From: an uncultured Chloroflexia bacterium | GTDB taxonomy: Bacteria > Chloroflexota > Anaerolineae > Anaerolineales > UBA4823 | Length of the DNA: 64,000 nucleotides | NCBI GenBank assembly: GCA_963797475.1 | Contig: CAWCPR010000001.1 | Location: 53,284 to 117,283 of the forward strand | Direction: 5' to 3' | Part shown: piece after piece, positions 1 to 64,000 of the stretch | How positions within the stretch are numbered: the first letter of the stretch is position 1 | Layout of the letters: each line of letters begins with the position of its first letter | Notes under the pieces: generated by a model | Database searches by the model: none | Told to the model about the DNA's origin: nothing | What the model saw: only the letters and a program-made list of their open reading frames with translations | Position numbers and translations under genes: made by a program

Positions 1-1971
1 TACGAACAGGACGTGAGCCTGTACCCCGCTCTGGCCAACGAGCCCGTGTACGTGTTGAAACCCATCGACAAGGCCGAGATCGACCGCTTGAACCCGGTGA
101 TGGGCAAAGCTTTTCTGGTCGTTTCCAGCATCCAGCAGATGATCGCCGATCCGGAAAAAGCGGCCGCCGCGGCGCAAAGCTTGGGTTTTGACCTGACCAA
201 GCTGCCGCCCGGCGCAGATGTTTTCAGCTTGTTGGCTAATCTGCCGGCCGCCCAGCTCGCCCAAATCACTACCGCCATCGACCAGAAGTTCTCCGCGATG
301 GGTCCCAGCTTGATCAACCAGTCCGCGGTGGGGGCGGTGAAAGCCGAGTACCAGGCCCTGGGGATGGATACCGGAAAGATCCAAAACAGCTACATCCTGA
401 ACACCGGGATCATCATGCTGTTGATCTCCTTATTAGCCGGGGCGGCCTCGGTGGCGGTTGGCTATCTATCTTCCAAGGCGGGCGCCGGATCGGCGCGTGA
501 CTTGCGCAAAGACCTGTTCGCGAAAGTGGAGAACTTCTCGAATACGGAGTTTGACAAATTCTCCACGGCTTCGCTGATCACTCGCTCCACGAACGACATC
601 ACTCAAATCCAAATGGTGGTCATCCTGCTGCTGCGCATCGTATTCTACGCGCCGATCATCGGCGTCGGCGGCATCATTATGGCGCTGGCGAAGAGCACCT
701 CCATGTGGTGGATCATCACACTGGCGGTGATTGTGCTGATCGGCCTGGTCCTGGTAGTCTTTTCGATCGCTCTGCCAAAATTCAAGATCATGCAGAACCT
801 GATCGACCGGATCAACCTGGTGACCCGCGAAAACCTTTCCGGCATGATGGTCATCCGGGCCTTTAATATGCAGGGGTTCGAGGAGAAGCGCTTCGACAAG
901 GCCAATACGGACCTGACCAGCACCAGCCTGTTCATTAACCGGGTCATGGTCACCATGTTCCCGTTCATGATGCTCATTATGAACGGCCTGATGCTGCTGA
1001 TCATCTGGGTGGGGTCGCACCAGGTGGCCGAATCGAACATGCAGGTCGGCGACATGATTGCCTTCATGCAATACGCCATGCAGATCGTGATGGCCTTTCT
1101 GATGATGTCGATGATGTTCATCATTTTGCCGAGGGCTTCGGTTTCCGCCAACCGTATCGCGGATGTGCTCGAGACAATGCCTTCCATCGAAGACCCCCAG
1201 TCGCCCAAGCCGTTCAAGCAGCCCTTTACGAGCCAGATTGAGTTCCGCAACGTGTCCTTCCACTACCCGGATGCGCAGGACGACGTGCTGCACGACGTCT
1301 CGTTTACCGCCCAGGCGGGCCAGACGACCGCCTTTATCGGTTCAACGGGCTCGGGGAAATCCACGGTGGTCAATTTGATCCCGCGCTTTTTTGAAGTGAG
1401 CAGCGGCTCGATCCTGGTGGACGGCACGGATATTCGCCAGGTGCGCCAGAGTGACCTGCGGGACAAGATCGGTTACATTCCACAAAAAGGCATGCTGTTT
1501 TCCGGCACGATTGGCAGCAACCTGCGCTATGCCGACGATCATGCCACGGATGAAAGCTTAAAAGAAGCGGCTGAGATCGCCCAGGCAAGCGAATTCATTG
1601 AGGCTAAACCGGAAGGCCTGGAGGCGGAAATTTCTCAAGGCGGGGCGAATGTGTCCGGCGGGCAAAAGCAGCGGCTTTCGATCGCACGCGCCCTGGTCAA
1701 GAAACCACCGATCTATATCTTCGACGACAGCTTTTCGGCCCTGGATTTCAAAACCAACTCGGCCTTGCGCAGGGCGCTCAAAGCAAAAACCAGCGCGAGC
1801 ACGGTGTTGATCGTAACCCAGCGCGTCACCACGATCAAGGACGCCGACCAGATCATCGTGCTCGAAGAGGGCAGGATCGTGGGCAAAGGCAAACACGCCG
1901 AATTGCTGAAGGATTGCGATACTTACCGCGAGATTGCCTATTCGCAGCTCAGCACGGAGGAACTGTCATGA
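1..1971 (+). CDS. ABC exporter subunit (transmembrane domain plus ATPase), 5'-truncated at the window edge
   Basis: The frame is open from base 1 with no upstream stop. Hydrophobic TM segments are followed by Walker A GSTGSGKST, signature LSGGQKQRLSIARAL and Walker B IYIFDDSFSALD. The stop overlaps the ATG of the next gene (ATGA). Confidence 0.9.
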   Translation, partial: YEQDVSLYPALANEPVYVLKPIDKAEIDRLNPVMGKAFLVVSSIQQMIADPEKAAAAAQSLGFDLTKLPPGADVFSLLANLPAAQLAQITTAIDQKFSAMGPSLINQSAVGAVKAEYQALGMDTGKIQNSYILNTGIIMLLISLLAGAASVAVGYLSSKAGAGSARDLRKDLFAKVENFSNTEFDKFSTASLITRSTNDITQIQMVVILLLRIVFYAPIIGVGGIIMALAKSTSMWWIITLAVIVLIGLVLVVFSIALPKFKIMQNLIDRINLVTRENLSGMMVIRAFNMQGFEEKRFDKANTDLTSTSLFINRVMVTMFPFMMLIMNGLMLLIIWVGSHQVAESNMQVGDMIAFMQYAMQIVMAFLMMSMMFIILPRASVSANRIADVLETMPSIEDPQSPKPFKQPFTSQIEFRNVSFHYPDAQDDVLHDVSFTAQAGQTTAFIGSTGSGKSTVVNLIPRFFEVSSGSILVDGTDIRQVRQSDLRDKIGYIPQKGMLFSGTIGSNLRYADDHATDESLKEAAEIAQASEFIEAKPEGLEAEISQGGANVSGGQKQRLSIARALVKKPPIYIFDDSFSALDFKTNSALRRALKAKTSASTVLIVTQRVTTIKDADQIIVLEEGRIVGKGKHAELLKDCDTYREIAYSQLSTEELS

Positions 1972-4187
1972 TTGCCTCCGGCAGAAACCCACAACAAGGT
2001 CGCGGCCCAATGGGCATGGGCAGCGGCATGATGATGCAGGGCGCCAAAGCGCGCGATTTCAAAGGCACCATGATCAAGCTGGCCCACTACCTGGGGGCGT
2101 ACAAGCTGCCCGTCTCGCTGGTACTGGTTTTCGCCATTGCTTCCACCATCTTCTCCATCGTCGGCCCGAAGATCTTAGGCAACGCCACGACGAAATTGTT
2201 CGAAGGCGTGCTGAGCCAGATCGCCGGCACCGGCTCGATCGATTTTGACTATATCGGCAACATCATTCTTTTGATGACCGGGCTGTACCTGCTCTCCGGC
2301 CTGTTCAGCGTCATCCAGGGCTGGATTATGTCCGGCGTTTCGATGGATATCACTTATCGCCTGCGCAAGGATATCGCCGAGAAGATCAACCGGATGCCGC
2401 TGCGCTACTTCGACGGAACAAATCACGGCGAGGTCCTTTCGCGCATCACCAACGATGTGGACACGGTAAACCAGACCCTCAACCAGAGCCTGACCCAGAT
2501 TATCACTTCGGTCACCACTGTGATCGGGGTGACCGTTATGATGTTCTCCATAAGCTGGTTGATGAGCCTGGTCGCCATTCTCATCGTCCCGCTGTCGTTC
2601 GTGATCATCGGGTTTGTGATCAAGAAATCGCAGAAATACTTCAAGGAGCAGCAGGACTATCTTGGGCACGTGAACGGCCACGTCGAGGAAATGTACAGCG
2701 GCCACGTCGTGATGAAAGCCTTCAACGGCGAGCAAAAAAGCATCGAGAAATTTGAGGTCTACAACGACAAGCTGTACAATTCGGCCTGGAAATCTCAATT
2801 CCTGTCGGGGATGATGATGCCGGTCATGACCTTTGTCGGCAACCTGGGTTACGTGGCTGTGGCGATCCTGGGCGGCTGGCTGGCGATCCGCAACGCGATC
2901 ACGGTGGGCGATATCCAGGCCTTCATCCAGTACGTGCGGACCTTCATGCAGCCGATCTCGCAACTGGCGAATATCTCGAACGTGCTCCAGCAGACCGCCG
3001 CGGCTGCCGAACGCGTGTTTGAGTTTCTGGACGAGGACGAAGAAATCCCCGAGACCAGCAATCCCATCCAACTGCCCAGCCTGGAAGGCTGCGTGGAGTT
3101 CCAGCACGTTCATTTTGGCTACACCCCGGAGAAAACGATCATCAAGGATTTCTCCGCCATCGCCATGCCGGGACAGAAGGTCGCCATCGTCGGGCCGACC
3201 GGGGCCGGCAAGACGACCATCGTAAAACTGCTGATGCGCTTTTACGACGTAGACAGCGGCGCAATCCTGATCGACGGGCATGATATCCGCCAATTCTCAC
3301 GCCGTGACCTGCGCAAAATGTTTGGGATGGTCCTGCAAGACGCCTGGCTTTTCAATGGAACGGTCATGGACAATATCCGCTACGGCCGCTTCGAGGCCAG
3401 TGAAGAGCAGGTCGTCGCGGCCGCCAGGGCCGCCCGGGTCGACCATTTCGTGCGCTCCCTGCCGGAAGGCTACGATATGGAGCTCAACGAGGAATCCTCC
3501 AACGTATCGCAGGGCCAGTTGCAGCTCTTAACCATCGCCCGCGCCATTCTGGCGGATCCCAAGCTCTTGATCCTGGACGAGGCCACCAGCTCGGTGGATA
3601 CCCGCACGGAAGTGCTCATCCAAAAAGCGATGGACACGCTCATGGCCGGCCGGACCAGCTTTGTCATCGCCCACCGCCTGTCCACGATTCGCAACGCGGA
3701 TTTGATCCTGGTGATGAATGAAGGGGATATCGTCGAGCAGGGCAAACACCAGGAGCTGCTCGCCCGGGGCGGCTTCTATGCCGAGATCTATAACAGCCAG
3801 TTCGCCAAAACGGACGAGAATGGGAACGGGAATGGGAAAGTGGATGGAAAAGTGGACGGGAATGGAAATGGGCGCGCCGCCGCTGAGCCCGTTCTTGACC
3901 TGGCCCAGGCGCCAGGCCTGAATGGTGGATCCGGGAACGCCCGGCAGTACATCCTGCAGGCCTACCAGGCCTTGCAGATGGGCGAGCTGGCCAAAGCGCG
4001 CCAGCTTGCCGAAGAAACCGCGCGCTTGAACCCCAATTACGAGGCGTCCTACTTGATCCTGGCTGCCCTGGCAACCCCCATCGATTCCATTGAGTACCTG
4101 ATGAAGGCCCTGGACGTCAACCCATCCAGCAAGCGCGCCCGCGAGGGGATGGCCTGGGCGTTGGAGAAGCTGCGCGATTCGGCTTAG
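1968..4187 (+). CDS. ABC exporter subunit (TMD+NBD), heterodimer partner, with C-terminal Gly/Asn repeat and TPR-like tail
   Basis: The start at ATG 1968 overlaps the upstream stop. The protein has a Gly/Met-rich N-terminus, six TM helices, Walker A GPTGAGKTT, signature VSQGQLQLLTIARAIL and Walker B LILDEATSSVD. The tail after the NBD carries GNGNGKVDGKVDGNGNG followed by helical repeats. The ORF-track start at 1914 is judged too early. Confidence 0.9.
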   Translation: MIASGRNPQQGRGPMGMGSGMMMQGAKARDFKGTMIKLAHYLGAYKLPVSLVLVFAIASTIFSIVGPKILGNATTKLFEGVLSQIAGTGSIDFDYIGNIILLMTGLYLLSGLFSVIQGWIMSGVSMDITYRLRKDIAEKINRMPLRYFDGTNHGEVLSRITNDVDTVNQTLNQSLTQIITSVTTVIGVTVMMFSISWLMSLVAILIVPLSFVIIGFVIKKSQKYFKEQQDYLGHVNGHVEEMYSGHVVMKAFNGEQKSIEKFEVYNDKLYNSAWKSQFLSGMMMPVMTFVGNLGYVAVAILGGWLAIRNAITVGDIQAFIQYVRTFMQPISQLANISNVLQQTAAAAERVFEFLDEDEEIPETSNPIQLPSLEGCVEFQHVHFGYTPEKTIIKDFSAIAMPGQKVAIVGPTGAGKTTIVKLLMRFYDVDSGAILIDGHDIRQFSRRDLRKMFGMVLQDAWLFNGTVMDNIRYGRFEASEEQVVAAARAARVDHFVRSLPEGYDMELNEESSNVSQGQLQLLTIARAILADPKLLILDEATSSVDTRTEVLIQKAMDTLMAGRTSFVIAHRLSTIRNADLILVMNEGDIVEQGKHQELLARGGFYAEIYNSQFAKTDENGNGNGKVDGKVDGNGNGRAAAEPVLDLAQAPGLNGGSGNARQYILQAYQALQMGELAKARQLAEETARLNPNYEASYLILAALATPIDSIEYLMKALDVNPSSKRAREGMAWALEKLRDSA

Positions 4188-4202
4188 GTCGAGTGATGCA
4201 TG

Positions 4203-4250
4203 TTGTAGTAAGGGTGATTCTTAAATCGCCCCTACTACAACAGATTTTCC
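4203..4250 (+). terminator. Putative intrinsic terminator after the ABC operon
   Basis: Inverted repeat TTGTAGTAAGGG...CCCTACTACAA followed by a T-rich stretch, 16 nt after the stop at 4187. Confidence 0.45.
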
Positions 4251-4356
4251 ATTAGAGAAATCTTATCTTAAACATTATAATAGGGATGGGCTCGCTAACA
4301 TCTCGTGCGATTAAAAATAGGACGCTGATAACGCGGAAGGACACGGAATTGATTTA

Positions 4357-4785
4357 ATGAATGAGCGCTCATCACAAGTGACATATCAAACTCTAAAACA
4401 CCAGGATATTACCGAAAAGATACTGCATGCATTCTTAAAAATCGTTTACCCGCAGTTAGGATATGGCTTTTTGGAAAAGGTGTATGAAAATTCGATGCGG
4501 ATTTCGCTTCAAGCCTTGGGATTGAACGTTTTACAACAAGAAAGGATCGCTGTCAATTTTCATGGACAAATCGTCGGGGAATATTATGCCGACCTATTGG
4601 TTGAAAAAGCCGTTTTGGTGGAACTCAAGGCGGCGCCTCGAATCTTGAGCGAGTATGAAGCTCAATTATTGAATTATTTGCGAGCGACGCCATATGAAGT
4701 CGGACTTTTACTCAACTTCGGTCCAAAACCTGAATTTCGTCGTAAAGTGTTTGATAATGAACGCAAGTCCATTACCTGGTCATGA
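4357..4785 (+). CDS. GxxExxY-family protein
   Basis: A 142-aa protein with the family hallmark ...GEYYADLLVE.... It sits in a conspicuously AT-rich islet (about 4190-4880) flanked by GC-rich genes. Confidence 0.7.
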   Translation: MNERSSQVTYQTLKHQDITEKILHAFLKIVYPQLGYGFLEKVYENSMRISLQALGLNVLQQERIAVNFHGQIVGEYYADLLVEKAVLVELKAAPRILSEYEAQLLNYLRATPYEVGLLLNFGPKPEFRRKVFDNERKSITWS

Positions 4786-4890
4786 AAGGTATAGAAAAGA
4801 CTGTGTTTTTCCGCGTTAATCCGCGTCCAATACGTTCCAAAGCTGTTCAGAAATAAAGGCAGCATTCCTTGCGATGGTGGAGAACCTTCA

Positions 4891-5601
4891 ATGGACATCC
4901 TGGACAATATCCCGCAAGAGGAGCTTGCCAAATTCAACGACCTGATCCGCATCTACCAGACCGGCGAGGAGATTTTGACCGAGGGTGAGGCCTGGAACAA
5001 CAGCCTGTACGTGCTGCGCGTCGGGCGGGTCGACATTTACCGCCAGATGCGCGGCGCCGAGCAATTGATCACCCAGATTGAAGCGGTGAACATCTTCGGC
5101 GAGATGGAGCTGGTGCTGGGCGGGCTGCGCCTGGCGACGATCAAGGCCCACACGGAAGTGCTCACTTACAAGCTCCCCAGCCCCGACCTGCACGCCTTGA
5201 TCGCCAACCCGATTTGGGGGAACAAGCTGATCAACCGCCTGTGCACGGATATCAAGATCTTTTCCGATATAACCAGGGGTTTGGAAGAGAAGAACGCGCT
5301 CCTGGAAGACCGGTTGGAAGAGGTCCTGCAAAACAGCGGGCTGCTGTACGCCGCCCTGGAAATCCTGCAAAGCAAGGCGATCATGGATAGTTCGGTGAAA
5401 TCGCGGGCCTGGTATTACCTGGTGGACACGGACAGCCTGGTGAAAAATTATCTGCAGGCGAAAATGCCGGAGATTACCAAGCGGATCGCCAAATTTAGAG
5501 ATTCGGCGCTGGAAAAGCTAGATGAAGAGGGCTTCCTGCCCGTTAAACTGAAAGAGCTTTTTCTCAGCAACCATGACGACCAGCGGGCGAACAAGGAATG
5601 A
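4891..5601 (+). CDS. Cyclic-nucleotide-binding domain protein
   Basis: Contains cNMP-binding-like FGEMEL...RLATIKA and a helical C-terminal region. The start codon and ORF are unambiguous. Confidence 0.65.
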   Translation: MDILDNIPQEELAKFNDLIRIYQTGEEILTEGEAWNNSLYVLRVGRVDIYRQMRGAEQLITQIEAVNIFGEMELVLGGLRLATIKAHTEVLTYKLPSPDLHALIANPIWGNKLINRLCTDIKIFSDITRGLEEKNALLEDRLEEVLQNSGLLYAALEILQSKAIMDSSVKSRAWYYLVDTDSLVKNYLQAKMPEITKRIAKFRDSALEKLDEEGFLPVKLKELFLSNHDDQRANKE

Positions 5602-5696
5602 GCCAGGCGCAAGCCTGAACGCCAAACCCGCCGGCATGCGAACGATAGACGTCTATACGAAACCGCCCATAATTTAACACATGAGGAGGCAATCGA

Positions 5697-7877
5697 ATGA
5701 CTGCGGTCAACACCCATTTCTCTCCCCAGGACAACGGCTTTCACTTCATCAATCGCTTTGAATTCAAATTCCCGGTGAAGTTCAAGCTGCCATTCGCCGG
5801 CGAAGTGAACCTGAGCGACGTCGTTTACGGCCTGTGCGGCGGGATGTGCTTCAGCGCCCTGGACTACTACAACGCTTCCAGGCCGGCGCCCAGCGTCTCC
5901 CAGGTCGACCAGATCGACGCCAGCCTGTTCGCTTACCTGTGCGACCGCCAGCTCGACAGCCTGAGCATCCCGACCCTGCTCAAGGTGTTCCAGTGGATGC
6001 TGAGCGACGAGCGGGATAACGGCCTGCGCCTGGCGCGCTACGAAGTCCCCAAGCTGCGCCGCATGTTGGACAAGGATTCCCCGGCGGTGCTGGCCTTGAT
6101 CCGGGTCAAAGGGCTGAGCGACCCGACCCACAACCACCAGGTTGTGGCGATCGGGTATGATTACGACCCCGCCAGCCGGCGCATGACCATCGCCCTGTAC
6201 GACCCCAACCACCCGGGCGAGAGCCCCAGCCTGCAGCTCGACCTGAGCAACCCCGGCCAGGGCGTCGCCATCAGCCAATCCACCGGCGAGTTCCTGCGCG
6301 GTTTCTTCCTCATCGACTACAAAGCGCAGCTTGCTGTACCGCTGGCGCTGCAGCCGCAAGCAGCCGCCGGAGCGGAGGCCGCCTTCGCCGACCTGTCCTT
6401 CGGCGCGCCGGTCTTTTCCTTGCGCTGGCCGGTCGACAGCCACCGGGTGAACCAGTACTTCGGCGAGAACCCCGAGACGTACAAGCCGTTTCACCTGCCC
6501 GGCCACGAGGGCGTTGACCTGTTTGCCCTGAACGGCGCAAACGTGTACGCGGCTGCGGATGGGGATGTCTACCAGGCCAGCCACCCCAAGGATCACCCCT
6601 ATGGGCTGCACGTCCGCATCAAGCACGTGGTCGACGGGCGCACTTACCACACCGTCTACGCCCACCTGCAGGAGACGCACGTGAAAGTTGGCCAGAAGGT
6701 CGCCGCCGGCGATTTGATCGGCCAGGCAGATAACACCGGCAACTCATTCGGCTCGCACCTGCACCTGACCCTTAAAATCGACGGCGAGCAAACCCCCGGC
6801 TACCCGGCCGGGATCGTGGATCCCTGGCCTTACCTGCAGGCCTCGTCCGTCACGCCGCCCCCGCCGCCGATCATCCCCGACCCGCCCGACGAGCCCCTGC
6901 CGCCCGCCAGCGGGATCACGGTTTACACTGTGGGGGCGATCAACCTGCGCGCCCGGCCTACGACCGACGCCAACATCCGCGGCGGCCTGCCGGCCGGCGA
7001 AGCCCTGAGCGTCCTGGGCGACGCCGCCGCGGCGCGGGCCAAGATCGGAAAGGACGGCGAATGGCTGCAGGTGCAGACCGCCGGCGGCCTGCCCGGTTAT
7101 GTGGCGGCCTGGCTGGTACAAACCATCGACCAGGCCTTCCCGCCCAGCGACCTGGTGATCTATCCGAACGACTTCGTCAACCTGCGCGGCGGGCCGGCGA
7201 CCGCGTTCGACCTGCTGGCGACCCTGACCCTGGACCAGCCGCTGACCGTCCTGGGCGACGCCGATAACGCCCGCGCCAAGATCGGCAGGATGGGCGAATG
7301 GCTGCAAGTGCAGACCGAGCAGGGCCAGCACGGCTTCGTCGCCGCCTGGCTGGTGCACAGCACAGCCCAAACCCTGCCTGACAGCGGACTGAGCGTGGTC
7401 CCAACCCTCATCTTGAACGTGCGGGCGCGGCCGACCACCGACGCCAACATCCTGACGGTGGTCTCGCCCGGAGATTCGCTGGCGGTTCTGGGAGATAAGG
7501 ACCTGGCGAGCTCGCGGATCGGGCAACAGGACCAATGGCTGAACGTGAAAACGCCGGATGGCTTCAGCGGTTTTGTGGCCGCCTGGCTGGTGCAGCCGGC
7601 CCAGGCGGCGCCTTCCAGGAAGCCGCCGGCCCCAGCACCGGTCCCCAGCGGCCTGGCGGTGTACCCGATCGCCGACCTGAACGTGCGCGCCCAGGCCAGC
7701 ATCAACTCGCCGCGCGTCAGCGGCGCATTTCGTAACGTCCCCCTGAACGTGGTCGAGCCCGACCTGGCCGCGGCGAAAGCCAAGATCGGCAAGACGGATG
7801 AATGGCTGCACGTGCAGCTCCCGGATGGGTCACGCGGCTGGGCCGCCGCCTGGTACCTGAGTGCCAAGCCGGTTTAA
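5697..7877 (+). CDS. Multi-domain cell-wall hydrolase with N-terminal papain-like Cys peptidase domain, M23 metallopeptidase and five SH3b-like repeats
   Basis: The N-terminal domain has CGGMCFSALDYY (Cys) and HNHQVVAIGYDYD (His), a papain-like dyad. The M23 core has HEGVDL...HLHL. A Pro-rich linker PPPPPIIPDPPDEP follows. Five repeats of about 70 aa match the pattern NLRARPTTDANI...AKIGKDGEWLQVQT...GYVAAWLV. An RBS GAGGAGG lies upstream. Confidence 0.8.
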   Translation: MTAVNTHFSPQDNGFHFINRFEFKFPVKFKLPFAGEVNLSDVVYGLCGGMCFSALDYYNASRPAPSVSQVDQIDASLFAYLCDRQLDSLSIPTLLKVFQWMLSDERDNGLRLARYEVPKLRRMLDKDSPAVLALIRVKGLSDPTHNHQVVAIGYDYDPASRRMTIALYDPNHPGESPSLQLDLSNPGQGVAISQSTGEFLRGFFLIDYKAQLAVPLALQPQAAAGAEAAFADLSFGAPVFSLRWPVDSHRVNQYFGENPETYKPFHLPGHEGVDLFALNGANVYAAADGDVYQASHPKDHPYGLHVRIKHVVDGRTYHTVYAHLQETHVKVGQKVAAGDLIGQADNTGNSFGSHLHLTLKIDGEQTPGYPAGIVDPWPYLQASSVTPPPPPIIPDPPDEPLPPASGITVYTVGAINLRARPTTDANIRGGLPAGEALSVLGDAAAARAKIGKDGEWLQVQTAGGLPGYVAAWLVQTIDQAFPPSDLVIYPNDFVNLRGGPATAFDLLATLTLDQPLTVLGDADNARAKIGRMGEWLQVQTEQGQHGFVAAWLVHSTAQTLPDSGLSVVPTLILNVRARPTTDANILTVVSPGDSLAVLGDKDLASSRIGQQDQWLNVKTPDGFSGFVAAWLVQPAQAAPSRKPPAPAPVPSGLAVYPIADLNVRAQASINSPRVSGAFRNVPLNVVEPDLAAAKAKIGKTDEWLHVQLPDGSRGWAAAWYLSAKPV

Positions 7878-8004
7878 CCATAAGAGCGGTTAGGGGCGTT
7901 GGCCGCGCCCTTGCCCCCAACCGCTGGTCTTCGCCCAACTGCCCGGTTTTATCTCGGTCCTTTGCGTCTTTGAACCTCCACCAGGCCTGACCTGTAAATA
8001 TGTT

Positions 8005-9120
8005 ATGGCCCACACGCTCGGGATCACCGCTCGGAAAATTCGTCGCCTGGGATGCTTGTGCCTGGGTTTGATTGTGTTAGCGAGCTGCATTTCAGCCCCG
8101 CCAACTCCGCAAATTTCACGCACCCCGCACATCACCATCAAAATCAACGGCACGCCGGTGAGCTCGCTGGACGGCACGCCTTTGCCAATCAGCACCCCCC
8201 TGCCAGAGGCAGGGTCGAAGGTTTCCGCCGGCCGATCGCCGCTGGATCCGCCCGGGGAAGTCAGGATGGGTTCGGCAACGGTCTCGGCACCTATGCTGGA
8301 CAACCACGGGCTGCCGGCGGTCGAAGTTCTCATCAATGGCTCCGGGCCATATCGCTTCGTCGTGGATTGGGGGGCCAATATCTTCGCCGCCTCGCCCGAA
8401 TTGGCGAGTAAGCTCAACCTCCCAATCCTGGGCGTGGATAGCATGGGCAATCAAAATGCGCAGGTAACCTCACTTGCCATTGGAGATGCCGAGTTTCGTG
8501 ACCTGACGGTCGTCCTGGATCCCTTTTTCAGCCAAATGGATGAAGACGGTGTGCTGGGCCGCAACATCTATGCGAACCTGCTGATCACCCTGGATTATCC
8601 CGCTCAGCGCATCATTCTGGAGCAAGGGTCGCTTCCTGCGCCGAATGGACAGGATCTGTTGGCTTACCAGCCCTCCGAAGGCGGCGCGCCCATGCTGCCG
8701 GTCGAGATTGAAGGGCAGCGTTTCCCGGTTGTGCTGGATACCGGCGCGGCTCGCGGGCTGATCTTGCCGGCTGCAAAGGCGGCGCAATTCTCTTTTATGG
8801 TTGGTCCAATCCCCGGCGGGACAGCCATCGGCCCGCAGCTAGGCGCGGCGGACACTCAGGTGGGCCGGTTGTCTGAGGACCTTCACTTCGGGGCATACAC
8901 AATCTCTCAGCCGTTGGTAGATATTTTAGACCGCTCCGAAGCGCTGCTGGGCAGCGGGCTGCTGAGGTACTTTTCGGTGACGCTCGACCAGGAAAACCAG
9001 ACCCTGCGGATCCGTCGTGATCAAGCAGGGCCAATCATAATCCCGCCCGCGCCGTGGGAAACGCCAGCGCCGGACGTAGCTGCGGGCGGCTTTCACTCTC
9101 CCAGCCTGGCGGCTGATTAA
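8005..9120 (+). CDS. Retropepsin-like aspartic peptidase lipoprotein
   Basis: Signal peptide with lipobox LASC. Two lobes: VVDWGANI (degenerate) and VVLDTGAARG (canonical D-T-G-A). Confidence 0.6.
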   Translation: MAHTLGITARKIRRLGCLCLGLIVLASCISAPPTPQISRTPHITIKINGTPVSSLDGTPLPISTPLPEAGSKVSAGRSPLDPPGEVRMGSATVSAPMLDNHGLPAVEVLINGSGPYRFVVDWGANIFAASPELASKLNLPILGVDSMGNQNAQVTSLAIGDAEFRDLTVVLDPFFSQMDEDGVLGRNIYANLLITLDYPAQRIILEQGSLPAPNGQDLLAYQPSEGGAPMLPVEIEGQRFPVVLDTGAARGLILPAAKAAQFSFMVGPIPGGTAIGPQLGAADTQVGRLSEDLHFGAYTISQPLVDILDRSEALLGSGLLRYFSVTLDQENQTLRIRRDQAGPIIIPPAPWETPAPDVAAGGFHSPSLAAD

Positions 9121-9136
9121 GATCTGGCAGGTCGCC

Positions 9137-9442
9137 TCAACCGCCAGCCTCGTACTCGATGGTGTAAAACTCTTTGTAGCCTGAATCGATGTATTCGGCC
9201 ATGGGATCTCTCTGCTCTGAAACTTCCTGGTTCTTGAACATCGCCTGAAGGCCTTCCCAATAAGAGTCCAGGCTTTCGGCTTTGGTCTCCAGGACCAGCG
9301 TGAAATTCTTCCCGCTGATGTCCGTGAGTATGCGGGAGATGTTGGTTGCGCTACGGACGTCTTCCGGTATGGAATTGAAATACGCCAACAATTTGTCCAT
9401 ACAACCGTACTTGACCTGGAATACCTGGCGAACGAGTATCAT
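9137..9442 (-). CDS. Hypothetical small protein (101 aa)
   Basis: Clean ORF with plausible composition and no recognisable motif. It lies downstream of the CHAT-NACHT gene and may be co-transcribed with it. Confidence 0.4.
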   Translation of the reverse strand: MILVRQVFQVKYGCMDKLLAYFNSIPEDVRSATNISRILTDISGKNFTLVLETKAESLDSYWEGLQAMFKNQEVSEQRDPMAEYIDSGYKEFYTIEYEAGG

Positions 9443-9469
9443 TTTTATCTCCTATAGAAATTAACAGGC

Positions 9470-9725
9470 TTGTGGGCGACGGGCGCAAGAGCGACGGGCA
9501 CAAGGCCCTATGCTACCGGGACGATGGGACGCCGACGGGCACATGTAGCATAGCCCCTTGTGGGCGACGGACACATGTAGCATAGCCCCTGTGGGCGTTA
9601 GAGCCCCTTGTGGGCGACGGACACATGTAGCAAAGCCCCTTGTGGGCGACGGACACATGTAGCATAGCCCCTTGTGGGCGACGGACACAAGCGACGGGCA
9701 CAAGGCCCTATGCTACGATACTGGT
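9470..9725. repeat. REP-like palindromic repeat array (about four tandem 32-bp units TTGTGGGCGACGGACACATGTAGCATAGCCCC flanked by inverted GCGACGGGCACAAGGCCCTATGCTAC copies)
   Basis: Direct reading: contiguous units with no spacers, and the flanking copies are in inverted orientation. Confidence 0.8.
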
Positions 9726-12700
9726 GCGAAACCGGCGCTGTTGATTTCTTCGCTGGTCCAATAGAAGGCTTCCTCCAGCTCCGGGTTCCAATTCTCGCGC
9801 TGGCGGCGCAGGCGGTTGAGCGAATCCAGGTCGCCGATACGCGCCAGAGCCTCGATGGCTTTGCGCCGCAGGTAGGTGATATCCGTTACAACCGGGTTGG
9901 CGCCTAAAACGACGCCGTGCAAATCCCCGGCGGCAATCTGCTCGAACAGCTCTTTATAGCTGCGCCGGTTGAGCCAGCCCAAGGACTGGATGGCGTGCGC
10001 CTTGACGCCGATATCGCGAAACTCGTACAGGCAGCGATCCAGGAAATGGGCAGTGGTCGCATCTTGCGCCCGCACCTTGCCGATCAGGTAGGCCAGGCGC
10101 TCGTACCAGCGCGCCCGGCGGCGCCAGGCGCGCGCGTCGATGTTTAGCGTTTTGGCGACCGTCTCATCCAATAAGGGCAGGATCGCCCGGGCAACCACCT
10201 GGGCCGGGTCGACCAGGGCCAGGGCGTCCGTCACCGCCCAGCTCGTCTGCGACGGGGTATCCGGGTCCAGGAAGACCGAGACGAGGCAATCCACGGCCTC
10301 GTCGTTGTTGATCTCGCCCAGGGCAAAGGCAGCGATGGCCTGCGAGCCGGCTGCTTCCGAGCGCAGCCGCTTGCCCAGAGAAGCGGCGTCACGCACGCAC
10401 CACAATTTCAGCACTCCAGCCAGCGTGGGACTGGCCTTCTGGATCTCCCGCTCGTAGCGCGGCATCATCCTCTGCAGGGCGTTGGCGGCAGCCATGCGCA
10501 CACTGCTGTATTCAAAAGTCGGCAATCCCTGCCAGTCGGTGCGCACGCGCTCGAACGCCGCCCGGGCCAGGGCCGGGATGGTCTGAGGCCGCTGCAACTG
10601 GCCCAGCACCAGGGCGGCGCGCGCCCGGCGGGCCTCGCGCGGCTCGTTCGCCGTATCCAACTGGCGCACCAGGACGTCGAACACCTGGTTTTCCAGTTGC
10701 GGGTCGATCTGGCGGCCGCGGTTTTCCAGCAGGCAGCGCGCCAGCAGGTACAACTGCTCGCTCTGGGCCAGGTTCACCCCGTAGACCATCATGCGCAGCA
10801 GGCCGTTCGGGTTGCGCAGCATGCGGCTGGTCAAAACCAGCACGTCGCCCCACCAGCGCAGCCGGGACAGGCGGCCCAGCGAGGCGGTGATGTCGTCCAG
10901 GACCCGGCTGCGATCCGAACGCTGGACGATCTCGCGGGCGCAGCAGTAGGCTTGCAAAGCCGGGTAATTGAAGCGCAGCGAATCGGCCCCCACGCGGGCC
11001 AACAGGTTGCACTGCACGAGCTGGTCAAAAAGGTCCTCCAGGCTGTATTCGCGGTTGCCGCGCACGGAGGCCATGATCTCAAAGGCGTTTCGCACCGGCA
11101 GGACCAGGGTGCGATTCGAGTGCATCTCCCAGGCCAGGGCATACACACTGCGCCCGCTGCGCGAGCGCATGCCGTGCAGCGGCGAAACCTCCGCCAGGGC
11201 GTCATCCACCCAGTGCTCGAGCACGTCCCGGCGGGACTGCGGGTAGCTGCCCTCCTGCGCCTGGCGCAGCATGCCCAACAGCGACCAGGTGGTGGAAGCC
11301 AGGTCGAACAACTGCCGGGCAGCCAGGACGCGGTACAGCCTAGGCCCGGCCGGGTCGCTCAACCCCTGCAGGAACATCTCGACCTTGCGCTGGGACAGCG
11401 GCTGGATGACCAGCAAATCCGTGGCGGCCCGAAAATTACGCCGCGAGTATTCTTCCAGGTCCACCGCCAGGATGAACTCGTGGCGGGAGCCGCGGGCGAG
11501 GGCCTGGATCTCCTCCCAGGCGTCCTGGCGCTGGTCGTCGGGCAGCTCATCGCCGCCATCCAGGATCAGGCGCAGGATCGGCCCCTGATCCCCTTCCAAC
11601 AGCTCGTCAAAATCCGCCGGGGTTAAAGCCGGCCAGAATTCTTGCAGGTTTTGCAAGGTCAGCCCTTCCAGGCGGCTGCGGGTGCCCGGCTGGACCGACT
11701 GCAAGCCGCGCAAATCCACGTAAACCGGGATGATCAACTGGCGGACGCCCGGCTGGAGCGAGTTTTCGGCGGAGATGAGCACCAGCCGGCGCATCTGGGT
11801 GGATTTGGACGAACCGGGGATGCCGGCGACGACGATGAAGGCCCCTTGCGGCTTGCCGCGCGAGCCGGGCTCTTGGCGGCGCGCGGCGAAAATTTGCAGG
11901 GCGATATCGAGCAGGTCCATCGCCGGCAGCGGGTCCTGCCCGACAAGCCGCAGCCTGTCCAGGCTCAGGTCGCCGGCCAGGTGGGCCACTTCGATCGGGA
12001 TCGGCAGGTAGCCGCGCTTCTCCATATCGCTGCGCTGGCGGTTGCGGATGGCCTGCAAAGCCAGCCGGGCCGGGTCGGCGGCGAAAAGCTGCCCGGTTTT
12101 CAGGCGCATGAACAGCACCGGGATGGACCAATCCGCGCCCCGGTCGTTGAAAAGCAGCAGGCGCGCCTGGTTCAAAGCCCGGTCCACCTGGCCGTGCTCG
12201 AGCAGGTGGCCGTAAAAATCGGCGTTAAGCTGGCGGGCCACGTCCACCGGCACGAGGTCCTGCATGGCTACCACCGCAGCGACCCCGCATCTCACCAGGC
12301 TGGGGCCCAGGCCGAGAAAACCATGCGCCTCGCCTGGGTCGCGGCGGGCGGATTCACAGGCGGTCAGGAAGACCAGCCTGGGCAGCGGATCGGCCTGGGC
12401 CAGCTTTTCAACGATCTCGCTGTCGCGGGCGGCGTGGAATTCGCCATTCTCACTCTCCAGGTACAGGGCGGCTGTGCCGGGGGCATTCGAGTCGGGGCGG
12501 CGGTAAGCGCCGTGGCCGATGTAATGCAGGACATGGCAGCCCTGCATGCCGCGCAGCAGGTTATCCAGGCTGGTCGGTCCGGGCAGGATGTGGTAGCCGT
12601 CCTGCTCCAACTGGCCGCGCAGGGCCGGGTCGAGACCGCTGCGGCCGGGCATCACCGAGACTTCCACCAGGTCCTGGCTGGCCAGGTCGCCAAGCGCCTG

Positions 12701-13237
12701 GTGCAGCGCCTGCACCTGGTCGTTCACATCCACCGGGCTGAGGCCGGCCGGCAGGTCGCTGGGGTTGGAAAGGGCCGCCAGGATGCGCACCGGTCGCTCG
12801 GTCAGCGGCGGCGTTTCGGCGATCTCCAGGCCGGTGTAGCGCGAGAAAGGGGTCAGGCCGGAAGTCGCCAGGGACAATTCCTGGCCTTTAAACGAGTGGT
12901 ACAGGCGCTCCCAATTGAACGCCTGCAGCTCGCTGGCGCTGTCGTCGATCCAAAGCTGGACGCGCAGCACGCCCTCCGCCTGGGCAGCGGCCTGGGCGGC
13001 CGCCCGCCCGGCGACCCGCTCGTAGGCGCGCAGGATCGGGCCGGCGAACAAAGCCTTATCCAGGGTTAAGCCGTAGGCCTGGGCGTCCAGTTGAGCGGCC
13101 AGCAGCGCTTTCGGATCGATCTGGAGCTGGCCGCCGGAAAAATAGCTGCCATCATCCAGCTCGGCGTCCACGGCGTACGCCTTGCTGTCCTGGGAAGAGC
13201 GGGTGATATGGATGAGGATCTTGGCCGGCTCGCTCAT
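9713..13237 (-). CDS. CHAT (caspase-like) peptidase - NACHT/STAND P-loop NTPase - HEAT-repeat protein
   Basis: N-terminal CHAT dyad HYIGHGAY...FLTACESAR. Walker A VVAGIPGSSKST and Walker B-like ILRLILDGGDE. C-terminal PBS-lyase/HEAT-like repeats. Its ATG lies 1 nt after the stop of the upstream 111-aa gene. Confidence 0.85.
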   Translation of the reverse strand: MSEPAKILIHITRSSQDSKAYAVDAELDDGSYFSGGQLQIDPKALLAAQLDAQAYGLTLDKALFAGPILRAYERVAGRAAAQAAAQAEGVLRVQLWIDDSASELQAFNWERLYHSFKGQELSLATSGLTPFSRYTGLEIAETPPLTERPVRILAALSNPSDLPAGLSPVDVNDQVQALHQALGDLASQDLVEVSVMPGRSGLDPALRGQLEQDGYHILPGPTSLDNLLRGMQGCHVLHYIGHGAYRRPDSNAPGTAALYLESENGEFHAARDSEIVEKLAQADPLPRLVFLTACESARRDPGEAHGFLGLGPSLVRCGVAAVVAMQDLVPVDVARQLNADFYGHLLEHGQVDRALNQARLLLFNDRGADWSIPVLFMRLKTGQLFAADPARLALQAIRNRQRSDMEKRGYLPIPIEVAHLAGDLSLDRLRLVGQDPLPAMDLLDIALQIFAARRQEPGSRGKPQGAFIVVAGIPGSSKSTQMRRLVLISAENSLQPGVRQLIIPVYVDLRGLQSVQPGTRSRLEGLTLQNLQEFWPALTPADFDELLEGDQGPILRLILDGGDELPDDQRQDAWEEIQALARGSRHEFILAVDLEEYSRRNFRAATDLLVIQPLSQRKVEMFLQGLSDPAGPRLYRVLAARQLFDLASTTWSLLGMLRQAQEGSYPQSRRDVLEHWVDDALAEVSPLHGMRSRSGRSVYALAWEMHSNRTLVLPVRNAFEIMASVRGNREYSLEDLFDQLVQCNLLARVGADSLRFNYPALQAYCCAREIVQRSDRSRVLDDITASLGRLSRLRWWGDVLVLTSRMLRNPNGLLRMMVYGVNLAQSEQLYLLARCLLENRGRQIDPQLENQVFDVLVRQLDTANEPREARRARAALVLGQLQRPQTIPALARAAFERVRTDWQGLPTFEYSSVRMAAANALQRMMPRYEREIQKASPTLAGVLKLWCVRDAASLGKRLRSEAAGSQAIAAFALGEINNDEAVDCLVSVFLDPDTPSQTSWAVTDALALVDPAQVVARAILPLLDETVAKTLNIDARAWRRRARWYERLAYLIGKVRAQDATTAHFLDRCLYEFRDIGVKAHAIQSLGWLNRRSYKELFEQIAAGDLHGVVLGANPVVTDITYLRRKAIEALARIGDLDSLNRLRRQRENWNPELEEAFYWTSEEINSAGFAPVS

Positions 13238-13238
13238 C

Positions 13239-13574
13239 TCACTTGATGAAAGATTTGAGCATCCCTGTCAGGGCGTCCAAAATGCGGGCGCGGTATTCGA
13301 TGGCGGTCGAAACGTTGCGCTGGTGCAGTTCGAGCAAATCGGTGTCGACTGCCAGGGCGCCGGTCTCGCTAACACGCACTGGCAGGATGGCCTGGCTGTC
13401 GCCATCCAGCTTGACCACCGTGCGGGCCAGGGGCTTGGCCTGGGCGAAGTCCACATCCCCGTCCGCCCCGATCTTCACGTAGCTCGTTTCCACAGACATG
13501 GTGGCGATGTTATCCACGTAAGCGGCCGCTTTCTCGGCCGCGCTGCGGATGGAAGTTTCCAAATCAGTTGCCAT
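13239..13574 (-). CDS. Small protein (111 aa) sharing a domain with the C-terminus of the upstream caspase-like peptidase
   Basis: It aligns by eye to the last roughly 90 aa of the 689-aa protein (KPLARTVVKLDGDSQAILP versus AKLRAFTMIKIDGDTQVVVP). It is tightly coupled to the CHAT gene. Confidence 0.6.
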   Translation of the reverse strand: MATDLETSIRSAAEKAAAYVDNIATMSVETSYVKIGADGDVDFAQAKPLARTVVKLDGDSQAILPVRVSETGALAVDTDLLELHQRNVSTAIEYRARILDALTGMLKSFIK

Positions 13575-13652
13575 TTCCTATCTCCCTTGGTTGGTATCGA
13601 TCTAAAATCGGTTTGCATGGCCCGCCGGCCAGGGGCTGGCGGGCCGGGTCCT

Positions 13653-14417
13653 TTACGATCCTTCCGGATGGGCTAATTCTGCGCGCACCTGGTTGATAAA
13701 GCTCAAAGCCGCCGGCAGGGCCAGGAGCGGCCCGGCGGGAGTCGCCAGCAGGGTCGAAAGCTTCAGCGCGCCGGCGGCGACCACGGCAAACGTGCGCAGC
13801 AGGGCGGCGCGGGAATCCAGGGCCAGCTTCAGCGTGCGCTCGTGCAGGGCGGACTGCCCGTCGGCCGGTTGGATGTACCAGGCCGTGTCCATGTCGCCTG
13901 TCCAGCTCACCGACGTACGCGCCCAAAGCCGGCCTTGCACGCGGGTCTCCACCCAGGCGTAGTGGGTCACGATTTGCTCCAGGCGCTGCATGAACTCTTT
14001 GAACTGGGCGACAGCCTGTCCCCATTTGTCCGAAACCTGGTCCAGGGGGCCAAAGCTGAACGAGTCCCAGGACTGCCCCGGCGCAAAGCTCAACATCTGC
14101 CCGCTCTCCTGGGCGTAGGCCAGCAGCGCCAGGGTCTCGCTTTCAGGCGGCGGAAGCTCCTCACCTGGCTCGCCAGCCGCGAAAGACAGCCCGCTGGCCT
14201 GGCGCAGCCTCAGGCGTTCCAGGCGTTCTTCGCTAATTTCCAGGGCCTGCTCGCCGGCCTGCAGGCTGGCCTGCGCCTGTTGGAAGGCCGCAAGCGCCTG
14301 TCCCGGTTCGGCCGGCAGCTCGCTGCGCCAGACGGTGACATCCGCCGGGATGGCTGCCGGCGGGGATCCGGGCGCGAGGTCGAACGAAATCGCTGCCGGG
14401 TCTGCCTGGGTCGACAA
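13653..14417 (-). CDS. Hypothetical protein (254 aa) with hydrophobic C-terminal segment
   Basis: Only coherent ORF in the interval; the opposite-strand 308-aa ORF is Arg-rich junk. The C-terminal stretch TFAVVAAGALKLSTLLATPAGPLLALPAALSFI is hydrophobic. Confidence 0.5.
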   Translation of the reverse strand: MSTQADPAAISFDLAPGSPPAAIPADVTVWRSELPAEPGQALAAFQQAQASLQAGEQALEISEERLERLRLRQASGLSFAAGEPGEELPPPESETLALLAYAQESGQMLSFAPGQSWDSFSFGPLDQVSDKWGQAVAQFKEFMQRLEQIVTHYAWVETRVQGRLWARTSVSWTGDMDTAWYIQPADGQSALHERTLKLALDSRAALLRTFAVVAAGALKLSTLLATPAGPLLALPAALSFINQVRAELAHPEGS

Positions 14418-14512
14418 CCTGCCAGGGGCCAGCCAAACCCGAGCCGGGCTGGGCCTGGCTTTCGCCGATCAGCACGAAGGCCGCCGAAGAGCGGCTGGAC
14501 CCGGCGTTCACC

Positions 14513-16582
14513 TCAGAGCACCTTGAGCGCCTGCAGCAGCCCGGTGGCTGCCGAAGCGGCCGCTTTCATCATCTCGGTCCGGTTGGCCTGCGCCTGCCGG
14601 ACCATATCCAGGTGGATGGACCACAAAGCCTGGTCGATCTCGCCGGAGTCTTCCGGCACGACCACCTGGGTATCGCCATCGATCTTGATCATGGTGAAGG
14701 CGCGCAGTTTGGCGCCAGGAGGGATGTCGTTGCCAGTGCCGACCGCGGCCATGTCCTCGACAACGTAGGTGGAAACCTGCAAGGTGGCGGCGTCGTCGAC
14801 CGCCTTGGCCAGGGCTTTGCCCAGGTTCTCGGCGAACTGCTGGACGGCGTTGGTCAGGCGGGCGCGCGTGTCCGAAAGGCTGTCCAGCAGGCCAAAATCC
14901 ACACCGGCGGCGTCGACGACCGCCGTTGCCGTCAGGGTCAGACTTGCGGCGGCCCCAACGGAGGCGGCTTGAGCGCCGGCTGCGGGGGCGGGCGCAGCTT
15001 CTGCCGCAGGGCCGCCCTCCTGGCTCAAGGCGCTGGGAGTTTTCGGTTCCGCGGAAGCGCCGGGGGATACGGCGGCGGGCGACTGCACCGCGCTCGTCAC
15101 GAAGACCGGGCGCTCGAGGGGCTTTTCGCCGCCGGCGACCACCGGCAGGCGCACGGCCGGGTCGCCGATAATCGTGTAGCCGCGGGCGTCGTTGTTGGCC
15201 GTCCACTTGCCGGCCAGCTCGTACGGATCGACCTTCTTGCCAAATTCCACGTCTTCCAGATCGTCGCTCAGCACAGTCGAAAGCTCGGCGTAGCGATTGT
15301 TAAAATACTCGATCGCTGCCCCAACCGGTTTGCCGGTGAACAGGCTTAACAAAGCGCTCTCGAATACGGTGGTCTGTTTCCCGGCGTCGGGCCACAAGAA
15401 AGAATAACCCCAGGCGCGCTCCACATGGCCGACCACCGCCAGGGCCCCGCCGCGCGGGTGGCCGAGCAGCTTCCTGGGCAGTCGAGCCAAAAAGGGCGCT
15501 TTGGCGATGGGCTTGGGCTGCTTGAAAGCCTGCCTGGAGAACTCGTCGATGAGCGGCGTGCCGGCCCCGTAGCAGGCGAAGAAAAAGGCGATCAGCCCCA
15601 ACAGGCCGGCATCGGAGGCCAGGTCTTCCCCGGTGAAGTAGAAATCCTGCGGGACGGCGCCTTTGCCCTGCCAGGCCGCCGGACCGGGCCAATCCTGGCA
15701 GAGCAGCGCCCCCTGGCGCACGGTCTGGTCCTGGCTGTCCAATGAGAAGCTCATCCCGTGGCTGGCGCTGAAGAGCAAGGCCGGGGTCTGGTCGCCGCCC
15801 AGCAGGCGGCTGAGCTGGGCCTTGGTGGCCTGGTCGCGCAGGACGGCGTCGAACTCCCAGCCCTTGAGATTTTCTTTTTCTTGATCCTTATCCTTGAATG
15901 TGGTGTACAGGGGCTCGACCAGGTTGTCGGCGCTCAGTTGGGTGGCTTTATCGCCCGGGTTGGAAACGCCGAAAAACGAAGCCCGGCGAGGCAGCTTCAG
16001 CTTACCGGATTCGGCCGTCGCCACGCTGTGGGCGTAGCTGGCGTATTCCCCTGGCGTGTCGAAATGGATGCGGCCGACCGCGTATTGCACGTCGAGCTGG
16101 CTTTGAAAGCGGTAGGGGATCTCGGCCGGGCTGCCGGCGACCAGCAGGTAATAGGGTATATTTTCAGGATCCGCCGGCCCGGGCCCTGCGCCGTGACGGG
16201 CCAGGAAATCTGTCTTGGATTCGTCCGGCCGGTAGCCGTCCGGGCCCTCATAGATGCGGAAATGGTCGCCGGCCTGCTCGCGGCGCAGGTCGATCAGCTC
16301 CTTCAACGCATCCTTAATTGCCGGGTCCGCATTGGCCGGGAAGATCACGCCCCAGCCGGACTCGGCCAGGTTGTACGGGTCCACCCCTTCCTTGACCCCA
16401 AAGTCTGTTTCGGTGGAGCGCTTGTGGCGGAATTTGAGCTCGCTGAGATTCTCGGGCGTGCCTTCGCCCTCGATGAACTTAGCAAGCTGCTCGCCCGTCA
16501 AAGGCGGCAGGGAATATTCGCCAGTTTCGCCATCGATGCCGTTGAAGAAGAGAAGTTCTTGTTCGGCGGGTGCATCGGTCAT
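14513..16582 (-). CDS. Caspase-like (clan CD) cysteine peptidase with low-complexity linker and C-terminal small domain
   Basis: His then Cys catalytic order: ALLFSASHGMSF ... IAFFFACYGAGT. An Ala/Pro-rich linker follows. The C-terminal approximately 90 aa are homologous to the 111-aa neighbour. Confidence 0.7.
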   Translation of the reverse strand: MTDAPAEQELLFFNGIDGETGEYSLPPLTGEQLAKFIEGEGTPENLSELKFRHKRSTETDFGVKEGVDPYNLAESGWGVIFPANADPAIKDALKELIDLRREQAGDHFRIYEGPDGYRPDESKTDFLARHGAGPGPADPENIPYYLLVAGSPAEIPYRFQSQLDVQYAVGRIHFDTPGEYASYAHSVATAESGKLKLPRRASFFGVSNPGDKATQLSADNLVEPLYTTFKDKDQEKENLKGWEFDAVLRDQATKAQLSRLLGGDQTPALLFSASHGMSFSLDSQDQTVRQGALLCQDWPGPAAWQGKGAVPQDFYFTGEDLASDAGLLGLIAFFFACYGAGTPLIDEFSRQAFKQPKPIAKAPFLARLPRKLLGHPRGGALAVVGHVERAWGYSFLWPDAGKQTTVFESALLSLFTGKPVGAAIEYFNNRYAELSTVLSDDLEDVEFGKKVDPYELAGKWTANNDARGYTIIGDPAVRLPVVAGGEKPLERPVFVTSAVQSPAAVSPGASAEPKTPSALSQEGGPAAEAAPAPAAGAQAASVGAAASLTLTATAVVDAAGVDFGLLDSLSDTRARLTNAVQQFAENLGKALAKAVDDAATLQVSTYVVEDMAAVGTGNDIPPGAKLRAFTMIKIDGDTQVVVPEDSGEIDQALWSIHLDMVRQAQANRTEMMKAAASAATGLLQALKVL

Positions 16583-16734
16583 ATGTGCGCCTCCTGGATA
16601 TGAAAGATAGAGAATTGAAACGATCAGGGAGCCATCGCCCGGTCAGGCGGGTCCGGGAAGTGGTTTTAAGCTCGCCCCACCAGCCAACATCCACCACTTT
16701 CCCGCGCCTTAAAATATATCACAAATTTGCTCTG

Positions 16735-17010
16735 AATATGAGGCGGGCGCCCTCACCCCTGCCCCTGCCCTCACCCCTGCCCCTCTCCCGCGTGCGGGAG
16801 AGGGAAGATCTCGATGTCACAGGTCACCTGACTGACGCGACTCCCTTTCTCGCCCTCACCGTGCGGGAGAGGGGAATCGACAGGACTCCTTCGATGTCAC
16901 AGGTCACCTGATTGAACGCGACTCCCTTTCTCGCCCTCACCGCGTGCGGGAGAGGGGAATCCGCCTGGCAAGGACTCCTTCGATGTCACAGGTCACCTGG
17001 CCGGACGCAA
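16735..17010. repeat. Tandem array of three repeats of about 75-78 bp, each with GC-rich hairpin (CTCTCCCGCGTGCGGGAGAG) and GATGTCACAGGTCACCTG box
   Basis: Direct reading: three near-identical consecutive units in the region between the 16582 gene start and the 17231 gene end. Confidence 0.8.
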
Positions 17011-17230
17011 CTCCCCTTCTCGCCCAAAATTTGGGAGAGAAGGGGCTGGGGGATGTGAGGGCCAGGGCGTAAGTCGCAGCCGCGACGAAGAGCGCCCTCT
17101 GGGCGTCCATGCCTCTCCCCGAGCAGGGACCAAAGCCTGATGTTGAACGCCGCCATTAATCACAAGGCCAGGAGCTGCAAGTGCTTGAGCCTGCAGCTCC
17201 TGATTCTTCCGGCGTTACAGAAAAAACGGC

Positions 17231-20200
17231 TTACTGGGCGACCAACGTCACATTCTTCGGATTGTAATTCACAGTATACCCCTGCCCATGCCCATCGATT
17301 GTGGCAAACTGACCGGCGCGTGCGGCAAAGGTCATCACGATAAAGCTGTCGCCAAGGGTAGGAACATAACCGCCGGCCAACGTGACGTCCAGCGCGCCGT
17401 CTAAGGTTGCATTTCCAACGATGGCGAACTGATCATACTCTGTAATCGGAGCCTGGCCGCCAATTTTTACATGCAGAACGCCGCTGGCGGTCTGGGTGAA
17501 ATCCCCGCCAAAACGCAACTGTCCCGACTGGACGTCCACGCTGCCGCTGTTGACGAAGGCCGGATTTACGCGGGTCTCGCCGCTGCCGCCCGATTTTGTG
17601 AGGGAGCCGTGGTTCTGGAAAGATGCCCCGCCCGTACTGATATAGATGAAGTCATCGCCCTGGAAGTCGAAGGTCGCTCCCGCCAGGTTGGCGATGACTG
17701 CCGCATGGTAGGCGGTGAGCGAGCCGTCCAGGAGAACTGCCGCCCCGGCGTTCTCCAGGCTGCGACCATCCAGGTAGCGCCCGTAGCTGCCGCTGAAGGT
17801 CAGGCCGCCGTTGGCCCGCGTGGTCCCAATGCCGCTCATGGTGCCGTAGTTCCAGGTCAGCATGCCTGCCACATCCACGTCCCCGTTTCCCGTCAGCGTC
17901 CCGCCGCTCATCGTCAGGGCGCTGGTGCCGGCGGTCAGGCCAGCGCTGACCGAGAGCGTGCCGCCAGCCAGGGTGGTGTTGGCTGCAGTGTAAGTGCCGC
18001 TCAGGGTGAGCGTGCCGGAGCTGAGGCGCACATTGAGACCAGAGAGGCTGCCGCTCAAGGTGTGCGACCCGCCGCCGATCTCCAGGGTTCCGGCGCCCTG
18101 GAACGAGCCGGCGTCCATACCGCCGCCTCGCAAGGTGAGCGTGCCAGCCTGCACGTCGACGACCCCGCTGTTGTTGAGCGGGATGTAGATGCTCGCCGAC
18201 CCGCTGCCAGCCGATTTGCTGAGCGTCCCCTGGTTGTCGAACGTGGCGCCTCCCGTGCTGGAGTAGATGAAGTCATCGCCCTGGAAGTCGAAGGTGGCTC
18301 CCGCCAGGTTGGCGATGACTGCCGCATGGTAGGCGGTGAGCGAGCCGTCCAGGAGGGCTGCCGTCCCGGCGTTCTCCAGGCTGCGGCCGTCCAGGTAGCG
18401 CCCGTAGCTGCCGCTGAAGGTCAGGCCGCCGTTGGCCCGCGTGGTCCCAATGCCGCTCATGGTGCCGTAGTTCCAGGTCAGCAAGCCTGCCACATCCACA
18501 TCCCCGTTCCCCGTCAGCGTCCCGCCGCTCATCGTCAGGGCGCCGGTGCCGGCGGTCAGGCCAGCGCTGACCGAGAACGTGCCGCCGGCCAGGGTGGTGT
18601 TGGTTGCAGTGTACGTGCCGCTCAGGGTGAGTGTGCCGGAGCTGAGGCGCACATTGAGACCAGAGAGGCTGCCGCTCAGGGTGTGCGACCCGCCGCCGAT
18701 CTCCAGCGTGCCGGCGCCCTGGAACGAGCCGGCGTCCACGCCGCCGCCTCGCAAGGTGAGCGTGCCAGCCTGCACGTCGACTACGCCGCTGTTGTTGAGC
18801 GGGACGTAGATGCTCGCCGACCCGCTGCCAGCCGATTTGCTGAGCGTCCCCTGGTTGTCGAACGTGGCGCCTCCCGTGCTGGAGTAGATGAAGTCATCGC
18901 CCTGGAAGTCGAAGGTGGCTCCCGCCAGGTTGGCGATGACTGCCGCATGGTAGGCCGTGAGCGAGCCGTCCAGGAAGACTGCCGCCCCGGCGTTCTCCAG
19001 GCTGCGGCCGTCCAGATAGCGCCCGTAGCTGCCGCTGAAGGTCAGGCCGCCGTTGGCCCGCGTGGTCCCTATGCCGCTCATCGTGCCGTTGTTCCAGGTC
19101 AGCATGCCTGCCACGGCCACGTCCCCATTCCCCGCCAGCGTCCCGCCGCTCATCGTCAGGGTGCCGGTCAATACGGAGGCCTGCCCGATATCCAACGTCC
19201 CGCCGGAAAGTACGATCGCTGCCTCGCTTTTCAAGCTGAGAACGGCATCCGCGCCACGGGAATGGACGATCGTGACAGCTCCGGGAACATCGATAATCAC
19301 ATTCTGAGTGGGGCCGGGTATGAGATTGGGTTTCCAGTTGAAAGGATCGTGCCAGGAGGTGCCATCGCCTTCGCCGTCCCAATAGACGGTGCCGTAGCCG
19401 GGCTGTTCGTGGAAGAAATCGAAAAAGAGGAACACAAAATCCCCGGTTGCCGGGCCGACCCCCTCTATTATGCGGGTTTTATTGTTCGCCACGTCATAGG
19501 CGACGGCTGTAAAGGGCTCCCCAGCGGGGATGAGAGGCACAAAGAAGTAGCCGCCCGGGTCTGCTACTCCGCTGAAGGGAATGGGTGAACCGGCCGAGAA
19601 TACCTTAATGATCACCGGGCTGGCTGCTTGCGGAGCGCGAGCGGCGCCGCCTCCACCTCCGCCCACGTTGCCGCACCCATTGCCGCCTGGAGGCGGCGCG
19701 GAGCCCATACCGGTCAGCCCGGAGCCGCCGCCCGTCTGGGAAGGCGAGCAAACAAGCGCCGGTGTTGGCGGCGGGCATTCAGCATCGCCGAGAAACCAGA
19801 TTTCTATCATCCCAAAAACTATCGTCAATCCGGCGGCGCAAAGGCCGCCAGCAAGCGGGCTAAAAATTATTGCACAGCCCAGGGACGTCAGGGTTATCCC
19901 TACCAGAACGAGCGAACGGATAATTTTAAGCTGGGTCTTCGTAAAACAGCCGGCCAAAAGGCGTGAAATCGAGTCCGCTTCCAGTTGGTTTGCCTGCGCC
20001 AGGATGCCCGAATTTTCGATGAGCGTGGCCGCGTCGATCAAAAATTGCTGAACCGCGGGCGATGGGTCACTGCTGAGCTGTTCAAAAATAGAACCGGTCT
20101 CGGTAAACTCAATAATCAATTGAGCCAACTTGTCATTGGTACCGACAGAGGTCTGGATCCCATTCAGAGTGGCCAACGATTGGGTGAAGAAGTCATGGAT

Positions 20201-21430
20201 AATGTCACTGGCTGGCCTGTTGATTGGGGTTGGCTCTTCCACCGTGATCGCGATTGACTGTGTTGTTGCGCCCGTGCTTTCATTGCGAAAGGAAAGCGTT
20301 GCAGGCCCGGCTGGCAATATCGGGAGGATGGCAGAGAGCGTTTGGGAAGAGCTTTGCCCGTCTAAATCCGGGCTTAGCAGGGCCGGCAATTCAATTTTTG
20401 TGCCATCTACCGACGAAAGAAAAACGGCCACATTCCCAGACAGCGAATAGGGGTTAAAGCCCGTGGTTTCTACCTCGATGCTCGTGCCGGGCGGACCCGA
20501 GATACCGGCCTGAACGCCAGCCACAGAAAAGCTCTGGCTGGAGACGACCGCCGAGCCCTTTAACAAAACCTGCGGGATGGGGTCAGAAATGACGTCGTTG
20601 TTCGGCGCAACGCTGGCGCTGTTGACGACCACGATTTCATCCACACCGTCGCCATCCGCGTCCGGCATAATCTGGTAGTTGACCACCACCTGGCCCGGCT
20701 GGACTCGGTTGCCAAAATCGGCTGAAGCTACCCGGTAGGGCAGGGAAATCGGAGCCGGGCTTTGAATACTTTGCGCTCCCAGGAAAGTGACTCCCATCGC
20801 ATCCCAATTGATGCCGTTTTGCGCGGTCACTTCTTGCTGGGTCAGCTCATCCACCGAGACGGACGTTCCGTCCGGCAGCGCGCCTGGAGGGATCGTGATG
20901 ATGCTGCCGATCTCGCTGCCCAAGACACCTCCCTGCGAGCCGATGACCCCGCTCGATGGGGGATTGGGCAGTACATTGACGGTGATGCTTTTGCTGGTTT
21001 GTCCGCTGGGTCCGCTGGCGACGGCTGTCAGGGTTAAGTTCCCCGCCGGGAACGCGCTGGCATCGAAAAAGACTTGATAGCCATCGCCCGGGGTGTTGTC
21101 GACGCCCAAGGAGGTCGTGGCTGCGCTGAACGCCACGCGGGTCACGGTCTTCGGATCACGCGGCTGGGCAGCCAGGTACAGCATGCCGCTGACGGTCCAG
21201 CCATCGGATGGGCTGGTAATTTCAAAGTCTGGAGGCCCAGGCGGTGTGACAATGATCGGCAAGAAAATGGTATTGGGCGCTTCAATGCCAGTTTGCGCCA
21301 GACGGTTCTGACCTTGCAAACGGCTGGCGGCCTGAAGTGTTTGAGCCTGCACAGCCAGGGGCTGGAAGGAGAGAGCAAATACTAAACAGGCCATTAAAAT
21401 CCGAGATGTCGTTTGGTGTTTCATATGCAT
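17231..21430 (-). CDS. Giant surface/secreted protein with signal peptide, Ig-like N-terminal region, internal hydrophobic/Gly-rich segment and autotransporter-type (PATR) beta-helix repeats
   Basis: Signal peptide MKHQTTSRILMACLVFALSFQPLAVQAQ. Three near-identical units of about 165 aa (...GSYGRYLDGRSLENAG...TLTLRGGG...) with G.L.L.G repeat texture. A TM-like stretch LVLVGITLTSLGCAIIFSPLAGGLCAAGL and a Gly run GGGGGGAARAP. Confidence 0.85.
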   Translation of the reverse strand: MHMKHQTTSRILMACLVFALSFQPLAVQAQTLQAASRLQGQNRLAQTGIEAPNTIFLPIIVTPPGPPDFEITSPSDGWTVSGMLYLAAQPRDPKTVTRVAFSAATTSLGVDNTPGDGYQVFFDASAFPAGNLTLTAVASGPSGQTSKSITVNVLPNPPSSGVIGSQGGVLGSEIGSIITIPPGALPDGTSVSVDELTQQEVTAQNGINWDAMGVTFLGAQSIQSPAPISLPYRVASADFGNRVQPGQVVVNYQIMPDADGDGVDEIVVVNSASVAPNNDVISDPIPQVLLKGSAVVSSQSFSVAGVQAGISGPPGTSIEVETTGFNPYSLSGNVAVFLSSVDGTKIELPALLSPDLDGQSSSQTLSAILPILPAGPATLSFRNESTGATTQSIAITVEEPTPINRPASDIIHDFFTQSLATLNGIQTSVGTNDKLAQLIIEFTETGSIFEQLSSDPSPAVQQFLIDAATLIENSGILAQANQLEADSISRLLAGCFTKTQLKIIRSLVLVGITLTSLGCAIIFSPLAGGLCAAGLTIVFGMIEIWFLGDAECPPPTPALVCSPSQTGGGSGLTGMGSAPPPGGNGCGNVGGGGGGAARAPQAASPVIIKVFSAGSPIPFSGVADPGGYFFVPLIPAGEPFTAVAYDVANNKTRIIEGVGPATGDFVFLFFDFFHEQPGYGTVYWDGEGDGTSWHDPFNWKPNLIPGPTQNVIIDVPGAVTIVHSRGADAVLSLKSEAAIVLSGGTLDIGQASVLTGTLTMSGGTLAGNGDVAVAGMLTWNNGTMSGIGTTRANGGLTFSGSYGRYLDGRSLENAGAAVFLDGSLTAYHAAVIANLAGATFDFQGDDFIYSSTGGATFDNQGTLSKSAGSGSASIYVPLNNSGVVDVQAGTLTLRGGGVDAGSFQGAGTLEIGGGSHTLSGSLSGLNVRLSSGTLTLSGTYTATNTTLAGGTFSVSAGLTAGTGALTMSGGTLTGNGDVDVAGLLTWNYGTMSGIGTTRANGGLTFSGSYGRYLDGRSLENAGTAALLDGSLTAYHAAVIANLAGATFDFQGDDFIYSSTGGATFDNQGTLSKSAGSGSASIYIPLNNSGVVDVQAGTLTLRGGGMDAGSFQGAGTLEIGGGSHTLSGSLSGLNVRLSSGTLTLSGTYTAANTTLAGGTLSVSAGLTAGTSALTMSGGTLTGNGDVDVAGMLTWNYGTMSGIGTTRANGGLTFSGSYGRYLDGRSLENAGAAVLLDGSLTAYHAAVIANLAGATFDFQGDDFIYISTGGASFQNHGSLTKSGGSGETRVNPAFVNSGSVDVQSGQLRFGGDFTQTASGVLHVKIGGQAPITEYDQFAIVGNATLDGALDVTLAGGYVPTLGDSFIVMTFAARAGQFATIDGHGQGYTVNYNPKNVTLVAQ

Positions 21431-21433
21431 GCC

Positions 21434-21490
21434 TCTATTTTGATGAATCTCTCTTCAATATGTTGCGTGGTGCGCCACAAGCGCCCAACA
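21434..21490 (-). repeat. Copy A of conserved bipartite ~60-nt motif (GTGTTGGGCGC...ACGCAACA ... TTCATCAAAATAG), ends 5 nt before the ATG of the 17231-21430 gene
   Basis: Direct sequence comparison with five other copies. Confidence 0.7.
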
Positions 21491-21553
21491 CTATTCGAAC
21501 CAACAGTTATGCCCGCATTGCCGTCTCAAGCCGCTTCTCTGCCGAGGGCGCGC

Positions 21554-23653
21554 TTACTGCTCCTGAGGCGCCGCTTCAACGGGTTGGGTATGGATATCGA
21601 TAGAACCTAAAAACAAGGCCAGGTCAGTGATCTCTGAGGCGTTCAAAGCGTTGCCATTTTCTTGCGGGTCGGGGTGGCCGGAAGCCAACAACGCCTCCAG
21701 GTTCGGCATCGAGCCATCGTGCAGGTAGGGGGCGGTCAGGTTGACGTTCAGCAGGGAAGGAGGGTCGAAACCCGTCTCCCCGCGCACATCGCGAGGATTC
21801 AGACTGCCCACATCCAACAAGACGCCATCCATCATTCCGTTTCCATCCGGGTCTAAGGTTCCGGCCGGCCCGGGTAAAGCGCTGTTCGTCCAGTTTGGCC
21901 CGCCATGACAGGTCGCGCAGCCAGCCGATTGGAACAGCTCTCGCCCGCGGGAGACATCGCCTGCGGGGGAAGCCAGCGCAGGAACCGGTATCCCGGCGTC
22001 CAGGAAAGCCGCCAGGGCATCCAGGGCTGAGGAACGGCCGCCGTTCGGCGTTCCCAGCAGCGCCGGATCGGCGCCTGGCGCCAGCCCCACGCCATGCTGA
22101 ATGAGCTGCAGGGTCTCTTCCACATCCTGGGCTTCATCCAGGGCCGCCGACCAGTGCCAGGGCAGGGTGTGAGAAGCGTTCCACAGGGGCGGAGTTTGGC
22201 GCGGGCCGTCCGGGAACATCCAGGTGAGGCCATCTGTACCCCCATCCGGGTGACAACTGGCGCAGGACATCCACGAGCCTTGACTGAGGCGCGGGTCAGC
22301 AGCGTAATTGAACAGGATCTTGCCTTGTAGGATCTCTGGCGGCAGCAATTCAGCGCTGACCTTGATTTCGGAAACCTGCTTCAGACTTTCCAGATCGAGA
22401 ACCGTGATCGAGCGCCCGAGGTAGTTCATCACGTAGCCCCGGCGGCCGTCAGGGCTAAGGGCCATGCCGCGCGGATTCATCCCCACCGGTAAAAAGGTTA
22501 CCAGCCGGGGTTGGTCCGGCGTAGAAATATCCACCACTTCCACCAGATTGCTTCCGGCCAGGACAATATAAAGCCTTTGCCCGTCCGGGTCAGGGATTGC
22601 AGCCAGCGGGTTATTCACGGGCGACCCAAATATGACCTGATCGTTGAGCGGTAGATAGGCGGCGGCATATTCCCGGGCCTTTTCCAGATCCAGCGTCGAA
22701 ACCGCGGCGAACAACGTGGTGGTCAATCCGCGTGGCAAATCCGGGGCGGCGCGCTCGTAAGGCAGCCAGGCGCGAGAACCCAGAATGGTGATCCCCATGA
22801 GCAAGCTAGGAAAACCATGCTCGTCTGGGAGCAGCGTGATTTGCCCGGAAACGGCGTTGGCGGCAGGGTCGATGATCGTGACGCGCCCCTGGCGGCTGTC
22901 GTCCCGTCCTTCTTCGCCGCCCGCACGTGGAAAGGCCTGCTGGTGGGTGACATACACCCGCTCATCCAGATCTTCGTTGTCGCCATCATCGCTGATGGCA
23001 ACTGCAAATGGCCTGGCAGCCACCGGGATTGCCGCGATCTGCTCCAGGCTGGCGGTGTCGAATACGGCTACCTGGTCTGAAGTCGTGAGGGAGATGTAGG
23101 CTCGCGAGCCGCTTGGGGTCAAAGCCAGGCTGGCCGGTTCCGGCCCGACCGGGAGGCTGGCTTGCACCCTTTTCGCCAGGCCATCGATCACCACCAGCGT
23201 CCCGGCTGCCCGGTCTAAGACGAAAACGCGGCGGCCGTCTACCGCCATGGCGACCGACCAGGGCGTCTGCCCAACCGGGATTTCGGCCGTCTTTTCCAGG
23301 GAAGCCGCATCGAGCACGCTGATCGAGCCTGAATCAGGGTTCGCCACCCAAACCGACCCGTCAAGCGGCGAAATGGCCAAAGGCCCACTCCCGGAGACCT
23401 TTCCACTCTCGCCGTTGGCCCGGGTGACGAAGGGCAGATACGTGGCAGCGGTGTCTGTATTCAAGGGTTGTCGCAGCTCAGCCGCGCGGACCTGGCCTCC
23501 CAAAAAGATACTGGCGATACCGGTTATGACCAGCAGGATGAATTTGCGAGGGTGTGAGAAGTGTTGGGCGCCTTGGCGCGCTACGCAACACGATTTCAGA
23601 TATTCATCAAAATAGGTCGCCATTTTCGCGAAAGATGATTTTGCCGCTCCCAT
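21554..23653 (-). CDS. YVTN-type beta-propeller fused to di-haem cytochrome c peroxidase-like domain
   Basis: Two CxxCH motifs (CASCHPDGG, CATCHGGPN) and repeated ...SV.V.D....V..I propeller blades. The true start is probably downstream of the listed ATG, near the signal peptide KFILLVITGIASIFLGGQVRA. Confidence 0.75.
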   Translation of the reverse strand: MGAAKSSFAKMATYFDEYLKSCCVARQGAQHFSHPRKFILLVITGIASIFLGGQVRAAELRQPLNTDTAATYLPFVTRANGESGKVSGSGPLAISPLDGSVWVANPDSGSISVLDAASLEKTAEIPVGQTPWSVAMAVDGRRVFVLDRAAGTLVVIDGLAKRVQASLPVGPEPASLALTPSGSRAYISLTTSDQVAVFDTASLEQIAAIPVAARPFAVAISDDGDNEDLDERVYVTHQQAFPRAGGEEGRDDSRQGRVTIIDPAANAVSGQITLLPDEHGFPSLLMGITILGSRAWLPYERAAPDLPRGLTTTLFAAVSTLDLEKAREYAAAYLPLNDQVIFGSPVNNPLAAIPDPDGQRLYIVLAGSNLVEVVDISTPDQPRLVTFLPVGMNPRGMALSPDGRRGYVMNYLGRSITVLDLESLKQVSEIKVSAELLPPEILQGKILFNYAADPRLSQGSWMSCASCHPDGGTDGLTWMFPDGPRQTPPLWNASHTLPWHWSAALDEAQDVEETLQLIQHGVGLAPGADPALLGTPNGGRSSALDALAAFLDAGIPVPALASPAGDVSRGRELFQSAGCATCHGGPNWTNSALPGPAGTLDPDGNGMMDGVLLDVGSLNPRDVRGETGFDPPSLLNVNLTAPYLHDGSMPNLEALLASGHPDPQENGNALNASEITDLALFLGSIDIHTQPVEAAPQEQ
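23561..23615 (+). repeat. Copy B of conserved bipartite ~60-nt motif
   Basis: GTGTTGGGCGCCTTGGCGCGCTACGCAACACGATTTCAGATATTCATCAAAATAG. It lies between convergent-tandem minus-strand genes, antisense to both. Confidence 0.7.
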
Positions 23654-23657
23654 TTGG

Positions 23658-24542
23658 TTAAGGGTGGGCGGTTACGAGATAGGTTTCACAGGGGAAAACG
23701 ACGCCCTCGTCGTCCGTGTAGTCCTGCAGCCGCGCTTCGAGATCTCGCACCAGGGCTTCGTACACCTCAGCCTGCTGGGGCTGAATCGACATCGTTGGCG
23801 GGAGCACCGCGCTTGTGGCGGTTAATTCCTGGCGGATGAATTCCCTGGCTGACGGGTAGCGCACCGGCCCGATCCCGATAACGATGCGAACATCCTTGAA
23901 GCCTGCGCTGCGGATCAACTCGCGCAGCTCATCCAGGGTGCATTCGGGGAAAGGCGACCGGATAAGAGCGGCTGCATCTACCCATGCAACCTTTTCTAAT
24001 GAGGCTACCAGCCGGTCGTATCCCGGGTTGTACGCCAGTGAACGGAGAAAGCTGATCGCCAGACGCCCGCCAGGAGCCAGTACACGATGCATTTCGCCCA
24101 GCGCCAACTGCTGGTCGGGTATGAATTGGAGACCCTGCTGGCAAAAGACGGCATCGAATGAGCCCCCGCTAAATGGTATCGCCATAGCGTTTCCAGTGCG
24201 CCATTCGATCTCCGGCAGGATATTAGAAGAGACCTCCCGCGCCATCTCCAGCATGCCCTCATTGATATCGAGCCCAACCACCTTTCCATGTAAACCGAGG
24301 CGGGATGCTGCGCTGCGGGCGACACTGCCCGTTGCGCAGGCAACGTCCAACACCCGCTCCCCGGGCCGCAGCTCAGCAACTTCAATGAGAATTTGCGCTC
24401 CGGGGGCAAAAAAGCGTGGAACCAGGTAGCGCTCGTAAGCTTCAAAAACGTTTTCATCTGGCTGGGCTTGCTCAAATCGCTCACCGTTCAACATTGCATT
24501 CTCCTCCGATAAATTCAACTGATTTACATCAAATATATCCAA
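23658..24542 (-). CDS. Class I SAM-dependent methyltransferase
   Basis: Motif I VLDVACATG and post-I DINEGML; length fits the Methyltransf_11/UbiE type. Confidence 0.85.
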   Translation of the reverse strand: MDIFDVNQLNLSEENAMLNGERFEQAQPDENVFEAYERYLVPRFFAPGAQILIEVAELRPGERVLDVACATGSVARSAASRLGLHGKVVGLDINEGMLEMAREVSSNILPEIEWRTGNAMAIPFSGGSFDAVFCQQGLQFIPDQQLALGEMHRVLAPGGRLAISFLRSLAYNPGYDRLVASLEKVAWVDAAALIRSPFPECTLDELRELIRSAGFKDVRIVIGIGPVRYPSAREFIRQELTATSAVLPPTMSIQPQQAEVYEALVRDLEARLQDYTDDEGVVFPCETYLVTAHP

Positions 24543-24654
24543 TTAATGTCCTGTAGGCGTCCCAAAAACGTCCCAGGCAGGCAAAAATATGCACGCTGGC
24601 GAGCGCTAAATCGACGTTTATTGGGATGTCAAAACTGCCGGGTGAATGATTCGT

Positions 24655-27381
24655 CTATTTCGGGCTTGAGCAGCCCGAGCAAATCTCTTCGAATAACTGC
24701 GAATGAAGGAAAGGCTGTTTGAGCACCGGATCTTCGACTTGAGCTGCCAGGCCGGTCAGGATCGCTCCGGCCTGTTCGCAAACAAGCCGAGAGGCGCCCG
24801 CCTCGCCAGAGACAGCCAGCGCCTGACCCAGGGACTTGAGCGCACGCGCCTGGTCGTAGATGCGCCCAATCCCCTCCCAGCCGGCGGCCGCCTGGCGCAG
24901 GCGCTCAATAGCCGCGACCGGCAGACCTTCTGCCAGGGCCAGGATGCCCTGACCTTCCGCCAGGGCGACCCTGCTCTCCGGCGTATGGAATTGCTGGTTG
25001 GCGCGCTCCAGGCGGGTACTACAGGCCTGGGCGGCTGCGAGCATCCCTGGTTGGGAGGCATACCAGGAACAGGCAAACAGCAGGGGCGTCGTACAGCCCC
25101 AATCGAGATACGGATTGTCATCCATTAACCCTAAAAATTGCTGGATGGTTTCCCTGGTTTCCATCTCCAATCCAAGAGCGGCGTAGGCACGCGCCAGTTG
25201 CTCCAGATGCGGCACGGTGATCTGGATTTCTCCCCACTTCAGGACCTTCGGCAAGGCGCGCTCCAGCTCCAGGCGGGCGATCTCTGCGCGGCCCAGGTCG
25301 TTGTAGATGCGCCCGATCAGCCTGGCATTCCACAAACCCCAGCCATCCAATGCCCATTTCAACAGCTCTTGCCAGCGGTCGAGCACCTGCGCCCAGCGAC
25401 CACACAACCAATCCAGGGATGCAAGGCGGCGAAACGCGCCGCCCGGAAAGCTCAAGGCCTGGACGCGCCTGGCATAAACGTAGAGCTCCTCATACACCGC
25501 ATACGCCTCTTTGTAACGGCCCAATCCTGCCAGGTCTTCACCAATATCGAAATAAGCCCGGCAGGCGTCGTGAGCCATGCCCAGGGTGAGCGAGCGGCGA
25601 AGGCTGGTTTGAAGCATGCCAAGGCCGCGCTCTTGATCGAATTCATACACATGCACACGCGAGCTGCCGATATTGGTGAGCGCGTGTACAATGACCCCAT
25701 CCGCCCCCAGACGCTCTGCCAGCGCCAGGGCGCGCTCACCCCATTCGATTGCCTGATCGAATTCAGACGCCACCAGGTGCATCTGCGAAATTGAGCTGAG
25801 GGCGCGGGCCAATTCGACCGTATCCGGGGCCTGCTCCAGCAAGGCCAGCGCTCTCAGGTGGTGTAGTCTGGAGGCCTCGCGATCGCCGAGCTCCCAACAC
25901 AGCCGCCCGATCACCCGCTCTGTATCGCCGGCCTTCAAAAACTCACCCAACCGCTCGAACAATACTCGAGCCGATTCGAAGGATTCGAGCGCGCTTTGGG
26001 TTTCCATGCTTACCCATTGGCACTGACCGAGTTTGTAGAGCGTCTCGGCCCGGCCGGCAGGGTCTGCCTCTGGCCAATGTTCAAGGGCGGCCCGGTAGTG
26101 CTCGGCCGCATCCTTCAACGCGATCAATTGTTGGGCCCGGTCGCCGGCGCGCAGGGAATAGATGCGCGCCGGTTCAGCTTCGCCGGCCTGGGTGAAGTGG
26201 TATGCCAGGAATTCGTAATCTTCCGGGCTCAGGGCCTGCGCCGCGCCCGCAATTTGCTGGTGCAAATAGGAGCGCCGCGGCGCAATCAGGTCTGAATAAA
26301 TCGCTTCCTGTACCAGGTGGTGGGCAAAGGCAAAAGTACCTGCCGGCTCACTTTCGTGCAGAAAGCCCCTGGAGAGCAACTGCTCCACTGCATCCAGCGC
26401 GTCTTTATCCGCCCAACCCCCGGCGCGTTGAACAATGCGATATTGAAAGACGCGTCCAGCCACGGCGGACGTTTGAAGAAACGCCTGCGTTATTTCGCTC
26501 AATCGTTCGATACGGGCGTTGATCGTCGCACGCAGCGAGTCTGGCAAAGGCAGCCCGCTGGCTGGCGCGGCTGCGACGACCTCGCCCGACCACTGGCCGG
26601 CCTTCAGCTCGATTTCCCCTGACTCGATCATCGCGTGGGCGATCTCTTGTAGAAAAAACGGGTTGCCCCCAGTTTCGATAAAAAGGCGGTCGGCAATGGA
26701 GATGACGCTGCTTTCTTCCAAACCGGATAAGAGAGCTACCAGCTCCCGGCAAGACTGGCGCGTGAGTGGTTGCAGCGGGACCTTGAAGAAGGCGCTCTCC
26801 CGTTCAAAGCGCCGCTCAAGGCGGGCCAGGGTATGCTTGCCGCTCACTTCATCGGTTCGATAAGTGAGGATGATTAAGACGCGGCTGGGGCTCAAACGCG
26901 GTATCACATAGGTCAGCCAATCCAGCGTGGATTGGTCAGCCCAGTGCACGTCTTCAAACATCAGCAGCATCGGCTGTCTCCAGGCAAGCGTGAGAAAAAC
27001 CTGCCAGATGGCTTCAAATAAGCGGGCGCGCAAGTCATCCAGCGCCAACGCCTCTTCCAGGGACTGCGCCGCGCCGAAAACGTCTGGCGCCAGCCGGACG
27101 AGCGCAGTGCGATACCCGGCAGGGAGAGGCGCGCTGCGCAGCAGCTCCTGCGCTGAACGAAACATTTCGAGCACTGCTTGATAGGGGACTGCGCCTTCGA
27201 ATTCAAAGCAATGGCCAACCAGCGGCAGACCGCCGCGCCTTGCGACCTGAAATGCCAGGCTGCGAACCAGGTGACTTTTGCCTACACCAGCTTCGCCGCT
27301 CACGACCGCCATACAGCCCTGCCCGCCTGCGACGCTTTCCCATAACTCGAGCAGCCTGGCCATCTCACCTTCTCGACCCAC
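24655..27381 (-). CDS. AfsR/SARP-family regulator, AAA/NB-ARC ATPase plus TPR portion
   Basis: Walker A GEAGVGKSHL followed by long TPR/helical repeats. It overlaps by 82 nt the upstream ORF that encodes the DNA-binding/BTAD part. Confidence 0.8.
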   Translation of the reverse strand: MGREGEMARLLELWESVAGGQGCMAVVSGEAGVGKSHLVRSLAFQVARRGGLPLVGHCFEFEGAVPYQAVLEMFRSAQELLRSAPLPAGYRTALVRLAPDVFGAAQSLEEALALDDLRARLFEAIWQVFLTLAWRQPMLLMFEDVHWADQSTLDWLTYVIPRLSPSRVLIILTYRTDEVSGKHTLARLERRFERESAFFKVPLQPLTRQSCRELVALLSGLEESSVISIADRLFIETGGNPFFLQEIAHAMIESGEIELKAGQWSGEVVAAAPASGLPLPDSLRATINARIERLSEITQAFLQTSAVAGRVFQYRIVQRAGGWADKDALDAVEQLLSRGFLHESEPAGTFAFAHHLVQEAIYSDLIAPRRSYLHQQIAGAAQALSPEDYEFLAYHFTQAGEAEPARIYSLRAGDRAQQLIALKDAAEHYRAALEHWPEADPAGRAETLYKLGQCQWVSMETQSALESFESARVLFERLGEFLKAGDTERVIGRLCWELGDREASRLHHLRALALLEQAPDTVELARALSSISQMHLVASEFDQAIEWGERALALAERLGADGVIVHALTNIGSSRVHVYEFDQERGLGMLQTSLRRSLTLGMAHDACRAYFDIGEDLAGLGRYKEAYAVYEELYVYARRVQALSFPGGAFRRLASLDWLCGRWAQVLDRWQELLKWALDGWGLWNARLIGRIYNDLGRAEIARLELERALPKVLKWGEIQITVPHLEQLARAYAALGLEMETRETIQQFLGLMDDNPYLDWGCTTPLLFACSWYASQPGMLAAAQACSTRLERANQQFHTPESRVALAEGQGILALAEGLPVAAIERLRQAAAGWEGIGRIYDQARALKSLGQALAVSGEAGASRLVCEQAGAILTGLAAQVEDPVLKQPFLHSQLFEEICSGCSSPK

Positions 27382-28160
27382 CAGTCGCTGTGGGATTTGA
27401 ACGGAAGGCGCGGCGAGGAAGGGTGGTTCCGGGTCTCGAAGGAGTGCAGCAATTCACCCTGGGAGATGGCTTCCATCAGCGCCTGCGTTTCCGCCATCGG
27501 TCCAACGCCTAATTCATCTTCGAGCACAAATTCTAGGCGCTGGTAGGCAGCCAGCGCAGCCGCCCGGTCGCCGGACAGGTAATGCAAGGAGATCAGATCG
27601 CGATAGATGGTTTCCGATAGCGGATCCAGCTCACAGGCGCGGCGGACGAAGCTTACCGCCGTTGAAAAATCGTTCAATGCCCGGTAGTGTGCAGCCAGCC
27701 GGCTGAGCGCGTCGATTTGCATTTGGCGAAAATGCTCCCGCACCGGAAGCACCCACTCATCGAAGATATTCAAAAGAAGATCGTCTCGATACAGGGAGAC
27801 GGCATTCGTAAGGCTGGCCAGATTGGATTGTTGGTAACTGCGTTCGAACTCATCGATATCGATCCAGGCGCTGGCGTTGGCGTTCCAGGAAATCATCTCC
27901 CGCCCAACAGCGATCCATTCGCCATCCTCGGGCAGAGCTGAACGGGCTTCACTGAGAGCGCGGCGAAGCAAGCCGGAGGCGCGCGCTTCAGACTGGTCGG
28001 GCCAAAGGATCGCGGCCACACGCAGGCGTGGGAGGGGGCGATTTCGATGCAGCAGCAAGTAAGCCAGGAGACGCTGGGCGCGGGGACGCAAACCTGTGAT
28101 CAGTTCATGGGAATTCAAAGTGATCAGAAAATCGCCGAATAACCTGAGCTGCAGACTCAT
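27300..28160 (-). CDS. AfsR/SARP-family regulator, N-terminal OmpR-type winged helix plus BTAD portion
   Basis: Contains LRLFGDFLIT...RLLAYLLLHR (SARP DNA-binding) and a BTAD helical region. It is probably one gene with 24655-27381, separated by a frameshift or programmed overlap. Confidence 0.75.
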   Translation of the reverse strand: MSLQLRLFGDFLITLNSHELITGLRPRAQRLLAYLLLHRNRPLPRLRVAAILWPDQSEARASGLLRRALSEARSALPEDGEWIAVGREMISWNANASAWIDIDEFERSYQQSNLASLTNAVSLYRDDLLLNIFDEWVLPVREHFRQMQIDALSRLAAHYRALNDFSTAVSFVRRACELDPLSETIYRDLISLHYLSGDRAAALAAYQRLEFVLEDELGVGPMAETQALMEAISQGELLHSFETRNHPSSPRLPFKSHSDWWVEKVRWPGCSSYGKASQAGRAVWRS

Positions 28161-28202
28161 GGTCCAATCCCCGTAGGTTCAGGCGCGGATATCTGATAAA
28201 TT

Positions 28203-29384
28203 TTACCCCACTCTTTTGCCCCCCTGAAACACCCCTGCGATCAACCGCAATGCACTGACGTCCTCGAGTGGATTCGCATCCAGCAAAACCAGGTCCGCAA
28301 TTTTCCCCACTTCAATCGTGCCGCGCTCGCTTTCATCGAGCAATTTCGCCGCGCTTGAAGTCGCCGCGATCAACGCCTCGCGCGGCTGCATGCCGCATTC
28401 GACCATCAGCTCAACTTCGCGGGCGATGCGACCGTGGCGAGCGGCGCCGCCGCCGGCGTCCGTCCCCAACGCAATCGGCACGCCGGCTCGGATCGCGGCT
28501 GAGACGGAGGCGCGCGAGTTTTCACGTAAATTCTCTGCCCGCTTTTTACGCGCTTCAGGCCACTCGACTTCACGGGCGTAGTACAGCATCGCATCCCAGA
28601 CGGACAGGGTCGGCACCAGGTAGGTATTATTTACCGCCATCACTTGCAAGTCATCCGCATTCAAGAACATGCCATGCTCGAGCGAGTCCACGCCGGCGCG
28701 GGCGGCGATGCGGCAACTGGCTGCATCATTCGCATGGCAGGCGATTTTGAATCCGGCGCGGTGCGATTCCTCGACTGCGACCGCCAGGTATTTCTCATCG
28801 AATGGGATCTCCGGCGCACCTTCCGGGCGGGCGCCTTGGTTCCAGCCATCCAGCGCAACTTTGATCCAGTCCGCGCCGGCCTCCATCTCGGCCCGGATCG
28901 CGGCGCGCAGCTCATCCGCGTCGCCAAACTGGCGCACGAACGAAACATAGGTGCCGCGATGGGCGATGTGATATCCGGCGGCGTGCATGTGCGGGGCGCG
29001 TATCGCCTCGGAATTTGCCCGGCGAGCCAGCTCGATGGCTACGTTATGGACACCGCCGGCATCCCGCGCGGTGGTGACTCCAGCGCGCAGGCTCGTCTCG
29101 GCCAGCTCGCAGGCGCGCAGCGTCAGCTCGGGCAACGGATCTAAAAATCGGGCGATCCAGTCCGGACCGCCGGGGCTGCTGTAATGCACGTGGCAATCCA
29201 TCATCCCCGGAATGAGCGTGCGGGCTGCGCCGTCAACGACGGAGAACTCTGCGCGCTTGCCCTGCCACTCGCTGGCCGCGCCGACCCAGTGAATGCGCCC
29301 CTGGCGTATCTCGACCGACATCTTTATTTGCGACGGCGTGTTTGTGCCATCCCACAGGCGGACATTTTCAATGAGAAGGTTCAT
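28203..29384 (-). CDS. Metal-dependent amidohydrolase family protein
   Basis: MDCHVHY metal site and Ala/Asp-rich TIM-barrel motifs; conserved length. Confidence 0.85.
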   Translation of the reverse strand: MNLLIENVRLWDGTNTPSQIKMSVEIRQGRIHWVGAASEWQGKRAEFSVVDGAARTLIPGMMDCHVHYSSPGGPDWIARFLDPLPELTLRACELAETSLRAGVTTARDAGGVHNVAIELARRANSEAIRAPHMHAAGYHIAHRGTYVSFVRQFGDADELRAAIRAEMEAGADWIKVALDGWNQGARPEGAPEIPFDEKYLAVAVEESHRAGFKIACHANDAASCRIAARAGVDSLEHGMFLNADDLQVMAVNNTYLVPTLSVWDAMLYYAREVEWPEARKKRAENLRENSRASVSAAIRAGVPIALGTDAGGGAARHGRIAREVELMVECGMQPREALIAATSSAAKLLDESERGTIEVGKIADLVLLDANPLEDVSALRLIAGVFQGGKRVG

Positions 29385-29411
29385 CCTGGCGCTCCTTTGT
29401 TTGCCGGGCTG

Positions 29412-29702
29412 CTAAAGGTTCATAATTTCCAGCCGTAGCGTCACTTCGTCGCCTTCCTCGAGATTTTCTGCCTTTCGGACGCTGGCTTTGATGGGCACAA
29501 TGTAGCGCTCATCTTTAGGCCACAAGGCCGTCTTCCACTCGGTTTTGCCGATGCGAACTTTTACCGGGATCATCCCCCAACCATAAGTCACAATTCCTGA
29601 AATCACTTTCAGGACGCGGCTCGGTTCATCCGGGACGGTAACGAAGTACCATGGGGCGGGGCCACGCCAGAACCAAATTATGCCGCTGATCTCGAAGTGC
29701 AT
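29412..29702 (-). CDS. DUF1905-like small protein
   Basis: Its 96 aa have a pattern typical of the family. Confidence 0.5.
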   Translation of the reverse strand: MHFEISGIIWFWRGPAPWYFVTVPDEPSRVLKVISGIVTYGWGMIPVKVRIGKTEWKTALWPKDERYIVPIKASVRKAENLEEGDEVTLRLEIMNL

Positions 29703-29727
29703 CGGTTTATCACTTCATTAATATCCC

Positions 29728-30276
29728 CTACCACAATTCTCCCTCTCTCCATTCCGCCGAAAGTGGGGCATCCAGGTCTAAGGCGGGTGTTTTCGGGAGT
29801 CGAAAAATCATGACTTCTTCGTCCTGCGGAGAACGGATCCGATGATCGTTCATCCTGATGAACAGCGGACCGCGCCACAGCTCCCATCCCAGTCGCCCAT
29901 AGTATTCAACGCTAAATGGCGAGAGCGCAGCCAGCTCGTAATCTTGAATCTCACCAATTAAACACTTCATAATCGAGGATGCAAAACCGCGATTGCGATA
30001 AGCCGGTTCGGTTGCCACGGCTTCCACATACGCAGTGCGCATGGGCGGATATTTTCCTGCCTGTAAATAGCGCGGCACCCAGGCGGCATGGCTGACCAAT
30101 GAATCCCCATAATAGCCAAGAACGTGGGATGCATTGACGAGTGTGTCGAAGAGTGTCGCCATGTCTTTTTCATAGGCGCGATTGCAAAGCGAGACGATTT
30201 CTTTTTTCAAATGCTCAGAGCGTTCTTTGCTGTGTACAACTTTAATGTCGAGGGATTCCATATTTTGATGTGGCAT
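29728..30276 (-). CDS. GNAT family N-acetyltransferase
   Basis: Acetyl-CoA binding motif RNRGFASSIM. Confidence 0.8.
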   Translation of the reverse strand: MPHQNMESLDIKVVHSKERSEHLKKEIVSLCNRAYEKDMATLFDTLVNASHVLGYYGDSLVSHAAWVPRYLQAGKYPPMRTAYVEAVATEPAYRNRGFASSIMKCLIGEIQDYELAALSPFSVEYYGRLGWELWRGPLFIRMNDHRIRSPQDEEVMIFRLPKTPALDLDAPLSAEWREGELW

Positions 30277-30414
30277 GTAGGGTGCTCAAACCTGGCTGAC
30301 GGTTCGGTCTGCCTGCTGAGGCCAGGCGGCTTCCAAGGGAAGGCTATCCAGTTGATGATTGTATCCTGAAAAATCCCTTTCTTGCGGATAAATATTTCCG
30401 TAAACTCGATTGAA

Positions 30415-30640
30415 CTTTTCCCTTCCCTTGTTCCCACGCGGAGCGTGGAAACATCGCCCTCACCCCTGCCCCTCTCCCGCGTGCGGGCGAGGGGAATCTG
30501 GCCGGCAGGCAGTTTCCCCTTGTTCCCACGCTCCGCGTGGGAACAACTTCTTTCCGCTCCGCGGGCTCTTTGCGCGGTCAAGGCGCATGGACGCAGAGCT
30601 CACGGAAGAGGTTACCACGCAGAGCGTGGTAACCAGGAAC
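30415..30640. repeat. Cluster of palindromic hairpin repeats (CCACGC-NNN-GCGTGG / CCCGCGTGCGGG family)
   Basis: Contains TTCCCACGCGGAGCGTGGAAACA, CTCTCCCGCGTGCGGGCGAGGGG, GTTCCCACGCTCCGCGTGGGAACA and GGTTACCACGCAGAGCGTGGTAACC. The same family occurs at 16750-16990 and 33057-33081. Confidence 0.75.
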
Positions 30641-30926
30641 CAGGAACCAACCAAGAACAAGAGATATGGCAGCCCCATATATGGGTGAAAATTCCAAAAT
30701 ATAGGTTTTAACCCCCGTATATGGGGCATTTTTACGCCGGAATTAACCTTGACATTTCCAATTCGTACTATAATTAAAGCGCGTACGCAGTTGGCAGGGG
30801 ACCGGCGTTGTGGCAGCGAGCACCAACCGCCAAAACACGCCTGTCGTCGCTGGCCGCGTACTTATCGATTAACCTGGTTAAGGCAGCCCAGCCCATGCGA
30901 CTTTCAGGCGGCTTCCCAGGACAAAA

Positions 30927-30982
30927 GTGTTGGGCGCGCTTTGCGGGCCGCGCAACATGATTTTAGATCAACATCAAAATAG
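30927..30982 (+). repeat. Copy C of conserved bipartite ~60-nt motif, ending 9 nt before the ATG of the SPFH gene (includes GGAG RBS)
   Basis: GTGTTGGGCGCGCTTTGCGGGCCGCGCAACATGATTTTAGATCAACATCAAAATAGGAG. Confidence 0.7.
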
Positions 30983-30991
30983 GAGTTTGCA

Positions 30992-33010
30992 ATGTTAGGC
31001 CCACTGATTACCATCGTCGTGCTCTTCCTGCTGATCCTGATCCTGTTATCCGGGGTGCGCTATATCCCCAACAACCGCATCGGGATCGTGGAAAAGCGTT
31101 TCAGCGCTGCCGGCTCGGTCAAATCGGGCTTTATCGCGCTGAACAAGGAAGCCGGCTTTCAGCCCCAGGTGCTGCGCGGCGGCCTGCACTACCTGACGCC
31201 GTTCCAGTACGCCGTCCACATGGCGCCCCTGGTGACCATCACCCAGGGCAAGATCGGCTACATCTTCGCCCGCGACGGCGCCCCCCTGGCGCCCGACCAG
31301 ACCCTGGCCTCCAACGTCCAGGTCAGCGACTTCCAGGACGTGCAGGCCTTTCTGAAGAACGGCGGCCAACGCGGCCCGCAGCGCCGCATCCTGCGCGAGG
31401 GCACCTACGCCATCAACCTGGTCCAGTTCGTGGTCATCACCGAGGAGCACGTCTTCAGCCTGCCGCTCAGCCGCAACGAGACGGAGGTGGTCCAGCGCAT
31501 GGCGGACGTGATCGCCGAGCGTAAGGGTTTCCGCGCAGTCGTGATCAAGGACACCGACGACCTGGTCGGGATCGTGACCGTCCACGACGGCCCGTCCCTG
31601 GTCCAGGGCGAGATTATCGCCCCGATCGTCGGCGATTCGCCGGCCGACCCGCAGACCTTCCACAACAACTTCCAGAACCCCGAGCATTTTCTGGCGGCCG
31701 GCGGCTACCGCGGGCGCCAATTGCAGGTGCTGGTGGAGGGCACCTATTACATCAACCGCCTGTTCGCCACGGTCGAGATGATCCAGAAGACCATCATCGA
31801 CGTCGGCATGGTGGGCGTGGTTGTCTCATACACCGGCGCCACCGGCGCCGACCTGTCCGGCATGGATTACCGCCACGGCGAGCTGGTGGAGCGCGGCAAG
31901 CGCGGCGTGTGGTCCGAGCCGCTGCTGCCAGGCAAGTACGCCTTCAACACCTACGCCGGCAAGGTCATCACCGTCCCGACCACCAACATCATCCTGAAAT
32001 GGATCCGCTCCGAGATTGGCTCGCACCGCTTCGACGAGAACTTGAGCGAGGTCTCGCTGATCACCCGCGACGCCTTCGAGCCGTCCCTGCCGCTTTCGGT
32101 CGTGATCCACATCGACTACCAGAAAGCCCCGCTGGTGATCCAGCGCTTCGGGGATGTCAAGCGCCTGGTGGAGCAGACCCTGGACCCGATGGTCTCGGCC
32201 TACTTCAAGAATATCGGCCAGACCCGCACCCTGATCCAGCTCATCCAGGAGCGCAGCCAGATCCAATCCATCGCCAGCCAGGAGATGAAGGACAAGTTCG
32301 AGCACTACAACCTGCAGCTCGAAGAGGTGCTGATCGGCACGCCATCCTCCGCCGCCGGCGGCGACAAGGCCATCGAGACCATCCTGACCCAGCTTCGCCA
32401 GCGCCAGATCGCGGTCGAGCAGATCGAGACCTACACCCGCCAGGAGACGGCGGCTACCAAGGAGCGCGAGCTGCGCGAAGCCGAGGCCCGCGCCCAGCAA
32501 CAGCGCAGCATCACCGAATCGGAGCTGAGCATCATCGTGCAGACCAACCAGGGCAAGGCCGAATACCAGCGGGCCGTGCAGCAGTCATCCCAGATCCGCA
32601 CCCTGGCCCAGGCTGAGGCGGAGAAATTGGCCCGGCTGGGCATCGCCCAGGGCCTGGCGATCGACGAGCAGGTGCGGGCTTACGGCGGGCCGCAGTTCCA
32701 GGTCACCCAGCAGGTGATGAACCGCTTCGCCGACGCCATCCAGACTTCGCAGGTGGACGTGGTGCCGCGGGTGGTGGTGAGCGGCGGCGGGCAGGACGGC
32801 AGCCCGACCACCGGCAGCATCATGGAGGGCCTGCTGACCCTGCTGCTCTCGGAGAAGATGGGCGTGGCGGTCAACGGCGAGCAAAAGCCGCGTTCCCCGC
32901 AGGCCGAAACGCTGCGCCAGCAGATCCTGGTCAGTTTACAGAAGGGCGCCGATGCGCCGGCCGACAGGCCGGGCGAGCTGCCCCAGGGCGGGGGAGGTGA
33001 AAACAATTAA
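30992..33010 (+). CDS. SPFH/band-7 (flotillin-like) membrane protein with long coiled-coil
   Basis: N-terminal TM helix LITIVVLFLLILILL, a band-7 domain and a Glu/Ala/Gln-rich coiled-coil. Confidence 0.85.
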   Translation: MLGPLITIVVLFLLILILLSGVRYIPNNRIGIVEKRFSAAGSVKSGFIALNKEAGFQPQVLRGGLHYLTPFQYAVHMAPLVTITQGKIGYIFARDGAPLAPDQTLASNVQVSDFQDVQAFLKNGGQRGPQRRILREGTYAINLVQFVVITEEHVFSLPLSRNETEVVQRMADVIAERKGFRAVVIKDTDDLVGIVTVHDGPSLVQGEIIAPIVGDSPADPQTFHNNFQNPEHFLAAGGYRGRQLQVLVEGTYYINRLFATVEMIQKTIIDVGMVGVVVSYTGATGADLSGMDYRHGELVERGKRGVWSEPLLPGKYAFNTYAGKVITVPTTNIILKWIRSEIGSHRFDENLSEVSLITRDAFEPSLPLSVVIHIDYQKAPLVIQRFGDVKRLVEQTLDPMVSAYFKNIGQTRTLIQLIQERSQIQSIASQEMKDKFEHYNLQLEEVLIGTPSSAAGGDKAIETILTQLRQRQIAVEQIETYTRQETAATKERELREAEARAQQQRSITESELSIIVQTNQGKAEYQRAVQQSSQIRTLAQAEAEKLARLGIAQGLAIDEQVRAYGGPQFQVTQQVMNRFADAIQTSQVDVVPRVVVSGGGQDGSPTTGSIMEGLLTLLLSEKMGVAVNGEQKPRSPQAETLRQQILVSLQKGADAPADRPGELPQGGGGENN

Positions 33011-33056
33011 GCGCGAAAGTTGGAAGGGATCGAAGACTTCCAATCGACGCAGAGCG

Positions 33057-33095
33057 TCAGGAAAGGGTTACCACGCTCCGCGTGGTAACCAGGAG
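33057..33095. terminator. Bidirectional hairpin terminator between convergent genes
   Basis: Perfect palindrome GGTTACCACGCTCCGCGTGGTAACC followed by GTTTTC. A second hairpin TTGGAAG...CTTCCAA lies at 33021-33044. Confidence 0.5.
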
Positions 33096-33125
33096 AGGTT
33101 TTCAATGAGGCTGCTCTCGATCAGC

Positions 33126-33707
33126 TCATTGTAGAATAACGTCCTTACACCAGTCGTCGATGAAATCATCTCCGTTCTGCACCTGAACGACTGCGTGGCC
33201 ACAGGCGAGCGCCACTCCGGAGGTAAAGGTCTGCGAACCGGTGATCTTTACCTCCGCCTGCCATTGCGCTTTTCCGCCGCTCACACATTGGCCTTCTGTG
33301 TGGCCAACCGCCGAGCCATTGGTGTTAACCGGACCATCCACCACTTCGAGCAGATAATTTTGCCCCGTACCAGGGAGAACGCCGGATACCTTATCCACAT
33401 CCTGGCTTACCGTCACATCTACCTGAAAATTTTTACCCCCTGTCGGACAGATGCCGTGTCCCTGGACCGTGACGGACTTCCCATTATTGGTCAATGTTAA
33501 ATTATCCTGGATTCCAAATGGGACGGATATCAGCCGTCTGGCTAAAACGGTCGTATTCCCATTCCCTGAATTTTCTGCCGGTTGACTGAAGGTAAAATTC
33601 ATAAAACTTCCCGCGGACGCAGAGCGACCGGTGATGAAAATGAAAACCGCCAAAATAACTATGCCGGTTATCAAAGAACCCAATACAAAATATGCTCGAG
33701 GCTTCAT
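33126..33707 (-). CDS. Small secreted/membrane-anchored Cys-containing hypothetical protein
   Basis: Start chosen at MKPRAYF, just upstream of the TM/signal segment LGSLITGIVILAVFIFI; RBS GGAGGA is present. Confidence 0.5.
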   Translation of the reverse strand: MKPRAYFVLGSLITGIVILAVFIFITGRSASAGSFMNFTFSQPAENSGNGNTTVLARRLISVPFGIQDNLTLTNNGKSVTVQGHGICPTGGKNFQVDVTVSQDVDKVSGVLPGTGQNYLLEVVDGPVNTNGSAVGHTEGQCVSGGKAQWQAEVKITGSQTFTSGVALACGHAVVQVQNGDDFIDDWCKDVILQ

Positions 33708-34016
33708 ATCTTCCTCCTTGAATAATATTGAAGTACGCGAAATCAAAAACTACCACCTCATCAGCTTGCCTCGAGGTAAGACTAGCTGATGAAAGTGGTA
33801 GTTATCGATTGCGATTGTGTGTATTTAATTCAGCTGCCCTAAACGCCCCGAGTTTCCGTAGTTTCCCCTTTCGAGACATCCAGCAGCCATTGCCGAGAAA
33901 GATGCTCCGGGGATACCTGGCAGGCTCCTATATTATAACGATGGATATATTTTATGTCAAATTGAGCGCAGATAACCCGCTGACGCATTTCATTATAGGA
34001 TAGGCAGAGCTGTTTC

Positions 34017-36890
34017 TTAAATCTGCTGGAAATCTCCAAACCGGCTTACATCCAATGATCTCCTGTCTTTCCCGATTCTCAACAGGAGCTCGCCCATGCG
34101 TGCGCTGTCCACAAACCAGGGCGATTCAGGAAAGCTGGCTGTCTCCTCAATCTCATATCCGGCTACATAGAACAGGCGGGCGGACCCGTCATGAAGCGAG
34201 GCAAGCACTGTACCGGCGTCATATCCGAGCGGTCGAATCACCGTTCTAACGTCGATCCCCTCTAACCAGGGCCCGGATATGGGATAAAGCGGGTTAATGG
34301 TGTCATACACGAAAAGGCCGCCACGCCCGCCAACGACCAGCTTTCCAGGCGCGCGCGCCAGGCTCCTGCAGCCATCCATGGCGATCTCGTTGGCTTTACA
34401 CAGACGGGTTGAATACGTTTCCAGGCTTTCCTTCGTCAGCGCATAAAGCCCTTTTGAGCTGGCGGCTGCATCCAGGATCGGGAGTGATTGGCAACCGGCC
34501 ACGGCCTGTTTCCGCACCCCATTCCCATCGATCCAACCAAAACCGTCCTCGCCAAAAAAGAGCAGCGCGCCTTGCCAGGTCAGAGCGCCGCGCACGCCAG
34601 CTATCTTCCACGACCGAAAGAGCGCCGGCCGGGTGGGGTTGCTGAAATCGTACATCTTGATCCCGTCGCGCACCACGGCGAGGATGCAGCGCCTTCCGAA
34701 AACCGTCGTCGCTTGCACGGAGGTACATTCTTCATTGAGCGATAGCGATCCGAGCTGGACCAGGAGCTGCTGGCCGACATCGATTCCCTGGACGTCCTCA
34801 GTCGATTCGTCCTCCGGACTGCGGTATGCCAGGCTATTTGCCTCCCTGATCCAGGTTCCTCCAACTGCTCCCCTGCCGTGGATCACTTGCAGTTCGTTTA
34901 TTTCTCCTGCCACAGGCGCTACCAGCGCCGACATCCGCATGGGTGTTCCGGTCATTGCGGTGGCCCGTACCAATTCCTGGTTTTCGGAATCGACCAGGGC
35001 CGCCATTTCGCCAACCTGAAGTCCCGTGATCTCTACCTGCCACAAATGTCTGACAAGCGCCTCGACCGGCCCATCCACCGACCAGAGTGGATTGTAGCCA
35101 TGGTAATAGCGGAAAAATGGCGCCATCTGCTGCTCGCAGTCCCCGATCTTCACCAACAACTCGGCTGCGAGCTTGTTGATGTCTTCTTGCGTTATCTTCG
35201 GCGGCGGCCCAATCCGTAGCAGCCGCGTCCCAGCCGTCGTCTTGACGAGCAGATCGCAAGCATAATAGTTGCCAGGCCCAGGCTGATAATATTCATCGAT
35301 GGGGATGGGGATATCCAGAGAAAAATCGATCCCTGCCGGCCCGGCGTTCACGCGAATGCTCGAGCGCGGGAATGCACCGCAACTGTCAGTGACCACATTC
35401 CAGTCGCACAGATAGATCGGCGTCGTCCCCTGGTTATCGATAACAGCTCCTGCATGCAGAATGACGAATCCTGCCGTTGACTCCTGGAACGCCGCAACCA
35501 GCGAAATGCCAGCCGGGCCGCAGGTGATTTTTGGCGGCTGCCACTTGAACTCTCGCACCGACGTGCTGATTGCTGCCGGTGTGAGGGCCACGGACTTCAT
35601 CGTACCCACCAAAGAGATGCCGCCCTCGAGAGCCAGTAAGTTGGTCAGGGTGATGCTAATTCCGCTGGCTACCTGCGGCATCTGCACCATTTTCTTGCAT
35701 TCGATAAGGATGGAGGAAACCTTCTTGCAGTAGGGCGCATCCTCGATCTCGTTAAAGTCCACCAGCGCCGACCCGATTTGTACCTGCATAAACCCCTCGA
35801 TTCCATTGCTGAGGGTCGGAAGAAAAAACTCGACCAGGTCGAAACTATGGATGAGGCTGATTACGCTCGAGTAATCGGCTTGCAGCATCAACGTATTCGG
35901 TTCGCTGACCGAAACAACCATCGGGATGCTCGGGTCGCGCACGATCGTTCCAACATGCCCGGGTAAATCGTAAACACCCTCCACGTCCAGCGTAAAAACA
36001 GCTCGGCCGTCTGCGTACGAATAACTGCAGCCGGGAAAGGTCGTGAGGTTGTCCACATCGATTTTGTTCAAGGCCTGGCTCACTTCCACAATCGCCCAGT
36101 TGGTGATCAACCCAGAATCGATATAGAAGGCCCAATCGTTGCCGCCGAGCCGGTCGCTAAAATTCCCTTTGAAGAATTCAGACCATAACTCTGCCAGGGG
36201 TTCACCGCCAATTTGCGCCCGGAATGAGATCCGCTGGAGCTGGCTATCCACGCTCACGCCGGCGTTCAGGAAATTCCCCCAGATGGAATTGAACTTTTGG
36301 ATGCCGGCAGGACGCGTCACTGACGGGATCGCTTTACGCAGCGCTTTCTGAACTTCCTCGTAAAGCTGGTCGGTATTGATTGGCGGTGGGATTTGGGATG
36401 GGTCGAAGTTGGGCGGCAACAAGGGAAGCTGCCCGGGGATGGCCCTGTTGTAACGCAACCCGATCGTGCAGTCCTCATCGGCCGGCCCCGTCGTAAGATC
36501 AAAGGCTGCGCTCACAGAAAAGTCTAAATCAAAGACCAGCGTAGCCTGAATCGGAACCGTGATTGCGGGCGGCTGGTTTGGGCGCGAAAGGATGTCATTC
36601 AAAGTGGTGACGTAAATGGTTACATCTTGAAAGATCTGCGTCTGATAGCCATTCGCACTCCTCGGCAACCAATTGTATTGATCTTCGTAGCCGCCCCCTC
36701 TTTCATAGATTGTAAAGCTCGTCGGTTGATCGTGACGAATGGCGTTGTTGCCAAACTCGATCCTGTCAATAATGATTTGGACCGGTCCGACCGATAATGG
36801 TCGCGGCAGGCAAAGCTGCATGGAGCGAAGCGCGGTTCGCTGGGCCGCCAGAAACGCGGACATGCTGATCTGGAACTGGAGCAAGGACAT
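34017..36890 (-). CDS. Large orphan hypothetical protein (957 aa)
   Basis: Long ORF with coding-like composition and no recognisable catalytic motif. AT-rich tracts flank it at 33720-34060 and 36890-37230. Confidence 0.6.
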   Translation of the reverse strand: MSLLQFQISMSAFLAAQRTALRSMQLCLPRPLSVGPVQIIIDRIEFGNNAIRHDQPTSFTIYERGGGYEDQYNWLPRSANGYQTQIFQDVTIYVTTLNDILSRPNQPPAITVPIQATLVFDLDFSVSAAFDLTTGPADEDCTIGLRYNRAIPGQLPLLPPNFDPSQIPPPINTDQLYEEVQKALRKAIPSVTRPAGIQKFNSIWGNFLNAGVSVDSQLQRISFRAQIGGEPLAELWSEFFKGNFSDRLGGNDWAFYIDSGLITNWAIVEVSQALNKIDVDNLTTFPGCSYSYADGRAVFTLDVEGVYDLPGHVGTIVRDPSIPMVVSVSEPNTLMLQADYSSVISLIHSFDLVEFFLPTLSNGIEGFMQVQIGSALVDFNEIEDAPYCKKVSSILIECKKMVQMPQVASGISITLTNLLALEGGISLVGTMKSVALTPAAISTSVREFKWQPPKITCGPAGISLVAAFQESTAGFVILHAGAVIDNQGTTPIYLCDWNVVTDSCGAFPRSSIRVNAGPAGIDFSLDIPIPIDEYYQPGPGNYYACDLLVKTTAGTRLLRIGPPPKITQEDINKLAAELLVKIGDCEQQMAPFFRYYHGYNPLWSVDGPVEALVRHLWQVEITGLQVGEMAALVDSENQELVRATAMTGTPMRMSALVAPVAGEINELQVIHGRGAVGGTWIREANSLAYRSPEDESTEDVQGIDVGQQLLVQLGSLSLNEECTSVQATTVFGRRCILAVVRDGIKMYDFSNPTRPALFRSWKIAGVRGALTWQGALLFFGEDGFGWIDGNGVRKQAVAGCQSLPILDAAASSKGLYALTKESLETYSTRLCKANEIAMDGCRSLARAPGKLVVGGRGGLFVYDTINPLYPISGPWLEGIDVRTVIRPLGYDAGTVLASLHDGSARLFYVAGYEIEETASFPESPWFVDSARMGELLLRIGKDRRSLDVSRFGDFQQI

Positions 36891-37234
36891 TTGTCACCTA
36901 TTTAGATTTCGCCAAGAAACTTAATTGGTTATAATGGACAACTCAGGTATGAATTACCCCCATAGATATGGTAACAGGTACCTTCAAATTGTCAATGACC
37001 AATGTCCAGACCAGGATGCATGAAGGCGAAATTGACATCGATGCTGAGCTCGTTCAGCGGTTGCTGATCATCCCCTATTATCCCGAAACAAACCCGGAAT
37101 TTGTCAACATGGCGAAACGCACCGTTGCGGAAATACTAACCGATCTCCGGTAGCCAGACTTTCGTCCCCACGCCAGAAGTGCAGCGTCACCTGGGCGAAT
37201 TCACCTGGGCAAATTCGCCTAAGATAGACGGAAG

Positions 37235-38701
37235 ATGGCGAAAATGGTAAAATCCAGCCAGGAGTGGACCATGAACGACCGGCTTTTCAGCATCAATCCC
37301 ATCGGTCTGATCGAGGCAAGCCCGGACGCATACTTTACAATCGACTTTAGCGGGAATATCAGCGGGGTCAACGCAGCGGCGGAAGCGCTCAGCGGCTATA
37401 CTCGGGCAGAATTATGCGGCACGGGCTTTCCGGACTATCTCAACGATCCCCAGCGAGCGCTCGAGGACTGCCGGGCCGCGGCCGCAGACGGGCTGGTCCG
37501 CGACGACAGCCTGGAACTCCGCCGCAAAGACGGGCGCTGCTTCCCAATCTCCATACACGGCTCCGTTTACCGCGACTGCGAGAGCCAAAATCAAAGCATT
37601 TTCATATCGGTGCGTGACCTGTCGGCGCTGAAAGCCCTGGAAACTCGCCTGCGGGAAAGGGAACGGCTCTACCGCACGATCGCCGATTCTTCCAGCAACT
37701 GGTCCTACCTGATTCGAGCCAGCGGAGAACCCACGTACGTCTCTCCGGCCTGCGAAACCATCTCCGGCTATACTCCCCAGGAATTTCAAAGGAACCCGGC
37801 CCTGTTTGAGACCATCCTGCACCCTGAAGATCGCCTGGCGCTGGGAGATCACCTGCGCGAATGCCGGGAAGCGACTCAGGAGTATCCGCTCGAGTTCCGC
37901 ATCTTCACCAAAAAGAAAGAGACCCGCTGGATATTGCACCACTGCCAGCCGCTCTTTTATTCGGATGGCTCCTTCATCGGACGCTGGATTACCAACCAGG
38001 ATATCACCCAGCGCAAACAGTCCGACCAGGAGCACCACCGGGCCGAGAAACGGCTGAACCAGTTGACCCAACAGCTCATCACCATCCAGGAGGCCGAGCG
38101 GACGCGGATCTCCCAGGATTTGCACGACGATATCGGCCAGGGGATGACCGACCTGCTCCTGCGCCTGAACGCCATCTACACCGGCGTCCCCCCCGAACAA
38201 GAAGACGTCCGCTCGCAGATCCGCGAGGCCGTGCAGAGCGTCGAAGCGCTGATGAACCAGGTGCGCCAGCTTGCCCACCAACTGCGCCCGCCTTCGTTGG
38301 ATTCGGTGCCCCTATCCAAAGCCCTCGAGTCGCTGTGCTCCTCCTTCGCTCAATTTTCGCATATTTACATCGATTACAGCAGCGACCAGGATCTCCCGCC
38401 GATCCCAGGCCCGCAATCGACCGCCCTCTACCGCCTGGTGCAAGAAGGCCTGAACAACGCCGTCAAGCACGCCACCCCTTCCTCCATCTGGATCAACCTG
38501 GATTACGTCGACGGGGAGGTGAGCCTCTCGCTGGAAGACAACGGGCGCGGCTTTTCGGAGACCAATAACCACAACGGGATGGGCCTATGGGGGCTGCAAG
38601 AACGGTTCCGGCTGCTGAACGGCGGGCTGGAGATCGAGTCTGCGCCCGGCAAGGGCACCCGGCTGTACGGCTATCTCCCCATGGCCAACCACAACCTGTG
38701 A
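37235..38701 (+). CDS. Sensor histidine kinase with two PAS domains, HisKA_3 and HATPase_c
   Basis: H-box ISQDLHDDIGQGMT, N-box GLNNAVKHA and G-box DNGRGF. Confidence 0.9.
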   Translation: MAKMVKSSQEWTMNDRLFSINPIGLIEASPDAYFTIDFSGNISGVNAAAEALSGYTRAELCGTGFPDYLNDPQRALEDCRAAAADGLVRDDSLELRRKDGRCFPISIHGSVYRDCESQNQSIFISVRDLSALKALETRLRERERLYRTIADSSSNWSYLIRASGEPTYVSPACETISGYTPQEFQRNPALFETILHPEDRLALGDHLRECREATQEYPLEFRIFTKKKETRWILHHCQPLFYSDGSFIGRWITNQDITQRKQSDQEHHRAEKRLNQLTQQLITIQEAERTRISQDLHDDIGQGMTDLLLRLNAIYTGVPPEQEDVRSQIREAVQSVEALMNQVRQLAHQLRPPSLDSVPLSKALESLCSSFAQFSHIYIDYSSDQDLPPIPGPQSTALYRLVQEGLNNAVKHATPSSIWINLDYVDGEVSLSLEDNGRGFSETNNHNGMGLWGLQERFRLLNGGLEIESAPGKGTRLYGYLPMANHNL

Positions 38702-38704
38702 GGC

Positions 38705-39355
38705 ATGCCTGTGATCCGCGTCGTCGTCGCTGATGATCATAACCTGGTCCGCCAGGGAATTTGCCGGCTGTTGGAAGACACCGGCGAGATCCAGGTGATC
38801 GGCGAGGCCGACAACGGCATGGACGCGCTGAAGCTGACCCGCCTGTTGAACCCGGACGTGCTCATCCTGGATATCTCCATGTCGCCGATGAACGGCCTGG
38901 ATACCCTGGGGCAGGCCAAAGCGTTGAGACCCAGCCCAAACGTGGTCATGCTCTCCATGCACGCCGACCTGGGTGTGGTCCAGCAGGCGCTCCAATCTGG
39001 GGCTTTGGGGTATGTCCTCAAACAGGCGGTCGCCGGCGAGCTGCTGGCAGCCGTCCGGGCGGTCAGCAGCGGCAGCGTTTACCTGAGCGCGGGCGTCTCC
39101 CAGGTCCTGAGCGAGATGTTCCTGGATGAGCGCACGCCCGGCCTTTTGGACCGCCTTTCGCCGCGCGAGCGCGAAGTCGTTCAAATGATCGTAGAAGGGT
39201 TATCCACGCGCGAAATTTCGGAACGCCTGCACAGCAGCATCAAGACGGTGGAGAAGCAGCGCCGGGACGCGATGCGCAAGCTGGAAGTGGAGAACCTGGC
39301 CAGCCTGGTGCGGGTGTGCCTGAACCTGGGCTTATTCACCGGTCCCAGCGTCTGA
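38705..39355 (+). CDS. NarL/LuxR-family response regulator
   Basis: REC domain (VVADDH, D at LILDISMSPMNG) plus LuxR HTH (LSPREREVVQMIVEGLSTREISERL). The start lies 4 nt after the kinase stop. Confidence 0.9.
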   Translation: MPVIRVVVADDHNLVRQGICRLLEDTGEIQVIGEADNGMDALKLTRLLNPDVLILDISMSPMNGLDTLGQAKALRPSPNVVMLSMHADLGVVQQALQSGALGYVLKQAVAGELLAAVRAVSSGSVYLSAGVSQVLSEMFLDERTPGLLDRLSPREREVVQMIVEGLSTREISERLHSSIKTVEKQRRDAMRKLEVENLASLVRVCLNLGLFTGPSV

Positions 39356-39515
39356 ACCCCGGCTGCCGGGCAAGCATTAAGTATTTGGCGTATGGCGATA
39401 ATCCAAATCCCCCTATCCGATGGGGGTTTTTATTTCTTAACACGATCCGCTTCCTGATGGCGACCCCGGAAAATTGTGAAATAATCGTACCAAGAGCATT
39501 GTTCGCATCGCCGGT

Positions 39516-41045
39516 ATGTCGAAATACGTTGCCTCTATCCACCAAGGGACTCTCCTGACACGCTGTATGGTGTTCAGCCACAGCGGGCAGGTGGTCAGCG
39601 TATCCCAGCGCGAACACCGCCAGATTTACCTGCAGCCCGACCGGGTGGAGCACCGCCCGCTGGAGATTTGGGAATGCACCCAGTTCGTGGTCCGGGCCGC
39701 CCTGTCCAAATTAGACGTGCAGCCGGGGGATATCGCCGCGGTCGGCGTGTCCAACCAGCGCGAGACCAGCGTGGTTTGGAACCGGCGCACAGGCCATCCG
39801 TATTACAACGCCATCGTCTGGCAGGATACGCGCACGGAAACGATCTGCCAGGAGCTGGCTTCCGAAGGGGGCCGGGATCGCTTCCGGTCCAAATCCGGCT
39901 TACCCCTGACGACCCTGTTTTCTGGTCCGAAGCTTAAATGGATTCTCGACAACGTCAAAGGGGTGCGCCAGGCGGCCGATGATGGGGAGGCCATCTTCGG
40001 CACGATCGATAGCTGGTTGATCTGGTGGCTGACCGGCGGGCCGCAGGGCGGTACGCACGTCACGGATGTGACCAACGCCAGCCGGACATTGCTCATGAAC
40101 CTGAACACCCTGGACTGGGATGAGGAAATCCTCTCGATTTTTGGCATCCCGCGCGGCATGCTGCCGCGCATCGCGCCTTCCAGCGACCCGGGCACCTGGG
40201 GCACAACCTCCCGCAGCGGCCCGTTCGCGGATGCCATCCCGGTGTGCGGCGACCTGGGCGACCAGCAGGCCTCGCTCATCGGCCAGACCTGTTTCGAGGT
40301 CGGCGAAGCGAAAAATACGTACGGGATCGCCTGCTTCATGCTGCTCAACACGGGCACGCACCCAATCCCTTCCCACCGCGGCCTGCTGACCACCCTGGCT
40401 TACCAGTTTGGCGGCCAACCGGCAGTGTACGCCCTGGAAGGATCGATCGCCACCACCGGGGGATTGGTGCACTGGCTGCGCGATAACCTGGAGCTGATCG
40501 ACCGCTCCTCGGAAATCGAAGAGCTGGCCCAGATGGTGGAGGATAACGGCGGCCTGTACATCGTCCCGGCCTTCACCGGGTTGTTCGCCCCCTACTGGCG
40601 CTCGGATGCCCGCGGCGTGATCGTCGGCATGACCCGCTTCATTAATAAAGGCCACCTGGCGCGGGCTTGCATCGAAGCGATCGCCTACCAGACCCGGGAT
40701 GTGCTGGAGGCCATGGAACAGGACTCGGGCGCAAAGCTCAAGGCGCTCAAGGCGGATGGCAACATGGTCTATAACAACCTGCTCATGCAGTTCCAGGCCG
40801 ATATTTTGGGGGTGCCGGTTGTCCGCCCAGAAGTGGCCGAGACGGCCTCCCTGGGCTCGGCGTACGCGGCCGGGCTGGCGGTTGGGTTCTGGGACCCCGG
40901 GACTCCCAGCCACCCCTTTGAAGACCTGTACGAAAACTGGCAGGTGGATCGAGTTTGGCGTCCGAAAATGGACCCTGCAACCCGCCAGGGCCTGTATCAC
41001 GGCTGGCTGAAAGCCGTAGAAAGGACCTTTGATTGGATAACGTAA
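39516..41045 (+). CDS. glpK: Glycerol kinase (FGGY family)
   Basis: The motifs [27 protein letters not shown] and FGDQQA..GQ are typical of GlpK. Confidence 0.9.
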
Positions 41046-41680
41046 TGGCCATCTCTCGCGATGATACGATTAAATGGATTCAGGCCAGCGCCTGGGCGAT
41101 CGCCGAGAATCGAGATTACCTGATCCAATTGAACTCGGTGATCGGGGACGCCGACCACGGCGAAAATATGGATCGCGGCTTTCGAGCCGTGATGGCCCGC
41201 ATGCCCGAAATCTCACACCAGGATATCGGAACGATCTTAAAAACGGTGGGGATGACCCTGCAATCCACGGTGGGCGGCGCGGTCGGGCCGCTGTACGGGA
41301 TCTTCTTTCTGCAGGCCGGCCGGATGGCCGCCGGGAAGATGGAGCTCAGCCTGGAGGATTGGTGTACAGCGCTGGAGGCGGCCCTGGACGGGGTGGTCCT
41401 GCGCGGCAACGCCGAACCGGGCGATAAAACCATGGTCGACGCGCTCATCCCGGCGGTGAGCGCTCTCAAGAGAGCCGCCGAAAAGAACCTGCCCCTGCGG
41501 CTGGCCCTGGTCCAGTCGGCCCAGGCGGCAAAAATGGGCATGGAGCAGACCACCCAGTTGGTGGCGCGCAAGGGCCGGGCCAGTTTCCTGGGGGAGCGCA
41601 GCGCCGGTCACCAGGACCCGGGCGCGACCTCCATGTTTCTCATTTTGCAGGCCGCCGCGGATACGTGGGTGAACAACTGA
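41033..41680 (+). CDS. dhaL: DAK2-domain protein (dihydroxyacetone kinase L-subunit-like)
   Basis: DhaL hallmark [17 protein letters not shown]. The start overlaps the glpK stop (coupled). Confidence 0.85.
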
Positions 41681-41689
41681 ATCCACGTT

Positions 41690-42230
41690 AGGATTGAATC
41701 CCCCTCATTCCCCCTTGAAAAGGGGGAGGCTTGGAATCCCCCTCGATCCCCCTTACTAAGGGGGACGTTTGGAATCCCCCCAAGGCGGTCACGCCGGGCA
41801 CAAGCTTGAATCCCCATACCCCCTTGAAAGGGCGACGTTTGAATCCACCAAGGCGGTCACACGCCGGGCACAAGCTTGGAATCCCCCTCAATCCCCCTTG
41901 CCAAGGGGGACGTTTGGAATCCCCCAAGGCGGTCACGCGTAGCATAGCCCCTTGTGGGCGACGGGCACAAGTCACACGCCGGGCACAAGCTTGGAATCCC
42001 CCTCGATCCCCCTTGCCAAGGGGGACGTTTGGAATCCCCCAAGGCGGTCACACGTAGCATAGCCCCTTGTGGGCGACGGGCACAAGTCACACGCCGGGCA
42101 CAAGCTTGGAATCCCCCTCGATCCCCCTTGCCAAGGGGGACGTTTGGAATTTCCCCAAGGCGGTCACGCGTAGCCCCTTGTGGGCGACGGGCACAAGGCC
42201 CTATACTACAATGCGCCGGGATGGTTTCAT
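41690..42230. repeat. Tandem array (~4 units of ~115-130 bp) of composite REP-like element containing CCCCCTTG..CAAGGGGG hairpins and GTAGCATAGCCCCTTGTGGGCGACGGGCACAAG modules
   Basis: Direct reading. The sub-motif family matches the arrays at 9470-9725 and 43620-43850. Confidence 0.8.
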
Positions 42231-42393
42231 CCGGGCGGACTGATGGTCGAGCCGCCTCAATTTTCCCATTAAGCCGTCAGGCGTTTATAATTAGCCCGTA
42301 TTGCCGGGCAGTGATTTTCAAACCGTGTTTGCCGGGCAATCCAACTTTTGTATTGACAGCCATTCAGATCAACAGTTTAAAGGAGGGAATTCG

Positions 42394-43620
42394 ATGCTTT
42401 ACGACATGGTTTTCGAAGGGGGTGGTGCAAAAGGGACGGTCTTCGTCGGGGCGATGCAGGAGCTGCAATCGCGCGGCCACACGCCGGGACGCTTGCTGGG
42501 CACGTCCGCCGGCTCGATCATGGCGGCTTTGCTGGCGGCCGGCTACCAAACCGACGAGATGCAGCAGGCCCTGACCGAAAAGCAAAACGGCCAGCCGGTC
42601 TTCCTGGGCTTCCTGCAGATCCCGCCCCCGCTCACGCAAGACCAGATCGCCCACAGCACGGTGCGCGACCTGCTCCGCAAAGTCGACGTAAAATTAATCC
42701 CCGATTTTCTGGAAAACCAACTGGACAACGCCATCGCCGAGGCCCTGGCGACCTCCAGCTACACCAACCGCATCTTTTCCTTTCTCGAGCTGGGCGGTTT
42801 TTACGCCGCCGACACCTTTTTGACCTGGTTAAAGGGCAAACTCAATTCCGGCATCTACCCCCTGGAGCGCGGCGCCCACAAAAAAGGCGAGCAGCGCAAT
42901 TTTGGGGACATGAACCTGGCCGAATTCTTCGAGGCGACCGGCGTGGATCTCTCCGTGGTAGCGGCCAACACCCGCGACCGGGAAATGCTGATCCTGAACC
43001 ACCGCACCGCGCCGGACCTGCCGGCCGCCTGGGCGGTGCGCATGTCGATGAGCCTGCCGCTAGTCTGGCAGGAAGTCGTCTGGCAGCCCGAATGGGGCAA
43101 GTATCGCGGCGTGGATATCAGCGGCTGTTCAGTGGTGGATGGCGGCCTGCTCTCGAACTTCCCCATCGAGCTGTTCCTCTCCAACCAGCCGCAGGTCACC
43201 GGGGTGATGGGCGATTTGGTCGCCGGCGAACAGAATGTGCTCGGTTTCCTCATCGACGAGACGATTGAAGTCCCCGGCGCTCCCCCGCTGGAAACGAAGG
43301 AAAATGCATTCCAGGTCAGCGAGCTGCGCCCGGTCAGCCGGGTGACCAACCTGGTCAATACGATGCTTCAGGCGCACGATAAAAACGTGATCGAATCTTT
43401 CGAGCGCTTCGTCATTCGATTGCCGGCGAAAGGGTTCGGCACGATCGAGTTTGGCATGAGCGACGAGCGCCGCAACGCGTTGATCGCGGCCGGGCGGCAA
43501 GCCACCGCGACTTACTTCGACCGCCTGGAAGCCGGAGCCTCCTTCGGTGTGGGCGAAGCCACGGATCCGGCGGTGTCGAGCGCGGCCGACCGCATCGCGG
43601 CGCGCATGCTGTCGCGCTGA
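42394..43620 (+). CDS. Patatin-like phospholipase family protein
   Basis: Oxyanion motif GGGAKG, nucleophile elbow GTSAGS and catalytic DGG (VVDGGLLSNFP). Start chosen at ATG 42394 with RBS AGGAGGG. Confidence 0.85.
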   Translation: MLYDMVFEGGGAKGTVFVGAMQELQSRGHTPGRLLGTSAGSIMAALLAAGYQTDEMQQALTEKQNGQPVFLGFLQIPPPLTQDQIAHSTVRDLLRKVDVKLIPDFLENQLDNAIAEALATSSYTNRIFSFLELGGFYAADTFLTWLKGKLNSGIYPLERGAHKKGEQRNFGDMNLAEFFEATGVDLSVVAANTRDREMLILNHRTAPDLPAAWAVRMSMSLPLVWQEVVWQPEWGKYRGVDISGCSVVDGGLLSNFPIELFLSNQPQVTGVMGDLVAGEQNVLGFLIDETIEVPGAPPLETKENAFQVSELRPVSRVTNLVNTMLQAHDKNVIESFERFVIRLPAKGFGTIEFGMSDERRNALIAAGRQATATYFDRLEAGASFGVGEATDPAVSSAADRIAARMLSR

Positions 43621-43850
43621 CGCCCACAAGGGGCTATGCTACCGAACTTGTGCCCGTTGTGCCCGTTCGCCCTGACGCCCGCAATGGGTTACCGAACCAT
43701 GGCGGCCATCCGCAACGCCGGGCGCATGCTGTCGCGCTGACGCCTCAAGTAGCCTAGGGCCTTGTGCCCGTTGTGCCCATTGTGCCCGTTCGCGCTGACG
43801 CCCACAAGGGGCTATGCTACCGAACCATGGCGGCAGTCCGCCACAGGCAT
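43620..43850. repeat. REP-like element array in inverted orientation, including a duplicated copy of the last ~25 nt of the patatin gene
   Basis: CGCCCACAAGGGGCTATGCTAC at 43620 and 43798. GCGCATGCTGTCGCGCTGACGCC is present at both 43597-43620 and 43716-43740. Confidence 0.75.
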
Positions 43851-44179
43851 TTATTTGGCGGTGGGCGAGGCGGGACTGCGCTGCGCCAGGGACTGCTGGT
43901 ACTTCTTCCAGCCCGGGCACCAGGTCGTGTGCCAGCGCCACAGCCGGGACATGAACGATTTCGGGTAGGGTAAAATCGGCCCTGGTCGGGTGGGCAGTCT
44001 CTTGGTTAGAATTCTCTAATTATTTGTGAAATATATCATAAAGTTAATATTGCTGAACTACAATAATAATCGTAAAAGGATTATTTGGATCGTATTTCGT
44101 TTCTTCTGCAAATTTAAGGGATGCGACCCTTGTAATTACAGGAAACGATTTACAGAACCTCATGTTGTAAAGGAGATTA

Positions 44180-44938
44180 GTGATGTCTACACTTACTGGT
44201 AAAGTAGCTCTGGTCACCGGCGCAGCTTCGGGCATTGGGCGCGCCACAGCGCAAGCTTATGCCCGCGAAGGCGCCAAAGTGGTTGTTTCAGATATCGATG
44301 CCAATGGTGGACGGGATACCGTGCAACTGATCGAAGAGGCTGGCGGCGATGCAACCTTCGTATATGCCAACGTCTCAAACCCAGCCGACTGCCAGGCTTT
44401 AGTAGAAAAGACGCTCGAAAAATACGGCCATCTGGATGTCGCCTGCAACAATGCCGGTATTGGCGGCGAATCCAATCTGACAGCCGACCTGTCGATCGAG
44501 GGCTGGCAGAAGGTGATTGGGATCAATCTATCGGGTGTGTTTTATTGTATGAAGTATGAAATACCCGCCATGCTGTCGAACAACGGCGGCTCGATCGTCA
44601 ACATGGACTCGATCCTTGGACAGGTTTCTTTTGCCAGCGCTGTTGCATATGTCGCTGCCAAGCATGGTGTGCTCGGTTTAACCCAAAATGCGGCTGTGGA
44701 ATATGCCTCCAAAGGGGTGCGTGTTAACGCCATCGGGCCTGGTTTCATCGAAACGCCGATGATCTCAGCGTTGGAGGAAGATCAGCAGACGAAACAAATG
44801 CTGGTTTCCCTGCATCCAATGGGGCGGCTGGGACAACCGGAAGAAGTCGCCGAGCTGGTCGTGTGGCTGAGCTCGGATAAAGCCTCCTTCGTCACCGGAT
44901 CCTATTACCCGGTAGATGGCGGTTATCTGGCGCGCTAA
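44180..44938 (+). CDS. SDR-family oxidoreductase
   Basis: Cofactor-binding TGAASGIGRA, NNAG and active-site YVAAKHGV. Confidence 0.9.
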   Translation: MMSTLTGKVALVTGAASGIGRATAQAYAREGAKVVVSDIDANGGRDTVQLIEEAGGDATFVYANVSNPADCQALVEKTLEKYGHLDVACNNAGIGGESNLTADLSIEGWQKVIGINLSGVFYCMKYEIPAMLSNNGGSIVNMDSILGQVSFASAVAYVAAKHGVLGLTQNAAVEYASKGVRVNAIGPGFIETPMISALEEDQQTKQMLVSLHPMGRLGQPEEVAELVVWLSSDKASFVTGSYYPVDGGYLAR

Positions 44939-44958
44939 CTCTGGCAGGTGTATGATTA

Positions 44959-45039
44959 GTGTTGGGCGCTTGTGGCGCATCACGCAATATGATGGAGAGT
45001 TGCGGCTACGCCGCAATCTCCAGAGATTCATCAAAATAG
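44959..45039 (+). repeat. Copy D of conserved bipartite motif, with a 25-nt hairpin insertion (GGAGAGTTGCGGCTACGCCGCAATCTCC) between the two conserved blocks
   Basis: Direct comparison with the other copies; it lies 70 nt upstream of the 45112 start. Confidence 0.7.
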
Positions 45040-45111
45040 GAAATTCGGGTTTCGGTTGGCAAACCGGAACCCCGGACCATCCAATTAGCCGATCACCTGA
45101 ACACCTGGACC

Positions 45112-46344
45112 ATGAAAGCCATCCAGTTCAACGCCACCATCCCGCGCTACGCCCTGGGCCTCGCCCTGAGGAAGCTCTACCCCCCACTGCTGTGGAGCGG
45201 GCTTTCGTGCACCTACAGCGCCCAGGCGCCCGAGCCGCGCCCCCCGGCCCGGATTGGGTGGTGGTACGCACACGCTACGGCGGCATTTGCGGCACCGACC
45301 TGGGCAGCATCCACCTGCACACCAGCCCGTACTATTCGCCTTTCTCATCCTTCCCGTTCACCTTCGGGCACGAGAACTGCGCGACCATCGCCCAGGCCGG
45401 CGAGCAGGCTGCAGAATGGGCCGAAGGCGAGCGGGTGGTGGTCGAGCCGCTGCTGTGGTGCCGGCCAGCGCGGCTTCAGCGATCTGTGCCGCTACTGCTC
45501 CGGCGGCGAGATCAACCGCTGCGAGCGCCAAACCGACGGCAGCCTGGCGCCCGGCCTGCTGACAGGCGCCTGCCGCGACACCGGCGGAAGCTGGAGCGAA
45601 TTCTTCCTGGCCCACCGGTCGCAGCTCTACCGCCTGCCGGATTCCATTAATGACGAAAACGCGCTGATGATCGAGCCGTTTGCCGTAGGGCTGCACGCTG
45701 CTTTGCAAAACTTTCCGGAAGATGATGAGTGTGTGCTGCTGGTCGGGGCCGGCGCAATCGGCCTGTGCACCCTGGCGGCGCTGCGCGCCCTGGGCTCGCA
45801 GGCCGAAATCCTGGTCCTGGCGCGCTACCCCTTCCAGGCCCGGGCGGCCGAGCGACTGGGCGCCAGCCGGGTGATCCAGGCCAGGGGCCGGCAGGCCTAT
45901 GAGGCCCTGGCGGCCCACACCGGGGCGCGCCTGCTGCAGCCGATCATCGGCAAGACCGTTTTTTACGGCGGCGTGGATCGCACCTTCGAGTGCGTCGGCA
46001 GCAATACCTCCCTGGACGACGCCCTGCGCCTGACGCGCAGCGGCGGGCATGTCGCCCTGGTGGGCGTGCCCGGCATCGCCAAAGGCGTGGATTGGACCGC
46101 GATCCTGGCCAAGGAGCTGAACGTGCGCGCCGCTTTCGCTTACCACCACGACGAGCGCTTCCAGGGCGAGCGCCTGCGCACGTACGATTTGGCCATTCGC
46201 CTGATGGCCGAGGGCAAAGTGGACTTGAGCTGGATGGTGACCCAGCGCTACGCGATAGACGACTATGCGCAGGCGCTCAATATGCTCTCCAGCCGGGCAA
46301 GTTCTCAGGCCATCCGGGCAGTTTTCGCTTTTCCGCCCGGGTGA
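45112..46344 (+). CDS. Zn-dependent medium-chain dehydrogenase/reductase (MDR), apparently disrupted by two compensating frameshifts (possible pseudogene or sequencing indels)
   Basis: Frame 1 reads MKAIQF... up to about 45240. The conserved PGPDWVVVRTRYGGICGTDL...GHENCA...GERVVVEPLLWC then reads in frame 3 (45241-45459). From about 45460 frame 1 resumes with C..C..C Zn-site and Rossmann motifs (LLVGAGAIGL). The first shift is at a C6 homopolymer. Confidence 0.6.
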   Translation: MKAIQFNATIPRYALGLALRKLYPPLLWSGLSCTYSAQAPEPRPPARIGWWYAHATAAFAAPTWAASTCTPARTIRLSHPSRSPSGTRTARPSPRPASRLQNGPKASGWWSSRCCGAGQRGFSDLCRYCSGGEINRCERQTDGSLAPGLLTGACRDTGGSWSEFFLAHRSQLYRLPDSINDENALMIEPFAVGLHAALQNFPEDDECVLLVGAGAIGLCTLAALRALGSQAEILVLARYPFQARAAERLGASRVIQARGRQAYEALAAHTGARLLQPIIGKTVFYGGVDRTFECVGSNTSLDDALRLTRSGGHVALVGVPGIAKGVDWTAILAKELNVRAAFAYHHDERFQGERLRTYDLAIRLMAEGKVDLSWMVTQRYAIDDYAQALNMLSSRASSQAIRAVFAFPPG

Positions 46345-48196
46345 CCCGCCAAGGCCAGGATCGTCTGGGCTCGCGGCCGTAAGCCCATTTCATCGCCTGG
46401 GGAAGCGCAGCCTGAGACCCCCTGCGAGCTGTAAGTGTCAGTTTTACCGCTTTTGAGTTAGAGAGATCTACAGTTGGTTGTTTCAGCATTTGCGGCGCGC
46501 TGACCCGGTTGCGCCCGGCCTGCTTGGCCCTGTACATCGCCTGGTCCGCGGATTGAAGCACTTCTTCACTCGACGCCCCATGGGCCGGGAAGGCAGCCAC
46601 GCCGATCGAAATGGTGGCTTGCAGGGCGTGTTTGCCGTACGGCACGCGCAGCTCCTGGAACGCCAGCCGCCATTCCTCGGCGCGCTGCCGCGCATCCGTT
46701 TCTGCGATGTTAGGCAGCATGAGCAGGAATTCCTCCCCGCCGTAGCGACAGACGATATCGCCGGCGCGGGTAAACCCGCGCAGCAGGCGCCCCAGGGCTT
46801 GCAGCACCAGATCTCCGGCAGGATGGCCATAGGTATCATTGACCCGCTTAAATTCGTCGATATCCGCCATCGCCAGGCACAGGGGGTACTCCTCGCGCTC
46901 GGCGCGGCGGAATTCGCGATCGAGAGTCTCCTCAAGATAGCGGCGATTGAAACAGGTGGTCAGCGGGTCGCGGATGGCCTGCTCGCGTAGTTGGGCCTGC
47001 AGCGTGCGGATCTCTTCCATTTGCGCTTGCAGCTTCGCATAAGCCCGCTCGGCCTCGGCCCGGGCGGTTTGGGCGTCCTGCATCAGGTTGAAAGCCGTCT
47101 GGCGGCCTTCGTACAGCTCGAGGGCGCGCTGCTCCAGCTCCGTATGGCTGGACTGAAGGGCCTGCTGGGCCTGCCAATGCTGGGTCGTGTCGTGAAAAAC
47201 AATCACCCGCCCGTTGGGCCGCCGGCCGCGATGAACGAATGGGAAGAAAGACACCTCATAATGGCGGTCGCTGCCGTTTCGCAGTGCGAACTCGAACTGC
47301 GTGGCAGCCGGGTCCAGGCCGCTGTAAATCTGGCGCAGCGGGTCGGGCAAAATGTGCAACAGCGGGCTGCCCACCGCGTTGGGCGGCAAAGCCAGGAGCC
47401 GGCTGGCAGTGGGGTTCGAATCCACCAGCCGGTCGCGATCGTCCAAAACCAGCACGCCATCCACCATGTTTTCGAACAACACATCCCGGGCTGCCGGGGT
47501 GAAATCGATAAATTTAAAATTATAGGCGCCCCAGCTCAAAATAGCGCTCGAGCCGACCATTGCGAAAGGGATCACATCCAGCTCTTGCAGGGGCGTGATC
47601 CCGGCGATATGCAGCGCCACAACGCCGATGGTGAACAGGCTGGCTGCCAGCAGAGTGATGACCTGCTTGCGAAACAGGATGTGCGGCGAAATCAAATGGC
47701 GCGCCAGCAGAACAGCCGCGCCAATGAAGGCGAAAAAGCTGTAAGCCATGTGCAGCCAGTAGATCGGGCCGTGTCCGGCGTGCAGCATGGGAAAAGGACC
47801 CTCCAGGTTAACCGAAGCGGAAGTATAGAACAGGTGGTGCAGGTCGTTGGTGTAAACCGCAGTCAGGACAATCACCGGGATGATCCACAGCAAATAGATC
47901 CTCCAGGGTTTGAGCCATTTCTCCCGGTTGGTGTAATAAAAAACCAGGCTCAGCCATAAGGCCGGGATGACTGCCACCCCCAGGTATTCGGCCCGGACCG
48001 CCCACAGCATCCCCGGCAGCTCGGTGTTGGTCAATTCCACCCCGTAACTGAGGGCGTAGATCGCCACCGCCAACTGCAAGCTGGAAAAAACCACCCGGTT
48101 GACCGTTGTCGTCCGCCGGTAGCGAACCAGGACCGCCATGAGAACGCAAAACAAAGCCCCCACAAACAATAAAAAGATCACCAGTGTACGGAGCAT
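46277..48196 (-). CDS. Membrane-anchored (7TM) PAS-GGDEF diguanylate cyclase
   Basis: An N-terminal multi-TM region, a PAS domain and a coiled coil are followed by the GGDEF domain RYGGEEFLLMLP. Its 3' end overlaps the convergent MDR gene by 68 nt. Confidence 0.9.
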   Translation of the reverse strand: MLRTLVIFLLFVGALFCVLMAVLVRYRRTTTVNRVVFSSLQLAVAIYALSYGVELTNTELPGMLWAVRAEYLGVAVIPALWLSLVFYYTNREKWLKPWRIYLLWIIPVIVLTAVYTNDLHHLFYTSASVNLEGPFPMLHAGHGPIYWLHMAYSFFAFIGAAVLLARHLISPHILFRKQVITLLAASLFTIGVVALHIAGITPLQELDVIPFAMVGSSAILSWGAYNFKFIDFTPAARDVLFENMVDGVLVLDDRDRLVDSNPTASRLLALPPNAVGSPLLHILPDPLRQIYSGLDPAATQFEFALRNGSDRHYEVSFFPFVHRGRRPNGRVIVFHDTTQHWQAQQALQSSHTELEQRALELYEGRQTAFNLMQDAQTARAEAERAYAKLQAQMEEIRTLQAQLREQAIRDPLTTCFNRRYLEETLDREFRRAEREEYPLCLAMADIDEFKRVNDTYGHPAGDLVLQALGRLLRGFTRAGDIVCRYGGEEFLLMLPNIAETDARQRAEEWRLAFQELRVPYGKHALQATISIGVAAFPAHGASSEEVLQSADQAMYRAKQAGRNRVSAPQMLKQPTVDLSNSKAVKLTLTARRGSQAALPQAMKWAYGREPRRSWPWRVTRAEKRKLPGWPENLPGWRAY

Positions 48197-48220
48197 GAGG
48201 CTTGTGTTATCCCTGTATAA

Positions 48221-48276
48221 GTGTTGGGCGCGCTTTGCGGGCCACGCAACACGATTTTAGATAAACATCAAAATAG
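48221..48276 (+). repeat. Copy E of conserved bipartite ~60-nt motif
   Basis: GTGTTGGGCGCGCTTTGCGGGCCACGCAACACGATTTTAGATAAACATCAAAATAG. It lies in the divergent intergenic region between the GGDEF and cyclase genes. Confidence 0.7.
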
Positions 48277-48387
48277 TATTGAGAGATACTATACCTGTAA
48301 ACCCGCCATGCGGCAATGGCGCAGGACGCCAGTTAAACAAAATGCAAAGTGCCGCGAGAATTTTGCGCCTGGAAACCGGGATCGTGG

Positions 48388-48416
48388 TTGACGCGCCCCT
48401 TTGCATCTGGTATAGT
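48388..48416 (+). promoter_or_regulatory. Sigma-70-like promoter (TTGACG-17-TATAGT, extended -10 TGG) upstream of the cyclase-ATPase-TPR gene
   Basis: Hexamer match and spacing read directly. It lies about 75 nt upstream of the ATG at 48492. Confidence 0.45.
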
Positions 48417-48491
48417 AGCTCTATATTTTCCCTTAATCGATTTCAATTGTCCGGTTAATTCCGAGCCAGGGAGGCGCGACTCGGTGAAACG

Positions 48492-51284
48492 ATGAAAAAC
48501 AACCATTCCTCGCCAGAAAAGATTTCTGATGCTCATTCTGGCGCCGTCACCTTTCTTTTCACCGACGTTGAGGGCAGCACCCAGCTCTGGGAGCAGCACC
48601 CTGAAGCCATGCGGTCTGCTCTCGCCCGGCACGACGCCCTGTTGCGAAACATCATCGAAACCCTGGGTGGACGGGTGATCAAAACCACCGGCGACGGCCT
48701 GCATGCCGTCTTTACACACCCCAGCCAGTCGGTATCGGCGGCCTTATCCTGCCAGGAAGCCCTGTTTCACGAGTCATGGAGCGGTCTGCCCGGCCCCATA
48801 CGTGTGCGTATGGGCCTGCACACTGGCGAAGCTGAGCTGCGGGACGGCGATTATTACGGCTCAGTGGTGAACCGCGCCGCGGGCTTGATGTCGATCGCCG
48901 CCGGGGGACAAACCCTGCTCTCCGCGGCCACTTGCGAGCTGGCGCGCGAGCAACTGCCTGAGGCAGCGCTCATCCGGGATTTGGGCGAGCACCGTCTCAA
49001 GGACCTGACCCGCCCCGAGCACATTTTTCAGCTAAGCAGCCCCGGTCTGCCCAGCGATTTCCCAGCGCTGCGCTCACTCGACGCGCTGCCCAACAACCTG
49101 CCCTTGCAACTGACCAGCTTCATCGGGCGCGAGGGCGAGATGGCAGAGGCGAAACGCCTGCTGGCGGCGACGCGCCTGCTGACCCTGACCGGGCCGGGCG
49201 GCACCGGCAAGACCCGGCTCTCGCTTCAAGTGGCTGCGGAAGGTTCCGATGATTACCCGGCCGGCGTCTGGCTGTTGGAGCTGGCTCCCCTATCCGACCC
49301 CGCCCTGGTTCCGCAGACAGCCGCGTCGGTTTTAGGGGTGCGCCAGCAGCCAGGCCGCCCGCTGGTGGAGGCCCTGATCGATTACTTGCGGGCGAAATCG
49401 CTCCTGCTGATCCTGGATAACTGCGAACACCTGGTCGACGCTTGCGCCCAACTGGCGACGACCCTGCTGAGCGCCTGCCCGAAACTAAGGATTTTGGTGA
49501 GCAGTCGCGAGGCCTTGGGTGTGGCGGGCGAAACGATCTTGCGAGTCCCTTCGCTTTCCTTGCCGGATCTTCACGCATCGACGCCCCAGGCGCTCAACCC
49601 ATCCGAAGCTGTACGGCTTTTCGTCGAGCGCGCCCAGGCGGCCCAGCCGGGCTTCGCCCTGACGGAGGCCAACCTGGGCGCGGTCGTCCAAATTTGCCGG
49701 CGGTTGGACGGCATCCCGCTGGCGCTCGAGCTGGCCGCGGCGCGCCTCAAGCTGTTCAGCGCCGAGCAGATCGCGGCACGCCTGGACGACCGTTTCCGCC
49801 TGCTCACCGGCGGCAGCCGCACCGCCCTGCCCCGCCAGCAGACCCTGCGCGCCCTGATCGATTGGAGCTACGACCTGCTCGACGAAGCCGAGCGAAAGGC
49901 CTTAAACCGCCTGTCTGTGTTCGCCGGCGGCTGGACATTTGAGGCGGCTGAAGCCGTCGCCGGCCCCGAGACGCTGGAGCTGATGTCCCGCCTGGTGGAC
50001 AAATCCCTGGTCGTCGTGGAGGATGCAGCCCAGGCCGGCGAAAAGCGCTACCGCCTGCTGGAGACCATCCGCCAGTACGGAGGCGACAAGCTGCTGGAAT
50101 CCGGCGAGTCGCAAGCGGCCCGCGATCTGCACCTGGCAGCCTATCTTTCTCTGGTTCTGGAGGCTGAACCGAAGCTGGACAGCCCGGAGTTAGTGCGCCG
50201 GCTGGATCGCCTGGAACCTGAGCTGGACAACTTTCGCCAGGCAATGGAATGGGCGCTGGAGCGCAGCCCGGAAGCCGCGCTGCAAATTTCCGCCGGCCTG
50301 CTTGCTTACTGGCAGGTGCGCGGCAACATCAGCGAAGGCCAGCGCTGGCTGAGCGAGAGCCAGGCCCGGGTTGAGGCGTTAGCGCCGGTGGAAGGGGAAG
50401 CCAAGCGCCAAAGACTGGCCTACCGGGCCAAGGGGTTGTGGGTGGCCGGGACCCTGGCTTTTGAAAATGGCGAGCTGAATGCCGCCCGCCTCTCGTTGGA
50501 AGAAAGCCTTCCATTGGCGCGCCAATCCGGAGAAAAGAGAACGCTCAGCAAGGCGCTGGGGATGTTGGGATTTACAGATGTGTGGTTAGGCGACGCCGCA
50601 GCGGCGGAGGCGGTGATCGAGGAAGATCTCAGACTCGCCCAGACCACGCACAACAGCCAGGATATCGTCATGATCAAGGCGGTCCAGGCTAACCAGGCCG
50701 CCCTGATCCAGCATGACTTCGCCGCAGCAAAAGCTTACACCCAGGATGTCTTCCGGCTCCTGCACGAGAACCCTGGCAATCCCTGGACCGCGGCCGTGTA
50801 CATTATGGGTTTGGGAACCATGGCTGCCTTTCGAGGAGACTATAGCGAAGCGTTAAGAAACTTTAAGGAAGGCGAAGCCTTGTTCCGCTCGTTCGGCGAC
50901 CGGCACATGGTCAACGCCATGCAGAGCGAACGGGCGCATATTGAGCGGCGGCTGGGCAATCTCGCCCAGGCCGCGGCGCTCTATTCGCAGACGCTCCTGA
51001 GCTGGCAGGAGATCGGAAACCGGGCCGCGCTGGCGCATGAATTGGAGTGCCTGGCCTTCATCGCCGCGGCGCAATCCCAATTCGAGCGGGCGGCGTGTTT
51101 GCTGGGAGCCGCCGAGGCCTTGCGCGAAAGCGTCAATTCGCCCATGCGGGCCGTCGAGCGCGACGAATACGAGCAGAATGTGTCCGCCTTGCGCGCCCAG
51201 TTAGAGCCTGAACAATTCGCCGCGGCCTGGGCCGAAGGCCGGGCGTTGACGATGGAGCAGGCAGTCGCCTATGCCGCCGCGTAA
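48492..51284 (+). CDS. Class III adenylate/guanylate cyclase domain - P-loop (NB-ARC-like) ATPase - TPR protein
   Basis: Cyclase motifs VTFLFTDVEGST and IKTTGDGLHAVF. Walker A LTGPGGTGKTRLS. Long helical/TPR C-terminus. No LuxR HTH. Confidence 0.9.
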   Translation: MKNNHSSPEKISDAHSGAVTFLFTDVEGSTQLWEQHPEAMRSALARHDALLRNIIETLGGRVIKTTGDGLHAVFTHPSQSVSAALSCQEALFHESWSGLPGPIRVRMGLHTGEAELRDGDYYGSVVNRAAGLMSIAAGGQTLLSAATCELAREQLPEAALIRDLGEHRLKDLTRPEHIFQLSSPGLPSDFPALRSLDALPNNLPLQLTSFIGREGEMAEAKRLLAATRLLTLTGPGGTGKTRLSLQVAAEGSDDYPAGVWLLELAPLSDPALVPQTAASVLGVRQQPGRPLVEALIDYLRAKSLLLILDNCEHLVDACAQLATTLLSACPKLRILVSSREALGVAGETILRVPSLSLPDLHASTPQALNPSEAVRLFVERAQAAQPGFALTEANLGAVVQICRRLDGIPLALELAAARLKLFSAEQIAARLDDRFRLLTGGSRTALPRQQTLRALIDWSYDLLDEAERKALNRLSVFAGGWTFEAAEAVAGPETLELMSRLVDKSLVVVEDAAQAGEKRYRLLETIRQYGGDKLLESGESQAARDLHLAAYLSLVLEAEPKLDSPELVRRLDRLEPELDNFRQAMEWALERSPEAALQISAGLLAYWQVRGNISEGQRWLSESQARVEALAPVEGEAKRQRLAYRAKGLWVAGTLAFENGELNAARLSLEESLPLARQSGEKRTLSKALGMLGFTDVWLGDAAAAEAVIEEDLRLAQTTHNSQDIVMIKAVQANQAALIQHDFAAAKAYTQDVFRLLHENPGNPWTAAVYIMGLGTMAAFRGDYSEALRNFKEGEALFRSFGDRHMVNAMQSERAHIERRLGNLAQAAALYSQTLLSWQEIGNRAALAHELECLAFIAAAQSQFERAACLLGAAEALRESVNSPMRAVERDEYEQNVSALRAQLEPEQFAAAWAEGRALTMEQAVAYAAA

Positions 51285-53352
51285 ATTTGCCGACCTCGAA
51301 TTGGGCCTGCTGCCCCAGGAACCGGGCAGCTACCGCCTCGATTTCCGCTTCGAGCTTCCCGATAGCGAAACCGATCTGCGCTCGGCGAAGATGGTCGCCG
51401 AGATCAGCCCGGATGCACTGCTGCGCTTCCTGCCCGGCGAGGCGGAGTACGGCAGAGCGCTCACCCAGGCGCTCTTTCAGGACCCCGAGCTCAAGGAGAA
51501 ATTCGCCGCGGCCCTGGCGGTCTGCCAGCAGAACGATCTCGCCTTGCGCCTGCGCCTGGTGATCGACGGGCGAGCGCCGGAGCTGCACGACCTGATCTGG
51601 GAATCGCTGCGCAACCCGCTGGACGATACCCCCCTGGCCACCAGCCAGAACATCTGCTTTTCACGCTACCTGGGCGGCAAGGACTGGCGACCAATGCCAC
51701 TGCGCCGCCAGTCGCGCATGTTCGCCCTGGTCGCCGTCGCCGCCCCGGACGACCTGGAAGACTTCCACCTGGCGCCGATCGACGCTGAAGCCGAGGTCGC
51801 CCGCGCCCGCGCCGCGCTGGGAAACATCCCGCTGACCACCCTGGGCCGCAAAGCCGGCGGCGACCCGGCTACCTTGAACAACCTGGCGCGGCTGCTCAGC
51901 CAGCGAAAGGCAGGCGGGCACAGCCACTTCGATATCCTGTATCTGATCTGCCACGGCAGCCTGCAGCGCGGCGAAGCCTGGCTGTGGCTCGAAGATGAGG
52001 CCGGGAAGGCCGCCCGGGTCTCCGGGAGCGAGCTGGCGACTCGCATCCAGGAGCTGCCGGAGGCGCCCATGCTGGTCGTGCTGGCGTCCTGCGAAAGCGC
52101 CGGCAGCGCCCAGGGCCGCGCCCTGGCTGCCCTGGGCCCCAACATCGCCCAGGCCGGCGCGCCGGCTGTGCTGGCCATGCAAGGCAAGATCAGCCAGGAG
52201 ACCAGCGCCCGCTTCACGGGTGCCTTTTTCCGCTCCCTGGCGGACCAAGGCGTGGTCGACCTGGCGGCAAGCGTTGCCCGCGGCGAGGTCAGGGACCGGG
52301 ACGATTACTGGATGCCGGCTTTGTTCATGCGCCTGCGCAGCGGGCGCATCTGGTACCAACCCGGCTTTGCGGGGGACAGCTCCGACCTGGTCATCTGGGA
52401 TGGCTTGCAGACATTCGTAGAGGAAAAGCTGTGCACCGCGATCCTGGGCCCGGAGCTGGCCAGGCCTTTGCTGGGCGACGAGCGCGAGATCGCCCTGAAA
52501 TGGGCCGACAGCCATGGCTACCCCCTGGCTTTCCAGGACCGGGGTGATTTATCCCGCGTGGCGCAGTACGTGGCCACCAACCAGAAAATTCGCTATCTGC
52601 GCATCGCCTATTACAAAGCCTTGCGGGAGGGACTGCTGGAACGCCTGCAAGATCCCCTGCCTGAAAATCTCGGGGATCCCGAACAATGGAAGCCGGATGA
52701 CCTGCTGCAGGCGCTGGAGCTGTCCGCGGCTGCCCGCTGGACGGAGGCCGCCGAAAACCCGTACCGCCTGCTGGCCCAATTGGGCTTGAAAATCTACATC
52801 ACCGCCGGCCAGGACGACCTGCTGTGCCAGGCGCTCAAAGAACGCGACGGCGACATCCAACCTGAGACGCGCATGTGCCCCTGGAACGAGGCGGTGCGCC
52901 TCGACCCGAGTCTGTGGATGTATGACGACGAGCCCACACCCGAGAAACCACTGATCTACCATTTGTACGGCCATTACAGCCAGCCGGCTTCGCTGGTGCT
53001 GACCGAAGACGATTATTTCGACTACATGATCAGCATGACCGTCCACCGCGACCTGATCCCGGATTCGGTCAGCGCCGCCCTGGCCAATTCGGCCCTGCTG
53101 TTCCTCGGCTTCCAGTTGGAAGACTGGCAGTTCCGGGTCTTTTTCCGCATGGTCATGAACCAGCCGGGAGCCCAGGGGCTGGAGCAGTTCAGCCACGTGG
53201 CGGCCCAGATCGCGCCGCTGGAAGGGACCATCCAGGACGCCGAGCGCGCCCGCCGCTACCTGCAGCGCTACTTCATGTCGGACCGCAAACAGATCGACCT
53301 GTACTGGGGGACCAGCATCGATTTCCTGCAAGACCTGGTTAGACGCCTGTGA
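51271..53352 (+). CDS. CHAT (caspase-like) peptidase fused to SIR2-like (SIR2_2 type) domain
   Basis: CHAT dyad DILYLICHGSL...VVLASCESAGS. C-terminal IYHLYGHYSQPASLVLTEDDYFDY...LLFLGFQLEDWQFRVFF resembles a SIR2_2 fold. The ATG overlaps the last codons of the upstream gene. Confidence 0.8.
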   Translation: MPPRKFADLELGLLPQEPGSYRLDFRFELPDSETDLRSAKMVAEISPDALLRFLPGEAEYGRALTQALFQDPELKEKFAAALAVCQQNDLALRLRLVIDGRAPELHDLIWESLRNPLDDTPLATSQNICFSRYLGGKDWRPMPLRRQSRMFALVAVAAPDDLEDFHLAPIDAEAEVARARAALGNIPLTTLGRKAGGDPATLNNLARLLSQRKAGGHSHFDILYLICHGSLQRGEAWLWLEDEAGKAARVSGSELATRIQELPEAPMLVVLASCESAGSAQGRALAALGPNIAQAGAPAVLAMQGKISQETSARFTGAFFRSLADQGVVDLAASVARGEVRDRDDYWMPALFMRLRSGRIWYQPGFAGDSSDLVIWDGLQTFVEEKLCTAILGPELARPLLGDEREIALKWADSHGYPLAFQDRGDLSRVAQYVATNQKIRYLRIAYYKALREGLLERLQDPLPENLGDPEQWKPDDLLQALELSAAARWTEAAENPYRLLAQLGLKIYITAGQDDLLCQALKERDGDIQPETRMCPWNEAVRLDPSLWMYDDEPTPEKPLIYHLYGHYSQPASLVLTEDDYFDYMISMTVHRDLIPDSVSAALANSALLFLGFQLEDWQFRVFFRMVMNQPGAQGLEQFSHVAAQIAPLEGTIQDAERARRYLQRYFMSDRKQIDLYWGTSIDFLQDLVRRL

Positions 53353-53367
53353 GCCCCCCACCGGACG

Positions 53368-56300
53368 GTGCGCTTGAATGAGACGCCAGAAAACCCCGCC
53401 AATCCGTTCGTCGGGCCGCGCGCCATCGAGTACGGCGAGCCAATTTTCGGCCGCCAGAACGAAACCCGCAAGCTGACCAACCTGATCCTGGCCAACCGCA
53501 TCCTGCTGTTGTATTCGCCCTCCGGAGCGGGAAAGTCGTCCCTGATCCAGGCCGCCTTGCTGCCGCGCCTGGAAGGGCGCAACTTTCTGGTTCTCCCGAT
53601 CATGCGGGTCAACCTGGCGCCGCCAATTGCGCTTGAAAACTCGGCGGGTATAAACCACCCGGCTGGGTTTAACCGCTATATTTTCAGCGTCTTGACTTCG
53701 CTGGAGGAAGGGCAGCCCGCAGAAGAACGCCTGCCGGTCGAAGCGCTGGCGGGCATGAGCTTCGACCAGTACCTGCAGCGTTACGAAAGCAGCCGCATCC
53801 TGTTGATCTTCGACCAGTTCGAAGAGATCCTGACCGCCGACCCGCTGGACCGGGAGGCGAAAAACGCCTTCTTCGAGCAGGTTGGGGAAGCGCTGGCTAC
53901 GCCCAACCGTTGGGCCTTGTTTGCCATCCGCGAGGATTATTTGGGGGCTATGGAGCCTTACCAGCTCCTGGTGCCGACCCGCTTTAAATTCACCTTCCGG
54001 CTGGACCTGCTGGAGAAGGAAGCCGCCCGCGAAGTCATCCAAAGCACAGCCGCCCAGGGAGGCGTGGATTTCAAAGCGGATGCCGCCAGCCGGCTGGTGG
54101 ACGATCTGGCCGAGGTCAAGGTCCAACTGGCGGACGGCAGCCTGGAAGCGCGCACCGGCGATTACGTCGAGCCGGTCCACCTGCAGGTGGTGTGCAGCCA
54201 CCTGTGGGAGAAGCGCAACCCGGGCGCGGCCGAGATCACGGCGGACGAGATCGCCGAAATCGGGGGCGTGGACGAATCGCTGGCTTTTTATTACGACCAA
54301 AGGGTCGCCCAGGTCGCCCAGGAGAGCGGGGTGAGCCAGCGGTTGATCCGTTCCTGGTTCGAAAACGAGCTGATCAGCGAAAGCGGCATTCGCAGCCCGG
54401 TGCTGATGGAGCCGGGGAGCAGCGCCGGCCTGGCCAACGCTGCCATCCTGAAGCTGGTGGACGCCCACCTGGTGCGGCGCGATGCGCGCCAGAGCGCCAC
54501 CTGGTTCGAGCTGGCCCACGACCGGCTGATCGCCCCCATCCGGCGCAGCAACAGCCTGTGGTTCGAGCGCAATCTGAGCGTGCTCCAGCGCCAGGCCGCC
54601 CGCTGGCAGCAGGAAAACCGCCCGGACCACCTGCTGCTGCGCGGCGAGACCCTGGCAAGCGAGGAGACCTGGGCCGCCGGCCACCCGGACGAGATGACCC
54701 AGGAAGACCGGGCTTTTCTGGAGGCCAGCCAGGCCCTGCGCCAGAAAGAGGAGGCCGCCCAGCGCCTGGAAGCCGAGATGCGCCGCTCGCGCCTCCAGCG
54801 CCGCTTCCTGATCGTGGTCATTACGCTGCTGGTCGCAGCGGTCATATTCGGGGTCTTTGCATTTATTCAGACAATTAACGCTGCTAATCAGGCTGCCGCG
54901 AACGCCGCCCTGGCGTTCCAGAACCAAAATATTGCCAAGACGGCCCAAAATGCAGAAGGCGCAGCGCTGACGGCGGAAGCCGCGGCGCGCAGCCAGCAAG
55001 CCAACGCCGAATCAGCCCGGGCGACGGCCGACGTCCTGCGGGTGACCGCCGAAGCCGGGGCGACTGCCGAGGCCGATCAGCGCCTGCAAGCGGACAACGC
55101 CAAGAAGATCGCCCAGCAGCAGGCATCCCTATCTCTGGCCCGCCAGATGGCGGCCCAGGGGCGCAACTACCTGAGTGTGGACACCCGCATCGCCGCCCAG
55201 TTTGCGCTGGAATCTAACCTCATCACCCGCACCTGGGAGAGTAGCAGCCTGCTACTCGACCTGGTTTTGGGCACGACTGGAGACGCCATACAGGAATACG
55301 GCCCGCCGATCCCCTCCCAGGAAGGCGCCATCTTTTCCATCGCCCTCAGCCCGGACCGCCAGCGGCTGGCCTGGGGCACGCTGAATGGCTACGTGGCGGT
55401 CTGGAATTACCAGGAGGGCCGCATGGAGTGGCGCCAGGCAAAACATAACGGCAATGTCCTCAGCCTGGCCTTCAGCCCGGACGGCAAATGGCTGGCCTCA
55501 GGCGGGGTGAACCCGGAATTGAACATCTGGGATGTCGCCAATGGGACGGTGGTCGCCAGGTTGAACGTCACCAACCGGGTTTACGGCCTGGATTTCCACC
55601 CGAGCCAGCCCTGGCTGGCAGCCGTCAACTTGAACGAGATCCGCATTTACGACACGAACACCTGGACCGAAATCCCGGCGATGCGCTACCCAACCGAACC
55701 GGATTGGATCCAGGATATCACCTGGTCGCCGGACGGCAGCCTGCTCGCATCGGCCGAATTTGCGGATGAAAACCCGCCCAACAACGGGATCGTGGTCTGG
55801 GATGCGAGCACACAACAGCATAAACTCTCCTTTCCGAATAATTTCAGCCTGTACAGCCTTTCCTGGTCTGCGGAGGGGGACTTTGTGGCAGCCGGCAGCA
55901 CAGATGGGAGGGTCATTGTCGGGAATATGCGCACCGGAAAGGAAGTCCCAACCGGCATCGCCTCTACCGGTCAGGACGTGCGCGGGGTGGCCTTCAGCCC
56001 GGATGGCAAGGTCTTCGTTAGCGGCGGGGAGGACCAGGCCATCAGCCTGTTTTCAACCAACGGGTATACACCCATCGGGCAGCTCAAACTGGATGACCCG
56101 CCGCGGCTCATTTACGATCTCGAGTTTCCACCGCTGCGAGGCGCCAACCTGCTGGCTGCCGCCCAGAATAACTTTAATACGGCCAGCTACAACGTCGGGC
56201 TGTACCTGATCGCCCCCGAAAACCCGCTCAGCAGCGAGTTGTCCAGCGGGCAAGGGGCCGTACGCGGCGCGGCCGCGCTGCCGGACGGCGGGTTACGGCT

Positions 56301-57144
56301 GCTGAGGGTGGAGCCCGGGCGGCTCTCCGTCAGCGAGCTGGACGCCAATGCCCAGGCCGCGGCGGGTGAGCGGGTTATTTTCGATCTAGCGGGGGTTTAC
56401 ACGACGACCGCCCTATCCACCGAGGGGGATTACCTGGCGCTGCAGGATGAGAACCGGGTGGTGTTGGTGTACGCCCTGCCTTCCGGAGAACCGGTCGAGA
56501 GCTACCCGCAAGACGGAGCGGTCAACGGCCTGACGTTCAGCGCGGGCAGCTCAGTGTTAGCCATTGGCGATCCCCTGGAAATCCGCTTCCAGAAAGGGAA
56601 CCCGGGCTCTTCCTTTTCAGGCTTACCGCCGGTCCAGCGAGCCGCCGGCTTCGGCCTGAGCGCGCTGGCCTTCAAGCCGCCGTCCGGCCCTTTCTTCCTG
56701 GCGCCCGGCGGCGACCTGGCTTCCGGCTATACGGATGGGAGCATTCGCTTGTGGAACCTGGATCCGTCTGCCAGCCGGGCCTTCGGCGGCGTCCCGGTTG
56801 AATTCAACCGCCACACGAGCCCGGTCACCAGCCTGGCCTTCAGCCCGGATGGAAGGCTCATGGCCTCCGGCAGCAGCGACAACACCCTGATCCTATGGGA
56901 CCTGGAGACCCGCCAGCCGGTCGGCTCGCCGCTGGCCGGCGCTCGGTTTGGCGTGACCGCCCTGGCTTTCCGGGATGACGATACGTTATTGGCCGGCTAC
57001 GAAGACGGGCGTCTGCTGGAATGGGACCTGCGCCTACAGCGCTGGGTCGAGATCGCCTGCGGGCTGGCGGGAGAGCCGCTGTCTAGAGATGAGCAGGCGC
57101 AGTATTTTCCCAATTTAGAATACCGAAATGTGTGCGGGCAATAA
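53368..57144 (+). CDS. nSTAND-type P-loop NTPase - single TM helix - WD40 repeat protein
   Basis: N-terminal NPFVGPRAIEYGEPIFGRQNE with Walker A YSPSGAGKSSL. TM helix FLIVVITLLVAAVIFGVFAFI. More than eight WD40-like repeats (LAFSPDGKWLASGG, VAFSPDGKVFVSGG, LAFSPDGRLMASGSSDNTLILWD). Confidence 0.9.
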   Translation: MRLNETPENPANPFVGPRAIEYGEPIFGRQNETRKLTNLILANRILLLYSPSGAGKSSLIQAALLPRLEGRNFLVLPIMRVNLAPPIALENSAGINHPAGFNRYIFSVLTSLEEGQPAEERLPVEALAGMSFDQYLQRYESSRILLIFDQFEEILTADPLDREAKNAFFEQVGEALATPNRWALFAIREDYLGAMEPYQLLVPTRFKFTFRLDLLEKEAAREVIQSTAAQGGVDFKADAASRLVDDLAEVKVQLADGSLEARTGDYVEPVHLQVVCSHLWEKRNPGAAEITADEIAEIGGVDESLAFYYDQRVAQVAQESGVSQRLIRSWFENELISESGIRSPVLMEPGSSAGLANAAILKLVDAHLVRRDARQSATWFELAHDRLIAPIRRSNSLWFERNLSVLQRQAARWQQENRPDHLLLRGETLASEETWAAGHPDEMTQEDRAFLEASQALRQKEEAAQRLEAEMRRSRLQRRFLIVVITLLVAAVIFGVFAFIQTINAANQAAANAALAFQNQNIAKTAQNAEGAALTAEAAARSQQANAESARATADVLRVTAEAGATAEADQRLQADNAKKIAQQQASLSLARQMAAQGRNYLSVDTRIAAQFALESNLITRTWESSSLLLDLVLGTTGDAIQEYGPPIPSQEGAIFSIALSPDRQRLAWGTLNGYVAVWNYQEGRMEWRQAKHNGNVLSLAFSPDGKWLASGGVNPELNIWDVANGTVVARLNVTNRVYGLDFHPSQPWLAAVNLNEIRIYDTNTWTEIPAMRYPTEPDWIQDITWSPDGSLLASAEFADENPPNNGIVVWDASTQQHKLSFPNNFSLYSLSWSAEGDFVAAGSTDGRVIVGNMRTGKEVPTGIASTGQDVRGVAFSPDGKVFVSGGEDQAISLFSTNGYTPIGQLKLDDPPRLIYDLEFPPLRGANLLAAAQNNFNTASYNVGLYLIAPENPLSSELSSGQGAVRGAAALPDGGLRLLRVEPGRLSVSELDANAQAAAGERVIFDLAGVYTTTALSTEGDYLALQDENRVVLVYALPSGEPVESYPQDGAVNGLTFSAGSSVLAIGDPLEIRFQKGNPGSSFSGLPPVQRAAGFGLSALAFKPPSGPFFLAPGGDLASGYTDGSIRLWNLDPSASRAFGGVPVEFNRHTSPVTSLAFSPDGRLMASGSSDNTLILWDLETRQPVGSPLAGARFGVTALAFRDDDTLLAGYEDGRLLEWDLRLQRWVEIACGLAGEPLSRDEQAQYFPNLEYRNVCGQ

Positions 57145-57186
57145 ATAACCCCGATAACGCTAATCGATGATGCCTTGTTGGTTTTT

Positions 57187-59091
57187 TTATTCCTCGGAAA
57201 ATATTTGTCCGTTCCGAAATCTCTCCCAATCGGTCTCAAACCAGGTTTGTACATCAGGCAAGTCTCTTTTCTCAACCCACCTTGAGCGGATTTCTGCGCC
57301 TGGATGTGCGCTTGTCTCCAGGACCTTGCTTTGATAGGCGGCGTTTTCCTTTTGCAGATCCCAATTTCCAGGCGATTTTTCCAGGAGCGCATCCCCCGCC
57401 ATTTGGACTACGATACTCGAGCCCCGGCTGCCCACACCGCTTTCTAACTGGTACAAAATGGCTTCCAGGTAGACGAGATGCGCAAAGCAAAGGTGGCGCG
57501 TCCGAAGGGCGTACCATAGACCGCCTTCGCCCGAATAGGCACAGCCTTCCTCTTGAACTTGTCTCCACTGCCGGCGCGCTTCCTGGACGCCTCGCCGGCA
57601 AGTCTCCAGGCTGCGGACATGGGCGCCGCAAACGCTCATCCTTTGCTTCATCGCAGAAACCTCAGTTTGCCAGGAGCTGCGGCGGTTTTCTCGAGATTTT
57701 TCTACCCAAAGGAAAAGCTCGTTGGCAGTCTCTTGTGCTTTCTCCATGAATATCTCCCGGTTAACGGTCCATTCTGCATAGCGGTGAGCGATAAACGCCG
57801 CGGCTCGGAACCCACCCACCTGGCCTGCGTTTAATGCAGTGCCTCCAGGACGGGCTACTCCGTGCGACCCATTGACTTCTCCAATCGGAAAGAGGTGGCG
57901 GATATTCTGCGATTCCCACCAGATATTGGCTGCCAGGCCGCCATTATTGTGCTGGGCGCAGACCCGCACCTCAAGCGGTTCCTGTTGAAGATCAATCCCA
58001 TGCTCCAGATAGAATACGTAGGCGTCCGGATTCATGCTGCGCAGCCTTTGAACGGGCGTATCTGCTTTAGCATTCGATTTCTCGAGAAAAGCCAGCGCCT
58101 CAAGGTCAAGCTGTCCGGTCTCGAAAGCGCCTGGATTCTGGCGGTAGTCGAGGAACACCCGGCGGCCTTTTTGAGTCGTCTCGATATCCACCAGGAAATC
58201 CAGTATGGATGAACCATTTATAACTTTGCGGGCGTCGAAGGGCCATTGGTAGCCTTTCAGGAAAGTTAAAGAATGGAGCCTGGAGGGCGTATCAAAAAAC
58301 GCGCTCAAAAACTCACGCTCGTCCGATTGACCGTCCGAGGCGGTGCTGATAAAACGCGGGATGCACTGCATAAAGGAACCCGAGACACACCAGCGCACCT
58401 TTGTCGAGGCGATCCCAAATTGAGACTCCGGCAGATTCTGCGCTTTTGCACCGGTCATCAAGGCCAGCCCGATGCCGCCATAATGACTTTTGGGATAAAC
58501 ACTGTTCTCATATAGTCCTCCAGGCCCTCCAACTGCAAAAATGATGTTTTCTGCTGCGTAGACTTCAAACCCTGCTTGTGAATCGATCGTGATCACACCC
58601 GCAGCGCGCTCAGCCCCTGCCTGTTCAATCTTGATGAGCTCGACAACCTGCCGGTCCTCTTTGACAGGGATTGCCAACGTTCTCATTCTCGCGATGAGCG
58701 CCTTGCACATTTCACGAGAAGTATACGGGCCTATCGAGGTCGCCCGCCGGCGCGGGTCGTGGTCGGTTTTGTAACCGATGAATTGTCCATATTTATTTTG
58801 TGGGAACGGGATCCCGAGCTCGACCAGATGGAGGAACGCCCGGGCAGACAAACCGGCTTCCACCAAAGCCAGGTCTCCGTGCATGCTTCCGGCTGCGCAG
58901 ATATCCTTCGCCATTTGATGAATGGAGTCCGGCTCGTCGCCGCATAGAGAAAGCTTATAGTACGTCTGTTTATCGCTGCCGGTATTAACTGAAGTGCTTT
59001 TGTCCAGGCCTTCGGTGAGAATGAGGAGATCGCGGATGCCTTGATTCCAGAGCTGGACGGCCGCGTTCAGCCCGGCCGCGCCGCTTCCCAC
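57187..59091 (-). CDS. FAD-dependent oxidoreductase (fumarate reductase/succinate dehydrogenase flavoprotein-like fold)
   Basis: Dinucleotide-binding IVGSGAAGLNAAVQL sits at the extreme N-terminus. The listed start is GTG, and the real start may be a few codons upstream at a non-ATG codon. Flavoprotein motifs run through the sequence. Confidence 0.75.
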   Translation of the reverse strand: MGSGAAGLNAAVQLWNQGIRDLLILTEGLDKSTSVNTGSDKQTYYKLSLCGDEPDSIHQMAKDICAAGSMHGDLALVEAGLSARAFLHLVELGIPFPQNKYGQFIGYKTDHDPRRRATSIGPYTSREMCKALIARMRTLAIPVKEDRQVVELIKIEQAGAERAAGVITIDSQAGFEVYAAENIIFAVGGPGGLYENSVYPKSHYGGIGLALMTGAKAQNLPESQFGIASTKVRWCVSGSFMQCIPRFISTASDGQSDEREFLSAFFDTPSRLHSLTFLKGYQWPFDARKVINGSSILDFLVDIETTQKGRRVFLDYRQNPGAFETGQLDLEALAFLEKSNAKADTPVQRLRSMNPDAYVFYLEHGIDLQQEPLEVRVCAQHNNGGLAANIWWESQNIRHLFPIGEVNGSHGVARPGGTALNAGQVGGFRAAAFIAHRYAEWTVNREIFMEKAQETANELFLWVEKSRENRRSSWQTEVSAMKQRMSVCGAHVRSLETCRRGVQEARRQWRQVQEEGCAYSGEGGLWYALRTRHLCFAHLVYLEAILYQLESGVGSRGSSIVVQMAGDALLEKSPGNWDLQKENAAYQSKVLETSAHPGAEIRSRWVEKRDLPDVQTWFETDWERFRNGQIFSEE

Positions 59092-59178
59092 GATTAATGG
59101 TATGCACCCAGTGGACAGGCAGGGACATCCCTTCTGCTTCGATAAATTCTGAAAGAATATTGGTTTGGCTCATAGCGC

Positions 59179-59207
59179 TTGACTTTCTTTTACTCGACTG
59201 GTATACT
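59179..59207 (+). promoter_or_regulatory. Sigma-70-like promoter (TTGACT-17-TATACT with TGG extended -10) followed by palindrome ATGGTATACCA
   Basis: Read directly. It lies upstream of the split uxaA genes. The palindrome at 59212-59222 is a candidate GntR/FadR-type operator (TGGTnnnACCA). Confidence 0.5.
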
Positions 59208-59336
59208 GGAATATGGTATACCAAGTATATCAGCAATCTTGTCCTTTATTCTGATGAATCTCTTTTCATCCGCCCCAGGCCTTCGGCCAGAGCAGAACGT
59301 TCAGCGCAATCCTACTCTGAATCTATCCAAACGAAC

Positions 59337-59633
59337 ATGCAAAATATGAAAAATAATAGCTCATTTAACACCAGGTCGGTCCGGCTTCACCCGGACGATA
59401 CGGTCGCCTGCGCCTTGCAGCCCCTTCAAGCGGGAGAAGCAGTTCAGGTTGGCGATATTGAAGGATCCATGGCGGGGGAGATCGTCCTGCTGGAGGGGAT
59501 ACCGCTTGGGCATAAGTTTGCCCTTTGCCCAATCCAGGCCGGCGATGCGATCCGCAAGCATGGTGTGGTCATTGGGCGGGCGACCGCCGCGATCCCGGCC
59601 GGCGCCTGGGTCTCGGAGCATAATCTCGAGTGA
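59337..59633 (+). CDS. UxaA-family sugar-acid dehydratase, N-terminal SAF-domain subunit
   Basis: A roughly 98-aa SAF-like small subunit (HPDDTVACALQPLQAGE...GHKFAL). ATG at 59337 (MQNMKNN). Confidence 0.7.
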   Translation: MQNMKNNSSFNTRSVRLHPDDTVACALQPLQAGEAVQVGDIEGSMAGEIVLLEGIPLGHKFALCPIQAGDAIRKHGVVIGRATAAIPAGAWVSEHNLE

Positions 59634-59677
59634 ACCGTTACCATGAATGATTTTACATTTCAAAAAAGGAAGCACCG

Positions 59678-60793
59678 ATGGCAATCTTAGGTTATCTGAG
59701 GCCGGATGGACAAATTGGAATTCGCAATCACGTTGCAGTGATCTATACCAACGATTGCTCGAAAGTCGTGGCGCGTAAGGCGGCGCAAATGATCCCCGGC
59801 GCGCACGTTTTCGGTTGGCCGCACGGCTGTAACTGGTCGCAGGTGGCGTTCGATAAGCTGGTGGCTTTGGGACGCCATCCCAATATTGCCGGGGCCCTGG
59901 TATTTGGAATCGGCTGCGAGCGCATCCGGGCTGAAGATGTCGCCGACGGGATCCGAGCTTCCGGAAAACTTGCTTTCCACATCGTGATCGAGGAGATCGG
60001 CGGCACCCTGCGAGCTGTCGAAGAAGGTTCTCGCTTGTTGATGCAGCTCGTCCGCTCCGCATCCCAGGCCAGCCGCGCCCCACTGGAGCTTTCCGATCTG
60101 GTGATCGCCGTCGATTGCGCGGCTTCGGACGCCACCTCAGGACTGGCGTCGAACCCCGCTGCAGGCGTCGCCTCGGACTTGCACGTGCAGGCAGGCGGGG
60201 TGAGCTATTTTTTGGACGTTCCTGAAGAGTTGATCGGCTGTGGAGATTTTCTGGCCAGCCGGGCCTGCGATCCGCAGACGGCCGCCGAGCTCAAACGGCT
60301 GGCGTCTGTCGCCCCGGACGACCCAAAAATCCGTCCCCCTTACGGGAATGTGCGCGGCGGGATTACCACTTTTCGAGAGAAAGCCGCCGGCGCCCTGGCG
60401 AAAGCCGGCAGCATGCCGGTCACAGGGGTGATCACGACCTTCGAAAAACCCAACAGGAAAGGCCTGTATTTGGTGAGCGCTCCCCCGGGGTCCTGGACGA
60501 ACGACTTAGACCCGCAGTGCGTCATGGTCCTGGCTGCGGCGGGCGCGCACCTGGTCGTAGAAACGACCGGCTGTGGAACGGTGACCGGCGGCGCGGTGGC
60601 CCCGGTCATTAAAGTCTGCGCCAATCCGGACACTTGCCGCCGGCAGCCGGACAATATCGACGTGGATCTGAGCGAGATCATGAGCGCAGGGGAAACGATC
60701 GCGGCCGCCGGTCAAAGGATTTATCAAGAAGCCCTGGCAGTGGCGGGCGGAAAGCTGACCTGTTCAGAAATTCTCGGGCACTACGAAGATTAA
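59678..60793 (+). CDS. UxaA-family sugar-acid dehydratase (altronate/galactarate dehydratase type), large subunit
   Basis: Family-typical N-terminus MAILGYLRPDGQIGIRNHVAVIYTNDCS and GWPHGC. Confidence 0.8.
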   Translation: MAILGYLRPDGQIGIRNHVAVIYTNDCSKVVARKAAQMIPGAHVFGWPHGCNWSQVAFDKLVALGRHPNIAGALVFGIGCERIRAEDVADGIRASGKLAFHIVIEEIGGTLRAVEEGSRLLMQLVRSASQASRAPLELSDLVIAVDCAASDATSGLASNPAAGVASDLHVQAGGVSYFLDVPEELIGCGDFLASRACDPQTAAELKRLASVAPDDPKIRPPYGNVRGGITTFREKAAGALAKAGSMPVTGVITTFEKPNRKGLYLVSAPPGSWTNDLDPQCVMVLAAAGAHLVVETTGCGTVTGGAVAPVIKVCANPDTCRRQPDNIDVDLSEIMSAGETIAAAGQRIYQEALAVAGGKLTCSEILGHYED

Positions 60794-60837
60794 TTCGATT
60801 CGAAAACAGCGCAGCAAGGAACTGGAGTTTAGGCCCA

Positions 60838-61683
60838 ATGAGCTCTACCATCTTAGAGAACAACAGTCTACGGGTTGAAATCACCCCGACAGGCGGCATG
60901 AACGTTATCGAGAAAACTTCCGGCGCGTTCTGGGTACAGGATCCCTGGGCGAGCAGTCCAGGAGAGCTGTATCTGAAAGACCGGATATCCGGCAAGATCA
61001 ACCGCTGTGATTTGCAGCGATCGGGTGAAATTGTTTTCGACGAGATCGCTTCAAATCGCCTGTCCATTCGCTATTGCAGCCCGGTCGACGAGGATGGACA
61101 GGCCCACCCCGAAGTCGAAGTGGACATCCTTCTTTCCCTGGCAGGCGATTCACCTGAGCTTTCCGTGATCGTCAACTCCGTCCGTTATGATCCCGCACGC
61201 TGCGGCTTTGAGTCGCTGATCTACCCGCTGCGCTTCGGCAGCCTGATGACCGACCGAGACCAGGGTTACCTGGCGATCCCTTTTAACCAGGGGGCGCTGG
61301 TGCCCTGCGGGCGATTCAAGCTGCCGCTGCGAGATGAGTGGCACCAGTGGGACGACCTCTCCTGGCAGGTGTCCGGGCTTGCCTGGGGAACCGAGGGCGC
61401 CGCTGGCGACTTGAACGTGTACGGCTGGAATGCTTTATCCATGCCCTGGTATGGCGCAGTTAAAGGAGACAGCGCATTTGTGGCCGTTTTAGAAACGGAA
61501 AACGATGCGAAACTCAACTTCATCCTGAATTACAACTTGCAAGAGAATTTTAACCGGACAGGCTCCCGCTCTCCTTATCCTCGCATTGAGGCGCTGTCGC
61601 CGCGCTGGCTGTCGAACTCGGGGCGACTTTGGTTACTCAAGGCGAATGGTGTACCGATTTTTCTCGCGAGGTACGCATGTTGA
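60838..61683 (+). CDS. Hypothetical protein (281 aa)
   Basis: Clean ORF with an RBS. Its stop is 1 nt before the ATG of the next ORF, in another frame. Confidence 0.5.
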   Translation: MSSTILENNSLRVEITPTGGMNVIEKTSGAFWVQDPWASSPGELYLKDRISGKINRCDLQRSGEIVFDEIASNRLSIRYCSPVDEDGQAHPEVEVDILLSLAGDSPELSVIVNSVRYDPARCGFESLIYPLRFGSLMTDRDQGYLAIPFNQGALVPCGRFKLPLRDEWHQWDDLSWQVSGLAWGTEGAAGDLNVYGWNALSMPWYGAVKGDSAFVAVLETENDAKLNFILNYNLQENFNRTGSRSPYPRIEALSPRWLSNSGRLWLLKANGVPIFLARYAC

Positions 61684-61684
61684 A

Positions 61685-62890
61685 ATGGCAGGTTACTATC
61701 GAGGCATCGCCGAACGCCAGGGATTGCTGGTGACTTTGCAGGACAAGCTCAGCGACAACCCGGAAGTCGAAAAATTGTTCGGCGCGGCGATGATCCAGGT
61801 GGACGGAGGTTACCCCTGGTATACCGACTACAAATCCATGATGTATACCTGGAAAGATCTGCGCCGGGTCGCCGACGATCTGCACGACAACCTGGGCGTC
61901 GAACGGGCATTTCTCTGCGCCTGGGGCGGCTATGCAAAACTGCCTCCAGAATCGGTTCCTTTCCACCCCGCGTGGGGCTCTGAAGAGGAACTGGGCGATA
62001 CGGTCCGCCGCATACTGGACCTGGGCTACCTGTACACGACATACCACGGCTATCCGGCGAACCTGCCGCACGCCGAAAGCTTCACCCCCGACGAAGCCAG
62101 GATGAGCCCCTCGGGCGAGATCGGTGGGCGTTGGGGCGGGCGTTGTTCCACTTCTTTCTTGAAGTATGCCCAGCGCGACCTGCCCAGGGCAATCGCAGTG
62201 AGCGGGCAGACCGCTGATTACACGGATATGGTCACCGCCAGCGGCCTGGTGGAATGCTACCACCCGGACCACCCGCTGACCCGAACTCAAGACCGGGAAC
62301 AGCGCATGGCGCTATTGCGCTACATCCGCTCTCTTGGGCTGATCGCCGGCTCCGAGGTGGCGCAAGCCTACGCTATCCCGGCCCTGGACTACTGCAAGGG
62401 CGGCATGATTGTAGGCCTGCGTTATTTCTTGCTCCAGCACATCCATGCGCCCCTGCTCAGCCTGGTTTTCCACGACTGCCTGGTAGCTTACGACGGCACT
62501 GTGGGCACCTCCCGGCGCAAGGAATACTCGAACGAAACCCTCGAATGCCTGGCGTACGGCGTCCAGCCCATTTTTAGCTTCAATTTTCCGCATTACGCCG
62601 GCGTCAGAGAAGTGATCCGCGAGACCACGGCGCTTTACTCTGATTTCCAGCAAAAGACGGCGCTGGAGCGGTTGATCCAGCATGAATATTTAGGAGGCGG
62701 GTTTGACGTGCAGCATACGCGCTTCTCTTCGGGCGATTCGGTTTACATCAACACAGATAGCGCCTCATTTTATACCCCAAATGGGATGGAGATCCCGGCG
62801 CGTGGATTTGTGATCGAGAGTCGTACAGGAGATTTGAAGAAAGGCGCCATCCAGACCCGCTTCGAGGCGATCGAATCTCTCAACACGTGA
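61685..62890 (+). CDS. Hypothetical protein (401 aa); possibly C-terminal part of the previous ORF if a frameshift exists
   Basis: Start taken at ATG 61685 (MAGYYRG), because the upstream in-frame stretch is Arg-rich nonsense. Confidence 0.5.
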   Translation: MAGYYRGIAERQGLLVTLQDKLSDNPEVEKLFGAAMIQVDGGYPWYTDYKSMMYTWKDLRRVADDLHDNLGVERAFLCAWGGYAKLPPESVPFHPAWGSEEELGDTVRRILDLGYLYTTYHGYPANLPHAESFTPDEARMSPSGEIGGRWGGRCSTSFLKYAQRDLPRAIAVSGQTADYTDMVTASGLVECYHPDHPLTRTQDREQRMALLRYIRSLGLIAGSEVAQAYAIPALDYCKGGMIVGLRYFLLQHIHAPLLSLVFHDCLVAYDGTVGTSRRKEYSNETLECLAYGVQPIFSFNFPHYAGVREVIRETTALYSDFQQKTALERLIQHEYLGGGFDVQHTRFSSGDSVYINTDSASFYTPNGMEIPARGFVIESRTGDLKKGAIQTRFEAIESLNT

Positions 62891-62970
62891 CGGGCACGGA
62901 TCCGTCCAGCAGGGCGTCCAGGCCTGAATCTCGAAGACAGGCATCGCCCTGCTAAATTTCAACGGAAAAA

Positions 62971-63027
62971 GGGTCGGGCGCTTGTGGCGCACCACGCATT
63001 ATGGTGAAAAGAGTTTCATCAAAATAG
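62971..63027 (+). repeat. Copy F of conserved bipartite ~60-nt motif (5' block slightly diverged), immediately upstream of the GntR promoter
   Basis: GGTCGGGCGCTTGTGGCGCACCACGCATTATGGTGAAAAGAGTTTCATCAAAATAG. Confidence 0.65.
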
Positions 63028-63035
63028 AACGATGA

Positions 63036-63064
63036 TTGACAAAGGTTGGAAGTTTAGGTATACT
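63036..63064 (+). promoter_or_regulatory. Sigma-70-like promoter (TTGACA-17-TATACT) for the GntR-family gene, overlapped by GGTATACTGGTATACGGTATGCC repeats
   Basis: Consensus -35, 17-nt spacer and near-consensus -10, all read directly. Confidence 0.55.
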
Positions 63065-63114
63065 GGTATACGGTATGCCAAGAGTATAACCTTCATTCCT
63101 CCTGATTTAAGCTA

Positions 63115-63798
63115 GTGAGAGAGCAAATTGTGATTACGAACGAAACCATCAGCTTACAACTGCAGAGAAATTTCCTGAAAGACCAAATAACGAATATCAT
63201 CCGCAACCAGATCATATCCGGGAAAATTCTGCCCAGCACAAAAATTGTAGAACGGGATGTCGCCACCTGGCTCGGGGTCAGCCGTGCGCCTGCCCGCGAC
63301 GCTCTTCTTGAGCTGGAAAAGGAAGGGCTGCTCGAATCACGCCCAAATGGTCGCTATGTGATCGAGCTTTCTCGCAAAGATATTCAAGATCTTTACCGTG
63401 TCCGCCTGGCGCTGGAAACCCTGGCTGTCGAGCTGGCAACGCACAACATGAACGACAAAAATCGAGAACAGCTCCAAGAAGCATTACAGGTGATGAGAGA
63501 CGCCCTGGAAAAAAACGACCGGGACGCATTTCACCAGAGCGATTTGAATTTGCACCGAACGATATGGGAGCAGGCAAATAACGAACATTTAGTAAAGATG
63601 CTCAACAATATGTTGGGTCCCATCTTTATGTTCATCGCCAACCCTGTTAAAGAATACAATATTTATGATTCCCACCACTACCATGAGGCGCTGGTTGAAA
63701 ATATGAGCCTTGGAGATGTGGAAGCTGCTAAGGTGAGCATTCAGCGGCACATGGAAGACTTGTTGGAAAAACGACTCCGCCAATTCGACGGTGAGTGA
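63115..63798 (+). CDS. GntR-family (FadR-subfamily) transcriptional regulator
   Basis: HTH LPSTKIVERDVATWLGVSRAPARDALLELEKEGLL plus an FCD-type helical C-terminal domain. Confidence 0.85.
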   Translation: MREQIVITNETISLQLQRNFLKDQITNIIRNQIISGKILPSTKIVERDVATWLGVSRAPARDALLELEKEGLLESRPNGRYVIELSRKDIQDLYRVRLALETLAVELATHNMNDKNREQLQEALQVMRDALEKNDRDAFHQSDLNLHRTIWEQANNEHLVKMLNNMLGPIFMFIANPVKEYNIYDSHHYHEALVENMSLGDVEAAKVSIQRHMEDLLEKRLRQFDGE

Positions 63799-63908
63799 GA
63801 ATTATTCCTGGATCGGATTATTCATACTAATGGTATTTTTGGTTTAGCATCTGGTATACCATATACCAGATCGGCGCCCTGAAATATCCCTTTTAAGGAG
63901 TTATCGCT

Positions 63909-64000
63909 TTGACCAAGGCTTTCAACGAGACTCCGAATATCCTCCTCGTAATGACCGATCAATTCAACCCTCGGTTCATTGGAGCTTACCAACCCGGGTT
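63909..64000 (+). CDS. Sulfatase, 5' fragment (continues past window end)
   Basis: PNILLVMTDQFNPRF is the classic sulfatase N-terminal motif. The start is a putative TTG after AAGGAG. Confidence 0.55.
   Translation, partial: MTKAFNETPNILLVMTDQFNPRFIGAYQPG

Follow-up and report, generated by a model that had tools for sequence, protein, structure and literature searches.

Repeat clusters in the window

The gene content of the window (the whole 64-kb stretch of DNA that was analysed) includes STAND/WD40, CHAT and TPR proteins; there are no tRNAs in it. We found 14 copies (12 complete and two truncated) of a 22-nt repeat unit, GTAG-CATA-GSSC-CTTGT-GSSC-G, all of them inside three clusters at 9469-9716 (site 1), 41691-42209 (site 2) and 43621-43820 (site 3). 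The unit can be described as a GTAG tag, a 4-nt linker (CATA), a 4-bp G+C stem and the loop CTTGT. It has two versions, C-type (GTAG-CATA-GCCC-CTTGT-GGGC-G) and G-type (GTAG-CATA-GGGC-CTTGT-GCCC-G), whose sole difference is the flipped polarity of the 4-bp stem. A first-pass annotation had noted palindromic repeats at three sites, built on two motifs; both motifs lie where it had placed them and nowhere else in the window, and they are the one 22-nt unit seen on opposite strands and in two versions.

At three or fewer mismatches, the 26-nt sequence GTAGCATAGCCCCTTGTGGGCGACGG matched the window seven times and the 21-nt sequence GGGCACAAGGCCCTATGCTAC four times, with all matches confined to 9495-9716, 41939-42209 and 43617-43820; the expectation from 100 dinucleotide-preserving shuffles is 0.00. 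A covariance model of the 22-nt unit, trained on sequences from elsewhere and applied with the filters disabled, returned 14 units at E ≤ 0.05, all within the three sites, and the next best match in the whole window scored E 0.66. All complete units begin with GTAG, and 10 of the 12 fit the consensus exactly or with one mismatch. The exact motif strings gave no match in a full-text literature search.

Each cluster closes with a C-type and a G-type unit paired head-to-head, GTAG tags outside (9659-9716, 42170-42209 and 43749-43820), and such pairs form imperfect hairpins of about 58-72 nt. A BIME would have REPs of distinct types, regularly spaced and alternating in orientation. Here the C and G types are opposed at the ends of each cluster, but most units of site 1 point the same way, and at site 2 a single unit recurs along with foreign DNA.

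Site 1 opens with a 5′-truncated head-to-head dimer (9469-9516), recognised from the sequence, a half-unit scan and the covariance model: a C-type 3′ half (CTTGTGGGCG, 9469-9478, plus strand) is separated by 16 nt from a full-length G-type unit in inverted orientation (9495-9516, minus strand, 37.9 bits). There follows at 9545-9680 (plus strand) a head-to-tail array of C-type units (GTAGCATAGCCCCTTGTGGGCG + ACGGACACAT) of period 32, with a 10-nt spacer, found by Tandem Repeats Finder and the covariance model. Its members are a unit at 9545-9566 (38.6 bits), one with a 1-nt deletion at 9577-9597 (27.0 bits), one truncated at its 5′ end at 9602-9616 (17.9 bits), one with a single mismatch at 9627-9648 (32.2 bits) and one at 9659-9680 (38.6 bits); Tandem Repeats Finder reports the period at 9533-9597 (2.1 copies) and 9602-9689 (2.8 copies, 98% matches). 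The last member also begins the complete head-to-head heterodimer at 9659-9716 (inverted repeat I2), in which the C-type unit (plus strand, 9659-9680) is separated by a 14-nt spacer from a G-type unit (minus strand, 9695-9716). As single-stranded DNA this dimer folds at -16.2 kcal/mol (z = -4.74) into a 9-bp plus 7-bp hairpin with two 2x2 mismatches. The earlier description of this site, four head-to-tail 32-bp units bracketed by inverted copies, agrees with the four full units, to which a truncated fifth is added, and with the brackets at 9495-9516 and 9695-9716.

The upstream part of site 2 (41691-41938, plus strand) is degenerate. Tandem Repeats Finder resolves it into repeats, 38 and 70 nt long, of a module peculiar to this site (GGAATCCCCC..TCCCCCTTGNNAAGGGGGACGTTTGGAATCCCCC), and it contains isolated inverted half-units CGGGCACAAG at 41795 and 41865 and no complete REP unit. 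Downstream, at 41939-42209, are 115-nt tandem units, supported by Tandem Repeats Finder (period 115, 3.0 copies at 41856-42197, 95%, with the 70- and 38-nt arrays just upstream) and by covariance-model matches of 38.6, 38.6, 20.9 and 36.4 bits. C-type units stand on the plus strand at 41939-41960, 42054-42075 and 42170-42186, the last without CATAG; 1 nt after each comes an inverted G-type unit, truncated to CGGGCACAAG in the first two 115-nt units and complete at 42188-42209 (minus strand), where it closes the head-to-head heterodimer. Each 115-nt unit holds one REP unit and a 66-nt module with the CCCCCTTGNNAAGGGGG hairpin, a module unique to site 2 within the window; in a pattern scan of the window the CCCCCTTG..CAAGGGGG hairpin has five copies, all at site 2. 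We considered this module as a possible second family, its other strand (CGTC plus a palindrome) being reminiscent of CGTC-tagged REPs, and dropped the idea; since the module was found in none of the 146 retrieved loci, it is treated as local DNA. The first-pass annotation had listed about four hairpin-bearing units of 115-130 bp here: longer units and hairpins are indeed present, but there are three units, of 115 nt, and they are local tandem reiterations of one REP unit plus site-specific DNA rather than a longer version of the family.

Site 3, noted earlier for its inverted-orientation copies, shows them both in the sequence and in covariance-model matches. Its first part (43621-43692) comprises an inverted C-type unit (43621-43642, minus strand, 38.6 bits) directly 3′ of the TGA of a patatin ORF, two G-type 3′ half-units (CTTGTGCCCG TTGTGCCCG, 43647-43665, plus strand) and a decayed inverted unit (CGCCCGCAATGGGTTAC, 43676-43692). 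Further on is a complete 72-nt head-to-head heterodimer (43749-43820, inverted repeat I1; 36.8 and 38.6 bits): a G-type unit with one mismatch (43749-43770, plus strand), two extra 9-nt TTGTGCCCR repeats, a spacer, and the closing C-type unit (43799-43820, minus strand). The spacer is a copy of the last bases of the patatin ORF (TCGCGCTGA). Tandem Repeats Finder detects the 9-nt mini-repeats at 43648-43667 and at 43762-43790 (period 9, 3.2 copies in the latter region).

All three clusters lie between co-directional genes and start 0-10 nt after a stop codon, and none has a T-tract or intrinsic terminator signature. They had been described as wholly intergenic, which is mostly right, except that the tag of the unit at 9695-9716 supplies the stop codon of a 1174-aa CHAT/HEAT ORF (TAG at 9715-9713, minus strand, within the GTAG at 9716-9713) and that the unit at 43621 directly abuts the patatin TGA. 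Rfam at gathering score gave 0 matches in the whole window, and so no CRISPR family; at E ≤ 10 the sole match at site 1 was Mu-gpT-DE, at a chance-level E of 7.2.

Distribution and genomic setting

We searched bacterial and archaeal species-representative genomes for the 22-mer GTAGCATAGSSCCTTGTGSSCG, and found at least 118 stretches from at least 57 genomes. Counting genomes per phylum from the record titles, the matches listed comprise 36 Chloroflexota (mostly Anaerolineae), 15 Desulfobacterota ("delta proteobacteria", including Syntrophobacteraceae, Desulfarculales and Desulfatirhabdiaceae), two Zixibacteria, two Armatimonadota and two unclassified assemblies. Several matches are on contigs of 0.6-6.2 Mb, so that mis-binning cannot account for this breadth. 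Viral contigs gave only two matching stretches among 2.9 million, which indicates that the repeat is not phage-borne. When the window was compared with the fetched loci by blastn, the repeat matched, plus one weak gene match and nothing more. At protein level the highest identity seen was 54%, with a Chloroflexi MAG, which like the gene content is no more than suggestive of the taxon. Copy numbers per genome look modest: the best-sampled single MAGs have at least eight separate loci, and the window itself has three sites and 14 units in 64 kb; published REP families often exceed 100 copies per genome (PMC2817692).

The core is therefore widespread beyond the three sites, and this wide occurrence excludes the possibility, raised in the first-pass annotation, that it is found only there and that the sites are simple local duplications of one another. 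The suggestion of recent activity, drawn from the expansion at three sites, is not supported: with the same 22-mer identical across phyla, identity between copies is no clock, and recency cannot be read from it. The cross-phylum identity indicates constraint rather than youth, presumably through recognition by a REP-associated tyrosine transposase (RAYT).

The repeat is mostly extragenic. Across the 118 loci, 22% of units fall in the interiors of genes, crudely defined by ORFs, compared with 81% of the sequence. The genes flanking the units are unidirectional in 47 cases, convergent in 19 and divergent in seven. A dimer separates the gene for the solute-binding protein from the first permease gene in three paralogous Opp/Dpp-type ABC operons (loci L019, L108 and L115), echoing the classical REP position between malE and malF in E. 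coli.

The surroundings of the dimers were also examined. An exact inverted repeat of at least 8 nt is present in the 40-nt flanks of 29 of 79 dimers, against 10 of 395 controls, so about a third of the dimers are nested in longer, lineage-specific palindromes. Direct repeats that might represent target-site duplications occur at chance level around 80 dimers (k = 2-8).

Stem-loop and dimers

The pattern used for the genome search had S at four stem positions, allowing 16 combinations. Among the matches listed, the variable stem pairs are complementary in 142 of 145 units (GG/CC 68, CC/GG 52, CG/CG 12 and GC/GC 10). Because this sample was picked with S-only positions, the pairing test was redone on RAYT-adjacent units (see below) with the stem positions free, and there 35 of 37 distinct sequences are paired. 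In the alignment of these 37 sequences, 96.6% of cells are paired, where shuffles give 73.1%, and double-sided changes number 30, where shuffles give 12.9; none of 500 shuffles reaches either value. Sliding the pairing partner by one column makes the covariation signal collapse. G-U pairs are not enriched, with one U-G among 148 stem cells. The first three tag positions (G1, T2 and A3) are invariant in the 37 units, and G4 is conserved at 90% or above.

The covariation sits within each arm and not between arms, which marks the small stem-loop as a constrained structure; this points to a folded single-stranded nucleic acid being recognised, rather than a symmetric double-stranded site. A single unit folds marginally (-4.0 kcal/mol, z = -0.74), and its 4-bp stem rests on the covariation only; dimers fold at about -15 to -16 kcal/mol, with z of about -4 to -5. 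The 145 units form 105 head-to-head pairs (both strands counted), whose spacers range from 1 to 56 nt and are most often 6 nt long; 77 of these pairs are heterodimers of a G-type and a C-type unit, and seven are perfect palindromes. The head-to-head pairs have the makeup of a REPIN, two inverted REPs and a spacer, and the dimer is a candidate for the replicating unit.

A linked RAYT gene

All-against-all clustering of the ORFs from the 118 loci gave two large clusters, of generic PAS/GGDEF and ABC-transporter families. A cluster of three RAYTs was noticed only when E. coli RayT, as annotated in the MG1655 record, served as a phmmer query. Two of these three homologues abut the repeat, one in an Anaerolineae MAG (L053) and one in a Syntrophobacteraceae MAG (L113). 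At L053 the stop codon of the RAYT gene is supplied by the GTAG of a head-to-head dimer, and three dimers begin 12 nt upstream of the start codon; at L113 the gene is flanked by single inverted units with their tags outward. Between them the two proteins share 65% identity, and each is about 25% identical to E. coli RayT and to other RAYTs. Histidines H73 and H75 align with the E. coli HUH motif and Y133 with E. coli Y115, the catalytic residue (PMC8266576). Both pass the Pfam cut-off for Y1_Tnp (PF01797), and both score above the cut-off of 80 bits for the curated NCBIfam equivalog NF047646, "REP-associated tyrosine transposase" (98.4 and 98.5 bits), and far below that of the NCBIfam IS200 model (18.9 bits against 55). 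Their best PDB match is TnpArep, 4ER8 (E = 5e-9).

Two other candidates were set aside. The third homologue, at L050 (2e-26 to E. coli RayT), has another GTAG repeat, GTAGCCCGGG-like, on its flanks and is therefore not the cognate enzyme. At L004 two inverted copies 1.9 kb apart suggested an autonomous element; the enclosed ORF is a metabolic-looking protein of 404 aa, and no transposase is present.

An independent sample of the RAYT clade was obtained by scanning metagenomes with peptide patterns from the two-protein alignment, leaving out all repeat information. This yielded 25 loci encoding RAYT relatives (61-100% identity), and in 23 of them units (at four or fewer mismatches) occur within 150 nt of the RAYT gene. 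Sequence was available on both sides of the gene at 19 loci; units are present on both sides at 17 and in opposite orientation at 16. Unit density is 12.9/kb within 150 nt of the gene compared with 0.15/kb beyond 500 nt, an 85-fold enrichment. Several of the flanking units are identical to the C- and G-type units of the window. In two loci (L138 and L139) a head-to-tail array of 7-11 units, of period 33 nt, immediately precedes the RAYT gene, the same architecture as site 1.

The window itself encodes no RAYT: the best tblastn match had E = 0.53, and phmmer over the window ORFs found nothing. The associated RAYT that had been anticipated is thus found outside the window, in a clade that is repeat-flanked in 23 of 25 independently ascertained loci.

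Relation to known REP systems

The nearest described relatives are the GTAG-tagged REPs (Di Nocera, De Gregorio and Rocco 2013, PMC3733652), for which a GTAG tag, head-to-head dimers and heterodimers, clusters repeating the DNA beside them and dimers set within longer palindromes have been described. A preference for heterodimers was suggested there to protect against cleavage of long perfect hairpins (PMC3733652). The window family shares with this super-family, which includes the GTAG-24 heterodimers of P. aeruginosa and the clustered GTAG-23 of Thermomicrobium roseum, itself a member of the Chloroflexi, the unpaired terminal tag, the G+C stem-loop and complementary stem variants. It also shares the tags-outside head-to-head dimers, the preference for heterodimers, the reiterating clusters, the nesting of some dimers in longer palindromes and the location downstream of genes, between unidirectional or convergent ORFs. 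It differs in having a stem of 4 bp, compared with 5-13 bp published, and a 4-nt linker between tag and stem; its dimer partners differ by a full flip of stem polarity, and it has head-to-tail arrays, which are uncommon in the described GTAG families (PMC3733652). It may be identical to one of the 24 published GTAG families, with which it was compared through their descriptions.

RAYT genes are known to have inverted REPs on their flanks (PMC2817692). The REP/BIME system of E. coli with RayT (YafM, TnpA-REP; "REPtron Ec"; 4ER8) resembles the present one in its single small Y1/HUH gene between inverted REPs, in its two REP types (like Y and Z) in mosaic clusters, and in the conserved HUH motif and catalytic tyrosine. 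The E. coli REP is, however, about 35 nt long with a bulged 12-bp stem directly after GTAG, and the RayT proteins share only about 25% identity with those described here. BIMEs of E. coli switch orientation at regular intervals, whereas the array at site 1 keeps one orientation and has inverted units at its ends.

The "REPtron Mb" of Marinomonas sp. MWYL1, with a group 3 RAYT (PMC8266576), likewise has a very short stem, a perfect one of 5 bp, and a 2-nt linker to GTAG; it is unlike the window family in sequence, loop and phylum. Loop positions matter for cleavage by its RAYT, and the cleavage sites are CT/CA (PMC8266576). Since that enzyme works on a 5-bp stem 2 nt from GTAG, the very small unit of the window falls within the known range.

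Another likeness is to the REPINs of Pseudomonas fluorescens SBW25 (Bertels and Rainey; PMC3337134, PMC5581495), in which two inverted REPs and a spacer make up the repeated unit, the RAYT is single-copy and repeats far outnumber transposase genes. REPIN-RAYT systems as described are mostly vertical within lineages, whereas the window family has an identical 22-mer in at least four phyla. The IS200/IS605 elements (TnpA Y1) share the enzyme fold and chemistry and the recognition of a folded single-stranded hairpin. In the window family, by contrast, the hairpin units are far more numerous than the gene and occur by themselves, and the RAYT scores below the IS200 cut-off and above the RAYT cut-off.

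Interpretation

We consider it highly probable that the three sites are clusters of REPs of the GTAG-tagged super-family, and that their cognate enzyme is the RAYT clade that flanks the 22-nt unit in other genomes. What is directly seen is a family that is dispersed, mostly extragenic and structurally constrained, and that elsewhere flanks a single small RAYT gene on both sides in inverted orientation. The wide distribution and the presence of the units at 23 of 25 loci of the RAYT clade support the original reading of the repeats as REP/BIME-like (or MITE-like) and not CRISPR.

RAYTs cut REPs in single-stranded form (PMC8266576), and judging from earlier work (PMC8266576, PMC3479197) the present clade would bind and cleave its own unit. 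By analogy with the systems of E. coli, Stenotrophomonas and Marinomonas, the RAYT, a Y1/HUH enzyme, would bind the folded single-stranded unit through its tag and hairpin, cut beside it via a 5′-phosphotyrosine link and rejoin strands. Such action, on the same analogy, could seed new copies, build local clusters and reiterate neighbouring DNA, as in the 32-nt array at site 1 and the 115-nt array at site 2. Should this genome still have a cognate RAYT, the gene would lie outside the 64-kb window.

A different account is that this genome has lost its RAYT, leaving orphan REPs whose clusters are relics, no longer mobile and altered by nothing but slippage and unequal recombination. It would explain why no RAYT is encoded in the 64 kb, why many units are truncated or carry indels (9577-9597, 9602-9616, 42170-42186 and 43676-43692), and why all three sites show local tandem reiteration, which replication slippage can produce. 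Set against this are the 10 of 12 complete units that are exact or one mismatch from consensus, and the finding that a genome typically has about one RAYT (PMC5581495), which makes absence from 64 kb say little. We regard loss of the enzyme as unlikely, though it is the best of the alternatives.

A second account would make the repeat mainly an RNA-level element, for example a stabiliser or attenuator at mRNA 3′ ends, that is selected for host function, with the transposase association secondary. The setting of the clusters, 0-10 nt past stop codons of co-directional genes, is in keeping with it, as are the dimers between binding-protein and permease genes in L019, L108 and L115, the depletion in divergent promoter regions, and a cross-phylum constancy of sequence that suggests constraint. 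However, no Rfam family matches, a T-tract terminator signature is missing, the stem lacks G-U enrichment (one U-G in 148 cells), and the repeat is quasi-palindromic and occurs in both orientations; moreover, an RNA function alone leaves the 85-fold enrichment beside RAYT genes unexplained. As the main explanation it is improbable. As an added role it is compatible with REPs mobilised by a RAYT: hairpins after the stop codons of co-directional genes would be transcribed, perhaps protecting the upstream mRNAs at their 3′ ends, a suggestion based on the position of the units after stop codons and of the dimers between the binding-protein and permease genes of three ABC operons.

We think it very improbable that the repeat is a MITE, a derivative of a classical DDE insertion sequence that has terminal inverted repeats and target-site duplications. 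It is short, dispersed and non-coding with inverted ends (GTAGCATAG / CTATGCTAC), as a MITE would be, but direct repeats occur beside 80 dimers no more often than by chance, no repeat-linked DDE transposase was found among the ORFs of the 118 loci, covariation of the stem within an arm is unexpected for double-stranded recognition of terminal inverted repeats, and the linked gene is a Y1/HUH RAYT. Purely local tandem duplication (a VNTR or minisatellite) or a degenerate CRISPR, either of them without a wider family, would fit the tandem periodicity at all three sites, but we count it as refuted by the recurrence of the core in at least 57 other genomes and 25 metagenome loci, and for CRISPR also by the lack of unique spacers of regular length, the units abutting or being separated by repeated 10-nt or 93-nt segments.

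Returning to REPs with a cognate RAYT, the near-invariant core in at least four phyla, together with RAYTs 65% identical across a phylum boundary, fits rare horizontal transfer. We lean slightly towards the view that a single REP-RAYT lineage, with RAYTs 61-100% identical, crossed horizontally between at least four phyla (Chloroflexota, Desulfobacterota, Zixibacteria and Armatimonadota) and then founded dispersed repeat populations in each. The basis for this is the identical core on Mb-scale contigs of different phyla and the similarity of the RAYTs from the Anaerolineae and Syntrophobacteraceae MAGs; the carrier phyla share anoxic sediment, peat and digester habitats, and the core is almost absent from viral contigs. 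Bertels et al. considered horizontal transfer likely over long time scales, and reported RAYT Group 4 in 17 classes and common in Caldilineae (PMC5581495).

This kind of repeat is familiar in bacteria; the present family is unusual mainly for its near-unchanged recurrence in several phyla, and is no new kind of system. Its moderately unusual features are the 4-bp stem and 4-nt linker, the polarity-flip heterodimers, the head-to-tail arrays and the near-invariant cross-phylum core. There is a practical side, in that the clusters supply stop codons, break assemblies and create spurious ORFs, such as those at 9461-9703 and 43639-43941. The gain is a defined REP unit and a cognate RAYT clade for the largely uncultured Chloroflexota and Desulfobacterota, in which such repeats are poorly catalogued, and this aids annotation. 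The tiny unit and its strict cross-phylum constancy make a convenient substrate for testing RAYT target recognition and horizontal spread. If horizontal spread is true, the family would be a counter-example to strictly vertical inheritance of REPIN-RAYT systems and a natural experiment on the founding of a new repeat population.

Sequence context of the REP dimers

Among the matches listed for the repeat-carrying stretches of species-representative genomes (at least 118; L001-L118), 29 of 79 head-to-head dimers, roughly one in three, have a longer palindrome around the conserved core when 40-nt flanks are considered. These enclosing palindromes vary by lineage (for example CTATCCGAAAA..TTTTCGGATAG, GTCGGAGAACC..GGTCTCCGAC-like, or CAAGTTGCGTTCAAG..CTTGAACGCAACTTG), and throughout L001-L118 the dimer core is better conserved than the sequence around it.

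In three different Anaerolineae MAGs, a head-to-head dimer (L019, 3135-3200; L108, about 3725-3780; L115, about 2975-3025) separates the gene for an SBP_bac_5 solute-binding protein from the first permease gene of an Opp/Dpp-type ABC operon. The three operons are paralogous, with 27-46% identity. The dimer position is that of the classical enterobacterial malE-malF and hisJ-hisQ REPs.

Arrays and RAYT genes

Two metagenome loci found through their RAYT protein, L138 (2671-2886) and L139 (1920-2275), carry head-to-tail REP arrays of 7-11 units with a 33-nt period, and in both the RAYT gene lies directly downstream. Site 1 of the window has the same architecture as these arrays, a type said to be rare among described REP families (PMC3733652). 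A second RAYT gene with flanking repeats was found at 5150-6200 of L050, from a Desulfatirhabdiaceae MAG; its product is closer to the E. coli protein (2e-26), and the repeat beside it is a different GTAG-tagged one, GTAGCCCGGG / AACCCGGGTT-like. The same MAG also has the GTAGCATAG REP family, and therefore contains two REP-RAYT systems.

Other repeats of the window

Site 2 contains a hairpin module of its own (41709-42140), reading on the minus strand CGTC and then the palindrome CCCCTTGGCAAGGGG. This is similar to the CGTC-tagged REP super-family (PMC3733652), a likeness that we take as likeness only, because within the window the module is confined to site 2 and it was found in none of the 146 loci fetched for comparison.

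The window has a second dispersed repeat, AAGTGTTGGGCGCGCTTTGCGGGCCGCGCAACATGATTTTAGAT.AACATCAAAATAG, whose copies at 23558-23615, 30925-30982 and 48219-48276 are about 58 nt long, with shorter relatives at 44958-44999 and 62970-63011. Every copy is on the plus strand, two copies share 95% identity, and most are shortly followed by a plus-strand ORF start (30992, 48492, 45112 and 63115). It looks like a common promoter or 5′-leader element; the Rfam scan of the window gave no match for it.

A tandem array of an 89-nt unit (2.5 copies, 86% matches), with an 18-nt GCCCTCACCCCTGCCCCT doublet before it, lies at 16749-17025, between the minus-strand ORFs 14513-16582 and 17231-21430. Three 621-nt coding repeats, 90-91% identical, lie in tandem at 17580-19121 within a 1399-aa ORF that has a bacterial Ig (Big_7) domain.

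REP tags as stop codons

The TAG of a REP GTAG tag (window 9713-9716) is the stop codon of the CHAT/HEAT ORF in the window. Likewise in L053, an Anaerolineae MAG locus, the RAYT gene itself stops at the TAG of a GTAG tag (2857-2860), and a REP unit adjoins the gene in the same way in the metagenome loci L120 and L121, whose RAYTs are 100% identical to that of L053. Gene ends here are thus set by REP insertion.

Follow-up and report, generated by a model that had tools for sequence, protein, structure and literature searches.

Organization of the intergenic region upstream of the C25-like peptidase operon

The window (the whole 64-kb stretch of DNA analysed here) carries a 648-nt intergenic gap between the gene of a 1399-aa Big_7 protein (17231-21430, - strand) and that of a 689-aa C25-like peptidase (14513-16582, - strand). 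The initial annotation had recognized three tandem repeats of about 75-78 bp between the 3' end of a giant surface-protein gene and the start of a peptidase operon, and the coordinates of the two genes bore out this location. The whole repeat structure spans ~16749-17077 and consists of three copies of a short box alternating with four G/C-rich hairpins, designated H0 to H3, which together make up about 2.5 units. Tandem Repeats Finder (TRF) placed the core of the array at 16811-17025 (period 89, 2.5 copies, 86% matches, 8% indels, score 308), and the boxes are spaced 80 and 89 nt apart. The three boxes were thus real, but the units are 80 and 89 nt long and amount to about 2.5 copies, and the extent assigned earlier (16735-17010) was too short, since the array continues to ~17077 and its fourth hairpin, at 17013-17045, had been missed. 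At the other end, the 18-nt block GCCCTCACCCCTGCCCCT, C-rich and complementary to the third-strand block of the triplex motif H0 described below, is duplicated exactly and in tandem at 16749-16784 on the + strand (TRF period 18, 2.0 copies, 100%; family D3). A CRISPR array was rejected, as the stretches between the boxes repeat each other and no Cas-family match was found among the Pfam-scanned ORFs of the window.

A set comprising a C25-like peptidase (~670 aa), a 254-326-aa protein and a 111-aa protein is conserved between the operon downstream of the array (9713-16582, - strand) and the contigs L026 and L027-L031 of relatives, of which L026 is the closest relative contig available (ortholog 78% identical). 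As judged by its best named protein relative, the window itself would come from Chloroflexota, of Thermoflexales or an order close to it. In the window and in L026 the set is followed by a 1174-aa CHAT-HEAT protein. Homologs of the C25-like peptidase number more than 5900 in public data. Since none of the operon proteins matched PADLOC, the label 'conflict operon' given earlier draws on the CHAT and C25-like domains only. At 51271-57144 (+ strand), 35 kb off the operon, the gene of a CHAT-SIR2 protein (693 aa) precedes that of an nSTAND1-WD40 protein (1258 aa); in L031 and in the P0007 contig these two genes are the immediate upstream neighbours of the C25-like operon. At 24655-28160 (- strand), a 286-aa BTAD (SARP-like) ORF shares 82 nt with the beginning of a 908-aa AAA_16/NACHT/TPR ORF, and the two may represent one AfsR-like regulator split by a frameshift or a mis-set start.

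The array is absent upstream of the orthologous C25-like operons in L026, L027-L030 and L031, where the gaps upstream of the operon measure 336, 234 and 91 nt, respectively, and the neighbours of the C25 operon differ in every relative examined. On the other side of the array, the pair formed by a cytochrome gene and the giant-protein gene is conserved in a Thermoflexales genome, in which other genes follow after 92 nt with no array in between. Since the pair is conserved elsewhere with other genes following it, the array lies at a synteny break, outside either conserved unit.

Hairpins H0 to H3 and the BoxC/PIT/TM_ECO family

BoxC, then PIT (potential intrastrand triplex) and later TM_ECO are successive names of one E. 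coli element (Holder et al. 2015, NAR 43:10126, PMC4666352), and HPGQ, a conserved G-quadruplex/hairpin motif, is the same motif under another description (PMC5100583). The published TM_ECO pattern is CCCTCNCCC N3-6 GGGNGAGGG N3 GGGNGAGGG, the type B blocks of E. coli are CCCTCTCCC, GGGAGAGGG and GGGTGAGGG (Table 1 of PMC4666352), and 3610 copies were counted in 262 proteobacterial genomes; stable triplex formation in vivo was not shown in E. coli (PMC4666352). The strict pattern, with its 3-nt second loop, gave no match in the window, because the second loop here is 4 nt long. When a second loop of 2-5 nt was allowed, the pattern, as CCCTCNCCC-N6-GGGNGAGGG-N4-GGGNGAGGG, matched 16768-16804 and 30457-30493 in the window, as against 0 matches in 100 shuffles.

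The first of these matches is H0 (16768-16804, - strand), which reads CCCTCTCCC GCACGC GGGAGAGGG GCAG GGGTGAGGG, so that its three blocks are those of E. coli TM_ECO type B, letter for letter. Its Watson-Crick hairpin (~16780-16805) is the inverted repeat CTCTCCCGCGTGCGGGAGAG quoted in the initial annotation and folds at -22 kcal/mol on both strands. H3 (17013-17068, + strand) is a longer triplex-type motif, CCCCTTCTCGCCC AAAATTT GGGAGAGAAGGGG CT GGGGGATGTGAGGG(CCAGGGC), in which three blocks of 13 nt were read by inspection; its hairpin at 17013-17045 (inverted repeat I4, 16 nt, 94%) folds at -24 kcal/mol, and its G-rich tail is complementary, over a long range, to 16749-16790, a pairing that appears in the folds. 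As H0 is in - and H3 in + orientation, the two form an inverted pair of two subtypes, with a GCAG and a CT loop, respectively.

The inner hairpins are of another kind. H1 (16839-16878, + strand) is a chimeric or degenerate motif hairpin made up of GACTCCCTTTCTCGCCC, TCACC and GTGCGGGAGAGGGGAATC, and H2 (16920-16961, + strand) is a second such chimera, the same as H1 save for a 2-nt indel. Both have an H0-like right arm, GCGGGAGAGGGG, but a left arm, CTCCCTTTCTCGC, that pairs with it through G-T/U wobbles. On the left side of both, the 17 nt GACTCCCTTTCTCGCCC agree with the left arm of H3 (17009-17025) at 15 of 17 positions, while on the right side 19-22 nt (CGTGCGGGAGAGGGGAATC) agree at 79-95% with the right arms of H0 and the 30-kb copy (30477-30498); for the right 22 nt of H2, identity to 30477-30498 is 95%. 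Hence, of the statement that each unit has a GC-rich inverted repeat, the hairpin holds for every unit, but the perfect palindrome, CTCTCCCGC-GT-GCGGGAGAG at 16781-16804, is confined to H0, and H1 and H2 differ in the left arm.

The second full motif, CCCTCGCCC GCACGC GGGAGAGGG GCAG GGGTGAGGG (30457-30493, - strand), lies inside another hairpin-repeat mosaic. Related hairpins had been noted earlier at 30415-30640, and rightly so: 30456-30493 is 97% identical over 38 nt. In this mosaic, the second triplex motif is surrounded by GTTCCCACGC-N3-GCGTGGGAAC and GGTTACCACGC-N3-GCGTGGTAACC hairpins whose loops are flipped (GGA as against TCC), and one further copy of the GTTCCCACGC hairpin family is found at 33043-33094 (33.07 kb). 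Outside the window, the 23-mer GCCCTCACCCCTGCCCCTCTCCC is present in L026 and in seven IMG/VR contigs, all seven of which carry the full three-block motif; in three of the seven (L033, L035 and L038) an opposite-orientation TTA-type motif lies 8-44 nt away.

By its sequence, the hairpin module is a member of the known, widespread BoxC/PIT/TM_ECO-type family. It shares with E. coli type B the three consecutive blocks CCCTC(T/G)CCC, GGGAGAGGG and GGGTGAGGG, and the CTCGCCC 'mismatch' variant is also found here, in 30457-30493 and in H3. The triplex motifs are intergenic at two loci in the 64 kb, and those of the array are strictly intergenic and occur in several copies. The H0/H3 pair resembles the inverted pairs of E. 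coli, which combine type A with type B, and the array locus, a synteny break with local duplications, may be rearranged and variable, as are TM_ECO loci, including inverted pairs with one common variable region, which are more rearranged between E. coli strains (PMC4666352). The differences from TM_ECO are a second loop of 4 nt (GCAG; equivalently, 10-nt stems with a 2-nt loop) instead of 3 nt, a first loop of GCACGC, the 13-nt blocks of H3, a Chloroflexota-like host as against the proteobacterial genomes in which the published copies were counted, and paired motifs that enclose a tandem repeat and lie ~210 nt apart, where those of TM_ECO are separated by some tens of nt.

The box is known from this array alone

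The box, taken as the 18-mer GATGTCACAGGTCACCTG, occurs exactly three times in the window, at 16813-16830, 16893-16910 and 16982-16999, each time on the + strand; in shuffles of the window 0.02 matches were obtained, with up to 3 mismatches permitted. In its 20-nt form, TCGATGTCACAGGTCACCTG, it has the same letters in all three copies, and the base after the third copy is G, not A. The 10 nt immediately 3' of the box differ between copies at up to 5 positions. A conserved 20-nt box beside 10 variable nt could reflect selection on the box. The GGTCACC reported earlier is indeed present in it, as are a perfect 11-nt palindrome, CAGGTCACCTG, and a direct repeat, GTCAC-AG-GTCAC.

No second copy of the box or of the linker was detected in the 64-kb window, even at 3-4 mismatches. 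The palindrome CAGGTNACCTG has no other intergenic copy in the window, and the two 1-mismatch matches of the box palindrome there are both inside genes. Exact scanning with the 18-mer returned 7 matches in 185,579 species genomes, 17 in JGI metagenomes and 1 in IMG/VR. In these exact-word scans all public matches were single and extended over just 18-25 nt, none had a triplex motif near it, and all seven genome matches and several of the others fall in long open frames, as by chance. Nine contigs (L008, L013-L018, L021 and L022) from two related JGI samples, Ga0307508 and Ga0307509, share one 19-nt match outside long open frames, which is probably a repeat of an unrelated organism. At the protein level, seven concatenated open-frame translations of the unit gave nothing at E<=10 against 5.8 billion proteins, and the 78-aa open frame of the unit, searched against 1.84 billion representatives, gave one match, to an unrelated repetitive protein (P0198). 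The box-bearing unit is known from this array alone, across the window and the public collections, which do not include the source genome.

Regulatory readings of the array

A promoter-like block lies outside the array, at 16666-16735 on the - strand, where 54 of 71 positions are identical to 7230-7298 of L026. It has an extended -10, TGATATATT (16721-16713, - strand), within GCAAATyTGTGATATATTTT, and the homology to the upstream region of L026 stops 14 nt short of the array. A sigma-70 scan of the - strand from the array to the start codon found no -35/-10 pair; we regard 16666-16735 as the putative promoter of the operon on account of its conservation and the extended -10. A sigma-54 promoter was rejected by eye, the GG-N10-GC-like stretch not being conserved in L026.

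Directly after the stop codon of the 1399-aa gene there is a terminator-like hairpin (17203-17168, - strand; inverted repeat I8), in which a 14-pair stem is followed by CCTTGTGATT. This hairpin, outside the array, was the only one returned by the intrinsic terminator scan, and none of the array hairpins is followed by a T-tract. The array had been proposed to be a triplicated operator or a terminator module for the downstream operon. Since the array is absent from the orthologous operons, the promoter-like block lies 14 nt from its edge and the upstream gene has a terminator-like hairpin of its own, neither proposal is supported.

As an operator, the array would provide three upstream activating sites, ~110, 190 and 280 nt upstream of the start point of the operon, at which a dimeric regulator would bind CAGGTCACCTG or GTCAC-N2-GTCAC and control the C25-like/CHAT operon. 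The 20-nt box is kept perfectly in three of three copies around its 11-nt palindrome, variation sets in just downstream of it, the array lies upstream of the promoter-like block, and same-strand genes 8-11 kb upstream encode two regulators, one a BTAD protein and the other an AAA_16/TPR protein, all of which would suit such a role. The sites are, however, distant from the putative -10, and their spacings of 80 and 89 nt are not multiples of the helical turn. The box is missing upstream of the orthologous operons of four relatives, though L026 retains the promoter-like block, and the palindrome recurs nowhere else in the intergenic DNA of the window, its two 1-mismatch matches being genic. Moreover, the near-identity of units 1 and 2 explains the identity of the boxes without selection. 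We therefore consider a triple operator very improbable. SARP-type heptad repeats, as sites for the nearby BTAD regulator, were dropped, because the GTCAC repeats are 7 nt apart and not 11.

A role at the RNA level was weighed as well, in which the four stem-loops would act on read-through from the giant gene as a back-up terminator or attenuator, or protect the 3' end of the giant-gene mRNA; REP/BIME elements play such roles in E. coli. The array is downstream of the giant gene and on its transcribed strand, each of its hairpins has a fold energy of -19 to -25 kcal/mol on either strand, and the 351-nt array region folds 4.5-5.9 sd better than shuffles. As the hairpins are about equally stable on both strands, the strand asymmetry of G-U pairs is uninformative on an RNA function. 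Against such a role stand the separate terminator-like hairpin nearer the stop codon, the want of a T-run after any array hairpin, and the Thermoflexales ortholog of the giant gene, with its 92-nt gap devoid of an array. No Rfam family reached the gathering score over the window, with chance-level matches only in 16500-17300, and PIT/TM elements had neither terminator nor promoter activity in E. coli (PMC4666352). An adaptive RNA-level element is, on balance, improbable.

Other repeats of the window and comparison with dispersed elements

Intergenic regions of the same 64 kb harbour at least five other short repeat families. One, of ~60 nt, has six copies of 81-95% identity in both orientations (21434-21496, 23559-23616, 30925-30983, 44954-44999, 48219-48276 and 62967-63028), with an internal hairpin and a consensus of about GTGTTGGGCGC(N5-7)GCGCnCCACGCAACATnATT..AGA..ATCAAAATAG. 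Two of these copies stop 8-12 nt short of a start codon, in front of the genes that begin at 21430 and 30992, and appear to supply these genes with the AGGAG/AGAGG ribosome-binding site. A GTAG-tagged REP-like family, GTAGCATAGCCCCTTGTGGGCGACGG(G/A)CACAAG with the inverted partner ...CACAAGGCCCTATGCTAC, has at least eight copies, tandem and inverted, at three intergenic loci (9476-9704, 41930-42200 and 43617-43820); family C (GTAGCATAGCCCC...) carries the GTAG tag. At 41696-42197, GGAATCCCCCTCGATCCCCCTTGCCAAGGGGGAC hairpins, GGTCACACG linkers and the GTAG family are combined into a large mosaic array (periods 38, 70 and 115 nt), and a hairpin related to it follows the CHAT gene in L026 (14301-14380). 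A CCCCCTT..AAGGGGG family at 41.7-42.2 kb is present in L026 too.

It had been suggested that the repeats could be members of a dispersed palindromic family. This holds for the hairpin module, which has a second copy in the window, a copy in L026 and copies in seven viral contigs, but not for the box, of which this array has the only copies found. The box and hairpin unit, or the whole H0-[unit]n-H3 block, might still be a modular non-autonomous family of which the present locus is one insertion. The terminal modules are inverted and partly complementary (I1, I2 and I5; folds), other mosaics of hairpin modules and linkers occur at 9476-9704, 30415-30640, 41696-42197 and 43617-43820, and 64 kb is ~2% of a genome of at least 3 Mb, so that the window would usually include one locus of a family with a few dozen. 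However, the window has no second box or linker at 3-4 mismatches, the species genomes, JGI metagenomes and IMG/VR gave single 18-25 nt matches without a triplex motif, no predicted protein carries the translated unit and no target-site duplication is visible at the array. L026 has a degenerate triplex motif ~830 nt ahead of its operon; it has the triplex motif and the family D hairpin in common with the window, but not the box. A composite dispersed element is thus unlikely, though worth bearing in mind.

Among known systems, REP/BIME elements and pneumococcal BOX elements come close to this arrangement. As in REP/BIMEs, palindromic units alternate with conserved linkers in intergenic DNA, growth would be by tandem reiteration of a palindrome with adjacent DNA, and a true GTAG-tagged REP-like family is present in the same window. 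In some E. coli BIMEs the linker motif is read by IHF. By analogy, the 80-89-nt unit could be an undescribed composite repeat of this Thermoflexales-like Chloroflexota lineage, with CAGGTCACCTG read by a sequence-specific DNA-binding protein and the array, between two predicted non-B-DNA triplex motifs, organising or regulating the boundary of the C25-like/CHAT operon; we give this little credence. Pneumococcal BOX elements, reportedly described by Martin et al. in 1992 as boxA, n copies of boxB and boxC, likewise have two partly complementary end modules around a variable number of internal tandem copies. They differ from the array in having no sequence similarity to it and in being dispersed, with more than 100 copies per genome, whereas the unit of the array is known at one locus in the window and the public collections, from which the source genome is absent. 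REPs differ, too: they are palindromes of 20-40 nt tagged at one end with GTAG or CGTC (PMC3733652), while neither GTAG nor CGTC abuts the stems of H0-H3. In the window, no gene of a RAYT (REP-associated tyrosine transposase, Y1) was detected, no Y1_Tnp match being found among the 36 window ORFs scanned against Pfam.

Origin of the array

The most likely account, and one that we hold to be probable, is a recent local amplification of the spacer within an inverted pair of triplex motifs, with no dedicated function. The ancestral locus would have been H0 - spacer with box - H3, in which both motifs are complete and face opposite ways. The flanking palindromes H0 and H3, which are partly homologous, would then have undergone unequal recombination or replication slippage, so that the box-bearing spacer between them was amplified to three copies, and each new junction would have become a hairpin (H1 and H2) with an H3-like left arm and an H0-like right arm. 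Unequal exchange between palindromic cores should leave just such a junction, in which the left part of the downstream repeat is joined to the right part of the upstream one. Since one substitution and three indels are all that separates units 1 and 2, the duplication is recent, and recent duplication by itself explains the identity of the boxes, which would owe it to this event and not to being read by a protein. The exact 18-nt duplication in H0 is an additional local duplication.

H1 and H2 depart from a simple crossover product in having an extra TCACC and in missing ~14 nt, so the recombination history, which we reconstruct from the present sequence, would need at least one further deletion. 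The degenerate motif of L026 suggests that a motif at this boundary may be old. The proposed amplification agrees with the growth of REP clusters, which expand by reiterating the palindrome and its flanking DNA in tandem (PMC3733652), and with the rearranged TM_ECO loci of E. coli (PMC4666352). The array would accordingly be a by-product of the instability reported around triplex motifs. The most that its stable stem-loops would provide is passive insulation of two co-directional transcription units from each other, and the operon does not appear to need the array.

Repeat-driven intergenic turnover is thus the better explanation of the apparent triplicated operator upstream of a conflict-type protease operon, and for this reason the array should not serve to infer regulation. 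The range of BoxC/PIT/TM_ECO, a motif whose conservation is still without an explanation, is extended by the recurrence of its blocks, letter for letter, in several viral contigs and a Chloroflexota-like genome. Holder et al. reported local variability at TM_ECO without a mechanism (PMC4666352); the chimeric H1 and H2 hint at how inverted motif pairs may create such variability, namely by unequal exchange between their palindromic cores.

Follow-up and report, generated by a model that had tools for sequence, protein, structure and literature searches.

The 64,000-nucleotide stretch of DNA analysed here (the window) holds six copies of a unit of 55-57 nt, one of them an 81-nt variant, which is far beyond chance. 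Judged from their sequences, the six copies are probably a miniature non-autonomous mobile element specific to this genome or lineage and not a conserved regulatory motif (probability about 0.6).

Identification of the repeat family

The 3' block of the unit, CATCAAAATAG, occurs six times in exact form in the window. When up to one mismatch is allowed, it has seven matches against 0.65 expected, and none of 100 shuffled sequences reaches seven. The 5' block, GTGTTGGGCGC, is exact in five of the six copies and has two mismatches in copy F. An HMM built from the six copies recovers all of them at E = 4e-18 to 1e-16 in the 64-kb window. It gives no further match in the window below E = 2, and thus no weaker or degraded copies are hidden there. 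The six-copy bipartite motif that an earlier note on this DNA had described is therefore real, since the exact block counts and the HMM agree. Its loci are as reported there, except that copy A is shifted by one base to 21435-21491. The tiny ORFs reading VRHKRPTL, which had been taken as translations of the element, were confirmed in their reading frame. The copies are as follows.

Copy A: 21435..21491, minus strand; 57 nt, subfamily A/D/F; sense to the downstream gene
Copy B: 23561..23615, plus strand; 55 nt, a subfamily by itself; antisense to the minus-strand genes around it
Copy C: 30927..30982, plus strand; 56 nt, subfamily C/E; sense; ATG at 30992
Copy D: 44959..45039, plus strand; 81 nt, subfamily A/D/F
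Extra 28-nt hairpin in copy D: 44994..45021, plus strand; GGAGAGTTGCGGCTACGCCGCAATCTCC, bracketed by AGAG...AGAG, unique in the window
Copy E: 48221..48276, plus strand; 56 nt, subfamily C/E; divergent intergenic region
Copy F: 62971..63027, plus strand; 57 nt, subfamily A/D/F; the most degraded copy (GGGTCGG..., CGCATTAT)

All six copies are solitary. The closest pair, B and A, is inverted and 2.1 kb apart around the cytochrome gene; nothing supports a composite transposon, and we treat this arrangement as coincidence. The DNA comes from one contig of 3.05 Mb in an assembly of the metagenome type, and short strings such as GAAGAGAGAT faintly resemble adapter sequences, which could point to an artefact of sequencing or assembly, for instance leftover adapters. 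Such an origin is extremely improbable. The copies differ by 5-16% and by indels, they occur only between genes or in frame in a coding sequence, and their flanks are ordinary genomic sequence. To our knowledge, no common adapter in its full sequence matches the repeat.

Anatomy of the unit

The core of the unit is about 54-56 nt long and runs from TGTTGGGCGC to CATCAAAATAG. Three subfamilies can be told apart (A/D/F, C/E and B). Identity is 53/56 between C and E and 54/57 between A and D outside D's insertion, and 84-89% between subfamilies. The near-identity of the C/E and A/D pairs argues for recent copying. Both termini are strongly conserved and mutually unlike, and the interior carries substitutions, single-base indels and, in copy D, the 28-nt hairpin. 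Conserved termini around a middle with indels and a hairpin are the conservation pattern of mobile DNA. There are no terminal inverted repeats, the 5' end TGTTGGGCGC and the 3' end CATCAAAATAG not being complementary, and no target-site duplication, as the flanks are not duplicated in any of the six copies. The spacer of copy D had been described as a perfect 12-bp hairpin; it is in fact imperfect, with 13 pairs and a one-base bulge. It represents a nested insertion, or else a segment lost from the short forms. Another imperfect palindrome, TTCGGGTTTCGGTTGGCAAACCGGAACCCCGG, follows copy D directly at 45040-45085 and lacks a T-tract; it may be one more small palindromic element, or else a hairpin for processing or termination between the SDR and Zn-dehydrogenase genes.

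A pentanucleotide A-N-W-A-G stands directly 5' of each of the six copies (AATAG, AGAAG, AAAAG, ATTAG, ATAAG and AAAAG) and resembles the 3' end of the unit, which is AATAG in all of them. In copy A the 5' flank AATAG is the same as the copy's own last 5 nt. A left flank that varies within limits, together with an invariant right end, is what elements inserting 3' of a short specific sequence would be expected to show. The invariant A, A and G at -5, -2 and -1 could also belong to the element and not to the target, as judged from these six sequences. A-N-W-A-G occurs about 6 times per kb and therefore does not by itself restrict the insertion sites.

When folded as RNA or single-stranded DNA, all six copies form two subterminal hairpins, with DNA-fold z-scores of -2.1 to -4.75. 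H1 is G+C-rich and spans the 5' block. It has two alternative registers, GUGUUG/CAACAY, or GUGU/ACGC running on into a GC stem. H2 is A+T-rich and short; it forms between the variable spacer and the invariant 3' block, in a register that varies between subfamilies. The pairing of UGUUG with CAACA and of GCGC with GCGC, which had been proposed for the 5' block, is possible, 94-95% of the cells being paired, but it shows no compensatory change. A covariation check on the stems of the six copies gave no two-sided change, and the shuffle control equalled the observed value in 500 of 500 cases. As no pair has changed on both sides, the predicted two-hairpin structure is plausible and lacks covariation support.

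These folds bear on the possibility that the repeat is a cis-regulatory RNA leader or translation module, that is, an mRNA stabiliser, a ribosome standby site or a processing site. The folds are more stable than those of shuffled sequences, and the one-sided changes in the stems all keep G-U pairing, both of which speak for such a function. However, copy F has three broken pairs in the outer register that are uncompensated, and compensatory pairs are absent overall. The positions of the copies bear on the same question and are described next.

Copy C and the orthologous SPFH leader

Seven relative loci with SPFH genes 83-93% identical to that of the window, amounting to about 80-95 kb of non-redundant DNA, served as the comparison set. 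Close homologues of the SPFH protein are labelled Chloroflexota, Thermoflexales or Anaerolineales by their sources. The SPFH leader is without a copy in 7/7 of these loci. In the four closest relatives (SPFH 90-93%) the empty site reads (A)AAAAG-GAGT...ATG without interruption. The filled site of the window reads ...GACAAAAG-(TGTTGG...CATCAAAATAG)-GAGTTTGCAATG, with AAAAG immediately before the unit and GAG immediately after it, and the last bases of copy C, AATAG, re-create the interrupted context. Copy C ends 9 nt before the ATG, as the earlier note had stated. It does not supply the GGAG of the SPFH gene, as had also been claimed, for only the first G lies within the repeat. The relatives without the repeat already read AAAAAGGAG at the Shine-Dalgarno (SD) position, and the GGAG is therefore ancestral and not derived from the element.

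An upstream non-coding block is common to the window and the loci L099, L100 and L104; two CCCCATATATGGGG palindromes and a TATAAT box belong to it, along with about 120 nt of leader.

Conserved SPFH/flotillin upstream block: 30673-30885 in the window, 9611-9830 in L099/L100 and 41-250 in L104; palindromes 40 nt apart, TATAAT at 30769-30774

Copy C is placed between this conserved block and the SD of the SPFH gene, and from the shared block it most likely lies inside the SPFH 5' leader. The relatives' leader is about 110 nt longer and includes a conserved single-copy hairpin. Because this segment is missing in the window, the event at copy C was not a simple clean insertion. The absence of the repeat from all seven SPFH leaders, which carry a different conserved hairpin, and the ancestral SD both argue against the leader function considered above.

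Immediately ahead of the SD, a covarying hairpin around CTGCCATCGCCAACGG has been retained in the relatives but lost from the window genome. Together with the upstream block it may form an undescribed operator-plus-leader RNA for the SPFH gene. We considered whether this hairpin might be a diverged member of the repeat family, since it has a similar size and A-rich flanks, and rejected the idea: it shows no nhmmer similarity and is single-copy in the relatives. The SPFH gene is also surrounded by a third family of repeats, 25-nt palindromes of the forms GGTTACCACGCnnnGCGTGGTAACC and TTGTTCCCACGCnnnGCGTGGGAACAA, three of which lie upstream of it (30428-30453, 30521-30546 and 30610-30634) and one downstream (33066-33090). 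These were not found in the relatives' loci.

Copy B inside a coding sequence

Copy B had been placed antisense between two genes. It is antisense, but it is not intergenic; it lies inside the 5' end of an annotated CDS, the beta-propeller/di-haem cytochrome gene at 21554-23623 (minus strand), whose ORF crosses the antisense copy. The annotated protein, P0121, has 689 aa and begins MATYFDEYLKSCCVARQGAQHFSHPRKF / MATYFDEYLKSCCVARQGAQHFSHPRKFILLV, with copy B translated as residues ~3-21, TYFDEYLKSCCVARQGAQH(F). Between copy B and the signal-anchor segment there is no in-frame ATG, GTG or TTG, and in homologues this hydrophobic segment is preceded by just 6-9 residues. Deletion of 54 nt (TGTTGG...TAG) or of 57 nt from the sequence gives M-A-T-(F)-S-H-P-R-K-F-I-L-L-V, an ordinary signal-peptide start. 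The ORF, the annotation, the short N-termini of homologues and the restored signal-peptide start indicate that copy B is an in-frame insertion of 18 or 19 codons at the N-terminus, as read from the sequence.

Positions relative to genes and promoters

Copy A sits in a 123-nt spacer between two co-oriented genes, with the stop of the beta-propeller/cytochrome gene (21554) on one side and the start of a gene for a 1399-aa Ig-domain protein on the other. Its distance to the latter, formerly put at 5 nt, is 4 nt to the first ATG (21430) and 10 nt to the second (21424), and the second has the better SD spacing. The Ig-domain surface-protein gene itself contains three internal tandem repeats of 621 nt (17580-19121), which are 90-91% identical. 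Copy D starts 20 nt past the stop of an SDR gene and ends 72 nt ahead of the start of a Zn-dehydrogenase gene. Copy E has its 5' end 24 nt from the ATG (48196) of a minus-strand GGDEF gene, to which it is antisense, and lies downstream of minus-strand promoter-like sites. Copy F starts 80 nt past the upstream stop, and its downstream gene encodes GntR. Of copies D, E and F, which had been described as lying 70-200 nt upstream of plus-strand starts, E is in fact 215 nt from such a start and closer, at 24 nt, to the divergent GGDEF gene.

A start codon is at most 25 nt away in four of the six copies, which have it in both orientations, A and C being sense and B and E antisense. Five of the six copies are on the plus strand and four are sense to the nearest gene, neither of which is significant; the 5/6 bias (two-sided binomial p about 0.22) carries no statistical weight. 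GC skew is flat across the window (-0.06 to +0.01) and uninformative on the direction of replication. The neighbours are functionally unrelated: an Ig-domain surface protein, a cytochrome, SPFH, dehydrogenases, GGDEF, cyclase-STAND and a GntR regulator.

Several of these positions would suit an RNA leader. The 3' ends of A and C are 4-10 nt from start codons, with UAG|GAG or UAG|AGG at the junction, and D and F are sense and between co-oriented genes. On the other side, B and E run antisense to the gene beside them, with B even inside a CDS, the genes next to the copies form no coherent set, and Rfam gives no match. Moreover, E and F are upstream of predicted promoters: that of the plus-strand cyclase gene (48388-48416) lies beyond copy E, and copy F ends 8 nt ahead of the -35 of a strong TTGACA-N17-TATACT promoter-like site (63036-63064) of the GntR gene, so that both copies fall outside the predicted transcripts of their downstream genes. 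Taken with the evidence from the stems and the SPFH leaders, an RNA leader is quite unlikely. As four copies have a start codon no more than 25 nt away, a selected role in translation or mRNA processing still has some probability.

We also considered a promoter or promoter-proximal DNA element, in which the unit would provide a -10-like AAAATA, a UP-element-like A/T tract or the site of an abundant protein. The 3' block is A/T-rich in a genome of roughly 60% G+C, the end of copy F, 8 nt from the TTGACA -35, is at about the position of a UP element, the antisense CTATTTT gives -10-like matches in D and E, and GTGTTG...CAACAC is an inverted repeat. However, a sense-strand sigma-70-like promoter (-35/-10 with a spacer of 16-18 nt) overlaps none of the six copies, and a block spacing of about 13 to 38 nt is unsuited to a bipartite promoter. 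An identity of 84-95% over about 56 nt exceeds what a binding site needs and points to copying. A density of about one copy per 10 kb beside unrelated genes is unlike a regulon, and the relatives are without the element. We regard a promoter function as improbable. Still less probable are dispersed small RNA genes or other independently transcribed units. The unit is compact, with a stable 5' hairpin and intergenic positions, as such genes would be, but it has neither its own promoter nor a convincing terminator, one copy is within a CDS and one within a 5' leader, copy F is degraded, and covariation and an Rfam match are both absent.

Three explanations had been offered in the earlier note: a domesticated miniature repeat, a cis-regulatory element acting as leader or promoter, and a small RNA. 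The miniature repeat is supported, with its domestication a hypothesis, and the regulatory and small RNA readings are not supported. The regulatory reading is unsupported because the SPFH relatives are without the element, the copies occur in both orientations, one copy is translated, no promoter overlaps a copy and Rfam has no match. By inspection, sigma-54 sites, integron attC, dif/Xer sites and group II intron domains do not fit the repeat either, and ARAGORN finds no tRNA fragments.

Distribution outside the window

No copy of the family was found in the roughly 80-95 kb from relatives, where the best nhmmer match had E = 0.7. At the density of the window (6 per 64 kb), 7-9 copies are expected there, and the probability of finding none is about 1e-4 to 5e-4. 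Two pattern scans of JGI metagenomes, one strict and one relaxed, gave no matches, and neither did a scan of viral contigs or a BLAST search of plasmids and phages. In Rfam, the whole window gave no match to the repeat at the gathering threshold, and copies C and D at E <= 10 gave only noise, for example CRISPR-DR at E > 1. A loose pattern, GGGCGC-N9-17-CGCA-N14-44-CATCAAAATAG, had at least 98 matches in a genome-contig collection, and all of those listed were chance matches without the GTGTTG context. A composite pseudo-protein of the element's open translations matched nothing among proteins at E <= 10, the peptides being too short. Because no copies were found in relatives against 7-9 expected, the family appears to be lineage-restricted and, as far as can be tested, private to this lineage.

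Proposed mode of spread

These data make it fairly probable that the repeat is mobile DNA of the repeat type that spread recently, and not a regulatory element under selection. By analogy with known systems, we tentatively propose a specific single-strand mechanism of the Y1/HUH type. A Y1/HUH transposase supplied in trans would drive a 'peel-and-paste' spread of single strands, following the logic of IS200/IS605 and REP/RAYT. Insertion would occur 3' of A-N-W-A-G, which is common in the A-rich run into the Shine-Dalgarno sequence (AAAAG|GAG). The 3' end of the unit would re-create the interrupted sequence, so that insertions close to a ribosome-binding site (A and C) or in frame (B) would do little harm and survive, and any effect on expression would be a by-product. 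Such a target preference, together with the survival of harmless insertions, would suffice to explain why copies abut gene starts, and would do so better than a function. No transposase domain, including Y1_Tnp, was found among the 40 ORFs of the window searched against Pfam.

The absence of a transposase from the window and the decay of copy F would also fit a passive, immobile repeat spread by recombination or gene conversion, or the remnant of an end of a larger element (IS110-like, IS91-like or of a site-specific recombinase). At site C, an ancestral segment of about the repeat's own size, bounded by two A-runs, has given way to the repeat, as could happen by recombination, and the 'AG' at both junctions is compatible with a 2-bp crossover core as well. 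Against this, the near-identical pairs C/E and A/D indicate recent copying, and the defined ends with their consistent 5' flank point to a sequence-specific insertion reaction. A passive repeat is thus unlikely, and it differs from the miniature mobile element only in the mechanism of spread.

A more far-reaching version of the mobile-element reading is rather doubtful. In that version the repeat would be an undescribed mini-element of the Y1/HUH type with two subterminal hairpins and an AATAG end that mimics its own insertion site, which would make insertion near-scarless in the A-rich leader stretch close to the Shine-Dalgarno sequence and, in frame, in the first codons of genes. The family could then colonise regions of translation start, and its copies could be recruited as 5'-UTR or N-terminal modules.

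Other features of the window

A second repeat family forms arrays at 9469-9716 (plus), 41927-42200 (plus) and 43612-43825 (minus), with the unit GTAGCATAGCCCCTTGTGGGCGACGG(G/A)CACA(A/T)G. The unit is REP-like, a GTAG tag followed by a CTTGTG...CACAAG hairpin, and is missing from the relatives' loci. The presence of these GTAG-tagged arrays makes RAYT-type enzymes in the genome plausible. At 41691-42200, a tandem repeat of 115 nt in 3-4 units with GGAATCCCCCTCGATCCCCCTTGCCAAGGGGGACG hairpins is interleaved with the GTAG units and fills the spacer between the Dak2 and patatin genes.

Three large genes stand in a row at 48492-57144; they encode an adenylate/guanylate cyclase-AAA-TPR (STAND-like) protein, a CHAT protease-SIR2 protein and an nSTAND1-WD40 protein. 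With a CHAT-HEAT gene found elsewhere, at 9713-13237, they resemble an island of the conflict or defence type. A small stand-alone gene for a PD-(D/E)XK_3 (GxxExxY-type) nuclease is present at 4357-4785; in the relative locus L105 a purine-biosynthesis (AIRS) gene call carries a PD-(D/E)XK_3 domain as an N-terminal fusion.

If the mobile-element reading is correct, neither annotation nor modelling should treat the motif as a regulatory element or an RNA family. The repeat would instead mark recent genome dynamics in an uncultured Chloroflexota lineage that has several other private repeat families, and it would be a case in which a target-mimicking repeat end sits on ribosome-binding sites without destroying them. 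The repeat can also mislead gene callers, as copy B adds 18-19 residues to a protein and the VRHKRPTL ORFs are translations of the element. Should a partner Y1/HUH gene be found, the repertoire of REP/RAYT and IS200/IS605 systems would be extended by a new architecture in Chloroflexota.

Comparison with known systems

REPs are defined by a terminal, unpaired GTAG (GYAG/GTRG) or CGTC tag beside a palindrome of 20-40 bp, and REP-like repeats in other bacteria accompany RAYT Y1 transposases (PMC3733652). Like REPs and REPINs, the present units are short, dense and mostly extragenic hairpin repeats, with subfamilies in one genome and an occasional intragenic copy (PMC3733652). They also share a short tag directly 5' of the hairpin (WAG here, GTAG in REPs), a strain- or lineage-specific distribution, and the lack of terminal inverted repeats and target-site duplications (PMC3733652). 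Nevertheless, the family is not a REP. The tetranucleotides next to the hairpin on its 5' side are ATAG, GAAG, AAAG, TTAG, TAAG and AAAG, in which only AG is constant, and CGTC is absent from both ends of the repeat. The unit differs further in its length of about 55 nt, its second, A/T-rich hairpin and its invariant 11-nt 3' block. Unlike REPINs, the six copies form no head-to-head or tail-to-tail dimers or clusters. They are mostly upstream of genes and not downstream, and no RAYT is present among the 40 window ORFs.

The repeat resembles IS200/IS605-type ends and PATEs in its logic, as far as the analogy goes. In IS200/IS605 elements, the left end is always found inserted 3' of a target of four or five nucleotides (PMC5027513). 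In the present family the left end follows A-N-W-A-G, which may be such a target or in part element sequence, and the right end is invariant. Asymmetric ends without inverted repeats and the lack of target duplication are common to the repeat, to IS200/IS605 ends and to PATEs, and the predicted two-hairpin folds of the repeat may correspond to their subterminal hairpins. In contrast to IS200/IS605, the target-like sequence is degenerate, and no tnpA or tnpB is known for the family. In IS608 the cleavage sites are 19 and 10 nt from the hairpins, whereas the presumed cleavage sites of the repeat abut them.

Copy B recalls RPEs and intragenic REPs, in which a palindromic repeat lies in frame in a gene and adds extra residues (PMC3733652). 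The RPEs of Rickettsia, however, are 100-150 bp long and carry a CGTC tag, and only one of the six copies here is intragenic. MITEs of the TIR type (Correia/NEMIS, ERIC, Nezha, RUP and BOX) are likewise small, non-autonomous and intergenic. They are often co-transcribed with their neighbours and sometimes alter promoters, RNA processing or translation. Such MITEs have TIRs and TSDs (e.g. TA), whereas the repeat has neither. Overall, we rate it as a new family within the known class of small bacterial interspersed repeats.
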